A stretch of 64,000 bases of DNA, from NCBI GenBank assembly GCA_950097015.1, contig CATNEN010000002.1, positions 2,046,001 to 2,110,000 on the forward strand. The letters run 5' to 3'. Position numbers and translations under genes: made by a program. Within the stretch, counting starts at the first letter, position 1, and each line of letters opens with the position of its first letter. Of the stretch, positions 1 through 64,000 are shown piece after piece. This DNA is from Macrostomum hystrix (taxonomy: Eukaryota > Animalia > Platyhelminthes). Below the pieces are notes generated by a model. That model was given only the letters and a program-made list of their open reading frames with translations. It did no database searches and was not told the origin of the DNA.

Positions 1-150
1 GCCGGGTCGTGTCAGGCCGTGCCCGGTCAGGTAAGTTCAGGCCGGTCCAGGTCGCGTTGGACCGAAGTCGGGCAGGATCAGGTCAGATTAGGCCGGGCCG
101 TGTCGTGTCGGGCCGTACCAGGTCCAGTTTGGGCCGTGCTGTGTTGCGCT
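1..150. repeat. Degenerate 5-bp-periodic GC-rich microsatellite
   Basis: Pentamers gtcag/gccgg/gtcgt/ggccg recur in 5-nt register from the window start. Confidence 0.5.
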
Positions 151-988
151 GAAATGAAAGTGAAAACTCGGGGTGAGTGTTTATCTAATCTGTCTATTCT
201 TAGTTGCTTGACCTCTGGGCGAAAGTTTTCTCTCGAGTTCTTTTCAGATTTCTAAGTCTTATAAGTATGTTTCGAGACCACAGATGGGTAAACTGGTTTT
301 TAAATAGTGTGCAACACTCAATTATCATAAATGAGATAATCCAATTGCCCCAGGATGAGATAATCACATTATCACAGCATAAGAGAATCTTATTGTTACT
401 GCATTAGATGATCCCATTGTTACTTCATGTAATAATCCCATTATCACAGCATGTGATAATTACATTGTCACAGCCCTTATTGGCTTGTGCCAAGAGTCTA
501 AGTTGGTAAAAGCAGGCATTATCAATCATTTTCTTTGAGGTTACATTGTATTCTTATATAAATTAAAAAAATTAGTTAAATAAGTTTATAAAAAGAGTGT
601 CATAAAATTATAGGAGTCGCAAATATATTCACTAGGAATGAAACAGAAAATATTTTCCCGCATTAAAACATGGGCGTCATATTTTTCATTTAATTAAACG
701 ATGGACGGCCCAGCAGCTATAAGCGAAAGGTGCACACTCGTATTAACTAACTGCTGCCGCCGTGAAAGACCTTATTTGAGTCAAAATTTACGCCTAAAAT
801 GAACTTGGAAGCAATTATAAAGAAATCGGCACTCGAAAAGATCGGAATGTTTGTTGTAAAACAAAGTCAAGTTACTATGTTCTTACGAAGATAGTTCTAC
901 TATGTACTACTGAATAGAAAACAGGTGATATAAAGTCATTTCACTGCAACATATTTCAACCGCAATCAATGAAACTTTAGGAATTGTT

Positions 989-2086
989 TCATTGATTCCT
1001 TCGCCTCAATATGAAATAGGCAAAACCGAGAGCCATCGCCAGCGAGAGCGCAGTCGCTAGCGGAATAATAATATCCGCAATGTCCGGAGCTCGTGTGCTG
1101 GCCACCTCAGTGCAGTTGGTTCCGGTGAAGCCAGATAGACACTTGCAAGCGTAAGTCAGAGTTTCCTGCCGTTCCGGATCGCCGGATATCATGCAGAGGC
1201 CTCCGTTCTGACAGGGCAAAGATCGACAGGGGCTAGTGTTCTGGCAGACTTTTCCGAGAAATCCCGAAGCACAGTAACAATGATAGTTATACAAGCCTAG
1301 CCGGTTGGAACAGGTGCCTCCATTGAGGCAAGGTGGTCCAGTCTGAAGATTTTTGCAGGTGTCCCACTCATATCGACAAGTTCTTCCCTCGTATCCTCGA
1401 GTACAGTTGCACTTCGGATAAAGCAGGTCCCATTGCCGAAAGATGCAGACGCCGCTGTTTAGGCAGGGGCAATCTTGCTGCCGACAGCCGGGTCCAGAGT
1501 CTGGCAAGTCCTTCACTTTGATAGTCTTCAGGAAGTCCGTTTGGTTTAGCAGCTCCGATTTGGTGTGCAACGGCACTTTGACGATCTGGTCCAGACTCGC
1601 ATTGGCAATGCAGCCTCGATAATCATCGCCGATGTGAAAACTCGTACTTCTACCCCATGGAAATCGTCCAGTGAAGTTGCTTGGCAATCGCTCGACAAAC
1701 CGACCGTCCAACACGATCTGCCCACCGCCCTCTGTCTGCATTTTCAGGTGATGCCACTCTCCGTCGTTGATGACTGGTTCCTTCATGTTGATATATATTT
1801 TTGTGGACTCGTTGCTTACCTTCCAACTCAGTTTTACACGAAGCGTCGCATTTGATCCAGAAAAGTCCACCCCGATATACTCATTGTTACCGTTCATTAG
1901 AGTAATCAGAGCATATGGGGATCTGATGGAGGTGCGGAACTCCAGCTCAAATTGCTTCAGAAACGGCTCCGAAGTGTTCGGCGCTCTAATGAGTTTGTAG
2001 GATGCGAGGTTATCTATTGTGAAGGTGGCTACCTCCGCTCGGACTGCCACTGCCGCTAGCACCAGCATCAGAAGTGGAATGGACAT
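989..2086 (-). CDS. Intronless Crumbs-like type I membrane protein A1 (signal peptide, laminin-G, 3 EGF, TM, no cytoplasmic tail), 365 aa
   Basis: Open frame; first ATG at 2086 (the ORF-track start is TTG); signal MSIPLLMLVLAAVAVRA; LamG motifs LEFRT, NDGEWHHL, YRGCIANA; EGF repeats CLNGGTC...C.C..GF.G..C; TM DIIIPLATALSLAMALGFAYFIL followed by RRRNQ*. Confidence 0.85.
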   Translation of the reverse strand: MSIPLLMLVLAAVAVRAEVATFTIDNLASYKLIRAPNTSEPFLKQFELEFRTSIRSPYALITLMNGNNEYIGVDFSGSNATLRVKLSWKVSNESTKIYINMKEPVINDGEWHHLKMQTEGGGQIVLDGRFVERLPSNFTGRFPWGRSTSFHIGDDYRGCIANASLDQIVKVPLHTKSELLNQTDFLKTIKVKDLPDSGPGCRQQDCPCLNSGVCIFRQWDLLYPKCNCTRGYEGRTCRYEWDTCKNLQTGPPCLNGGTCSNRLGLYNYHCYCASGFLGKVCQNTSPCRSLPCQNGGLCMISGDPERQETLTYACKCLSGFTGTNCTEVASTRAPDIADIIIPLATALSLAMALGFAYFILRRRNQ

Positions 2087-4593
2087 GCTGATCTGAAGTT
2101 TGACGTTAATTGGACTAGCCAAGCTGGTCTAAATCTTAGGCAATGTGTTTTTTAGCCGTAGACTTTCAATGCTTGTCCCAGTGCCTGGTCTATCATTCGA
2201 TATTCAAGGTCGGTGATTTTGACGATAAGAGGCAGGCTTTTTAAGTGCGGCTAAGTCTCAGCATTATGTGTGGTCATATCTCCACGTCATTTCAGTAACG
2301 TACAAAAATTCAATATATCTATTGATAAAAAGCCACACATGATTCAAGACTCAGGTCTAAATTTAGTGATATACAGTGATCTTCGCAAAGCCCAGGCGTG
2401 CATAGCTTATCATATTTACTCTTAGAAAAAGAGCTGAAATATTTGGTATGAAATATCGAACAAAGGTCGGAGTGTACTGTGAAATTTGCTTTTAACAGGC
2501 TCTCTGGGCTTTCCAATCAAGAAAAAAATTCTTAAATTAAATTCAAGTAACTATTCAAAGACTTTATAGAAAAATTAGCAGACTGACCTAAAAAGTTAAT
2601 GATCGAAGCCATGCTACTGATCGTATTTCACCAATTTCCCATACTAATTAGTTAACAACTCAGGATTAGAAAATGTAGGCACTTACTCAGGTTACTTTCT
2701 ACTGCTTCAGCTTCTTAATCGGCCGAGTGTTTGTTTCTTGTTCAGGTGTTGCGTAGCCTCTCCTTAGTCGTCTGAGGGTGGTAGAACTGGCCGCTGTCAC
2801 GACTGTGCTCAAACTTAATCTATGGGTTGACCGATGACGAGAGTGAATAAGAATCCTTAACAATGTCTTCGAGCTTGGAATTCGCAATAGAACGTGCACC
2901 CAATTAAAATCGCCTAAAAGTTTGCCTAGTTCCTCAGGAAGGGTGTCTTCTTCGTTATGTCTGAAGCGCAAAGTGTATCTTTATTCAATCAATAAATCCT
3001 GTAAGCTCTGCAACCTGTGCGCAACAGCTCTGTATACAAGGCCTTTCTCAAATGCGTCGACGATATGCGGATCTCGTTAACGACTAAAGCTGGCTATAAA
3101 GAACTCAATTCATTAACACGCAAACCAAATTTATTGTATCAGAAATGAGTCTTGATTCTTCTTCTTTTGAAGTCTTCTTTGAATTCAAGTGGGCCGCTCA
3201 GAGTCTGAACTTTTCACTAAGGACTACTAAACAACACTAGTAGTAGTCCCTGCTTTATAGTCAAATTTTCGCTTGTAGTTTAAGGCATTTTTGGAGGAAA
3301 ACAGGTCCAAGACACATTATTTACTTAGGTCATGAATATTTGCATATTGGGGTCAAGCGTTTTTGCTCAACTGCATTATGGGGAGTTTCAGGTGAATGTT
3401 ACCATTTATGGAAGTGTTGGAAAAACTGCAGTTAAGAACCGTTTTGCCATTATGTAATATTCCTAAGTATCGTAAAGCCATGTCTAAAAATAGCATACGA
3501 GTCCTAAAAAAGATCATCAGTTATTGCTTACATTTACCCGTGACATTACTTTAAGTAGCATGTTGAGCATTCTACTCTCCACACAAGTAAGCAAACACAA
3601 CACAAGCATAGCTTGGATTAAATAAAAAATATTTATCAAAAGGTCAAACGAAGCAAATGCAACAGTAGTGCCACTGGAATGGTGCTATATGAGCGAAGGG
3701 GCGAAGAGAGCTATATGAACTCACACCTTTACTTGTGTGGAAGCAATTCCGGAGTTCTGGAGCGTCAGAAAAGTGTAATTCAACTGGCAACATTCTGAGG
3801 CGCGAGTTGATAACACACTTTGGCACTGAGAATTCGTTTTCCGATAATCAGATACTTATTCCGTGTGTTGTTGGAAAGAGCCTCGAAAGAAAGTTTCGCC
3901 TGCTGTGTCATACCAAGCGGCATGATGGGGGCGTTGGCGAAGTAATTGAGAAGGATGTGTAAGAGCGACCTCCCGCACCAAAGTGCGACATGAGCAATGT
4001 CTGTTAAACCGCGAGAAGACCTGCCAGAGTGCAGCGCCTGAACGATATCAACGAAACGATTCATGCTCCGGAGTCGGAGCATGCATCGCGATCCTTATTA
4101 ACGGTTCTCATGTTCTCCTCAAGATATTGATAAAATTCAAAATTATTGATAAAGTTTAATCTAAGCTGGAAAATGTAAAGTCTTTGTTTTCTTCTGCATC
4201 TGAGTTCGTGGACTACAAGCCGATCCAGCTCACATGGTGTCCTCACACGTAGAAATCTGAGCTACTCTTAGTACTCGTAGCTGCTCCCTTTCTTCATTGA
4301 TAAAGCCTAGTCGCTGACGATCATTTAATAAGACTCGCAAAATATTCTCAGGTATGAACAACTGTTTTTGCCCATAGTCTGAGTACATTTTCACGAGCAA
4401 ATGCGAAGTTTATTCATTGCGGACTAAAAACATGGGTTTAATTATTTTTTTGCGAAAACTCTGAAATGATTGCTCCGAGACGAGACGAGACCACCTGTAG
4501 GGAAATTAGGAGTCGTGGTCATCCACCTGAAGCCGCTTAAGGCGCGAAATAGTTGACGGGGCTTTGTTGTACAGGGCGAATTTATGAAACTTG

Positions 4594-4668
4594 ATTGGTA
4601 TGTGCCACAAGCAAATTGGTATGTGCCACAAGCAAATTGGTATGTGCCACAAGCAAATTGGTATGTGC
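4594..4668. repeat. 21-bp tandem repeat (about 3.5 copies) with four CCAAT boxes upstream of gene B1
   Basis: attggtatgtgccacaagcaa repeated; ATTGG = CCAAT on minus; about 200-280 bp before ATG 4871. Confidence 0.75.
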
Positions 4669-4870
4669 TTAGTATCTTATCTAGAGCAAGGCATTGCAAA
4701 AAATGTGCATGCGCTTACGTGGTGCAGTCAGCCCCGAGGTCCGTACTAATCGAGGCTAAAATATACGCTACCTGAGGACAATCTCTTTAAGTTGGCGCAT
4801 GTTACTCAGGCGCGATCGAAATCTGTCTGCTAAAAGCGACGAAGCTCAAGCTTACAGAAGAATTATTAGT

Positions 4871-6160
4871 ATGCAGCCTCGCCTGTTTATAGCAGTTATC
4901 TTGTTGTTTTCTGGAAGTGTCCACACATCATTATATTTGGCCATTAAAGATTTCGCTATTTCTTCAACACCGGAAAGCGGCACGTTTAATGAATCGAACT
5001 CAGCTCGGTTTCATCTCGCCGGTTCACCGACTGCCAACAAGACTCTGTTGGAACAAATAAAATTGAATTTTCGCACATCTCAAGCAAGCAATTCTTTCCT
5101 GTTCTCAATTGTCAATCAGCGAAACGAAACCTTTACAGTCCAGATTCAATCAGCTGATGAAGTTAAAGTGCGACTAATATATTTGCGAAATCCCGAAGGA
5201 CATAACGTTAGCGAACTGGCTTATGAAGAGCTCATCCGTCCGGCTCCAGGTGTTGCGAACGGCTCCTGGCACCATTTGACAATGACTGCAGAGAGCAATG
5301 GATCGCTAGTATATAACGGTGAAACAATCCAGGATGAGCTGTTGAAAAATTACACTTATTATTTTCCTTGGGACAATAGTACATCGATTGAAATAGCTGG
5401 CACATTCAGGGGCTGCTTTGCCAATGTCAGCCTTGATAACATAATATCGATGCCGCTTTCTTCGAAATCGGATCTGCTGAACATCACGGACTACCTGCGG
5501 CTGGACTCCACATCCAGGCTGCCAGAGGAGGCTGGGTGTCGTCAGGCGCCTTGTCCTTGCAAGCCGAACGGCATGTGCATCTACCGTCAGTGGGACTTGC
5601 TGGAAAGATGCAACTGCACCCGGGGCTACACACCCGAATCGATGTGCAAGAGCGAATGGAACACTTGCGAAAGTTTGGACATGGAACTACGATGCCAGAA
5701 TGGGGGTACCTGCTCCAACAAGCCAGGCGTCGAAAGTTATGAATGCAATTGCACCCAAGATTATCTGGGAACACGATGCCAGAGCTTCAATATTTGCCGA
5801 GCGTGTCAGAGCAACACTGTGAATTGCACTCTTACTGGCGACCTCGAGTGTCCGGAGTCACTCGATTACAACTGCATCTGTGCGTCAGGGTATTCCGGCA
5901 GAAATTGCACCGAGTTTGAGCTACAGCCGGGACTAGATATTACTCTAATAATTAGCGTCACAGTTGGCATCATAATTGCCATCCTTATTATCGCGATTGT
6001 TGCTTTCGTGGTCGCTAAGATCATCAGAGAGAGGCGTCGAGATTCCGGAGCGTATGGGCCAAGCCGACGAGAGGTGCAGGCGGGCAGAGACACAAGCATG
6101 GCAATGAGTCATCCGATGCGACCACCGAAAGACGAACGCATGGAAATATATTGTGAATAA
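4871..6160 (+). CDS. Intronless Crumbs-like type I membrane protein B1 (signal, laminin-G, 3 EGF, TM, Crumbs-like cytoplasmic tail), 429 aa from ATG 4871
   Basis: Open frame (an alternative upstream ATG lies at 4799); signal MQPRLFIAVILLFSG; LNFRT, NGSWHHL, FRGCFANV; three EGF repeats; TM; tail RERRRDSGAYGPSRRE...MRPPKDERMEIYCE resembles the Crumbs GTYSPSxQE...KPPPEERLI tail. Confidence 0.85.
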   Translation: MQPRLFIAVILLFSGSVHTSLYLAIKDFAISSTPESGTFNESNSARFHLAGSPTANKTLLEQIKLNFRTSQASNSFLFSIVNQRNETFTVQIQSADEVKVRLIYLRNPEGHNVSELAYEELIRPAPGVANGSWHHLTMTAESNGSLVYNGETIQDELLKNYTYYFPWDNSTSIEIAGTFRGCFANVSLDNIISMPLSSKSDLLNITDYLRLDSTSRLPEEAGCRQAPCPCKPNGMCIYRQWDLLERCNCTRGYTPESMCKSEWNTCESLDMELRCQNGGTCSNKPGVESYECNCTQDYLGTRCQSFNICRACQSNTVNCTLTGDLECPESLDYNCICASGYSGRNCTEFELQPGLDITLIISVTVGIIIAILIIAIVAFVVAKIIRERRRDSGAYGPSRREVQAGRDTSMAMSHPMRPPKDERMEIYCE

Positions 6161-6190
6161 ATATGTTCAGAACATGTGTAAATAACCGCA

Positions 6191-6540
6191 TAATAATAAT
6201 AATTGCAGGAGGGCTGTGGGCACATCATTTGGTGACACTAGACCCTCAGCCAGCGAGGAGACAATTCTGCCCACTTCGCTGACTCCTGAGCACACACGCA
6301 CACAGATACTGTACGCAGGCACAAGCTCACACAGGTGTGTACATCTGCCCTGACTTTCTCGTCGTCAAGTGTAAATTTCACAATGCCTTGGAGGTTAGCC
6401 CACAAGGGCGTAAATTGTAAGACAAGCCTCCAAGCCTTCTCTCCGCGGCTGCGCCCCAAAAAATGTGGCCTCGCCGCGGAATCGAGCTTCAGGACACAAA
6501 TGCGAGAGGCAAACGCGTTAACCCACTCTGCCTCCACCCC
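6191..6540 (-). mobile_element. tRNA-derived SINE, family 2
   Basis: Minus-strand head GGGGTGGAGGCAGAGTGGGTTAACGCG...GCTCGATTCC (A/B-box like); (TTA)n tail at 6191-6203; homologous pieces at about 27395-27540 and 54190-54410. Confidence 0.7.
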
Positions 6541-9029
6541 ATGTGTAGATAATAGGGACTTCAAAAAATTAGAAACTTTGAACTCTAATTTCCCGTTTTT
6601 CTTGCACTTTTTCGGTTCTAATTTTGCAGGCCTGACTGTTATTACTTTAACAATGCATGGACTTAAAATTCGTTGTATTTTTAACTGTAACAGTCTTCAT
6701 CTCGAATGTATTCATTTATTTATCTATTTTAAAATAACATTTGATGCGAAGTACCCAAAATGAGGCTTTCGTATGATGAATCGATTGTTTACGCAAAATT
6801 TTACTTTTTATCTTTTGATTTTTTTCTAAGATAACACTAATAATAATAATATATTATAGTGGAATAAGCCTAATCGAATGAAAACGTCGATAGTTTCTCT
6901 GACGTGAAGCGTGGTCGATGGAGCTCGTAATTTTTACAATACGCCAATGTTCAGCCAAGGTTCGCGCTTTAAACTGATTCAGAATATTTCGTTTTTTCGA
7001 GTTTTACGTTTTCGTGCATTTTTCGTTTCGTCGGATTTCGTAGAAAATTCCACGAGCGGTGTTTGACCAATTTTTGACTAAGGAAATCAGACCTACTTTC
7101 CTGACATAAACAAGAGCTACGAAAAAGACGAGCGAAAGGAGAGCCAGTTCAACTGATCAATTCAAAAGTCAATTTTCTGGTAGCGGTATAAAACTTTCGT
7201 AAAGTACGTTTCAGTTAAAATATTTCTCGGTTCCCACAACAATCAGACGTCGGCTCAAAGGCTCAAAGGCACAAATAGATTATTACATTCAAGGGAATGA
7301 TTTTCAGTTCACATAAATGTAAATTTTTAGGCAATCAAGCTAATGTTTCTAAACTTATTTATAAATAGTTTCACTATTTTACTTGCGCACTAGTTGCCAG
7401 TTTACCGAATAAAATTTCTAGGAGGCCTCGATCGAGGCCAGCCTGGGAGGTTGAAACATGCGACTCGATAACTCATCCGTTTGATCTATCCGTTCTATCC
7501 CTCAAAACGTCCACCTCCGCTTCCCATTGTTCTGGTTCGCTCGAGCGAGACGAAAGCTTATTCTAAAAATGTCCTTTAAAATTTTCGCAAATCCTTGCCT
7601 TGGTACTTTTGCCAAATGTAACTTGAATTTATTTATCTTCTCGTTGTAACCTTAAAGATGTGTGTTTTAATAAATAATTATTGTAATTATTTAGCAAAAG
7701 CATAATTAATGAGCCTATTACGTTACTATTATCTAATACAAGCTACCTCACCCACCCCCAAGCATACTGTGCCGCGTCGTGCGAATCAGAACGTGGCAGT
7801 GCTCGGTTGTGCACTTTGGATGGTCAAGGCTGGGTCAACGGAGACTTTCCATCACGGTTCACGCGCGTGATGCGTGTTTTCTACCCTACACAATCCCATC
7901 GCTTTTCCTACAAAGAAGACACCCTCGGGTCATGCCTGACCGATACCTGACCTGCAGTACAGCTGCGACTTGATTGAGCCAGACTCAGGGTATTTGCTCT
8001 TACTTTAGACCACATTGGGCTAATATAATTATTGCCAGTTTTTAGTCACTGCTCAGGGTTGTCAAATAGCTAAATCCAATTCTTTTGTCTGTTTCCCCTG
8101 CTCACTTAAGCAGGCAGGCTGGTGAGTAAAGAGTCATTGCGATCCAAGAGGAGTTTACTGGCAGGCTAAATAAAAAAATAGATTAAGCAATAATGAAACT
8201 CTAATATCACTACTAACAGCAGTACAGTTTGCACACAGCCGCATTCTTGAGAGGTTAGGCTTTCACCAACGAAACGCGGCACAGACCTTGTAAGAAGGGA
8301 TCGAGCCTCTATAATTAAACTTTAGCAAGTTCCTCACCCCAAGCTGAGGTAGGATTGGGTAATCTAAAAAATAACCCCCCTATGCGAAAGACCTTGCTTC
8401 CAGCACTGACCAGGACAGCCAGAAAATGCCCAACATAGAGTCCCTCTAGCGGCCATTATTCTCTTTCTTTCTGGCCTCAATATTAGCCTCGTTAGGTTTT
8501 AGTTATGGAGTGTGGTTGCAGAACTACTCTAAGTAGTCCCTACCCTAATACTCCCTTGCCTAGAATTAGAGTAGGCAATGGACCTTCGCCAATCGGACCA
8601 CAAACAAGCTACCAATCATCACTAGGGCGGGTGACACTGGGGAGAGTAAGGCCAGATCCCCTCCCACTTTAGGATCAGCACTGCAGTGGGATTTCCAGCC
8701 TTCGCATCGAGCCATCCACGGGTTTGATTAAATTAATTAACGATTGATTAGCAAGTAATTTAGACGCGAGAAAAGCATAGCCAAGTCAAAAAACTAATGT
8801 CTGAATTACCTGAAAAGTGATAAAGAGGCTTTATTATCTTCGCCGTTAGTTTTTACTCTGGAACTTTTTCTCCACTAAAGCACCGTGTGAAAACAGAGAA
8901 AACAGAAATTCAGGTAGATAATGCGTTTGATAAGACACGGACAAACTTAAAGATATAAAATGAAATGTGCAGACACCCTAATTACATTATCGCTTGTCTG
9001 AACAGTTCACATCAAATTTCTGCCAGAGA

Positions 9030-9261
9030 ATGTCATCTGCTCAACTGCTAATCATTCTGACCTTCGGCATCATCGGGTTCGCTGCTTCAGGCTTCGGCGA
9101 GTTGCATCCGGAGTCAGCCACGTTCAACACGACACAGAAAAGTCGAGTTTCGGCTAGGCCCACCACCTGAGGGAAGTGGATCTGAGCTACTCCTTCGAAT
9201 CGATATCGATTTTCGAACATATCCCATTGCACAGATGCGACCCATTGCGCGCGTCCCATGA
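9030..9261 (+). pseudogene. 5' remnant of a fourth, divergent mini-Crumbs paralog (frameshifted, truncated)
   Basis: MSSAQLLIILTFGIIGFAASGFGELHPESATFNTTQK, then after a +1 shift in an AAAA run VEFRLGPPPEGSGSELLLRIDIDFRTY. This aligns to B1 ESGTFNESNSARFHLAGSP...LLEQIKLNFRTS. Confidence 0.6.
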
Positions 9262-9734
9262 GCAAAAAATTCTATTGTAAGAAAACAAACTTAGAATGGA
9301 ATTTCATACAGAAAAATGCATTTCTAACGTTAAAAGAATTTTATTTACCTGATGTTTTTCCCTCAGGAGACTTTTACAATTTTTTCTAAACGCATATGTT
9401 CTTATAACTAAGTATTCTAAATTATTGAAAACAAGCTTAGACTTACAATTCAATCTAAAAATATTAAACAAAGGCATTCCAGGATGCTGTAATCGTGATT
9501 GACTGAAGTGCAGCGACTTTTATATTGAACTTCTCAAAAATTACTTTGTTTTACTGCTGTCGCTAAAATGCCGTTTTTAGGCAGTTTAAATCATTTTAAG
9601 CTATTTTAAGTTCGATTCCATTTAAGAACTAGTCTTGTAGTTCTACTATGTACTACTGAACAGAAAACAGGTGATATAAAGTCATTTCACTGCAACATAT
9701 TTCAACCGCAATCAATGAAACTTTAAGAATTGTT

Positions 9735-10844
9735 TCATTGATTCTTTCGCCTGAATATGAAATAGGCAAAACCGAGAGCCATCGCCAGACCGCACAGCGA
9801 GAGCACAGTCGCTAGCGGAACAATAATATGCGCAATGTCCTGAGCTGGTGCTCGTGTGCTGGCCACCTCAGTGCAGTTGGTTCCGGTGAAGCCAGATAGA
9901 CACTCGCAAGCGTAAGTCAGAGTTTCCTGCCGTTCCGGATCGCCAGATATCATGCAGAGGCCTCCGTTCTGACAGGGCAAAGATCGACAGGGGCTAGTGT
10001 TCTGGCAGACTTTTCCGAGAAATCCCGAAGCACAGTAACAATGATAGTTATACAAGCCTAGCCGGTTGGAACAGGTGCCTCCATTAAGGCAAGGTGGCCC
10101 AGTCTGAAGATTTTTGCAGGTGTCCCACTCATATTGACAAGTGCTTCCCTCGTATCCTCGAGTACAGTTGCACCGATCAAGCAGGTCCCATTGCCGAAAG
10201 ATGCAGACGCCGCTGTTTAGGCAGGGGCAATCTTGCTGCCGACACCCGGGTCCAGAGTCTGGCAAGTCCTTCACTTTGATAGTCTTCAGGAAGTCCGTTT
10301 GGTTTAGCAGCTCCGATTTGGTGTACAACGGCACTTTGACGATCTGGTCCAGACTCGCATTGGCAATGCAGCCTCGATAATCATCGCCGATGTGAAAACT
10401 CGTATTTCTACCCCATGGAAATCGTCCAGTGAAGTTGCTTGGCAATTGCTCGACAAACCGACCGTCCAACACGATCTGCCCACCGCCCTCTGTCTGCATT
10501 TTCAGGTGATGCCACTCTCCGTCGTTGATGACTGGTTCGTTCATGAAGATTTTTGTTAGCGTGGACTTATTGTTTACATTCCAAGTCAGAATAATACGAA
10601 GCGTCGCATTTGCTTTAGAAAAGTCGATGACGATATCTTCGTTGTTATCATTTTCCAAAAAAATCAGAAAATATGGGCTTCTAGAAGAGGTTCGGAACTC
10701 CAGCTCAAATTGCTTCAAAAACGGCTCCGAAGTGTTCGGCGCTCTAATGAGTTTGTAGGATGCGAAGTTATCTCTTTTGAAGGTGGCTACCTCCGCTCGG
10801 ACTGCCACTGCCGCTAGCACCAGCATCAGAAGTGGAATGGACAT
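9735..10844 (-). CDS. Intronless Crumbs-like membrane protein A2 (paralog of A1, tail-less), 369 aa
   Basis: Open frame, same architecture as 989..2086; ends RRKNQ*. Confidence 0.85.
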   Translation of the reverse strand: MSIPLLMLVLAAVAVRAEVATFKRDNFASYKLIRAPNTSEPFLKQFELEFRTSSRSPYFLIFLENDNNEDIVIDFSKANATLRIILTWNVNNKSTLTKIFMNEPVINDGEWHHLKMQTEGGGQIVLDGRFVEQLPSNFTGRFPWGRNTSFHIGDDYRGCIANASLDQIVKVPLYTKSELLNQTDFLKTIKVKDLPDSGPGCRQQDCPCLNSGVCIFRQWDLLDRCNCTRGYEGSTCQYEWDTCKNLQTGPPCLNGGTCSNRLGLYNYHCYCASGFLGKVCQNTSPCRSLPCQNGGLCMISGDPERQETLTYACECLSGFTGTNCTEVASTRAPAQDIAHIIVPLATVLSLCGLAMALGFAYFIFRRKNQ

Positions 10845-11409
10845 GCTGATCTGAAGTTTGACGTTAATTGGACTAGCCAAGCTGGTCTAAATCTTAGGCA
10901 ATGTGTTTTTTAGCCGTAGACTTTCAATGCTTGTCCCAGTGCCTGGTCTATCATTCGATATTCAAGGTCGGTGATTTTGACGATAAGAGGCAGGCTTTTT
11001 AAGGGCGGCTCAGCATTATGTGTGGTCGTATCTCTAAGTTATTTCGGTAATGTACAAAAATTCAATATATCTATTGATAAAAAGGTACACATGACTCAAG
11101 ACTCGGGTCTAAATTTAGTGATATACAGTGATCTTCGCAAAGCCCAGGCGTGCATAGCTTATCATATTTACTCTTAGAAAGAGAGCTGAAATATTTGGTA
11201 TGAAATATCAAACAAAGGACGGATTGTACTGTGAAATTTGCTTTTAACAGGCTCTCTGGACTTTCCGATCAAGAAAACAATTTCTTAAATAAAATTCAAG
11301 CAAGCATTCAAAGACTTTATTGAAAAATTAGCAGACTGACCTAAGAATTGATAATCGAAGCCATGCTACTGATCGTATTTCACCAATTTCAGATACCACT
11401 TAGTTAACA

Positions 11410-14169
11410 TATTTTATGTTATTATATTTAGACTTATTAGTGACTTATTGTATTTGCACTCCGGTGCAAGTATATGCCGCGACCTCCCGCCCAGTGGTGA
11501 AGTCGGCGAGCCGCGCTTAACTGCTGCGGCGGCCAACAGCGGCAGGACCAAGCGGGGGCAGCGCAGCGCCCGGCGGCGAGAGCGCCGTTGAGCGGTTGAA
11601 CGCCGTCGTGAGCGCAATCGGCGAGGTCGACAGCGTGGCGCTGCTCGCCGAGCCGCAACTCTCCGCGGTCCAATGGATCTTCCGGGTGGCGCCGGGGACC
11701 AACTGACTCAGCAACACCGAGAATCAGCCATACCACAGGGCACGCTCAGGGTCGGGACGCTGAACTGCCGCACCCTCAAAGCCACCTGGCGGAGAGGACT
11801 GCTGGCGAAGCTAGCGCACGACCTGAGCTGCGTTGTCATCGCGCTGCAAGAGGTGTCCATCAGGGCGGAACCAGGGCTCCACTGCGAAGACCTGGGTGCC
11901 GGATGGACTCTCCACTACTCATCAGCGGACCACCGCAGTCGTGGAGGAGTCGGCGCGCTGATCGGACCGAGGCTGCAGAAGAGCTGTCGCTGCGTCTCCC
12001 TGTCCCCTCGGCTACTTCGGGTGGACGTCCGGCTTGGCGGCCGGAACGCTCGCCTTTTCTGCGGTTAAGCGCCCCCTGCCACTCGGCCCGATGAGGCTCA
12101 AGATTTCTTCGAGCAACTCTCGGTGCAGTTGGAGGCGATGGCGCAGCGAGACACAGTGGTTGTCCTCGGAGACCTGAACGCAGTTCCGCGTAGGTCCGAG
12201 CGATCGATGTTTGTTCCGCCCCGCGAGAACGGCAATACCGAAGCGCTGGAGGACTTCCTGGAGAGGCAGGACATGGTGTCGGCCAACACCCGCTTCCGCA
12301 AGCCATCTGGCAGGCTCGTGACCTTCGTGGGCTGCAAACGGAGGCGGCGGAACGCGCGCGGCCGGTACGAAACACGGAGGCTGGCACAGCTCGACCACGT
12401 GCTTGTGCGCTTCCGGGAGCGCCGCCGCGCCATCAACTGCCGCACCATCACGCCGCTGGCTCTGCTGTCCGAAGATCGGCTACTCATCTGCGACCTGCGA
12501 GTGCGAGATCCGCTCTACCGTCTGCCGAAGCGGCCACCGCGGCGCTACTACCGCTCAGGAACGCCGACACGCACCGCCGCTTTGCTAGCCATCGTTAACG
12601 CGCCGCCCCCCCCGCTGCCAGGCAACCTGACGCTGCCACCAGAGACGCCGTTGCCGGCAGAGGAAAGCTTTAGCATAGCACCCGTCAGCACAGACGACGT
12701 TGTGACGCTCGCCCAGAAGACTCCGGGCGGCAAGGCGCTGGGTCCAGACGAGGTGCCCATCGAGGCGCTGCGCATTCACTGTGTGGCCAGTAAGTCGCCA
12801 GTGCGATGAACCGCGTGCTCTTCGGTGTGGCGGCGCCCAACGAATGGACCACGGCGCACATCGTCGCTATTCCTAAGAAGCCGGGCACCACAAGGCTAGA
12901 GGAGCACCGAGGGATCTGCCTTCAGTCCTGCGCTGCGAAGCTGTTCAACCGGATGCTGCTATCGCGGTTGCAGCTCGTGCTGGACCCGTATCTGCGACCC
13001 GAGCAGAACGGCTTCCGGCTTCACCGCGACACAGTGACGCAGATCCTAGCTCTTCGCCATGTCATCGAGGAGGCGCGAACTCGCCAGTTGTCCTCGCCCT
13101 GGTGCTTCGAGCGTACAAAGTGCCAGAGCAGCTGGTGTCCGCCATCATGGCTTTGTACTGCCACACAACTGCTGCTTTGTCAACTCAGGACGGCCTATCG
13201 GACTTCTTCGAGACATCCTCCGGGGTGCTCCAGGGGGATACGCTGGCGCCGTTCTTGTTCATCCTAGTGCTTGACTGTGTGCTGCGAACTGCTCTTCCGA
13301 CTGACAACGATGGCCTTCTGCTGCGGCGACGCGTGGGTCGACGTCAACCAGAGAAACGGCTCAGTGTGCTTGGCTACGCCGACGATCTCGCCCTGCTGTG
13401 CTCGACCGTCGAGGGCGCTCAGCGCCAGCTGGACAGGCTGGTCGGCGCTGCGGCGAGCATAGGCCTGGTGGTCAACACGCAGAAGACCGTAGTGCTCTGC
13501 GTGCCCGGCGACATCGAGGCTGCAATTTACTGCCGAGGCGCTGACGGGCAGGCAACTGAGCTCCCAAGATACCAGCAGTTCGTCTACCTCGGCGCTCTGG
13601 TACCAGACGCTCGTGACGATTTGCGGCGTCGCCGCGGGCTTGCTTGGGCGGCCTTCCGTTCCGTGAGGATCGTTCTGCAGTCCGAGGCCCTACCTGACCG
13701 TCAGAGGGCGGCGTTGTTCCGGGCGGTGATCGAGACCGTCCTCTTGTAGCGCCGAGACCTGGACGCTGACGGACTCGCTTGAACATCAGGTCGACGCGGC
13801 GCACGCTGGCCTGCTGCGCGCTGCCTTTAAGATCGACGACCAGCGAGTCTCCAATGCGGCACTCTACCGCCGCACCGGCCTGGCCCTGCCAAGCGAACTT
13901 CTGCGCCATCGGCGACTCCAGCTTGCAGGCCATGTCATCCGCGCTGAGTCGAACTGCCCAGAGCCGGTGCAGGAAGTCCTGCTGCTCACGGTACAAGCAC
14001 CCTACCGGCGAGGACAGGCGCAACCGGCGCTACGTCGACTGCCTGCTGGATGATGCCGGCGCTCCGGACTCTGCCGGTGGCGCGGCCTTCGTTCGCGCCC
14101 AGGCCCTCAAGCGCGCCCTGTGACGCTGTACTAGACTCTGACAGCGTACTATGTTGTTATGTTGTTGTT
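11410..14169 (+). mobile_element. RTE-clade non-LTR retrotransposon, decayed (APE endonuclease + reverse transcriptase)
   Basis: EN motifs GTLNCRTL, ALQEV, VLGDLNA, LDHVLV; RT motifs EQNGFR, QGDTLAPFLF, YADD; several stops and frameshifts; (GTT)n tail; 7-bp TSD GTTAACA at 11403-11409 and 14170-14176; empty site at about 2650 in copy 1. Confidence 0.9.
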
Positions 14170-14644
14170 GTTAACAACTCAGGATTAGAAAATATAGACA
14201 CTTACTCTGAAGCACAAGGCGAATCTTAATTCAATCAACAAATCATCTACTGCTCTGTAACCTGTATGCTATGGCTCTGTATAGCTCTGTTTACAAGGCC
14301 TTTCTCAAATGCGTCGACGATATGGGGATCTCGTTCAGCTGCATTTTGGGGAGTTTCAGGTGAACCTTAACATATACGGAAGTGTTGGAAAAACTGCAGT
14401 TAAGAACCGTTTTGCCATTGTGTAATTTTCCCAAGTACCATAAAGCCATGTCTAAAAATAGCATATGAGTCTTAAAAAAGATTAGCAGTTATTGCTTACA
14501 TTTACCCGTGACATTACTTTAAGTAGCACGTTGAGCATTCTACAACTAAGCAAACACAAGTATAACTTCAATTAAATAAAATATAATTATCGAAAGGTCA
14601 AACGAAGCAAATGCAACAATAGTGCCACTGGAATGGTGCTATAT

Positions 14645-17600
14645 TATTATTATTATTATTATTAAAACGCGCACGCCATCTATCGGTGCTGATTTTTTTT
14701 AATATATATTTTTTAACAACACATTTAAATGAACAACGAAAAGCAACATAAAAAGCGAAGTTTAGTAGGAATCAAATATCGAGCTGGGAAGGGAAAGCAA
14801 AGGTATTAAAAATAAGAGCAGTAAAAACACAAGGGACGCCAGGGATAAAACAAATTATGAAATATCTATTGTTGAATGCTAGTAAAATCTCGTAGTCTCA
14901 GGGCAGCTGTTCCCTTATTTTAGATATTTCTATGATGTATTTTGCTAAAGCTTCAGCGGTTTCCCTATCGTCTTGAGCCATTATGTAGTTAGATTTTTCT
15001 TCTGCTGTTAAGGATATGAAATTGGGGGTTTTCCCAGAAACTTCCGTCTCAAATTTCGAACGTGCTGCGCTATACTTATTCCAAGTGCACTTAAAAAGGA
15101 AGTGGACCTCGTTTTCAACTTCTGTTTTGCACTTACTACATAATCTATTTACATACGGAATTATCGGTCTCGCAGTTCGCAATGTTTCGCAAGCTAGCTT
15201 ATGGTTTCCTAGTCTAAACGAGGCTATGGTACGTCTCAACTCCGGGTTGTATATTTGTTGTAAATATTTTTCGGCTGAATAATATTGCTTGAAGGAGTAA
15301 TAGAAGTGACTTAGCTTGCTTGAGTTCTGTGTCCTTTGTCTCCAATGGGTATCGAACTGAGAAACGAAATTTTTCCTGTGGTTTTGGAATAGTCGCGGGT
15401 TTGCAATCCGATGATCTGTCCTCGTGGAGGAAAGGAGTGTGGGGATGGCGATAGAGTCAGAAGTCGTACCGCAAAGTCCCGCGAGTTGCCGCGGAAAGAG
15501 GGATGAAGGGAGAGATGAAGGGAGAGACAGTGGATGCAGGGAGTGGTCCTCTCGGCCTCAGGCTGGCCAGTCCCACTCAACCCATAGGCCACAGGCATGA
15601 CTGCCGTGCCTACCCCAAGCAGTGCTCGAAACCGGCTAAAAGTCTAAATAGATGTCGGACTACCCGCAAACGGATAGGACAGGGCTATGCAGCCTACTGT
15701 CATCAGTAGCATGTTCGTAACTGACCCCCAAACTCGGTAGCAGTGGTCGACTCGGCCTAGGCTCTTGTCTTAGAAATGTGGAAAGGCTATCGGCAAGCGG
15801 AAAATGATCTAGGGTAGCGCCACCACCCAATGCGCCTACGTTGCCACCGCAGACATTTGGGAACTTGGGTCCCCGGAGCTCGCGGCTCCTAGTTTGTCAC
15901 ACAGATCTTAGACAAGCCGAAAAAATAGAGCCTTCTGTAACTTCCGTTTTAGACTAGGGTGAAGACCCCAGAATGGATCGAGACACGCCTCACCAGGGGA
16001 TTCCTGAAATTGCGCTACAGTGGTCTAGAAAGGTGGTACTCAGAACCTGAAAGAGAAACCCATAGCCAGAATCCTACTCATGGAACATCAGACACATTCT
16101 GTACATTAGACTGCAGCCTACACATTAGATAACTAGCAATCCGAGTCTGTGTGAGTTGAGGAAAACAGAGGCAGGGGAGATTAAGCTGAACACTGGCTGA
16201 GTGATTATGCGAGCGTAAGATTAAAAGATCATCACCCCCCACTCCCTTGGCGGTGGAAGCGAGAGGGGGGGAACGGAAGGGAAACTCAATTGGCAGAGGA
16301 GCTTGACACGCACTCCCAGTTCCGCCAGGAAACGAGGAAAACCCGCCAAGGAATTCCCCACCCCTGGGCAGAAAGACAACACGTGCTACACCCCGCATTT
16401 TACTTGCAAATCCCTAGCTCCATATTGCTCTCATACGCGCTTACAATTTCCTTCCTGCCGCAGCTTTCAGCTCGGCTGTGCCAGAGCCCATTCCCCTAAT
16501 AGATTAGCCACTCATGGTAGAGGGCTGTCTAAGGTTAAAATAAAGGTGAAAAGGAGACATAATAAGAGAAGTTAAGTTGTTATAAAGTTAAGCCCAATAA
16601 GTTAAAAGTGCTTAGATTGGATAGTTTATTAGGCGAAAAAGTTCCTAGCTTCCCTCCCACTAAATGCCGCCTAACTAATAGAAAGCCCCTTAGGAGCAAT
16701 AATTGCAAACCGCTGCGCGGATTACTTATCTGGACGCTTCGGCCGCGTGCTGCAATCCCGTTGTTCTCGGGGAAGGGGACGGGGTAAGACAGTAAAAGCC
16801 GGGAAGGGAAAGATGCTGCGAGTCGGCAGGGGGCCAACACGCTTGGAGCTCAAGGCTCAATTTAACAGCTCACCTAAAGAGGTGGCTCGCGCTCAGGGGG
16901 AACGGGGACAGGCAATGGGCCTGCACTAACTGTGGAGCTATGAGCTCTAGGGTCTATGCCCTAACTGGGTCTGGGGGATAAGTCCTGGGTCCGGTGGGAG
17001 TCCGGCCCGGCAAAAGTAAGTCCGGCAGGGGAGAAGGGGAAGAGCCGGTGGGAGAAAAGAGGTCCTAGAGGGAGCAGCGCCGCGCGCTTGCTTAAATAGG
17101 CCTTGCAGCACGCCAACCCCGACATCCATCAAAGCAACCCACATTCGCGCCCGCCTGTCAACGGGGAATCGAAGCGACGACAGGCCGCCCCAATTGCCCA
17201 ATGGACCGGCGGCGGGAAACGACAGGTGCTCATCGAGAGCAGCCATCGGCAGACGGCCAACAATTGTTACTCCGCCGGGACAATGGAAGCGCAGGCGCCG
17301 ACCTGCCTACAGTGATATTTACATGTATCTAAAGGAAGGAGGTCATAAAGTCGAGCTGGGCTCGAATACTGTAAAGAAGCGGGGACATGAAGAATTTTAT
17401 GATCACTCATAACGCGTGAGTGAGCCCCTATATCTGATCGCGGTTTGGAGGGGAATTATGACCTAAACTAGTTCATACAGTAACATTATGGCCGCGATCA
17501 GTCATTCCTACGGGGAGTCTAGACAACTCCGGAGAGAGAGGATTCGACAGCTACTTGATTCACCGCCGCCTCAAACCCGGCCCTAAGATTAATGATCTTG

Positions 17601-17831
17601 TTTTGTGACCAGCTGCTGGGTGGGTCGCAATTATTAGTTACTTAAAAATTTGAAAAATTATGCTGGCTCACATTCCCACTCGATTCCAGCAGCACACCCC
17701 ACATCAGTTTCCAATTGCTTTTGCAGGACTAATGCCTCTGCAGTTCAGCATAACCTCATTGTTGGTCTTTGCTTTGATTCCAACATCACTGTATGTTTGG
17801 TCCGCCAATAACTTGGAAATTATGGAGTCCG
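14645..17831 (-). mobile_element. 5'-truncated LINE (3' end of ORF2 with CCHC-type knuckle), split by a nested insertion
   Basis: Minus-strand peptide ...HWRQRTQNSSKLSHFYYSFK..EKYL..RRTIASFRLGNHKL..RLCSKC..ENEVHFLFKC; upstream part SSWSQNKIINLRAGF at about 17550-17620; (TAA)n tail at 14645; TATAT TSD at 14640-14644 and 17832-17836; empty site at about 3687 in copy 1. Confidence 0.8.
15416..17550. mobile_element. Unclassified 2.1-kb non-coding insertion nested in the LINE
   Basis: Removing it rejoins the LINE frame (GFEAAVNQVDHRIANPRLF); termini CTGTC...GACAG; no clear TSD; no credible ORF. Confidence 0.55.
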
Positions 17832-18725
17832 TATATGAGCGAAGGGGCGAAGAGAGCTATATGAACTCACACCTTTACTTGTGTGGAAGCAATTCCGGAG
17901 TTCTGTAGCGTCAGAAAAGTGTAATTCAACTGGCAACATTCTGAGGCGCGAGTTGATAACACACTTTGGCACTGAGAATTCGTTTTCCGATAATCAGATA
18001 CTTATTCCGTGTGTTGTTGGAAAGAGCCTCGACAGAAATTTTCGCCTGCTGTGTCATACCAAGCGGCATGATGGGGGCGTTGGCGAAGTAATTGAGAAGG
18101 ATGTGTAAGAGCGGCCTCCCGCACCAACGTGCGACATGAGCAATGTCTGTTAGACCGCGCGAGAAGACCTGCCAGAGTGCAGCGCCTGAACGATATCAAC
18201 GAAACGATTCATGCTCCGGAGTCGGAGCATGCATCGCGATCCTTATTAACGGTTCTCATGTTCTCCTCAAGATATTGATAAAATTCAAAATTATTGATAA
18301 AGTTTAATCTAAGCTGGAAAATGTAAAGTCTTTGTTTTCTTCTGCATCTGTTCGTGGACTACAAGCCGATCCAGCTCACATGGTGTCCTCACACGTAGAA
18401 ATCTGAGCTACTCTTAGTACCGTAGCTGCTCCCTTTCTTCATTGATAAAGCCTAGTCGCTGACGATCATTTCATAAGACTCGCAAAATATTCTCAGGCAT
18501 GAACAATAGTCTGAGTACATTTTCACGAGCAAATGCGAAGTTTATTCATTGCGGGCTAAAAACATGGGTTTAATTATTTTTTTGCGAAAACTCTGAAATG
18601 ATTGCTCCGAGACGAGACGAGACCACGTGTAGGGAAATTAGGAGTCGTGGTCATCCACCTGAAGCCGCTTAAGGCGCGAAATAGTTGACGGGGCTTTGTT
18701 GTACAGGGCGAATTTATGAAACTTG

Positions 18726-18800
18726 ATTGGTATGTGCCACAAGCAAATTGGTATGTGCCACAAGCAAATTGGTATGTGCCACAAGCAAATTGGTATGTGC
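18726..18800. repeat. 21-bp tandem repeat, duplicate of 4594..4668
   Basis: Same unit and copy number as in duplication copy 1. Confidence 0.75.
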
Positions 18801-19002
18801 TTAGTATCTTATCTAGAGCAAGGCATTGCAAAAAATGTGCATGCGCTTACGTGGTGCAGTCAGCCCCGAGGTCCGTACTAATCGAGGCTAAAATATACGC
18901 TACCTGAGGACAATCTCTTTAAGTTGGCGCATGTTACTCAGGCGCGATCGAAATCTGTCAGCTAAAAGCGACGAAGCTCAAGCTTACAGAAGAATTATTA
19001 GT

Positions 19003-19360
19003 ATGCAGCCTCGCCTGTTTATAGCAGTTATCTTGTTGTTTTCTGGAAGTGTCCACACATCATTATATTTGGCCATTAAAGATTTCGATATTTCTTCAAC
19101 ACCGGAAAGCGGCACGTTTAATGAATCGAACTCAGCTCGGTTTCATCTTGCCGGTTCACCGACTGCCAACAAGACTCTGTTGGAACAAATAAATTTGAAT
19201 TTTCGCACATCTCAAGCAAGCAATTCTTTCCTGTTCTCAATTGTCAATCAGCGAAACGAAACCTTTACAGTCCAGATTCAATCAGCTGATGAAGTTAAAG
19301 TGCGACTAATATATTTGCGAAATCCCGAAGGACATAACGTTAGCGAACTGGCTTATGAAG
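19003..19360 (+). pseudogene. Truncated duplicate of gene B1 (B2; first 119 codons only)
   Basis: Near-identical to 4871..5228 (2 aa changes); homology ends at 'tatgaag' 19360, and the frame then stops at 19422 with no EGF or TM segment. Confidence 0.8.
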
Positions 19361-19494
19361 TTGCAAGCAACGTGCATATAGTGCGACTGCATGTTTGTTG
19401 GTATTTCACTAAGGAACACTAAACACTATACGGACGAATGTTAACTATTATACTTTTTTGGTATATAAAATAAAAACTAATACTAATAGCTAGA

Positions 19495-19800
19495 TTACAT
19501 CTGCCCCATTGAGCCAGATGTACGTGCAGCCCACAGCAAAGCCGCAGCTATTGCGCAGCGCATCTCTGAAAGGCTGCATGCGTATGCGGCTGTTCAATCC
19601 GAATGGGTGCCGCCCACCCAGCTTCAATTACCCCATTACCCCCAGCTAATGCCGTATGCCGGCACCCATTTAACAGGTTGGTGAACTGAAGTAAATGCAG
19701 AGTAAAGTTTCTATATAGAGCTAAAAGACTATAGGAATCGAATCGATCCCTTAGCTCCGACCTTCAAAGTCATGAGTCCGACGCTCTAACCACGAGGCTG
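19495..19800 (-). mobile_element. tRNA-derived SINE, family 1 (tRNA-Met-like head, CORE-like body)
   Basis: Minus head ...GTGGTTAGAGCGTCGGACTCATGACTTTGAAGGTC...GATTCGATTCC; body shared with about 27071-27382 and 57730-57960. Confidence 0.75.
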
Positions 19801-20311
19801 AAACCTAATCGCATAACTAGGATAAAAACTCTCACAAAAACTAAGCACGAGAAGGACGTTATGAATACTCAGTATATTAGTAGTCCCTGTGAGTATTTCA
19901 TGGGAGTCAGAGAGTCATTTAGTAGTTCCTGAACTTATATAGTCCATGCGAAGCAGAATCTGCAAACTGAAGAGTTTCGTTGCTAATTGCACACTGAGCT
20001 GTCTTCAAGTGACATAAAATACAAAAAGTCCAAGAGGTTTGGTTTAAGATTTGCATCTCTTGTTATATATTATATCTTGTTACTTATTCATAATTCGAAT
20101 AAAATAGAACATTTTGAAATCCAGTTATAACCTGACAACCAGGCTCGTAGGACTGATTCGTAATGTTATAACATTGCGATTTAAAACAAATCATATAACA
20201 TTTAGGTCGAGATTTCCAAAACTAACTGATTTGAATATAGCAATTACTAAAAAAAGTTTTTTTGTATTTTTTTGCATTGTACTTTACATTATAGAAAGCT
20301 TACATAAATAA

Positions 20312-20331
20312 TTTCAAGAAAATTCTAGAAA
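20312..20331. promoter_or_regulatory. Heat-shock element (four perfect alternating nGAAn/nTTCn units)
   Basis: tTTCa aGAAa aTTCt aGAAa, about 160-180 bp upstream of the Hsp110 ATG. Confidence 0.8.
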
Positions 20332-20471
20332 AGTCTGCGATGATGAAGCATATTTAAGTACTCTTTACTGATTACCCCATCTAGTAGGACTTGTTTCTGT
20401 CGCAAAATTCGCATTGCTTTGTGTCGAATAGAATTACTCTTTTAGAGACTTTAGATATACTTGACATTTAA

Positions 20472-28979
<8,508 letters not shown>

Positions 28980-30027
28980 TAGCTCCTGGGATGACTCTGT
29001 GAGTTCACTGCTCACAGGATATTAATAACTAGATCGCACTCGATTGTATCATTCTGTGGCATCGCTGTCTCGTGTTCCATAAACTCATTTGATAGGCTAT
29101 CGACTGAACCAGCTTAGCATCTAATAAACTGATAAAATAGTTGTTTCCCCTACTGGAGTAGATTAGCAATCCATATGAGATTAATCGATGTTTAGTATTC
29201 CTGATTAAAAAAATTTTTTTTTTAAACAATTAAGCACCAACTTTTCATTTTTTTTAGTTTTGTTGCTTCCTGCCTGCAATCTAATTTTGTCTGCGCGCTG
29301 TTTTGAGAGAAAATATTATTCAAAATCTGCACAAGCATGGTTTGAATGAGAACAATTCTGTTGGGCGTCATCTTTTATTTTTGTGTTCCCATAACCAACC
29401 AATCGTCCCTTTGTGTAGTCAGGTTATTATTGCACCAGTCATTTGTGCGCTCATACACAAATGTACTTTTATTAAATATAAAGAAAGCTTTTGTTATTCC
29501 AGAATTCAAGTCCATCTTGCAGTCTCTCCATATACTTCTAAGTCTTATTTAACAGGAACACATCTACAGCCAAGATGCTTGTTCAACCTTTGGCCATAGA
29601 CAGCGCTCTAATGTACTTTTATTTTATATAACTATTGTTATTAAAATTATTACTAAGCCCATGTCCGCTCGCTATTCGTCACTTTTGTAATCATTGATTT
29701 CCACGGCATTTCCAATGCACTGTGCAAGCCTGTTATAAACAATATTATCTATCTTTATTGTTACTATTATTAATATTATTATTCCATTTCTTGACGATAT
29801 GGCGGCGGCAGTTTAAGAGTCAGTTGTCTATGGCTTTTCTGATCTGGCATCCCAGCCAATCAGCCCCACGTTTCATTTTGCCGCAACTTAAGATGCTGAC
29901 AAATAAAAATCTTGAAATATAAAATATGAAATTGGTAGTCCCTCTTTTGCTATCTTTATTAATACACCTCCAGTGAAGTTCACAGTTTCCAGAATACTGA
30001 CAGATTGGCCTTTTTAATTTTATTTAT

Positions 30028-30622
30028 TGTCTTATCTATCCAGTGTCCTCTCTCCTGTATTATCTATCCAGTGTCCTTCTCTCTCCTGTCTTATCTATCC
30101 AGTGTCCTTCTCTCTCCAGTCTTATCTATCCAGTGTCCTTCTCTCTCCTGTTTTATCTATCCAGTGTCCTCTCTCCTGTATTATCTATCCAGTGTCCTTC
30201 TCTCTCCTGTCTTATCTATCCAGTGTCCTTCTCTCTCCAGTCTTATCTATCCAGTGTCCTTCTCTCTCCTGTTTTATCTATCCAGTGTCCTCTCTCCTGT
30301 ATTATCTATCCAGTGTCCTTCTCTCTCCTGTCTTATCTATCCAGTGTCCTTCTCTCTCCAGTCTTATCTATCCAGTGTCCTTCTCTCTCCTGTTTTATCT
30401 ATCCAGTGTCCTCTCTCCTGTATTATCTATCCAGTGTCCTCTCTCCTGTTTTATCTATCCAGTGTCCTCTCTCCTGTATTATCTATCCAGTGTCCTCTCT
30501 CCTGTATTATCTATCCAGTGTCCTCTCTCCTGTCTTATCTATCCAGTGTCCTCTCTCCTGTCTTATCTATCCAGTGTCCTCTCTCCTGTATTATCTATCT
30601 AGTGTCCTCTCTCCAGTCTTAT
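30028..30622. repeat. 25-27-bp minisatellite
   Basis: tatctatccagtgtcctctctcctg units. Confidence 0.9.
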
Positions 30623-30749
30623 CTCGACAGGCCTCGCCCATTATTAGCGATTAACTGCCCGGAAAAAAGCCTCGACCAATTATAATGGCTTACTGAGGCA
30701 AAAATGTCTATAGCACAAAAAATTGATGCCCATGTCGCTTGCACTCAAA

Positions 30750-31201
30750 GAGAGAAGAATGCTACGCTCTGCGGCGTGGCACTGGAGACGCCGACATCCA
30801 CGAAGACGCTCGAGTCGTAGCCTGCAGCACATTAGCAGTGGGTGCGAACCTGTATAATTTCAAGCTTTCAAATTACTAGATAACTTGGCTCCCTCGCTAT
30901 TGAACTCGACGGATTCCGCTTTCCACAGCTGCATCTGGCCGCACACCAAGTTTCTCTTGCTGGTCACTTCATCTTCACTCATCACCCAGGCTGCGCGGAG
31001 CTTCAGGCCCTCGCTGCTCATCAGCTTCCTGCTCAAAGTCATGAAGTTGACGGCTCTGGCATTGGCAAACACGGCACATCTACGCAGTGTCCCGACTCCA
31101 TTGGTAGCTAGGGCATCGATAAGGTGGCACACGGCAATGTATGGGAACAGCGAGCACTGGCGAGTGGCCGATCGAGTTGTGAAGCTTCGAGATTTTGAAA
31201 A
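30750..31201 (+). pseudogene. Possible degraded fragment resembling the mitochondrial ArgRS (RARS2) C-terminal DALR region
   Basis: High-GC3 frames EDARVVACSTLAVGANLYNFKLSNY*ITW and LITQAARSFRPSLLISFLLKVMKLTALA loosely recall RARS2 ETAERVGLAALI..LLSDYKFSW and [20 protein letters not shown]. An equally GC3-rich minus-strand frame (30860-31132) also exists. Confidence 0.25.
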
Positions 31202-31643
31202 GTACGTTTTGTTGGACGCTTACCCTTTTGACCACTGGACCAAAACCAAAGTTCTGGCTTCATGTAGCTGTGCATTGTACATATTTGTGTACAAATCGTT
31301 TTAGCATTGCGATGTTTGGCTAGAAAGAACTGTAATCTATGACTCATATTGTGCCGAGTGGTTGTCTGCGAGTAATTTCTGCTACCATACATGTCATGCC
31401 ACTCTAATCTCAGCTATCTCAACTATTTGCAAAACCAATGCGCCTCTTATAGCTCAGCTGTGCATTGAAACAAGCATTAGTGTTTTCACCCACGCAGTGG
31501 GACAGTTGATGTGTTATCGGGTATTCGAAGGCAAAGCTTACATTTTTTATAGGCTTGTTGTTTGTTCCATTTTGGTCTGTGGAGAAGCTTATCTAAAGAG
31601 AGAGTCAGGGAAAATACATTTCTAAGTGTTTAAATAGGCACAG

Positions 31644-34600
31644 ATTCAAAGGAGCGGCGTTTTATTCGTAAAAGAAACAATTTTTGTTCGGTTTATCAAT
31701 TAGAATCACACTTGGTCGGAGACTATTATCATACCTGACAGAGAACATTTTCAATGGATTTTAAATCCAAATCCAATGAAACGATTACTAACCGACCTCT
31801 CGGCTTGGATAAACTCACAGGTGAGAATATTGTTTTGTTGCAGTGTTGCTAGGGCTCAAAACGGCCCTTTTAAGGTCCACCTAGTACGCGCAGGTCTCAC
31901 AGTCGCTCCCAGATTAAAGTCTCCTCTCTTGATACCCATTAAAACTCAGTCACTAAAAAAGCTGACATTTTCGAATCTCCGTAGTGTATTTTTCGACGAA
32001 AACACAAACATTTTCTAAGAAACGTAATTTCCCGTCTCTCTACTCCTATTGGTCCTTGGTCTTCCCAGACCGAGGGAACACAATGATGCGGTCTAGTTTG
32101 TGTTCACCATCAAAATAAACTGAGCATAGAGTTTATCGAAGTTGCACATTGTGAAAGTTAATAACAACACTCATAAATTAACTACAGTTGAACTCATTAC
32201 GAGCAACAATGTGCCAAACGACACTACAACAAGTAAAGTGCAGTATCAGGGCTACATTTGTCGATTGGATCTAGTTGAGAATGCGTTTCAGTGTGAGTTC
32301 ATTTTCATTGCGCATCGGCATAATGTAGCTAGTGATAGTTTTAGTAGACTTAGCAAATCGATTTGACAATTTCAGGGTGCTATTACTGGGCAGTAGTTCG
32401 TGTCGGACATCTGTTTCTGTTTCGGAATCGCCAGCCGGACACCACCTGTCACAGCGAGCACTTGCTCAGCCAATACTGGCATGTTGATGACTCGTTATTG
32501 TACTTTCTGTTGATTCGCCGTTGTGTGTGCTGAGCTTGAGTGATTTCACGCTAATGAGCAGTCATTTAGTGGGATAGTGAGTAGTCATCAAATAGGTTAT
32601 GAGCAGTCATTTAGTAGGATAGTGAGTAGTCATTCGGTGAGTTATGAGCAGTCATTTAGTAGGATAGTGAGTAGTCATTCGGTGAGTTATGAGCAGTCAT
32701 TTAGTAGGATTGTGAGTAGTCATTCGGTGAGTTATGAGCAGTCATTTAGTAGGATAGTGAGTAGTCATTCGGTGAGTTATGAGCAGTCATTTAGTAGGAT
32801 AGTGAGTAGTCATTCGGTGAGTTATGAGCAGTCATTTAGTAGGATTGTGAGTAGTCATTCGGTGAGTTATGAGCAGTCATTTAGTAGGATAGTGAGTAGT
32901 CATTTGGTGAGTTATGAGCAGTCATTTAGTAGGATAGTGAGTAGTCATTCGGTGAGTTATGAGCAGTCATTTAGTAGGATTGTGAGTAGTCATTTGGTGA
33001 GTTATGAGCAGTCATTTAGTAGGATAGTGAGTAGTCATTCGGTGAGTTATGAGCAGTCATTTAGTAGGATAGTGAGTAGTCATTTGGTGAGTTATGAGCA
33101 GTCATTTAGTAGGATAGTGAGTAGTCATTTGGTGAGTTATGAGCAGTCATTTAGTAGGATAGTGAGTAGTCATTCGGTGAGTTATGAGCAGTCATTTAGT
33201 AGGATAGTGAGTAGTCATTCGGTGAGTTATGAGCAGTCATTTAGTAGGATAGTGAGTAGTCATTCGGTGAGTTATGAGCAGTCATTTAGTAGGATTGTGA
33301 GTAGTCATTCGGTGAGTTATGAGCAGTCATTTAGTAGGATTGTGAGTAGTCATTCGGTGAGTTATGAGCAGTCATTTAGTAGGATAGTGAGTAGTCATTC
33401 GGTGAGTTATGAGCAGTCATTTAGTAGGATAGTGAGTAGTCATTCGGTGAGTTATGAGCAGTCATTTAGTAGGATTGTAAGTAGTCATTCGGTGAGTTAT
33501 GAGCAGTCATTTAGTAGGATTGTGAGTAGTCATTCGGTGAGTTATGAGCAGTCATTACCATAGTTATGAGCAGTCATTACTAGAGTTATGAGCAGTCGTA
33601 AGTGAATCGCTTGGGTCATTCTGCAGTTTCAGTGGCATCGAGGAGAAGAAAGGGCGACCGAAAGGCATGCTTTACTGCCGGCTTCGCTACCGCAATGACT
33701 CCAGCTTGTCGATGCCGCAGTCAGGGCCTGACCTGGATCTCGGCTGGAGCAATGCTTACCAGTGGGAGAGGCTGCTCAGGGACCAAGTCGGTCCGGTCGA
33801 AGGCAAGTCCAGCTCGGCCGAAGAGGCCTGTCGTCGGCGGACCAAGGAGGCGTCGTGTGCTCACCGGATTCTCATGGTAGCATTGCGCAACATCACTGAC
33901 TATAGCGGCTCTGCCACGACTGCCGCGGTCAACAATTCTTTTGAAAGCGACGTCAATAGCGACGAATTCTTTGGCGAGGACGGTATGCCATTGCCGCGCA
34001 AAATGCCGAAGGTGCGTCATCTACGCCTACGCTCGGATTTCTGTTTTGCGCTAAATTCTGACATTTCTACTGACGCCAGTAGCACTGTTGGAATATGAAT
34101 TGGATTTGCTTTTTTTGACTTCCAAGGATGAATTTGGTAAAAAAATAGAAGAACAGGGAACATTAGAAGTATGTCATGCTTTTCTCTTAGTACATAATGT
34201 TATTGCCCTGATATTTCATGTTTTACTATTTTATATTACTAATCTTATCCCGTAAAATGACCCTCAGGCCCCACTGGCGGGTCTGTTTATTGGCAAGCCA
34301 AAGGCCAACAATTATGCGGATTCGTCTGTTGGCTCCTTATCGAGAGCGCCAGTGAAGCAGCAGCCACAGCAGCAAGCCGTCTACGCCGAAGATGACAACA
34401 TCTATGACTCGGCTACCGACTCCACATCAGCCGCCGCCGCCGTTAAACTCGAGGCTGACAATGAATATCTGTCGCCCGATGATTTGGATCAGCCTGTGTT
34501 GCCGGCTCGTCGACAACTGCCAACGCCGCAGATGACTGCGCCTATGGCCAACCCGCTGCAGAAACCTGCCTTCAAGGTAAACAATAGAATGACCAATCAG

Positions 34601-37600
34601 AACTGTGCCTGCTAAAGGTCAAGGTCGTATCAACGGTCAGGCATCACGCAAGCGATGCGTGGTTTCTGCACCAATAAAAAAATCCACTGATGAGCAGTCA
34701 TCACCATAGTTATGAGCTGTCAGTGCCATAGTTATGAGCAGTCATTGAAGTAGTTCTGAGCAGCCATTACCATAGTTATGAGCAGCCATTATCAGAGTGA
34801 TGAGCAGTCATCACCATAGTTATGAGCAGTCAGTGCCATAGTTATGAGCAGTCATTGCCATAGTTATGAGCAGTCATTGCAGTAGTTCTGAGCAGTCATT
34901 ACCATAGTTATGAGCAGTCATTACCATAGTTATGAGCAGTCATTGCAGTAGTTATGAGCAGTCATTGCAGTAGTTATGAGCAGTCATTGCAGTAGTTATG
35001 AGCAGTCATTACCATAGTTATGAGCAGTCATTACCATAGTTATGAGCAGTCATCACCATAGTTATGAGCAGTCATTACCATAGTTATGAGCAGTCATTGC
35101 AGTAGTTATGAGCAGTCATTACCATAGTTATGAGCAGTAATAACTAGCATTAATGACTTAGCAGCCAGACTTCTTATCTGCACCAATTAAACAAGCCACT
35201 TAAAATACAATTATTATTTGAACCAATCAAAGCAGGCATTGCAGCAGCAGGTACAGCTCAAACAGTTGGGGTTGGCAGCTGCGAGTCAGGCGAACTCCAA
35301 GGTGTCAGGCATGGCTGAGATTGTGTCCGACAGTCAGCCAGCCGAGGCATCCATTCGCTACTTTTATCGGGCTTATCAGAATCCCGCCGGGCAGGCCCAA
35401 GAGGCTATTGCGTAAGATTGTGCTTCCAGGGGATTCAATTAGGATTCTCGAAGGACTAAATCGGGATTATTGAAGAGTTCTATGGGGACTGTGGAAGGAT
35501 TGTGTTGGGATTCGGTAATTACTGAATTAGGATTCTGGAAGGATCAAATGGGGATTGTAGAAGGGGTGGAATCGGGATTTCAGGAAGATTTCTATTGGGA
35601 TTATGGAAGGATTCTATTGTGATTATGGAAGGATTCTATTGAGATTCTGAAAGGATTCTATTGGGATTCTGGAAGGATTCTATTGGGATTCTGGAAGGAT
35701 TCTATTGGGATTCTGGAAGGATTCTATTGAGATTCTGGAAAGATTCTATTGGGATTCTGGAAGGATTCTATTGGGATTCTGGAAGGATTCTATTGGGATT
35801 CTGGAAGGATTCTATTAGGGTTATGGAAGGATTCTATTGTGATTATGGAAGGATTCTATTGTGATTATGGAAGGATTCTATTGTGATTATGGAAGGATTC
35901 TATTGTGATTATGGAAGGATTCTATTGAGATTCCGAAAGGATTCTATTGGGATTCTGGAACGATTCTATTGGGATTCTGGAAGGATTCTATTGGGATTCT
36001 GGAAGGATTCTATTGTGATTATGGAAGGATTCTATTGGGATTCTGAAATGATTCTATTGTGATTATGGAAGGATTCTATTGGGATTCTGGAAGGATTCTA
36101 TTGGGATTCTGAAAGGATTCAAATAGGCTTCAGGAAGGATTGCGTTGGGACTTAGAAAGAATTCTACAAAGATTCTGGAAGGATTCTAAAGTTAGTTAGA
36201 AAAATTTATCAAAACTTTGTTATACATAACTAGTATTTTTTTATTTCCGGTTTTTTTAAATTCTCAATTCAAGAATGCAATATTTTTAGAAATCTGAATG
36301 GCAAACCACGCGGCACCTTCACTGTGCTTGGCTACCTGAACAGCAAGCCTAGAAAAGTATTCTCTCTGTACGTTCAAACTGGTAGCCAGGTGGCTGTTTA
36401 TCAGGTTTGCGAGCAGAACAGCGGCTACAGGATCCTGCCATCGGATCAGAGTCACGGAACAATGAGCCAGCTGTTGTATCACTATCACATCTGTGACCTG
36501 CCAGCCACTGACGGCCAGCAGGAGTCCGGCCTTAAGCTAACTAGACCCGTTGACGGTGAAGAGTAAGAACTGGGAGGGGCTGGCGAGGGCTGGAGTGACA
36601 GACAACCAGGGTGACAGACTGACAGAGAAACAGACACACAAAGTTACAGACTTACAAATTAACAGACACACAGACAAAGAGAGTGATAGACTTAACAAAT
36701 AGTAACAGGCTTAACAAAAAGTGACGGACTTAACAAAGAGTGACAGACTTAACAGAGAGTAGCAGAATTAACAAAGAGTGACAGAGAGACAGAGTGACAA
36801 ATCTAACAAAGAGTGACAGAGAGACAGAGTGACAGAGTGACAGACAGACAGTGACAGACTGACAGAGTGACAGACAAACAGAGTGACAGACAAACAGAGT
36901 GACAGACAAGCAGACAAACAGAGTGACAGAGTGGCATATTAACAGGCTGACAGACAAACAGAGTGACGGACAAACGGAGTCACCGACTTAACGAAGTGAC
37001 AAATTCCTTTCAATTTTCCAGGAAGTTCAGCTTTCTCTGCTCGGCCGCGTGGACCCTTGCTGACCGAGCTCTGTGTCAAAAGTAAAACAAAACTTAAATA
37101 AAAATTAACTAAACTATTTGGTTAGCCGATTATCAATTTCTAGTAAAATAACAAGAGTCTGCTCTCTCATCCGGTTGCAGACTGCTGACAGGCACACCCA
37201 CAGGTACATTCGCTGTAGTTAGCGATGTCACAGCGAGCCGGTTCTGCCTGTACGTGTCTAGAGGAGGTCAGGTGGTTAAGACTCAGCTGGAGACAGGGCA
37301 GGTGAGTTCTCAGCGACAATCAGCTCACAGTGTTTTTTAATTGGGCTATTTAAATTAATGAGTTTGCACCGCGAAATCTCACTGATGGTGAGAGAGTAGA
37401 GAGCAGAGAGTAGACTGTAGGGAAAGTAGACAGCGGAGAGAGTAGACAGTAGGGAAAGTAGACAGCGGAGAGAGTAGACAGTAGGGAAAGTAGACAGCGA
37501 AGAGAGTAGACTGTAGGGAAAGTAGACAGCGAAGAGAGTAGACAGTAGGCAAAGTAGACAGCGGAGAGAGTAGACAGTAGGGAAAGTAGACAGCGGAGAG

Positions 37601-40600
37601 AGTAGACAGTAGGCAAAGTAGACAGCGGAGAGAGTAGACAGTAGGGAAATTAGACAGCGGAGAGAGTAGACAGTAGGGAAATTAGACAGCGGAGAGAGTA
37701 GACAGTAGGGAAATTAGACAGCGGAGAGAGTAGACAGTAGGGAAAGTAGACAGCGCAGAGAGTAGACTGTAAGGAAAGTAGACAGCGGAGAGAGTAGACA
37801 GTAGGGAAATTAGACAGCGGAGAGAGTAGACTGTAAGGAAAGTGGACAGCGGAGAGAGTAGACTGTAAGGAAAGTGGACAGCGGAGAGAGTAGACAGTAG
37901 GGAAAGTAGACAGCGGAGAGAGTAGACAGTAGGGAAATTAGACAGCGGAGAGAGTAGACAGTAGGGAAAGTAGACAGCGGAGAGAGTAGACAGTAGGGAA
38001 AGTAGACAGCGGAGAGAGTAGACAGTAGGGAAAGTAGACAGCGGAGAGAGTAGACAGTAGGCAAATAGACAGCGGAGAGAGTAGACAGTAGGCAAAGTAG
38101 ACAGCAGAGAGAGTAGACTGTAAGGAAAGTAGACAGCGGAGAGAGTAGACAGTAGGGAAATTAGACAGCGGAGAGAGTAGACAGTAGGGAAAGTAGACAG
38201 CGGAGAGAGTAGACAGTAGGGAAAGTAGACAGCGGAGAGAGTAGACAGTAGGGAAAGTAGACAGCGGAGAGAGTAGACAGTAGGCAAATAGACAGCGGAG
38301 AGAGTAGACAGTAGGCAAAGTAGACAGCAGAGAGAGTAGACTGTAAGGAAAGTAGACAGCGGAGAGAGTAGACAGTAGGCAAATAGACAGCGGAGAGAGT
38401 AGACAGTAAGGAAAGTAGACAGCGGAGAGAGTAGACAGTAGGCAAATAGACAGCGGAGAGAGTAGACAGTAGGCAAAGTAGACAGCGGAGAGAGTAGACA
38501 GTAGGCAAAGTAAACAGCGGAGAGAGTAGACAGTAGAGAAATTAGACAGCGGAGAGAGTAGACAGTAGGGAAAGTAGACAGCGGAGAGAGTAGACAGTAG
38601 GGAAATTAGACAGCGGAGAGAGTAGACAGTAGGGAAATTAGACAGCGGAGAGAGTAGACAGTAGGGAAATTAGACAGCGGAGAGAGTAGACAGTAGGGAA
38701 ATTAGACAGCGGAGAGAGTAGACAGTAGGGAAAGTAGACAGCGGAGAGAGTAGACTGTAGGGAAAGTAGACAGCGGAGAAAGTAGACAGTAGGGAAAGTA
38801 GACAGCGAAGAGAGTAGACAGTAGGCAAATAGACAGCGGAGAGAGTAGACAGTAGGCAAAGTAGACAGCGGAGAGAGTAGACTGTAAGGAAAGTAGACAG
38901 CGGAGAGAGTAGACAGTAGGCAAATAGACAGCGGAGAGAGTAGACAGTAGGCAAAGTAGACAGCGGAGAGAGTAGACAGTAGGCAAAGTAAACAGCGGAG
39001 AGAGTAGACAGTAGAGAAATTAGACAGCGGAGAGAGTAGACAGTAGGGAAAGTAGACAGCGGAGAGAGTAGACAGTAGGGAAATTAGACAGCGGAGAGAG
39101 TAGACAGTAGGGAAATTAGACAGCGGAGAGAGTAGACAGTAGGGAAATTAGACAGCGGAGAGAGTAGACAGTAGGCAAAGTAGACAGCGGAGAGAGTAGA
39201 CAGTAAGGAAAGTAGACAGCGGAGAGAGTAGACAGTAGGGAAAGTAGACAGCGGAGAGAGTAGACAGTAGGGAAATTAGACAGCGGAGAGAGTAGACAGT
39301 AGGGAAAGTAGACAGCGGAGAGAGTAGACTGTAGGGAAAGTAGACAGCGGAGAAAGTAGACAGTAGGGAAAGTAGACAGCGAAGAGAGTAGACAGTAGGC
39401 AAATAGACAGCGGAGAGAGTAGACAGTAGGCAAAGTAGACAGCGGAGAGAGTAGACTGTAAGGAAAGTAGACAGCGGAGAGAGTAGACAGTAGGGAAAGT
39501 AGACAGCGGAGAGAGTAGACAGTAGGGAAAGTAGACAGCGGAGAGAGTAGACAGTAGGCAAATAGACAGCGGAGAGAGTAGACAGTAGGGAAAGTAGACA
39601 GCGGAGAGAGTAGACAGTAGGCAAATAGACAGCGAAGAGAGTAGACAGTAGGCAAATAGACAGCGGAGAGAGTAGACAGTAGGGAAAGTAGACAGCGGAG
39701 AGAGTAGACAGTAGGGAAAGCAGAGTAGCCAGCAGAGTAGCCAGCAGAGTAGACAGCAGTGTAGACAGCGGATAGGGAGGAATAGAGTGGTGAGTAGACT
39801 TCGCCACAACTAACGCCAGCAGGGCCAAATCTGGGCGGAATCGCATGTCAAGTTCGCGTCACTGGAGGCCCTGCTAGAGCACTATCACAGTCAGGCGCTG
39901 ATTGTCTCGCTTGTTGGCGGAGGTCAACAGGAGATGGGCATCAAGCTGGTGACTCCCTGCCAATTGTCCGAGTGAGCAAATTAGTCTCCACCATTCGTCA
40001 GATATTTATCATAGAAAACTTCACAGGTGCCAGTTTTCTAACCTTGCTCCAGGCAATTCGCTGGAAACGTCAAACACTACCTGGACCAGCAAGTCGAGGA
40101 GGAAACAGAGGAGCTGCAAGGAGCCGACAGCGGCATCGGCGGAGGAGGCGCCGTTCTAGTTGAGACTCGGCGCCTCGGACCAGTCAGCGTTCGCAGCGAG
40201 AGCGGCAGCGACCTGTCGCACGATCCGGTGCCAATTCTGCAGGTGGATTTGACCAAGAAGTACAAGGGACCAATCAGCGTCACACAGAGCCAGTTCCGCT
40301 GCTTTAAGGTCAGTTTGAGCTGAGCCACAATTTTGGGTTGGGCGACTGGTTGAGTAGGGGATTTCTTGGCGTTGGTGTCTTTATGAGGGTGTATCGGGGT
40401 GGGTGTCTTTGTCAGGGGTATTTCTTGGGGTGGGTGTCTTTGGGAGGGGGTGTATCGGGGTGGGTGTCTTTGTGAGGGGATTTCTTGGGGTGGGTGTCTT
40501 TGGGACAGGATTTCTTGGGGTGGGTGTCTTTGGGAGGGGGTGTATCGGGGTGGGTGTCTTTGTCAGGGGATTTCTTGGGGTGGGTGTCTTTAGGAGGGGG

Positions 40601-42019
40601 TGTATCGGGGTGGGTGTCTTTGTCAGGGGATTTCTTGGGGTGGGTGTCTTTGGGACAGGATTTCTTTGGTTGGGTGTCTTTGCCAGGGGTATTTCTTGGG
40701 GTGGGTGTCTTTGGGAGGGGGTGTATCGGGGTGGGTGTCTTTGTCAGGAGATTTCTTGGGGTGGGTGTCTTTGGGAGGGGGTGTATCGGAGTGGGTGTCT
40801 TTGTCAGGGGATTTCTTGGGGTGGGTGTCTTTGGGAGGGGGTGTATCGGGGTGGGTGTCTTTGTCAGGGGATTTCTTGGGGTGGGTGTCTTTGGGACAGG
40901 ATTTCTTTGGTTGGGTGTCTTTGTCAGGGGTATTTCTTGGGGTGGGTGTCTTTGGGAGGGGGTGCATCGGGGTGGGTGTCTTTGGGAGGGGATTTCTTGG
41001 GGTGGATGCCTTTGGGACAGGATTTCTTTGGTTGGGTGTCTTTGTCAGGGGGTTTCTTGGGGTGGGTGTCTTTGGGCGGGGATTTCTTGGGGTGGGTGTC
41101 TTTGGGAGGGGTGTATTGGGGTGGGTGTCTTTGGGGGATTTCTTGGAGTGGGTGTCTTTGGGAAGGGGTTTCTTGGGGTGGGTGTCTTTGGGCAGGGATT
41201 TCTTGGGGTGGGTGTCTTTGGGAGGGGTGTATTGGGGTGGGTGTCTTTGGGGGATTTCTTGGGGTGGGTGTCTTTGGGAGGGGGTGTATCGGAGTGGGTG
41301 TCTTTGTCAGGGGATTTCTTGGGGTGGGTGTCTTTAGGAGGGGGTTTATCGGGGTGCGTGTCTTTGTCAGGGGATTTCTTGGGGTGGGTGTCTTTGGGAG
41401 GGGGTGTATCGGGGTGGGTGTCTTTGTCAGTGGATTTCTTGGGGTGGATGCCTTTGGGACAGGATTTCTTTGGTTGGGTGTCTTTGTCAGGGGGTTTCTT
41501 GGGGTGGGTGTCTTTGGGCGGGGATTTCTTGGGGTGGGTGTCTTTGGGAGGGGTGTATTGGGGTGGGTGTCTTTGGGGGATTTCTTGGAGTGGGTGTCTT
41601 TGGGAAGGGGTTTCTTGGGGTGGGTGTCTTTGGGAGGGGGTGTTTTTTTGGGGTGGGCGACTTAATGAGAGGGTTTTCTTGTGGCGAGTGTCCTTATGGG
41701 AGAGGATTTCTGGGCTGGGTGTCCATATTAGAGGGGGTTTCTTGGGATGGGTGTCCATATTGGAGGCGGTTTCTTGGGTTGAGTGCCCATATGGGAGGGG
41801 TTTCTTGGTCAAGAGTTTTTAGGTATGTTTGTTGAGAGTGGATTCATATCTGGAGGGTGACTTAGTGGGCCTGGTAGTGTGCCCACCACCTGGTTGCCAT
41901 CCCAACCGCAAACCTTTCTCCAGGAGTTCTACAGCCTGAAACGGCATCCGGACATAGCATTCGACAGTTTGGACAAGCTCATGCTGTACGTGTGGTCTCA
42001 CCCGGACAAGCTGCGCTGA
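31644..42019 (+). CDS. PH + Tyr/Pro-rich linker + two or three tandem atypical SH2 domains (SH3BP2/SLP-76-like adaptor); 5' end not resolved, at least 679 aa
   Basis: Phase-compatible exons 31644-31667, 31742-31820, 32376-32493, 33633-34011, 34268-34576, 35236-35411, 36290-36562, 37022-37081, 37181-37301, 39823-39971, 40053-40308, 41924-42019. PH-like YWAVVRVGHLFLFRN...YQWERLLR; motifs NIYDS, NEYLSP; SH2-like PRGTFTVL..FSLYV..HGTMSQLLYHY, PTGTFAVV..FCLYV..FASLEALLEHY, FDSLDKLMLY. The first two exons and the 32493 donor are the weakest parts. Confidence 0.7.
32560..33595. repeat. 45-bp minisatellite (intron)
   Basis: gttatgagcagtcatttagtaggatagtgagtagtcattcggtga, about 22 copies. Confidence 0.95.
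34686..35140. repeat. 22-bp minisatellite related to the 45-mer
   Basis: gttatgagcagtcattaccata units share the gttatgagcagtcat core with 32560-33595. Confidence 0.9.
35590..36190. repeat. 22-bp minisatellite (intron)
   Basis: ggaaggattctattgggattct units. Confidence 0.9.
36595..37000. repeat. ACAG/GTGACAGA low-complexity repeat (intron)
   Basis: Recurrent gagtgacagac(aaaca). Confidence 0.8.
37390..39720. repeat. 32-bp minisatellite, about 2.3 kb (intron)
   Basis: gtagacagcggagagagtagacagtagggaaa units. Confidence 0.95.
40378..41650. repeat. About 29-30-bp G-rich minisatellite with G-quadruplex motifs (last intron)
   Basis: ggggtgggtgtctttgggagggggtgtatc and variants. Confidence 0.9.
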
Positions 42020-42384
42020 GCGGAATGCCGCAAAAGTGCTCATGAAGGATTATGACCATTTTTATCCATTTACTCTAGCAAATGAAAATATTTCTGATAT
42101 TATTATTCAGTAAGTGTATCCAAATTGCGGTCATACGTGCATCTCAATTGATCTTTTGTTTGTTAAGATTTTTTACCAATGAGCAAATCGTTCCACTGAT
42201 TTAAATTATATTATTTCAATATGTTACATAGTACATGTTATCATTTAATATTGAAATTTGAATATGATGATTTTATTATTATGAAAACAATAAAGCGTAA
42301 AAGGTACGAGTGCTTAAAAGGCTAGGGACCAAGTGTACACTGACACTATCCTTTCTTCCCTCATTCACGTTTCCTTCATTCTAA

Positions 42385-42505
42385 TTGGACAGGCAGAATG
42401 CACATTGACACCCACCCCACGCCTTTCTTAATATCTAAACTTGATTAATTCTAATTGGGTTAGGCAGAATGCACATTGACACCCACCCCACGCCTTTCTT
42501 AATCT
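42385..42505. repeat. About 70-bp dimer downstream of paralog A, homologous to 49255-49470
   Basis: cacattgacacccaccccacgcctt core present twice. Confidence 0.6.
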
Positions 42506-43220
42506 TCATTCATTCTAATTTGAAGGAACACCCACCTTGCACTCAATATGTCCCTTGATTCAGCGAAAAAATAATTTTTATAAAATGACATTATTGTTTT
42601 ACGAGTAAATAAATAAGTCTTTTTTTCGCTAAATAAGCAACAACAAAATTTTTGAATTTCCCATTTTGTTGATCCCACTAGAAAAAACTACGGGAATTAT
42701 AAGGAGACAATTTGAAAGATATTTAAATTTGTGTATTTAAAAAAGATAAGGCGTCAGCCAAAGATTTGCTGATAAAGGTTTTTTAGGTAAACAAATGTAG
42801 AAGATGTAAGTAAGTCTCACAAACTTACATGAAAAGGCCACAAAAAAGCGAAAGAGTCATTTTTATAAAGAAGTTTAAAAAGCTATTTGAAACAAGGCAG
42901 ATAGGATCAAACAATATAAAAGAGCTGAATGCTTGATAGAACTTGCGTGGCACAGAAAAATCGATAATAGTACAGCCTACCTTACCGTATTGTGACTCCA
43001 ATTTGGACGGAAAACATCTATAGAGAAAAATATAAAACGATTTAAAAAAATGTCTACCGCCCTTCAGTGACTAGAAAGTGTTGCAGAATTTTGCAAACAA
43101 AAAATATAAAGAAAAAAAACACTAAATATTCGAGAACAGACGAGATTAGTGCACAAGACTATTTCAAGTCCAGTCAAGAGAACTACTTGGTTAAGTATTA
43201 TCACAGTCCAAACAAGGAAA

Positions 43221-46200
43221 TCAAACAATTGCACAAGAGCAGCATGGACTGGCAGGCGAGGACTTATTGGGGCCAGAAAACTGCTGCTGCTGCTGCTGCT
43301 GTTGTTGCGGTACGAACGAGAAACTCGGGGGCAGCTCAAAGCTCTGACCGTCCATGATGAGCCTAAAAATGTTGTCAAAAAGAACCATAGATAATAGACA
43401 CAATAGTTCCTGTTCTACACTGTCCAGTTCCTGTTCTACACAGTCCAGTTCCCGTTCTACACTGTCCAGATCCCGTTCTACACTGTCCAGTTCCCGTTCT
43501 ACACTATCCAGTTCCCGTTCTACACTGTCCAGTTCCTGTTCCACACTATCCAGTTCCCGTTCTACACTGTCCAGTTCCTGTTCTACACTATCCAGTTCCC
43601 GTTCTACACTGTCCAGTTCCTGTTCCACACTATCCAGTTCCCGTTCTACACTGTCCAGTTCCTGTTCCACACTATCCAGTTCCCGTTCTACACTGTCCAG
43701 TTCCTGTTCCACACTATCCAGTTCCCGTTCTACACTGTCCAGTTCCTGTTCTACACTATCCAGTTCCCGTTCTACACTGTCCAGTTCCTGTTCCACACTA
43801 TCCAGTTCCCGTTCTACACTGTCCAGTTCCTGTTCTACACTATCCAGTTCCCGTTCTACACTGTCCAGTTCCTGTTCCACACTATCCAGTTCCCGTTCTA
43901 CACTGTCCAGTTCCTGTTCCACACTATCCAGTTCCCGTTCTACACTGTCCAGTTCCTGTTCCACACTATCCAGTTCCCGTTCTACACTGTCCAGTTCCTG
44001 TTCCACACTATCCAGTTCCCGTTCTACACTGTCAAGTTCCTGTTCTACACTATCCAGTTCCCGTTCTACACTGTCCAGTTCCTGTTCCACACTATCCAGT
44101 TCCCGCTCTACACTGTCCAGTTCCTGTTCCACACTATCCAGTTCCCGTTCTACACTGTCCAGTTCCTGTTCCACACTATCCAGTTCCCGTTCTACACTGT
44201 CCAGTTCCTGTTCTACACTATCCAGTTCCCGTTCTACACTGTCCAGTTCCTGTTCTACACTATCCAGTTCCCGTTCTACACTGTCCAGTTCCTGTTCTAC
44301 ACTATCCAGTTCCCGTTCTACACTGTCCAGTTCCTGTTCTACACTATCCAGTTCCCGTTCTACACTGTCCAGTTCCTGTTCCACACTATCCAGTTCCCGT
44401 TCTACACTATCCAGTTCCCGCTCTACACAGTCCAGTTCCTGTTCTACACAGTCCTGTTCTACACCACACATACCTGATAGCGGTGAGTCTGTACCGGCCA
44501 TTGTAAGCAAGCACAGGCTGGAAAGTGATCTCAGTGTTGATGGACTGAGCAGTGGGATCCACGTACAAGTTGACTGTCTCGGCGGTAACAACGCGACAAT
44601 CTGAAGTAAATGAAATTGGAAATACTAAAATTTGCTTAGCGCTGCTCATGTGCTCAGCAGAGGATGATACTCACTGGATTTGAGCACGCCATTCATCAAG
44701 CGCTGCATGAAGCTGTCCAGTCGTTCAAAATTTCTCACAGAGATTCTGTCTGGCACAAAGAGCTTGGTGGTGATGAAGCCAGAGTGAGTTGGCAGGCCGC
44801 AGGACAAGTTGACGGTGTCCGGGGATTTGACGTAGGCCACCTGTTGATGTGGGAGACTGTTTTGTAGTTCACAGACCTGACACCCAAAAATCTGGAGATT
44901 TATCCCGACATCTTGCCTGGCATATTTGTCTCTAAAAACGGCGTCAACATGCCAAAACTCACCCTGACGCAGGTGTGCTCACGAAACGGCATGGAGGCGG
45001 GCAAGAACTCGTAGGACATGTTGCCGTCGAGGACATTCAAAGGGCTGACAGTGACGCCGGGTCCCAGTTGCTGATCCTGCTCAGACTGCTCACGCTGGCT
45101 CATCATGGCAATCTGCACCGGGTTCATCATGAAGTCTGCGGGGATAAAACTTGTGGGATAATTCATAGGATACAACAGATAGGATAAAATGTGATAAAAT
45201 AGCCAACTCACCGCAAGTAGTGATGTGAAAAGTTTGCAAATCAGTGACCAAAACGCCAGTTAGACTCGTGGCGAATTTCAGAGCCCGGCCCAACACAGAC
45301 TGATAATCTTCGTAGCGAGTTGGTGCCTGCATTAGGCCAGGCCTGTGACTGGGGTGAACATTCGGCACAAACACCTGCGTGGGGTGCGGTTTTATGAGGA
45401 TACAATTCATGTGTTTGTGGACATGATAAACATGTCTCTGGACAAGATTGGAATGTCCGTCGATATGATCAGGGTGTCGGTGGGTTATAAAATAGATGTC
45501 TGTGGACATTATAAAGAAGTCTGTAGACATAGTTAAATAAAATCTATGGAGATGAAATAGACATCTGCAACTATGACAGGTATAAAAACTGTGTGATGAT
45601 TGGGCTATGCACTTTTAATACATCATTAAATGCCCGTACGGTTCCTTTCTCGACCGACTAAAGAGGAGTCTTACTTGCAAGTACTGACACAGTCAGGTAC
45701 TGACACAGTCAGGTACTGACACAGTCAGGTACTGACACAGTCAGGTACTGACACAGTCAGGTACTGACACAGCCAGGTACTGACACAGTAAGGTACTGAC
45801 ACAGTCAGGTACTGACACAGTCAGGTACTGACACAGTCAGGTACTGACACAGTCAGGTACTGACACAGTCAGGTACTGACACAGTCAGGTACTGACACAG
45901 TCAGGTACTGACACAGTCAGGTACTGACACAGTCAGGTACTGACACAGTCAGGTACTGACACAGTCAGGTACTGACACAGCCAGGTACTGACACAGTCAG
46001 GTACTGACACAGCCAGGTACTGACACAGTCAGGTACTGACAGCCAGGTACTGACACAGTCAGGTACTGACACAGTCAGGTACTGACACAGTCAGGTACTG
46101 ACACAGTCAGGTACTGACACAGTCAGGTACTGACACAGTCAGGTACTGACACAGTCAGGTACTGACACAGCCAGGTACTGACACAGTCAGGTACTGACAG

Positions 46201-48881
46201 CCAGGTACTGACACAGTCAGGTACTGACACAGTCAGGTACTGACACAGTCAGGTACTGACACAGTCAGGTACTGACACAGTCAGGTACTGACAGTACTGA
46301 CAGGTGCTGACACAGACAGGTACTGACAGCATCTCACCTCAACGCCAATCTCCTGCGGAGTGACAGGTTGTCCAACCACATAGAACAGGCGATAATAAAA
46401 CAGCCGCATGCGGTTAACATCGGCCAGATGCCACTGACTAGTAGCGTCAAGATCGAAGGATTTCTGATTGACGGAGCACCTTAGCAGCAGGGTTTGAATG
46501 CCGCAGATTTTACCAGGTGGCGGGTTGTCAGCCAGCCAGCTGTTTAGTCGAGGCAGAAAATCTGACAGAGTTTCAACAAACGGCACGGAACACTCCGGCC
46601 CAGTGGCGTTGGTTGCGCCGTAGTTGTCGAAACCAACTTGCATGCCAGCCTGGGCTCGAATCCTATGCCTGTTTGGCATGCGAACTGTTCGCTGTTCAAT
46701 CTTTGGCATGACGTTCATGTACCACAGCTGAATTGGTTCAACCTCGCGCAGGCTGTCCCGGGGTTCCTGGCGACACCAAAGACGCAGGCCGGTGACGAAG
46801 GGTCGAATAAGATGACCCGGTTCGTGCTGAACCGCCGCATCCGACTGAGGCTCGCCTTGAATGCTGGACACTCGCTCGATGCATTCGCAGCGAATCAGCG
46901 ATGCGATTCCGCGGTTGCTAGCCAACCAGCTGTTTGCTGCAGACACCACCGTGCTGTGTTTTTAGTTTTGAGAATAGTGAAATTAATTTGCGAATCCGTA
47001 AATTGATTTCAGAATCCCAAAACTGATTTTCAGATTCCTAAAATTGATTTCAGAATCCTAAAATTGGTTTCAGAATTCTAAAACTGATTTTCAGAATCCT
47101 AAAATTGATTTCAGAATCCTAAAATTGATTTTAAAATCCTAAATTTGGTTTCAGAGTCCTAAAACTGATTTCAGAATCCTAAAATTGATTTAGGAATCCT
47201 ACATTTGATTTTAAAATCCTAAATTTGGTTTCAGAATCCTAAAATTGATTTCAGAATCCTAAAATTGATTTCAGAATCCTAAAATTGATTTCAGAATCCT
47301 AAAATTGGTTTCAGAATCCTAAAATTGGTTTTAGAATCCTAAAATTGATTTCAGAATCCTAAATTTGGTTTCAGAATCTTAAAATTGATTTCAGAATCCT
47401 AAAATTGATTTCAGAATCCTAAAATTGATTTCAGAATCCTAAAATTGGTTTCAGAATCCTAAATTTGATTTCAGAATCCTAAAATTGGATTTAGAATCCT
47501 AAAATTGGTTTTAGAATCCTAAATTTGGTTTCAGAATCCTAAAATTGATTTCAGAATCCTAAAATTGATTTAGAAATCCTAAAATTGATTTCAAAATCTT
47601 AAATTTGGTTTCAGAATCCTAAAATTGATTTCAGAATCCTAAAATTGATTTCAGAATCCTAAAATTGATTTCAGAATCCTAAAATTGGTTTTAGAATCCT
47701 AAATTTGGTTTCAGAATCCTAAAATTGATTTCAGAATCCTAAAATTGATTTAGAAATCCTAAAATTGATTTCAAAATCTTAAATTTGGTTTCAGAATCCT
47801 AAAATTGATTTCAAAATCTTAAATTTGGTTTCAGAATCCTAAAATTGATTTCAGAATCCTAAAATTGATTTCAGAATCCTAAAATTGATTTCAGAATCCT
47901 AAAATTGGTTTCAGAATCCTAAAATTGGTTTTAGAATCCTAAAATTGGTTTCAGAATCCTAAAATGTATTTCAGAATCCTAAAATTGGTTTCAGAATCCT
48001 AAAATGGTTTTAGAATCCTAAAATTGGTTTCAGAATACTAAAATATAATTTAGAATCCCAAAAGTGGATCCCCGAATCGTCTCATTCGGCTCACTTAAAC
48101 GGCAGAAACTGCGGGCACTTTCGATTCTGCTGATCGCCAGGCGCCACGCAGGCAGGAAAAAAGTCCACAGCAATCAGCTGCTGCTCCTGACGCTGCATCG
48201 GCTGGCCTGACTCGGCTGAGCCTCCCGGAAATGCGTGCAGCGGGCCTGTTGGCTGGCACATCATTGGCGGCGGGCAGGCGGCGGCATCGTCGTTGGCGTA
48301 GGAGGGCAGCTGGTACAGGTCGGCGTCTGGATGATTAAGTAAAAACTAATAAAGTACATATAAAATTAAAGGTAAGTGTAGCTCTAAATAATACTTACAA
48401 AAAGCCATTCGCCGACATGTACTATGAGAGAATAGTTTTAAAACTTTTTGACGATTTAACTATACGATAAATCATCTCCCACGCACTCTAAAACACACCC
48501 GCCCACGCACTCTAAAACACACCCGCCCACGCACTCTAAAACACACCCGCCCACGCACTCTAAAACACACCCGCCCACGTACTCTAAAACACACCTGCCC
48601 ACGCACTCTGAAGCACACCCGCCCACGCACTCTTAAACACACCCGCCCACGCACTCTAAAACACACCTGCCCACGCACTCTAAAACACACCCGCCCACGC
48701 ACTCTAAAACACACCCGCCCACGCAATCTAAAGCTACACTCGAGAATGCACAAAAAGCCTCCTTTTCGCATGCTAAATCTAATTTTTGTGTTCAAGTCTC
48801 ACCGCGAATGGCATCGTAGTAACCGGGCGGCAAGTTGAAACCGGGTTCCTGACTGAAATCCGGCTCCTGTTTATCTGACAT
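43221..48881 (-). CDS. Uncharacterised protein A: N-terminal PPxY/LPxY motifs, four internal modules, C-terminal CCSCAIV (CaaX); 8 exons, 565 aa
   Basis: Exons 48881-48803, 48326-48095, 46953-46338, 45374-45212, 45135-44963, 44840-44675, 44600-44474, 43362-43221, all GT-AG and phase-compatible; total 1698 nt. Starts MSDKQEPDFSQEPGFNLPPGYY, ends SPCCSCAIV*; exon-by-exon paralog next door. Confidence 0.8.
43405..44460. repeat. 21-bp (42-bp higher-order) minisatellite, last intron of paralog A
   Basis: ccagttcctgttctacactgt and ccagttcccgttctacactat units alternate. Confidence 0.95.
45680..46320. repeat. 16-bp minisatellite, intron 3 of paralog A
   Basis: gtactgacacagtcag, about 40 copies. Confidence 0.95.
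46995..48060. repeat. 20-bp minisatellite, intron 2 of paralog A
   Basis: ttcagaatcctaaaattgat units. Confidence 0.95.
48475..48735. repeat. 24-bp minisatellite, intron 1 of paralog A
   Basis: cgcccacgcactctaaaacacacc units; related array at 54865-55335. Confidence 0.9.
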
Positions 48882-49254
48882 CCTTATTGTCTTCTTTTCA
48901 ACAACAGTGCTGAAATGCGTTATTTCAACTATTTCCAAATGGGCCATAGCATTTTGATTATTTTTATTTGAAATCAAACTTTTAGAACAATGCTTTAAAC
49001 ACTAAATCGTATATTTATTAACTAACCAACATAGCTGAAAGGGAACAAATCAAACGCGATTATTTTGTAAAAGCAAGATTGGCTGCTTGAAGCATATTTT
49101 GTATATTAGTTTAAAACATTCTTCACATGATAACCTTAACAAACGTTCAAGAATATTTAACAGCTGAAAGAATGGCGCTATAAAGCTGTCCTTATGTTTC
49201 TAAATGTGATAAAAAGCAAAAAATGATATTAAGCTGTGTTTAACTGGGGTGGCT

Positions 49255-49470
49255 ATATGTACATTGACACCCACCTCGCGCCTCTTACAAATACTTATCT
49301 TGCGCTTATATGGGGAGGATGTATGTACATTGACACCCACCTCACGCCTTCTTACAAATACTTATCTTGCGCTTATATGGGGAGGATGTATGTACATTGA
49401 CACCCACCTCACGCCTTATAACAAATGACTATCTTGAGTTTATCTGGGAAGGCCAAATGTACATTGACAT
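49255..49470. repeat. 66-67-bp tandem repeat downstream of paralog B
   Basis: tgtacattgacacccacctcacgcctt...ggaggatgta, about 3-4 copies. Confidence 0.8.
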
Positions 49471-50019
49471 CCTCACGCCTTCTAACAATGATTTACTATC
49501 AACATCTCTCTGACGAAATACGACCCTGGAATGTACAATTGGAAAAAGTCCTAATAAAATAGTAATATCAATTCTAAGAAAAAAGTTAAAGTGAATATAT
49601 CACATGGCTGCGTTGCAATTGTAAGGCCGACTAAAATAATAAAGAAATCTGCTTTAACCACAAAAGTGGAAAGCTAAAAAATCTAAACGACGAATCGCAC
49701 AGTAGACAAATATTGCACACTTACGACCATTTTGGATAAAATTTCGGTTCTTTTAGAAGAAAAGCGAATACAAAAAATACAGGACAACAAAAAACGATAG
49801 CTGAACTATATGGAGTCTAAAGTGAGGCAACAAAAATGTAATATAAATATTTAATAAAAAGGCTTCTTTTGCTGAACATTTCTGCAAGCCGCCCGTTCAC
49901 AGGATTTCACACAAGGAGGATTACGCAGCGCCTCCTTGGACAGATGTGAAACTCGGCGTTAGGTCGCAGCCAGGACCGTCAAATATTACCCTGAGTGGAG
50001 GAAAGGTTGAGCAGACTAT

Positions 50020-51065
50020 GTTGCCAGTTGCTGTTCTATATAGTCCAGTTGCTGTTCTATATAGTCCAGTTGCTGTTCTATATAGTCCAGTTGCTGTTCT
50101 ATATAGTCCAGTTCCTGTTCTACACAGTCCAGTTCCTGTTCTACACAGTCCAGTTCCTGTTCTATACAGTCCAGTTCCTGTTCTACACAGTCCAGTTCCT
50201 GTTCTACACAGTCCAGTTCCTGTTCTATACAGTCCTGTTCCTGTTCTACACAGTCCAGTTCCTGTTCTACACAGTCCAGTTCCTGTTCTACACAGTCCAG
50301 TTCCTGTTCTACACTGTCCAGTTCCTGTTCTATACAGTCCAGTTCCTGTTCTACACAGTCCAGTTCCTGTTCTACACAGTCCAGTTCCTGTTCTACACAG
50401 TCCAGTTCCTGTTCTACACAGTCCAGTTCCTGTTCTACACAGTCCAGTTCCTGTTCTACACAGTCCAGTTCCTGTTCTACACAGTCCAGTTCCTGTTCTA
50501 CACAGTCCAGTTCCTGTTCTACACAGTCCTGTTCCTGTTCTACACAGTCCAGTTCCTGTTCTACACAGTCCAGTTCCTGTTCTACACAGTCCAGTTCCTG
50601 TTCTACACTGTCCAGTTCCTGTTCTACACAGTCCAGTTCCTGTTCTACACAGTCCAGTTCCTGTTCTACACAGTCCTGTTCCTGTTCTATACAGTCCAGT
50701 TCCTGTTCTACACAGTCCTGTTCCTGTTCTACACAGTCCAGTTCCTGTTCTATACAGTCCAGTTCCTGTTCTATACAGTCCAGTTCCTGTTCTACACAGT
50801 CCAGTTCCTGTTCTACACAGTCCAGTTCCTGTTCTACACAGTCCAGTTCCTGTTCTACACAGTCCAGTTCCTGTTCTACACAGTCCAGTTCCTGTTCTAC
50901 ACAGTCCAGTTCCTGTTCTACACAGTCCTGTTCCTGTTCGACACAGTCCAGTTCTATACAGTCCAGTTCCTGTTCTACACAGTCCAGTTCCTGTTCTACA
51001 CAGTCCAGTTCCTGTTCTACACAGTCCTGTTCTACACAGTCCTGTTCCTGTTCTACACAGTCCAG
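50020..51065. repeat. 21-bp minisatellite, last intron of paralog B
   Basis: ccagttcctgttctacacagt units; same family as 43405-44460. Confidence 0.95.
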
Positions 51066-52419
51066 TTACTTCACAGTCCAATACTGACCTGACAATGGTG
51101 ACTCGGTAACGCCCAGACGGGGCATTTACACAAAAAAGTGTTCTCTGTGTTCACTTCGCGAGCTAGAAGATTAGCATAGAAGTTGACTGTTTCGGCAGTG
51201 ACAACTCGACAATCTGAATGGATATAATTGGGGGGTGGGGTGGGTGATTATTGGTGACGGTAATCATCGGGGGTGAGTGATAAATGGGGTGGGTGGTAAT
51301 TGAGGTGGGTGATAATCGAGATAGGTGATGATTGAGACGGGTGATAATTGGCGAGGGAATAGTTATAAACATTTCACTCACTAGCTTTCGCTGCCTGGTC
51401 TAGCAGTCGACTCAGAAAGCCGGTGAGTGGCTCGAAGCTGGATATTGAGTACCTGTCAGGCACAAAAACCTTGGGTACAATAGTTCCAGACAATGCCGCG
51501 AGGCCGCAGGTCCGTTGGGCCGTGTCAGGCGACTTCACGTAGGCAACCTGGGAGGCAAATAGTTGTTCGCAAATTCAGTCCACGGATTAACAGCTGTACA
51601 CATAGGATTTATCCCATTTATCCCGGTAGGACATAAAGGCCGGCAGAAACTCGTAAGACATATTGCCATCCAGCTTGTACTGCAGATTCGAACTCGTGAC
51701 GCTCGCTGGTTGGTTGCCGTCCTGCTGGGCTCCTCCGAAGAGAACAATCTGCACCGGATTCATCAGAAATCCGGCATCGTTTATTGGGACAAGTTGGGAC
51801 ACTCAAAAGGGTAATTGGGATCTTCTGGGAAAGTGGGATAAATCATTACTAGGATCTTTAAGAAAATAGGGGACAAACAGCAATTGGGATTTTTAATACA
51901 GGAGGGGATAAACAACGATTGGGATCTTCTAGACAAGTGGGGTGCGTGTTAAATGGGATCTTCCAGACCAACATGGATAAATAATAATTTTTTTAGACAA
52001 TCAGGATGCATAATGGCTGGGATATTCTAGAAAAGAATGGAAAATAATGATTGGTATATTTCAGAAAAGTGGGAGAAAAACAGGCAGAACAAACAAATTG
52101 GGGAACAGACATTTATTCCTGTGACTAACCACTGGAAATGATGCCAAAGGTCTGCACGTCGGTAACAGCAGCGCCAGTCAAACTGTTGGCAAAGTCCAGC
52201 GCCCTAGTCAGAACAGTCCGATAGTCCTCGTACCTGACTGGCGGCTGCATGGGACCGGCCCGGCTATTAGGGTGCACGTTGGGCACAAACACCTGCGCAT
52301 AGGGGGAAATTGGGACTGGGATTGTGGGGGATTGGAGAATTAACGACAGTAAGTGAGTAAATGAAGGAGAGGGCATAGGAATGGGGGGGAGGGAGAGAAG
52401 TAAGAGTAGATTGGGGAGG

Positions 52420-53400
52420 GTAGACAAGAGAGGGTAGATAAGAGAGGGTAGATAGGAGATGGTAGATAGGAGAGTGTAGACTGGGGAGGGTAGATAGAAG
52501 AGGGTAGATAGCAGAGACCGAGAGGGTAGATATGAGAGGGTAGATAGGAGAGTGTAGACTGGGGAGGGTAGATAGAAGAGGGTAGATAGCAGAGACCGAG
52601 AGGGTAGATATGAGAGGGTAGATAGGAGAGGGTAGATATGAGAGGATAGATTAATTACTGTCTAAGGGTAGATAGGAGAAGGTAGATAGGAGAGGGTAGA
52701 CTGGGGAAGGTAGATAGAAGAGGGTAGATAGCAGAGGGTAGATAGCAGAGGGTAGATAGGAGAGGGTAGATATGAGAGGGTAGATAGGAGAGGGTAGAAG
52801 ATATAAGAGGGTAGGTAGGAGAGGGTAGATATGAGAGGGTAGATAGGAGAGGGTAGATATGAGAGGGTAGATAGGAGAGGGTAGAAGATATAAGAGGGTA
52901 GGTAGGAGAGGGTAGATAGGAGAGGGTAGATAGGAGAGGGTAGATAGGAGAGGGTAGACTGGGAAGGGTAGATAGAAGAGGGTAGATAGCAGAGGGTAGA
53001 TAGGAGAGGATAGATAGGAGAGGGTAGATATAAGAGGGTAGGTAGGAGAGGGTAGATAGGAGAGGGTAGATAGGAGGGTAGATAGGAGCGGGTAGATAGG
53101 AGAGGATAGATAGGAGAGGGTAGATTGGAGAGGATAGATAGCAGAGGGTAGATAGCAGAGGGTAGATAGCAGAGGGTAGATAGGAGAGGGTAGATAGGAG
53201 AGGGTAGATTGGGGAGGGTAGATAAAAGAGGGTAGATAGCAGAGGGTAGATAGCAGAGGGTATATAGGAGAGGGTAGATAGGAGAGGGTAGATTGGGGAG
53301 GGTAGATAAAAGAGGGTAGATAGGAGAGTGTAGATTGGGGAGGGTATATAGGAGGGTAGATTGGGGAGGGTAGATAAGAGAGGGTGGATAGCAGAGGGCA
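52420..53400. repeat. About 15-bp purine-rich minisatellite, intron of paralog B
   Basis: gagagggtagatagg units. Confidence 0.9.
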
Positions 53401-54189
53401 GACACAGACTCACCTCCACGCCAACCTCCTGCGGAGTGACAGGTTGGCCAAGTACATAAAACAGTCGGTAATAGAACAATCGCATTCTGGTGACATTGGG
53501 CATGTGCCATTGTCCTGTAGAGTCCACATCAAATTTTCTTTGATCCAGGGCGCACCTCATCAGAAGGGGTTTGAATGCCGCAGATTTTACCAGGTGGCGG
53601 GTTGTCAGCCAGCCAGCTGTTTAGTCGGGGCTGTTTAACTGGGAAAACGAAAGATCTCTGTTCAAGCTTCAGCATGGCATTGATGTACCACAGCTGGACT
53701 GGCTCGGTAGCGACTCCGTCACCGTTAACTCCCTGACGACACCACAGACGCAGGCCGATGACGTAGGGCCGGATGAAAAGTTGAGCCTCTTGCTGAAGAG
53801 ATTCCTCAGGCAGCGGGTCGCCCCGGATGCTGGCCACGCGTTCGATGCATTCGCAACGAATCAGGGAGACGCCGCGGTTGCTAGCCAACCAGCTGTTGGC
53901 CGCCGACATCACCGTGCTGAACGGGTAGGGATAGTTTCGGGCAATTCTTTTATTTGATCGTGTACAGTTGTTCAGTCCGTGGACTAAAAATGTTGCCACA
54001 ATCATCTAACTTTCTAATTTAGCTGATTTTAAAAACAATTTTACAGTTTGCAGCGATATATTATAACAGGATGTGAATGGGATTGAGAAACCTGTCAATG
54101 GATTAGGATTTCTGTCTAGGGATTAGGATTTCCGTCTAGAAATTACGTCTAGGCATCACGTTTAGGGATCAGGAATCCCGTCCAGAAGG

Positions 54190-54410
54190 CACCAAGACCC
54201 CTGAGCCCGATTCCACGGCGAGGCCACACTTATCTGGGGCGTAGCCGTGGAAAGAAGGCTTGCAGGGATCCCAGGGAGCTCGCGAGCTTGTAGTCCGATT
54301 AACAAACTCCAAAGCGCAGTGAAAGCCTACGCTGCCTGACGACGAGAAAGTCAGGGCAGATGTAAACCAGTGTGTGTGTGTGCTCAGGAGTCAGCGGAAT
54401 GGGCAGAAGT
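54190..54410 (+). mobile_element. SINE family 2 copy
   Basis: cgattccacggcgaggccacac...gacgacgagaaagtcagggcagatgt...tgctcaggagtcagcgg is the reverse complement of 6265-6490. Confidence 0.7.
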
Positions 54411-54864
54411 AAATTTTAATCTAGTAATATTAGTATATAAGAAGCTATCGGCATAAACAAGATGGGACTCACTGAAATGGTAAAAACTGTGGACAGCGGT
54501 GAGTCTGCAGACAGCCCGGAGCTACACAGACGGGAAAGAAGTCGACGGCAGTCAGCGGCTGCTGCTGCTGATGCGGCTCCAACGGCAGCTCTGGATAGGT
54601 CCTTATAGCCAAGTCTGAACCGTCCGGCTGAGACGACGAGGGGAGCGGCGGCGGCGGCGGCGGAGGATAGAAAACTGCCGTGTCACCTGGTACATATCGA
54701 GGTATCTGAATTATGTCCGAATCTAAAAAAACAGCAGCGAAAATTTGAAATATTTTTGCTAAACTAATAGTTGAAACAAATGCAACCAAAACTACACTTG
54801 TTCATATTCAAAAATACATGCCGATCTTTAGTGAGGACACATGCCACCTGCCGCTGTAAAACAC

Positions 54865-55335
54865 AATCGCCCACGCACTACAAATATATTACTTATCCGC
54901 CCACGCACTCTAAAATCAACCCATCCGCCCACGCACTCTGAAATTAATAGCCCATACGCCCACGCACTCTAAAATCAACCCATCCGCCCACGCACTCTAA
55001 AATCAACCCATCCGCCCACGCACTCTGAAATTAATAACCCATCCGCCCACGCACTCTTAAATTAATAACCCATCCGCCCACGCACTCTGAAATTAATAAC
55101 CCATCCGCCCACGCACTGTAACATTAATTACCCATTCGCCCACGCACTGCAACATTAATTACCCACCCGCCCACGCACTGCAACATTGATTACCCATCCG
55201 CCCACGCACTATAACATTGATTACCCAACCGCCCACGCACTATAACATTGATTACCCAACCGCCCACGCACTATAACATTGATTACCCATCCGCCCACGC
55301 ACACTAAAATCAACCGACCCGCCCACGCACTCCAA
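54865..55335. repeat. About 30-bp minisatellite, presumed intron 1 of paralog B
   Basis: ccatccgcccacgcactctgaaattaataac units sharing the cgcccacgcact core with 48475-48735. Confidence 0.85.
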
Positions 55336-56269
55336 ACAGCACAATACCCAAGGCATTTTGCAGGACCTGCTGGCTGGAATTATTGTTTACAGAGGACTGA
55401 CTGATAATTGTATAATAACGCTTAAGCCTACTGTATTAGGTTCCTTAACTTAGCGAGAATGAATTTAATCGCGTTACAACATGTAAAATAAATAATTGAT
55501 TTATTATTCCTTAAAATGTATAAAAAAACTAGGGATTGCAGTCGCCTCGTAAATGAGGGGTCTAAAATAGTAGCATGGCTTTCTTTTTCATCTATGCTAC
55601 AGTAATTACATTCTATGCAATAGTTATAAAACTAAAACAATTTAGGCAGCTGTAAAAGTACATAAATTATGTTTAGTATTAAAAAATAGTTAAAGCCGAA
55701 AATGCAGACAGAATTGTTAATTAACAATAAAAATGATGCAGATTTTAGAGCACCTGACTTAATTAAAAGCAACAATAACCCTACACACTACTGATAAAGA
55801 ATGAGAGAGTAGTATATTGCGGACATGTACATAAAAAATTTTAGATAGGAAAAACGAAATGCACAAAATAAAACATTTGATAAGATTAATTTACCCCTTT
55901 GTCGTCAGTTATTCAATTGAGAATTGAGCAGAGTTGATAAAAAGACTTCGATGCTTGAAAAAACAGCTTAATCAGTGGCCAAATCTACCTAGAAACACGA
56001 CTTAGGCGGACTATAAATAAGTACTGAAATTCTGGGGATGGTGGATTATTGGGGAAACAAAATGGGACGACAAAATGGGAGACGGAACTAAAAACTGAGG
56101 AGGCGACAGACTTGAGAATAGGTCGTGGGGTTGGCTGCTACGAACAATGCGAGCCATTTATATTTTGGCATTGGACAGCGGGATTGCATAAGACGAAATG
56201 GGATTGAGGTTGGATAGTAGCTTTTCGAATTAAGCAAAGAAAGGACAATGCGTTTGAAACGGAAACTAG

Positions 56270-56510
56270 GGAAGTTGGGAGCGGAAAATGGGAAAGTACG
56301 GAGGGGTAACTGATTAAGTAGGGAGCGGAAACTGGAAGTAGGGAGCGGAAACTGTGGAAGTAGGAGAGGAAACTGTGGAAGTAGGGGCGGAAACTGGGAA
56401 AGTAGGGAGCGGAAACTGAGGAAGTAGGGAGCGGAAACTGAGGAAGAAGGGAGCGGAAACTGAGGAAGTAGGGGCGGAAAATGGGGAAGTAGGGAGCGGA
56501 AATTGGGGCA
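56270..56510. repeat. About 22-bp minisatellite in the 3' flank/UTR of the RhoGEF
   Basis: gtagggagcggaaactg(a/g)ggaa units. Confidence 0.8.
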
Positions 56511-56559
56511 GTCAATAAGCACACCGCAAGTGATGAGATCATTAAACGCCATTGCATCC

Positions 56560-59500
56560 TCACAGCAGAGTACAGGTTCGCTTAGCAACTAAAAACCGAG
56601 GCCCGCCAACAGCATTAGCGACCACATTCTCGGCGACGTGACTAGGTTGAGCGTCGGGCTGATCGTCCTGCGTTAGAATGACGGGCTCCTCCAGGTCAGC
56701 AAGGTTGACTCCGGCGCCAACGCCGACACTCTCCGAAGCCATGGTCGAGTCGGAGCCGCCGCCGACGCAGCAGCGCCGCGGCGTGACGCACAGAAAATCG
56801 GGCACTCCTCGCCCGACGCTGTCCGAGTCGGCATCGGCGGCATCGTGCTCGGCTACGTTGGCAGCATCAGCGGAATCGCCGACAAAGCAAGACCTACGAA
56901 CCAATAATAAACGACGTCGTTTAGACTCGTCAAATTCGTGGGCTTGTCGTCGACTGTCGTCAGTTTGATCGTTAACGAAGGCCGTCAGCGCGGAGGACGA
57001 GGAAGCTGTTGTCGCTGACGCCGTCACCTCTTGGCGCCTTTTGCGGTCGAGGCGACGTTCGAATCTGGACAATTGGTTTGGCACAGATTTGCAGATGGAG
57101 TCAACGATTGAGGGACACACAGGCACACAGAACAGACACACCAAGGACAGGCAGACACTTAGCACAGACAGACACTTAGGACAGACAGACACACAGAACA
57201 GACACCTGGGACAGGCAGACACTTAGGACAGACAGACACATAGGACAGACAGACACATAGGACAGACAGACACATAGGACAGACAGACACATAGGACAGA
57301 CAGACACATAGGACAGACAGACACATAGGACAGACAGACACATAGGACAGGCAGTCGCACGCAGACCTGGCAAACTGAGCACCCCGCATCGGCCTCTTGG
57401 CGCTGCTCTCCTTGCGCAGACTCTGCCTATCAGCCAGCACGCGCCTGACGGCGGCTTCAATGGCGGCTAGCCAAGCCTCGGCTTCGTCGGAGTCGGGGCA
57501 GAAGAGCAGCAGTCGCTGGGTGCGGCAGGTGACGCAGAACAGGCTGGGCGCTCCGGCTTCGAAGAGTCGCTCAACTCGGCAATGGTGCAGCGGGAATACC
57601 GAGCAGCATACGGAGTCGGGCGGAGGGCGAGCGTAGAGCAGAATGTCGGTGAAGAGCATCACGTCTCTGTGGATGAAAGAGCGTACAGTAGCGGACAATA
57701 GATAATCATAAAAATAACTGTAACTGTAACTGATTACACGCGCCTCAATGGGCCAGACCTGGACGCGCAGCCGACAGCACAGCCGCAGCTATTCCGCAGC
57801 GCATCTGAAGGCTGCCTACGGTTCAGTCCATGGACCGAGAGAGACGCCACACCCACTGATGCTGGTACCCATTTAACAGGACATAGCTTGTTCCAGCGTA
57901 GGCAGGAATCGAACCCCCGACCTTCAAGTCGTGAGTCCGACGCCCTAACCATTAAGCTACAACTCTGACCAATAAGCTACAACCCCCAAGGGGTTTTTAG
58001 AGAATTTTAAAATCTTAACAGCAACAATATAAGCAAAACAAGATTTAAAAGTTCAGGGATTTAAAATATCACCCTAGACCATAACAACGAGTAAAGAGAG
58101 AAACCTAGGAAAGTAGAGAGCGGAAACTAGGTAAGTAGAGAGCGGAAACTAGGAAAGAAGAGAGCGGAAACTAGGAAAGTAGAGAGCGGAAACTAGGTAA
58201 GTAGAGAGCGGAAACTAGGAAAGTAGAGAGCGGAAACTAGGAAACTAGGAAAGTAGGGAGCGGAAACTAGGAAAGTAGGGAGCGGAAACTAAGAAAGTAG
58301 GGAGCGGAAACTAGGAAAGTAGGGAGCCGATACTATTGAATCTTTACTTATTCTAACCATACAGAAATGTCTCAAATCACTAGAAACTAGGTGACTTAGA
58401 ATAGCAGGCTAGGCGTTGCTATAGAAACCAAAGGGAGAGAGACAGAAAGGGTGAGCTATCTGGAGGCATAAAGTACTGGAAGCAAAGCATAAAAAGCACC
58501 GGCAGTGTTGGAGGAGAGGACTCAAAACACCCACCCAGCCAAAACCCGTCACCCAACTAGACCAGATAGTCTAGAGCTAGTCGGTTAGCAGGCCGCATAG
58601 CAGCTAGAAAGCAGCCAGGCAGTCCGTTGCTATGCGCACAATTTTTTTAGAACTAAAGCGCTTTGTCTGTCGAAACCATGTACGATGAAAATATTCTATC
58701 TAATCTAGGTTTTGCTTAGCAAAGCCCGTAGACTGAATTTGATTTCAGAATCAATTCATCAATTCCCAGGGCAGAGAGGGGAGAGAAGGGAAGAGAAAAG
58801 TTATAGAGCAAAGAGGATAGAAATAAGGGGAGAGAGGAAAGAGGGGAGAAGGAATGGACGACAGGGAAGAGGGTAGAGTAAGGAAAAGAGGGAAGGGGAG
58901 ACAGGGAAGAGGAGAGAGGAAAGAGGAGAGAGGGAAGGGGAGGATAAAGGTAAGGGGAGAAAGGGAAGAGGGGAGGGGAGAGAGGGAGCGAGAGAGGGAA
59001 GGTATAGAGATGAAGAGAAACAGGAAAAGAAGCCTCACCTGTCCCTGGCCTGTCCGCCCGCCCTGTCCACCTTCTTGAGCAGGCCTCGTTTGAGCAGCGC
59101 CCGTCCAGGAGCCAACAGCTTCGGAGCGCCGCTCAGCGACCTCTGCACAGCCAGCAGCTCCTCGGCGCTCTGCTGCGAGCGGACGGTGTCGTTGATGTGG
59201 CGAGCCACCTCGGCCACCTGTGCCGCGCTGCGCTGCAGTGTGGAATAGTCCGGATGTCCGGTGGGGGTGCAGCGGAGCAGCTGGGTGAGCAGCAGCTCGT
59301 ATCTGCAGGGTTGGGGGTGGGGCAGCTCATCTTGAATTGAACGCGGAAATCAGAGTTCTCTCTAAAATCCAAAAAATTTTTATCAATTGCATAATATAAT
59401 ACAAAATATAATTAAAAAATTACTTATTACCCCCAAATCTAAAATATTTAAGTAACTCCCTAAAGATCAGAAGTGTAAAATCCTCAATCCCACAAAATAG

Positions 59501-62314
59501 TACAAAATTTAAACAAAAATTCTCCCATTACATTCCACAAATGTAAAAAATTCCCAATCACACAGAAATGAAAAATCCTCATCAATCACAAAAAATCCTC
59601 AATCACACAGAAATAAAAAATCCTCATCAATCACAAAAACTCCTCATCAATCACAAAGAAATAAAAAATCCTCATCAATCACAAAGAAATAAAAACTCCT
59701 CATCAATCACAAAGAAATAAAAACTCCTCATCAATCACAAAGAAATAAAAAATCCTCATCAATCACAAAGAAATAAAAAATCCTCATCAATCACAAAGAA
59801 ATAAAAAATCCTCATCAATCACAAAGAAATAAAAAATCCTCATCAATCACAAAGAAATAAAAAATCCTCATCAATCACAAAGAAATAAAAAATCCTCATC
59901 AATCACAAAGAAATAAAAACTCCTCATCAATCACAAAGAAATAAAAACTCCTCATCAATCACAAAGAAATAAAAAATCCTCATCAATCACAAAGAAATAA
60001 AAAATCCTCATCAATCACAAAGAAATAAAAAATCCTCATCAATCACAAAGAAATAAAAAATCCTCATCAATCACAAAGAAATAAAAAATCCTCATCAATC
60101 ACAAAGAAATAAAAAATCCTCATCAATCACAAAGAAATAAAAACTCCTCATCAATCACAAAGAAATAAAAACTCCTCATCAATCACAAAGAAATAAAAAA
60201 TCCTCATCAATCACAAAGAAATAAAAAATCCTCATCAATCACAAAGAAATAAAAACTCCTCATCAATCACAAAGAAATAAAAAATCCTCATCAATCACAA
60301 AGAAATAAAAAATCCTCATCAATCACAAAGAAATAAAAACTCCTCATCAATCACAAAGAAATAAAAAATCCTCATCAATCACAAAAAATCCTCAATCACA
60401 TAGAAATAAAAAATCTTCATTAATACCACAGAAAAAAATCCTCAATTCCACAGAAGACCCAATCATAAAAAATCCTCAATTACACAGAAAAAATCCTCAT
60501 AAATCACACTATCATCGAAAATCCTGATTCTAAAAAGTCGAAATATTAATTTCTCACTTAAACTGAAAATCCCAATGACAAAAAAAGAAAATCCTTAATC
60601 TCACCGAATTAAAAATCCCTCATCCAACTAAAATCGAAAATCCCCAATAATACTAAAAATAAAAAACTCCCAAATCCCACCTAACTAGAAAATTTACCTG
60701 GGCACTCGTTGAACGGGCATAATTAGCAGCGCATTTAATTGCATCTGCACCTCGGGTCTTGACTCGGCCCGTCTAACAAAGCCTGCCAGCCTGGTACTAT
60801 TGGCTAGCTGGCGCTCCAGAATCGCCTGAGCTCGCATATGGTGCCTGGCGTACACTGAGTAGATCTTCAGGTACGGAGCCAGCTGGCAGAATGCATGCGC
60901 CGGACCAATGAAATTGGATTCAATGTACTTCTGCTGCTGCTGCTGCTGCTGCCGCTGAAGTAGTTCTAGCAGCTCTCTAGATAGATTAGGACTTTATGTT
61001 TTAATAAAAAGTGGGTTAATGGGAGATTCTAGGGTTGGGTCAATGGGAAATTTCTGTGATGGGTCAATGGGAGATTTCTGTGATGGGTCAATGGGAGATT
61101 TCTGTGATGGGTCAATGTGAGATTTCTGTGATGGGTCAATGGGAGATTTCTGTGATGGGTCAATGGGAGATTTCTCTGGTGGTTCAATCGGAGATTTCTA
61201 TTGTGGATCAGATGGAATCTCTTACTTAGGATAGGAAACATTTTGCTGATATTTAAATATACATAAAAATATTTTTAATTTCAAAATAATTTCTATTTGA
61301 TCTACAAAGTAGTAACGGCAGCACATCTTAGTAGTGCGTTAGGAAGACTGTCTGACATTTAAGTTTAATTAGGGAGAGGAAAATCTAATCTGAGGACCAA
61401 TAGTTAGATAGTATACAGTGGAAATATACTAAAAGGGAGCGGAAACAGGGAGAGTAGGGAGCAGAAACTGGTATAGTAGAGAGCGGAAAATGAAATAGTA
61501 GAGAGCGGAAAGTATAAGAAAAGGAAGCGGAAAAAATGAAAGTAGGGAGCGGAAACTAGGAGAGTAGGGAGCGGAAACTGGGAGAGTAGGGAGCGGAAAC
61601 TGGGAGAGTAGGGAGCGGAAACTGGGAGAGTAGGGAGCGGAAACTGGGAGAGTAGGGAGCGGAAACTGGAAGAGTAGGGAGCGGAAACTGGGAGAGTAGG
61701 GAGCGGAAACTGGGAGAGTAGGGAGCGGAAACTGGGAGAGTAGGGAGCGGAAACTGGGAGAGTAGGGAGCGGAAACTGGGAGAGTAGGGAGCGGAAACGG
61801 GAAGAGTAGGGAGCGGAAACTGGGAGAGTAGGGAGCGGAAACTGGGAGAGTAGGGAGCGGAAACTGGGAGAGTAGGGAGCGGAAACTGGAAGAGTAGGGA
61901 GCGGAAACTGGGAGAGTAGGGAGCGGAAACTGGGAGAGTAGGGAGCGGAAACTGGGAGAGTAGGGAGCGGAAACTGGGAGAGTAGGGAGCGGAAACTGGG
62001 AGAGTAGGGAGCGGAAACTGGGAGAGTAGGGAGCGGTAAAAAATAAACTGGAAGCAGTACCTATTAAGCTGAACAATCTGGCTTAAGTTGCCAAACACAG
62101 CAGCGTGAGCATCGCTGGGCATTAGATCCTCACTTAGTCGCAATGGCGCCTCAAAATATCTCGTCAGCAGCCGCAGGTATCGCAGGTATTTCTCCTCGGA
62201 TTCGAGAAGTTCGCCGACGATGCGAGATCGACGCGTCGCTAGCGACGGCGAGTCGCCAGTTACAACATCGTCGAGAGCCTCCGCCGACTGGGGCGACGAT
62301 GGCAGCGAGAGAGA
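56560..62314 (-). CDS. ARHGEF39: ARHGEF39-like DH-PH Rho guanine nucleotide exchange factor with a long tail ending in CTLL (CaaX); first exon not identified
   Basis: Phase-compatible exons 62314-62061, 60976-60698, 59302-59039, 57666-57367, 57064-56560. DH motifs RSRIVGELLESEEKYLRYL, APYLKIYSVYA, LLIMPVQRVPRYELLL, VAEVARHIND; PH motifs LLAPGRALLKRGLLKKV, MLFTDILLYA, AEAWLAAI. Confidence 0.85.
57110..57350. repeat. 20-bp ACAG-type minisatellite (RhoGEF intron)
   Basis: gacagacagacacataggac-type units. Confidence 0.85.
57730..57960 (-). mobile_element. SINE family 1 copy
   Basis: Minus head GTAGCTTAATGGTTAGGGCGTCGGACTCACGACTTGAAGGTCGGGGGTTCGATTCC followed by the body shared with 19495-19800. 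Confidence 0.8.
58100..58330. repeat. 22-bp minisatellite (RhoGEF intron), same family as 56270 and 61430
   Basis: gtagagagcggaaactaggaaa units. Confidence 0.85.
58765..59030. repeat. Polypurine (GA-rich) tract
   Basis: Almost exclusively G and A on the plus strand. Confidence 0.8.
59560..60480. repeat. 28-bp minisatellite (RhoGEF intron)
   Basis: aatcacaaagaaataaaaaatcctcatc units. Confidence 0.95.
61030..61200. repeat. 24-bp minisatellite (RhoGEF intron)
   Basis: gggtcaatgggagatttctgtgat units; core shared with 62345-63720. Confidence 0.85.
61430..62040. repeat. 22-bp minisatellite (RhoGEF intron)
   Basis: gtagggagcggaaactgggaga units. Confidence 0.95.
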
Positions 62315-62344
62315 CTGGAGTGGGATGATGCAAGCATTGCAATA

Positions 62345-63720
62345 TGGGAGAATGGGAAATTTCTAGATCCAGTCAATGGAAGACTTCTACATCTAACCAA
62401 TGGGACATTTCTAGGTCCAGTCAATGGGAGATTTTGAATCTCCCTATTGAATGGGATATTTCTTACTCTATTTAATAGGATATTTTTAGATCTAGTCAAT
62501 GGGAGATTTCTAGATCTATTGAATGGGATATTTTTAGATCCAGTCAATGGGAGATTTTGAATCTGCCTATTGAATGGGATATTTCTTACTCTATTTAATA
62601 GGATATTTTTAGATCCAGTCAATGGGAGATTTCTAGATCTATTAAATGGGATATTTTTAGATCTAGTCAATGGGAGATTTCTAGATCTATTGAATGGGAT
62701 ATTTTAGATCCAGTCAATGGGAGATTTCTAGATCTATTAAATGTGATATTTTTAGATCTAGTCAATGGGAGATTTCTAGATCTATTGAATGGGATATTTT
62801 AGATCCAGTCAATGGGAGATTTCTAGATCATTGAATGGGATATTTTAGATCCAGTCAATGGGAGATTTCTAGATCTATTGAATGGGATATTTCTAGGTCT
62901 AGTCAATGGGATATTTTTAGGGCTAGTCAATGGGAGATTTCTTTGTCTATTCAATAGGAGATTCTAGATCTATTTAATGGGAGATTTTTTAATCAAGTTA
63001 ATGGGAGATTTCTAGATCTATTTAATGGGAGATTTTTTAATCAAGTTAATGGGAGATTTCTAGATCTATTTCATGGGAGATTTTTTAATCAAGTTAATGG
63101 GAGATTTCTAGATCTATTTCATGGGAGATTTTTTAATCAAGTCAATGGGAGATTTCTAGTTCTATTTAATGGGAGATTTTTTAATCAAGTTAATGGGAGA
63201 TTTCTAGATCTATTTCATGGGAGATTTTTTAATCAAGTTAATGGGAGATTTCTAGATCTATTTCATGGGAGATTTTTTAATCAAGTCAATGGGAGATTTC
63301 TAGTTCTATTTAATGGGAGATTTTTTAATCAAGTTAATGGGAGATTTCTCTAGTTCTATTTAATGGGAGATTTTTTATCAAGTTAATGGGAGATTTCTAG
63401 ATCTATTTCATGGGAGATTTTTTAATCAAGTCAATGGGAGATTTCTAGTTCTATTTAATGGGAGATTTTTTAATCAAGTTAATGGGAGATTTCTAGTTCT
63501 ATTTAATGGGAGATTTTTTAATCAAGTTAATGGGAGATTTCTCTAGTTCTATTTAATGGGAGATTTTTTAATCAAGTCAATGGGAGATTTCTAGTTCTAT
63601 TTAATGGGAGATTTTTTAATCAAGTTAATGGGAGATTTCTAGTTCTATTTAACGGGAGATTTTTTAATCAAGTTAATGGGAGATTTCTAGATCTATTGAA
63701 TTGGATATTTCTAGGTCTAG
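62345..63720. repeat. Composite minisatellite built on tcaatgggagatttctagatcta (RhoGEF upstream intron)
   Basis: Core aatgggagattt recurs about every 23-26 bp; dimeric units of about 48 bp after 62950. Confidence 0.9.
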
Positions 63721-64000
63721 TCTAGTGGAAAGTTTTACGTCAAGTCCATAGGATATTTACATGTTTGTAAATAACTAAAAAAGACAAAGAATGTCATAAA
63801 ATTAAGATGAGCCTCTAAAATTTCAAATCTGGGACAAAAATGAATCCAAAAGTGTATTTGCACAAGAAACTGTTTAGCGTGTTCATTAAGAAACTTGCTG
63901 AAGAATAAATTTAGTGAGAAAAAAATGAAATTATCGCAAAGCAATTAAACAAATCATATTAATGAGCTTTATTGACACATTCAGAAGCAATAAGAATCTA

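Follow-up and report, generated by a model that had tools for sequence, protein, structure and literature searches.

What do the short single-exon genes of this locus encode, and does their head-to-head arrangement make them a receptor system? The window analysed here, a stretch of 64,000 nucleotides from Macrostomum hystrix, was originally predicted to carry Crumbs-derived genes arranged as pairs of a tailed and a tail-less receptor. The apical polarity determinant Crumbs is deeply conserved, and genomes usually have one to three copies of it. Most likely, in our view, the window contains two tandem copies of one block, each with a divergent single-exon pair from a flatworm-specific offshoot of Crumbs.

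Three intact single-exon ORFs, A1, B1 and A2, are present at the predicted places (Table 1). Each encodes a hydrophobic signal-like segment at the N-terminus, then a LamG region, three six-cysteine EGF units and one strong transmembrane (TM) segment, as the original prediction had it. In B1, whose signal peptide probably starts at Met25, the TM segment is followed by a Crumbs-type intracellular domain (ICD). The A-type proteins do end five residues past the TM segment, with the cytoplasmic stub RRRNQ (A1) or RRKNQ, and no relic of a Crumbs tail is found in any frame 3' of the A1 stop. Across the family alignment, no cysteine of LamG, EGF1 or EGF2 varies. A1/B1 and A2/B2 are both divergently oriented, which bears out the head-to-head layout. 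Two gene remnants had also been claimed. One is B2, whose homology to B1 breaks off abruptly at 19360; a second was found in the window neither by sensitive tblastn nor by a six-frame HMM scan with --max. Outside the window, a frame-broken remnant lies at C2:1093364-1094228.

Table 1. Features of the window, with positions counted from its first nucleotide
Feature	Position	Strand	Details
A1, tail-less short Crumbs-family paralogue	989..2086	-	365 aa from ATG at 2086 (probable start); stop 989-991; coding part without stop 992-2086; full ORF span 989-2122(-)
B1, tailed short Crumbs paralogue	4799..6160	+	453 aa; without stop 4799-6157
A2, second tail-less paralogue	9735..10844	-	369 aa from ATG at 10844; stop 9735-9737; coding part without stop 9738-10844; full ORF span 9735-10880(-); 89% identity to A1
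B2, remnant of a B gene	18931..19359	+	first 143 codons, 98.6% identical to B1
Junction of 18-bp deletion	6137..6138	+	DNA alignment of B1 and L002 3' ends
Segmental-duplication unit i	561..8961	.	A1, spacer, B1 and 2.8 kb downstream; matches C2:1094264-1102678, inverted, 89-97%
Segmental-duplication unit ii	9638..19360	.	A2, insertion-broken spacer, truncated B2
A1-B1 divergent intergenic spacer	2087..4798	.	about 2.7 kb; copied along with both genes; counterpart in inverted copy C2:1098447-1101178
Degenerate non-LTR retrotransposon (LINE) in A2-B2 spacer	11673..14123	+	endonuclease and RVT_1 pieces in different frames; 64% GC
Second inserted block in A2-B2 spacer	14645..17831	.	not in A1-B1 spacer
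Mosaic patch in A1 LamG	1781..1927	-	72% identical to A2, against about 96% elsewhere

The Crumbs family is defined by its TM segment and conserved intracellular domain (PMC4359734). Between 40 and 48 residues follow the TM hydropathy peak in B1 and in two genes outside the window, the B copy B_L002 and the short Crumbs gene L010. Such a short cytoplasmic domain right after the TM segment is not found in A1, A2, C_L003 or D_L009. A profile built from 32 Crumbs tails gives 31.0 bits for B_L002, 25.6 for B1 and 17.9 for L010; the last exons of the host long Crumbs genes reach 32-33 and the host CRB3-like gene 29, and the best non-Crumbs decoy without a Crumbs-like tail motif stays below 2 bits. 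A PDB search with the B1 and L010 tails returns the Drosophila Crumbs ICD (4wsi/4yl8) as the sole match, aligned end to end, each match being marginal (E 0.4-0.7). The FERM-binding motif GxYxPSxxE reads GAYGPSRRE in B1, GAYRPSRRE in B_L002, GVYKPYDRE in L010 (S to Y) and GVYKPSDRE in the Macrostomum lignano orthologue of L010; it is missing from types A, C and D. Judged by sequence, type B carries a genuine Crumbs ICD.

In B1 this domain is no longer complete. The predicted segment GAYGPSRRE...RPPKDERM is present, but DERM is not the C-terminus. The end of B_L002, which is 96% identical to B1, reads ...PPKDERLI. Compared with it, B1 lacks 18 bp: a deletion has taken out the stop codon and the L and I codons of the ancestral ...ERLI end, so that the frame continues past ...DERM to ...DERMEIYCE and the PDZ-binding end is gone. 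With B2 cut short and both A proteins tail-less, the C-terminal ERLI is missing in all window copies and none of them carries a complete Crumbs tail. Among the paralogues an ERLI end occurs only in B_L002 and L010, both outside the window. B1 could thus at most retain the FERM-binding half of Crumbs function.

Searching the host assembly (220 Mb, 42 contigs) for the pattern P-x-[DE]-E-R-L-I-stop gives five occurrences, against none in the reversed control. These are two spliced long Crumbs genes, a 109-aa CRB3-like gene, L010 and B_L002. B1 is therefore not the sole Crumbs orthologue of the host, which has canonical long Crumbs genes and a CRB3-like gene besides. L010, on contig C39, is conserved in M. 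lignano, with 56% identity, a dN/dS of 0.15 and an ERLI end in the orthologue. In the tree, for which a midpoint root with the L010 clade as outgroup was assumed, (L010, Mlig) stands against (D_L009, (C_L003, B, A)), and each of the two main clades has 100% support. Contig C2 carries a clade of eight genes in which only type B retains the tail. Neither word searches nor an exhaustive profile search of protein databases yield full-length A- or B-type relatives outside the host genome, and no A-, B-, C- or D-type protein of M. lignano was found in the protein databases; that A and B are absent from other Macrostomum species is concluded from such databases, in which close relatives of the host genome may be missing. 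Among 1.84 billion proteins searched with the profile, about 40 of the 150 best matches are Crumbs proteins with ERLI at the C-terminus. The expectation that short Crumbs-type genes expanded into a family specific to this lineage is hence supported. A short Crumbs has multiplied in a Macrostomum-type flatworm, and most copies, including all four in the window, are without part or all of the tail. The family is an unusual lineage-specific offshoot of the well-known Crumbs family rather than a new kind of system.

The two A/B units of the window are segmental duplicates and not independent occurrences of the layout. Positions 892-2657 match 9638-11409 at 93%, and 3686-5228 match 17832-19360 at 98%. 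Within the spacer, homology of 3367-3690 to 14335-14644 is interrupted and picks up again at 3686 and 17832. The mosaic patch distinguishing A1 from A2 has a pS of 0.385 and a pN of 0.213, compared with about 0.03-0.04 outside, so both classes are raised, roughly 10-fold for pS and 6-7-fold for pN. No donor of the patch is found in the assembly; it probably came from a diverged one.

We propose the following history. The ancestor would have been a short Crumbs with signal peptide, LamG, EGFs, TM segment and a roughly 40-residue Crumbs tail, represented today by L010 and its M. lignano orthologue. From it the clade of eight genes on C2 may have derived, in which type B kept the intracellular domain and types A, C_L003 and D_L009 had it swapped for a stub or an unrelated short tail. 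An A-B head-to-head pair would have arisen once, and its block would have been copied three times. The block copies appear to be diverging almost neutrally at present and to be decaying, with B2 truncated, a LINE in the A2-B2 spacer and B1 without its terminal LI. The intact B copy at C2:1.097 Mb is expected to behave like Crumbs or CRB3, that is, as a type-I membrane protein of the apical surface, with an ERLI end that would recruit the PDZ domains of PALS1/Stardust and Par6 and a GxYxPSxxE motif that would bind FERM proteins. The A proteins are predicted to be membrane-anchored ectodomains without Crumbs signalling capacity. They probably have a cell-surface function of their own, e.g. adhesion or ligand binding via LamG/EGF, because the A frames have been kept open since before the split from A_L008 (A vs A_L008: dS about 0.5, dN/dS 0.4). 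Any or all of the window copies could nevertheless be silent.

Could the genes belong to a non-Crumbs LamG-EGF membrane family (neurexin-, Celsr- or Notch-like) that gained its Crumbs-like tail by convergence or exon capture? The ectodomain gives this idea some ground. Residues 60-240 of the AlphaFold2 model of B1 (pLDDT 80-90) match neurexin, agrin and laminin LG domains with a TM-score of about 0.6, and the best structural match of the model overall is the LamG/EGF region of Celsr. The family LamG hardly matches the LamGs of the host's own Crumbs genes (E about 0.01), and a LamG-only Atlas search leads to generic LamG clusters; a LamG-only HMM of the family scores highest on Crumbs LamGs, the hit set being a biased one. 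Taken alone, the LamG thus looks generic and is not assignable specifically to Crumbs. The tail, however, matches along its entire length, and the agreement takes in the basic run next to the membrane, the GxYxPSxxE motif, the RPPxxERLI end and the spacing. Furthermore, the juxtamembrane-to-tail segments of B and L010 are closely similar, profile matches aligning through to the C-terminus are mostly Crumbs proteins, and the order LamG-EGF-TM-ICD is that of the last part of the host long Crumbs genes. We regard a non-Crumbs origin as highly improbable. The proposal that the genes were built from the Crumbs C-terminal cassette stands for the tail, and the derivation of the ectodomain is weakly backed. 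A different objection is that A1, A2, B1 and B2 are young non-functional duplicates, with only the older or single-copy L010, B_L002 and A_L008 being functional. Young pseudogenes would show a dN/dS near 1, as is observed among the recent copies (0.69-0.95 for A1/A2/A_L004 and 0.83 for B1/B_L002), and the truncated B2, the lost ERLI of B1 and the transposons in the A2-B2 spacer look like debris. Yet the frames are open in all three full copies, the three indels between A1 and A2 are all in frame and no LamG/EGF core cysteine is lost, although with about 28 substitutions outside the patch pure neutrality would fairly likely have produced a stop or a frameshift. We therefore consider this explanation unlikely.

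The Crumbs offshoot could also work as the predicted paired or decoy receptor system, with A and B co-regulated from a shared bidirectional promoter and A modulating or competing with B via the same ligand or the B ectodomain. Divergent orientation and a roughly 2.7-kb spacer are retained in all three block copies, A combines a complete ectodomain and TM segment with its five-residue stub, and the tail-less A has been kept open under the moderate constraint given above. Against this, the A and B ectodomains, which fall into separate long-branched clades, are only about 40% identical (40-42%), far from classical paired receptors, whose ectodomains are nearly identical. The layout does recur, in three pairs, but all three are copies of one block; it arose once and was passively copied, so that its recurrence is not independent evidence. 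In the fetched flanks and among the genome-wide family matches, no tailed gene is found beside A_L008, C_L003 or D_L009. Two of the three pairs are without a fully competent tailed partner (in one, B1 lacks the PDZ-binding end; in the other, B2 is cut short), and the A-type TM segment has no charged residue for adaptor recruitment. Without a complete Crumbs tail in the window, the paired/decoy reading is unsupported, and we think it quite improbable. Paired and decoy immune receptors such as KIR, Ly49, SIRP, decoy TNFR and IL-1R2 are alike by analogy only, as adjoining paralogues of which one has a signalling tail and the other has none. They differ from A/B in sequence closeness, in their ITIM or charged-TM logic, and in that the A/B pair has a single origin with a damaged tailed partner in two of three copies. 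Crumbs-Crumbs ectodomain interactions occur in flies and fish. There is a slim chance that the A proteins act as natural, genomically linked antagonists or co-receptors of B, expressed from the shared spacer and acting via LamG/EGF contacts, which would make the locus a tunable, rapidly evolving apical-surface module made from a polarity protein. The A/B 'pair' should not be taken as an established receptor system.

In the host long Crumbs genes an intron separates the ICD exon from the exon for LamG, EGF and TM segment; A, B and L010 are uninterrupted. This missing TM/ICD intron agrees with the suggested retrocopy origin, but no poly(A) or other relic supports it: no A-tract is found 3' of B1, B_L002 or L010. 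Intron absence is itself weak evidence for retrocopying, because large exons are common in the host genome. Poly(A) and similar marks would be gone from old retrocopy events.

Like Crumbs, CRB1 and CRB2, the short proteins have type-I topology with LamG and then EGF before the TM segment, and a roughly 40-residue intracellular domain that contains GxYxPSxxE and, in B_L002 and L010, ends in ERLI. They differ in size (1 LamG, 2-3 EGF and 365-453 aa against 2-4 LamG, about 19-30 EGF and 1400-2500 aa), in having a single coding exon, unlike the intron-split host long Crumbs genes, and in that most members are tail-less. C. elegans EAT-20 has 808 aa and three EGF domains, and CRB3 and CRB-3 are almost without ectodomain (PMC4359734). 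EAT-20, CRB-3 and mammalian CRB3 are likewise Crumbs paralogues with a reduced ectodomain and a conserved tail; unlike EAT-20 and CRB3, the flatworm proteins retain one LamG. Expansion to about ten loci and stable tail-less derivatives are flatworm features not described for EAT-20 or CRB3.

This fast-evolving family, in which three of the four C2-clade lineages have lost or replaced the tail and kept the ectodomain, is a clear added case of polarity-gene family turnover in flatworms and offers a natural experiment on the role that the ectodomain of Crumbs, which is poorly understood, plays alone. For annotation, B_L002 and L010 should be named Crumbs-like, and B1 flagged as lacking the PDZ-binding end. 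The M. lignano orthologue of L010, BOX15_Mlig032429g1 (P0043), is a single-exon gene for 403 aa and is of the L010 rather than the A/B type: as in L010, a signal peptide, LamG, two EGF domains, an S/T/P-rich stalk and a TM segment precede the end ...RPPNEERLI.

The window covers C2:2046001-2110000 of a genome of about 220 Mb, assembled into 42 contigs (PMC10468722), and its first 20 kb contain three intact open reading frames plus a fragment, all from a single family. A1 and A2 are short Crumbs-family genes without a tail, B1 is a tailed gene, and B2 is a truncated B remnant (see table). No additional family copy was detected in the 64-kb window by sensitive tblastn or by a filter-free HMM scan in six frames. 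Thus the three intact genes of the original prediction are present, while only one of its two remnants (B2) is found in the window.

Table. Features of the window and Crumbs-type genes elsewhere in the genome. Positions without a contig name are those of the window.
Feature	Location	Strand	Description
A1	989-2122	-	probable ATG 2086, 365 aa
B1	4799-6160	+	453 aa
A2	9735-10880	-	ATG 10844, 369 aa
Degenerate non-LTR retrotransposon	11673-14123	+	A2-B2 spacer; 64% GC, its endonuclease and RVT_1 fragments not in the same frame
Further insert	14645-17831		A2-B2 spacer; ~3.2 kb
B2	18931-19359	+	start of a B gene (143 codons), 98.6% identity to B1
Long spliced Crumbs gene 1	C1 ~20.904-20.92 Mb (~20904000-20920000)	-	introns filled with tandem repeats
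Long spliced Crumbs gene 2	C26 ~0.175-0.182 Mb (~175000-182150)	+	
CRB3-like gene	C33:3396238-3396567	+	109 aa, single exon
L010	C39		387 aa: signal peptide, LamG, 2 EGF, S/T/P-rich stalk, TM, ...RPPNEERLI

All members have an N-terminal hydrophobic signal-like segment and one strong transmembrane (TM) segment close to the C-terminus, and the originally proposed order of signal peptide, LamG, three EGF and TM is confirmed. There are 8-16 N-glycosylation sequons per member (4 in the divergent D_L009, a paralogue outside the window). Cysteines number 20-23 in the three-EGF members and 15 in L010, the short Crumbs on contig C39, and its Macrostomum lignano orthologue. In Pfam, EGF exceeds the threshold; Laminin_G_2 falls slightly below it in A and B and passes in L010 (29.5 vs 22.9 bits). 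An AlphaFold2 model of B1 has pLDDT values of 80-90 over residues 60-240, and this region matches neurexin LNS, agrin LG3 and laminin LG in the PDB (Foldseek, target TM-scores ~0.6). This confirms the LG fold and cannot tell Crumbs from other LG sources, because to our knowledge no structure of any Crumbs ectodomain has been solved. Searched alone against the Atlas, the LamG leads to generic LamG clusters, matches that do not discriminate its origin. A LamG-only profile search of the own genome did not reach the LamGs of the long Crumbs genes, which a local --max search matched only at E ~0.01.

The A and B proteins differ at the C-terminus: A ends in RRRNQ or RRKNQ directly after the TM, and B continues for 40-48 residues beyond it. 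When the B1 and L010 tails are compared with all PDB sequences, each matches nothing but the intracellular domain (ICD) of Drosophila Crumbs (4wsi/4yl8). The alignment spans the juxtamembrane arginines and the GxYxPS motif and goes on to the C-terminus, with marginal E values of 0.4-0.7 for these 45-residue queries. An exhaustive profile search covered 1.84 billion proteins; among its 150 best matches, about 40 are Crumbs proteins ending in ERLI, and many of these align to the profile as far as their own C-terminus. A Crumbs-tail profile was built from 32 Crumbs proteins of this search, using the C-terminal 42 residues of each; it gives 31.0 bits for B_L002 (the B copy outside the window), 25.6 for B1 and 17.9 for L010. 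In the same genome the last exons of the two long Crumbs genes score 32-33 bits and the CRB3-like gene 29.0, and other fetched proteins without a Crumbs-like tail motif stay below 2 bits. Judged by sequence, the B tail is a Crumbs tail, as had been proposed from its motif, and the PDB match, the tail-profile scores and the exhaustive search all bear this out. The tails of B and L010, with juxtamembrane segments KIIRERRRDSGAY vs KIVRDRRKDSGVY, are also clearly homologous.

The B1 tail is damaged. B_L002 (C2:1097092-1098447, on the contig of the window) is 96% identical to B1 and ends in ...MRPPKDERLI-stop. Relative to it, B1 has lost 18 bp at 6137/6138: the L, I and stop codons and 9 nt of 3' sequence are gone, so that B1 ends in ...KDERMEIYCE. 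The deletion is the derived state, since ERLI is the C-terminus of all Crumbs proteins and also of L010 and its M. lignano orthologue. B1 is thus predicted to retain only the FERM half of the tail, and none of the genes in the window has an intact PDZ-binding end.

A genome-wide search for the pattern P-x-[DE]-E-R-L-I-stop gives five sites, and none in a reversed control: the two long Crumbs genes, the CRB3-like gene, L010 and B_L002. Each long gene, read exon by exon without a joined spliced model, comprises exons for EGF and LamG, one for LamG-EGF-TM and, after it, a separate tail exon ending in ERLI. A search of the genome for PALS1 L27_N was silent, and its controls were equally silent. 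Protein and LamG-profile searches identify nine full-length members of the short family, besides B2 and one broken remnant; the long Crumbs and CRB3-like genes exist as well, so B1 is not the sole Crumbs orthologue, and the proposed lineage-specific expansion is supported. The maximum-likelihood tree has two main clades, each with 100% support: L010 with its M. lignano orthologue, and the C2 clade, (D_L009, (C_L003, B, A)). Because the B and L010 tails are homologous, the ancestor of the C2 clade had a tail, which was lost or replaced in D, C and A. No relic of a Crumbs tail is seen downstream of the A, C and D stop codons in any translated frame.

The three A/B "pairs" are copies of a single block. 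Positions 892-2657 of the window correspond to 9638-11409 (93%), 3686-5228 to 17832-19360 (98%), and 561-8961, inverted, to C2:1094264-1102678 (89-97%). Adjoining this inverted block, outside the window, is a frame-broken family pseudogene (C2:1093364-1094228, minus strand), whose pieces match profile positions 63-161, 171-229 and 345-381. In the A2-B2 spacer, an ORF at 14898-15239 (minus strand) resembles the C-terminal end of another LINE ORF2 and has no Pfam match. The original prediction likened the pairing of the tail-less A with the tailed B to paired or decoy receptor systems. Between A and B the ectodomains share only about 40% identity, the layout arose once, and two of the three copies have a damaged tailed gene (in B2 it is cut at codon 143); on these features the receptor-pair reading is unsupported, and we consider it improbable. 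No tailed partner is found for A_L008, C_L003 or D_L009, three further paralogues without a Crumbs tail, in the fetched flanks or among genome-wide family matches.

The data are best explained by lineage-specific birth-and-death expansion of a short Crumbs paralogue, in which three of the four C2-clade lineages lost the tail. It is a real gene-family case within the known Crumbs kind and not a new system. B_L002 and L010 are type-I membrane proteins that carry both a FERM-binding and a PDZ-binding motif, all that Crumbs/CRB3-like work would require, and the A proteins are predicted to be membrane-anchored ectodomains without Crumbs signalling. L010 and its M. lignano orthologue give a dN/dS of 0.15. 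The A copies against A_L008 give ~0.4 at a dS of ~0.5, and recent copies (A1/A2/A_L004 and B1/B_L002) give 0.7-0.95; this indicates constraint on the older tail-less lineage and near-neutral evolution of the young copies. Even so, none of the three indels between A1 and A2 shifts the frame, and all core cysteines are kept. Retrocopying, also proposed originally, is compatible with the absent TM/ICD intron; it has left no positive mark, since no trace of a poly(A) tail was seen and exons in this genome are commonly large.

A patch of 49 residues in the A1 LamG (window 1781-1927, minus strand) is "hypervariable" between A1 and A2. Here pS is 0.385 and pN 0.213, vs about 0.03-0.04 outside, so synonymous divergence is raised about tenfold, the mark of gene conversion or another mosaic event that brought in sequence from a diverged donor. 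A search of the assembly gave no donor. Positive selection by point mutation was rejected for this patch, as divergence at synonymous sites has risen to at least the same degree.

Outside the genome, the M. lignano orthologue of L010 (56% identity, single exon) carries the annotation "hypothetical protein". The databases searched, which may lack close relatives, gave no full-length protein of type A, B, C or D; word-based searches with B1 and A2 gave EGF-level matches only and no full-length relative. No account of such a family was found in the literature on Crumbs in Macrostomum or other flatworms. Short Crumbs members are already known, namely CRB3 and, in C. elegans, CRB-3 and EAT-20, the latter with 808 aa and three EGF (PMC4359734). 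Two proteins from public read assemblies, P0001 (521 aa) and P0174 (563 aa), combine EGF repeats and a TM with a tail of Crumbs type that ends in ERLI; they surfaced among weak matches, and their transcripts may be incomplete. Annotation may underestimate how widespread short Crumbs-like forms are.

Much of the remaining window is occupied by long tandem-repeat or satellite arrays at ~28000-44500 and 50000-53000, which have strong GC and AT skew and periods of roughly 60-210 bp in self-BLAST ladders.

Follow-up and report, generated by a model that had tools for sequence, protein, structure and literature searches.

A short, old tract in one copy of a young Crumbs-like LamG-EGF gene pair of Macrostomum hystrix, probably brought in by gene conversion

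Hypervariable regions within homogenised tandem receptor genes are known from the peptide-binding exons of the MHC, the LRR surfaces of plant R genes and the VERL repeats of abalone, and in these systems dN lies above dS and many variants exist. Here we analyzed a gene of the flatworm Macrostomum hystrix, called A1, which resembles them in having a small variable segment (the patch) in otherwise near-identical paralogs, with changes on exposed strand positions. It differs from them in that dN/dS of the patch is about 1 and in that the large variant repertoire of a recognition receptor of the allorecognition, immune or gamete type was not found, the one assembled genome having four A-type genes with two patch types plus that of A4. 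Short-tract interlocus (ectopic) gene conversion is the second system for comparison. The locus shares with it a sharply delimited tract some 150 nt long, a joint rise in silent and replacement divergence, disagreement between tract and flanks in phylogenetic depth, and copies on one chromosome; the differences are that the donor is missing from the assembly and that conversion usually makes copies alike, whereas here two copies are less alike.

On the protein side, the encoded domain has in its model the same 14-strand sandwich as the LNS domains of neurexin, laminin and agrin (Foldseek E 1e-8 to 1e-7, target TM about 0.6), with profile matches to LNS4 of neurexin-1alpha and to the LG domains of laminin alpha2, but identity is only 13–20%. 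By alignment the patch would hold the loop that corresponds to the Ca2+-ligand Asp of LNS2 and LNS4, together with the SS3 hairpin of LNS4. Neurexins vary their surface by alternative splicing in one gene, whereas here the variation is between paralogs. Crumbs proteins (Crb/CRB1-3) also have a LamG and EGF ectodomain with a single TM helix, and two members of the present family (B3 and L009) have a Crumbs tail, but A1, A2 and A3 are without this tail, carry a single LamG and three EGF domains where Crumbs has a long array, and are intronless. A literature search for this gene family in Macrostomum found nothing. In a word-index search of public protein sets, whole A1 gave EGF-based matches only, and its LamG region and 113-aa N-terminal piece gave no matches.

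The window is the whole stretch of 64,000 nucleotides that was analyzed (GCA_950097015.1, contig CATNEN010000002.1, positions 2,046,001 to 2,110,000), and positions below are those of the window. A1 (989–2086, minus strand, stop codon at 989–991) is an intronless CDS of 365 aa, which encodes in order a signal peptide, a LamG/LNS domain, three EGF-like domains, a TM helix and a cytosolic tail of five residues; the parts were assigned from ORF calls, Pfam EGF and Laminin_G_2, an AF2 model, Foldseek and a PDB profile. The tandem paralog A2 (9735–10844, minus strand, intronless, 369 aa) has the same signal peptide, single LamG/LNS domain, three EGF-like domains, TM helix and five-residue tail, with a patch of the A2/A3 type. 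The duplicated block that contains A1 (892–2657) is 93% identical to 9638–11409 and also colinear with the A3-B3 unit, which lies inverted at C2:1.10 Mb. Head-to-head with A1 lies B1 (4799–6160, plus strand, 453 aa), a LamG-EGF-TM gene having a Crumbs-type tail without the final ERLI.

The second unit (A2-B2) is split, in part by a retroelement reverse-transcriptase fragment between A2 and B2 (12806–13749, plus strand, PF00078, with 64% G+C at 12–14 kb). B2 (18931–19422, plus strand) is a truncated copy of B1, with homology up to 19360 and a frame stop at codon 164; residues 1–143 are common to both, and the near-identity of B1 and B2 that had been predicted was confirmed by 2 differences in these 143 aligned residues. 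The duplication ends (19360) inside the LamG domain, and B2 is probably a pseudogene. Further to the right, about twenty minisatellite arrays (24000–64000; periods of 14–48 nt, up to 73 copies each, strong strand skews) occupy most of the right-hand 40 kb, and an ORF at 25746–26261 matches mid-Hsp70 (PF00012, E 1.7e-17, profile positions 366–491), and represents a fragment or else a single exon of a gene. In the whole assembly (220,453,370 bases, 42 contigs) the family has nine members, namely A1–A5, B1, B3, L008 and L009. A3 lies 950 kb from A1 and is 87% identical to it, A4 is 71% and A5 48% identical to A1, and L008 and L009 are more distant. The A genes are each paired head-to-head with a tailed B gene.

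The ectodomain of A1, with LamG and EGF domains in a type I membrane protein (helix at 337–364), is of the Crumbs kind. The tails of A1, A2 and A3 (RRRNQ, RRKNQ and RQRNQ) contain neither the FERM-binding G-x-Y nor the C-terminal ERLI PDZ ligand of the Crumbs tail. The tails of B3 and L009 have G-x-Y-x-P-S with C-terminal ERLI and align with the Crumbs tail, which is also the only PDB match of the B3 tail (4WSI/4YL8, E 0.12). Judged from their sequence, the A genes are intronless genes for tail-less Crumbs-like proteins. At the 3′ end of B1 (6101–6160), comparison with B3 (L007) shows that ERLI was lost by an 18-nt deletion which leaves the terminus DERMEIYCE, and B1 may no longer bind PDZ partners.

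The AF2 model (mean pLDDT of 10-residue blocks about 72–89 over residues 19–192) predicts a two-sheet jelly-roll sandwich of about 180 residues, that is, the LamG/LNS fold of the Concanavalin-like Pfam clan. The best Foldseek matches of the model are neurexin 1beta, agrin LG3, perlecan LG3 and laminin alpha2 LG5, and the family profile matches neurexin-1alpha (E 4.7e-16) and laminin alpha2 (E 1e-7) in the PDB. With Pfam Laminin_G_2 (PF02210), A1 scores 22.9 bits, exactly at the cut-off of 22.9, and A2 only 17.8 bits; comparison with the ESM Atlas gave LamG-like character only.

The divergent tract of A1 occupies 1781–1934 on the minus strand (codons 51–102), and its counterpart in A2, taken from the A1-A2 alignment, lies at 10539–10692 on the same strand. 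In the tract 46 of 154 bases differ between A1 and A2, with no indels, against 54 of 1602 ungapped nt elsewhere in the duplicated block (Fisher p 5e-25), and across 5000 shuffles the highest count in any 154-nt window was 23 as compared with the 46 observed. The A1-A2 difference in the patch is real and far beyond chance. The original prediction had counted 21 different residues among 49 at ORF residues 66–114 (54–102 from the Met), a number which the translations and the nucleotide alignment reproduce, and the 120 residues after the patch have 3 differences, as it had said. All of its quoted codon pairs (GCT/TTT at codon 59, ATG/GAA at 64, GGA/AAA at 77 and TAT/AAA at 98) and its i,i+2 series (62/64/66 and 85/87/89/91/93) were found again. 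The tract starts at codon 51 (1934), three codons before that patch and with two silent changes. A1-specific differences run over 1789–1934 and end at codon 100 (1789), while the final two differences of the tract (1788 and 1781) are A2-specific. The substitution spectrum of the patch is mixed, with 22 transitions, 24 transversions and every type present. A directional mutation process was also considered as its source and was dropped, since these changes have no single-base bias.

Silent sites have diverged in the tract together with replacement sites. With NG86 the A1-A2 dS of the patch is 0.51, against 0.047 elsewhere, and with ML 0.39 against 0.039; across methods it is 0.38–0.51 inside against 0.035–0.047 outside, an excess in the tract of 8- to 14-fold depending on the method. 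Synonymous changes had been predicted in the patch, and a model-free count gives them at 9 of 31 identical-residue codons in the tract against 7 of 296 outside (p 1.4e-6). Replacement sites in the patch have diverged to the same degree as silent sites. Depending again on the method, the patch dN/dS is 0.69–1.1 for A1-A2 and 0.76–1.6 for A1-A3, it is not different from 1 (p 0.28), and an excess over 1, the mark of a recognition receptor under diversifying selection, was not established for the patch in either pair.

These values bear on one of the two causes proposed originally, according to which A1 and A2, once duplicated, diverged at a recognition surface through diversifying selection on point mutations. 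Many of the changes are radical and multi-base, and 17 of the 21 fall at polar, exposed-like positions, as such selection would have it. It can also draw on the pair A2-A3, in which patch residues 54–102 have 7 replacement and 0 silent changes and replacements are 2.7 times as dense as in the remainder of the gene (p 0.035). Compared with that remainder, however, the 7:0 ratio lacks significance (p 0.15), and the A2-A3 pattern hints only weakly at relaxed or positive selection acting on this segment. Fast adaptive evolution of the protein is rejected for A1 versus A2, because a roughly tenfold rise in silent divergence cannot come from selection acting on the protein, and dS is raised in the very tract where dN/dS stays near 1. 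Furthermore, about 4–5 substitutions would be expected in 154 nt at the 3% background, and 46 are seen. As the sole cause of the difference between A1 and A2 we regard selection on point mutations as already refuted, and the chance left to it is very slight.

The age of the tract is different from that of the DNA around it. In the tract the p-distances are 0.30 for A1-A2, 0.32 for A1-A4 and 0.34 for A2-A4, which is nearly a three-way split, whereas outside the tract they are 0.029 for A1-A2 and 0.19–0.20 to A4. In the tract tree the A1 branch has a length of 0.19 and the A2/A3 stem 0.21, against 0.01–0.02 outside the tract, and in this tree of 150 nt the three resolutions are not separable (AU p 0.26–0.81). 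The depth of A1 versus A2/A3 in the tract is comparable to the A4 split. When A4 is used as polariser at the 21 variable sites, A1 agrees with A4 at 7, A2 agrees with A4 at 5 and neither agrees at 9. Both patch types have derived residues, which fits an old split rather than a burst confined to one copy.

The DNA around the tract is young. Over at least 6.6 kb (890–7486) the A1-B1 unit (unit I) is colinear with the inverted A3-B3 unit (unit II), with a uniform divergence of 2–3% in coding sequence as well as in 2.7 kb of intergenic DNA, and only three islands rise above this level, namely the A1 patch (29%), the A3 3′ end (24%) and a 50-nt filler near 3650. Since the whole A1-B1 unit is a recent duplicate at 2–3% divergence, the patch is an old island in young DNA. 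The A3 3′ end is a second old island in this gene family: when A3 (L003:1501-2610) is compared with 890–1099, the TM, tail and 3′ UTR are about 24% diverged from A1/A2 and the rest about 3%, and the motif AIVLSLC is common to the TM of A3 and to A4. The filler belongs to an intergenic insertion hot spot (3640–3690, 14640–14700 and 17830), where unit II has 50 nt of short repeats and, at the same TATAT site, 3.2 kb has been inserted in the A2 unit. The island at 3600–3750 was considered as a further conversion tract and rejected, being a filler/indel at this hot spot.

Along the A gene the odd copy shifts: upstream it is A2 (30 of 40 informative sites), within the patch it is A1 (42 of 49), and at the 3′ end it is A3 (39 of 55). 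On the nucleotide alignment, A1, A2 and A3 thus form a recombinant mosaic with three groupings over 1.8 kb. In the tract (codons 51–100) A2 and A3 differ at 6 of 150 bases. They have a common patch type with 4% divergence, close to background, so that one change on the A1 branch is sufficient.

We consider it probable that one short ectopic gene-conversion tract was pasted into A1 from a divergent A-like donor. According to this history, A1, A2 and A3 would be young copies (about 3% diverged) of one A-B head-to-head gene-pair unit, and an ectopic conversion, or an equivalent double exchange, would have overwritten 146–154 nt of A1 (codons 51–100/102), a length that is ordinary for conversion tracts in animals. 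The donor would be a divergent A-like gene or allele whose separation from the A2/A3 type is about as old as that of A4. The mosaic, its depth and its sharp edges are direct observations. By parsimony over the mosaic tree A1 would be the recipient, and the swap would be a single event.

Segmental gene conversion was the other cause proposed originally, and it is borne out by the raised dS of the tract, the excess of silent changes, the depth at the level of A4 and the three groupings of A1, A2 and A3. As in a gene-conversion mosaic, the tract is bounded, and its silent-site divergence and phylogenetic depth are unlike those of its flanks. The pool of paralogs that was supposed to supply the donors did not hold up, as in this assembly only A1–A4 have an alignable patch. 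For an A1-type donor, the DNA search of the 220-Mb assembly matched only A1, A2 and A3 and the 52-aa peptide search matched only A1–A4, and no donor could be identified there. Such a donor may have been lost or left out of the assembly, may have gone with the purged haplotigs, or may segregate in the population.

The outcome of these donor searches is also what would be expected if A1 were an old paralog, of which all but the patch was later homogenised with A2 and A3 by concerted evolution, as that history requires no donor. The patch would then have been spared, either by selection that maintains two specificities or by a block to heteroduplex formation at 30% mismatch. The three copies have evidently recombined, with A2, A1 and A3 odd in turn, and the patch is the least conserved segment of the ectodomain in every family comparison except B1-B3 (A2-A4 identity, for example, is 49% in the patch segment and 72–77% elsewhere); both facts suit homogenisation around an old patch. 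Two independent events, one ending at each edge of the patch, would however be required; since all of the unit is 2–3% diverged, one of these must have extended over at least 5.5 kb, through non-coding DNA and B1. Conversion tracts of several kb are unusual in animals. We rate this history below a single conversion tract into A1 and hold it to be unlikely.

An error of assembly or polishing must also be weighed, in which the flanks were homogenised by mis-mapped reads (Arrow/Pilon) or the patch is a chimeric join. The M. hystrix assembly was built by canu, passed through Purge Haplotigs and polished several times with Arrow and Pilon (PMC10468722), and near-identical paralogs are where such polishing tools err. 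On the other side, the sequenced line SR1 is highly inbred (F about 0.998; PMC10468722), and the tract is unique in the genome, in frame and of equal length, with the core residues and both sequons kept. Outside the patch, A1 retains private differences and three in-frame indels, and the low divergence spans 6.6 kb of unique context. An artefact is accordingly very improbable, only marginally less so than selection on point mutations.

In the AF2 model the tract encodes the strands 58–64, 70–76, 81–90 and 93–105 with their loops. The conversion proposed above would thereby have exchanged four strands in succession, with three loops, in the LamG/LNS sandwich, leaving the hydrophobic core, both N-glycan sequons and the length intact and changing 21 mostly polar positions. 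The core residues L60, I61, L63, I71, F75, L82 and L86 are the same in A1 and A2, positions 73 and 84 have only V/I exchanges, and the sequons N79 and N92 are both kept. Among the 21 changes, 17 are at positions which are polar in the other paralogs, and a burial proxy for the variable sites, hydrophobicity in other paralogs, gives an odds ratio of 2.0 (p 0.35). The claim that one beta-sheet face is a diversified recognition surface stands in part: the alternating strand pattern is real, but it does not by itself show a recognition face, because any old divergence of a beta-sandwich gives the same pattern.

An acidic cluster adjoining E69 (E64, D66 and D70), which is carried or conserved in A2, A3 and A4, is gone in A1, where the three residues are M, G and Y. 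Relative to A2, lysines found only in A1 stand at 85, 89, 96 and 102, on the 81–105 hairpin. By alignment E69 would correspond to the D of the SAD motif in neurexin LNS2 and LNS4, and Asp-329 of LNS2 is Ca2+-coordinating (PMC4183798). The SS3 splice insert of LNS4 aligns with the hairpin turn at 88–94, and the tract appears to overlap the classic LNS binding region. A difference in ligand specificity between A1 and A2 is plausible, since the tract includes the loop aligned with the canonical Ca2+ ligand.

We also put forward, as a quite unlikely reading ranking below the old-paralog history, an ancient dimorphism of the specificity-determining surface (the Ca2+-site loop and the 81–105 hairpin) in flatworm-restricted, tail-less Crumbs-like receptors, in which selection keeps the types apart and the cassette moves between young copies. 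If this dimorphism were true, it would mean two receptor specificities for a selfing, hypodermically inseminating worm, e.g. in cell-cell or sperm-tissue recognition. The event itself is an instance of a well-known kind, otherwise ordinary, in an uncharacterised flatworm gene family. It gives the caution that a hypervariable patch between near-identical paralogs need not be adaptive hypermutation; silent-site divergence and the age of adjacent non-coding DNA tell a pasted-in old segment from fast protein evolution. For the biology of this Crumbs-like family, residues 51–102 are the natural segment to swap in binding experiments, because they are the fastest-changing part of the ectodomain (except in B1-B3) and, by alignment, would overlap the LNS binding rim.
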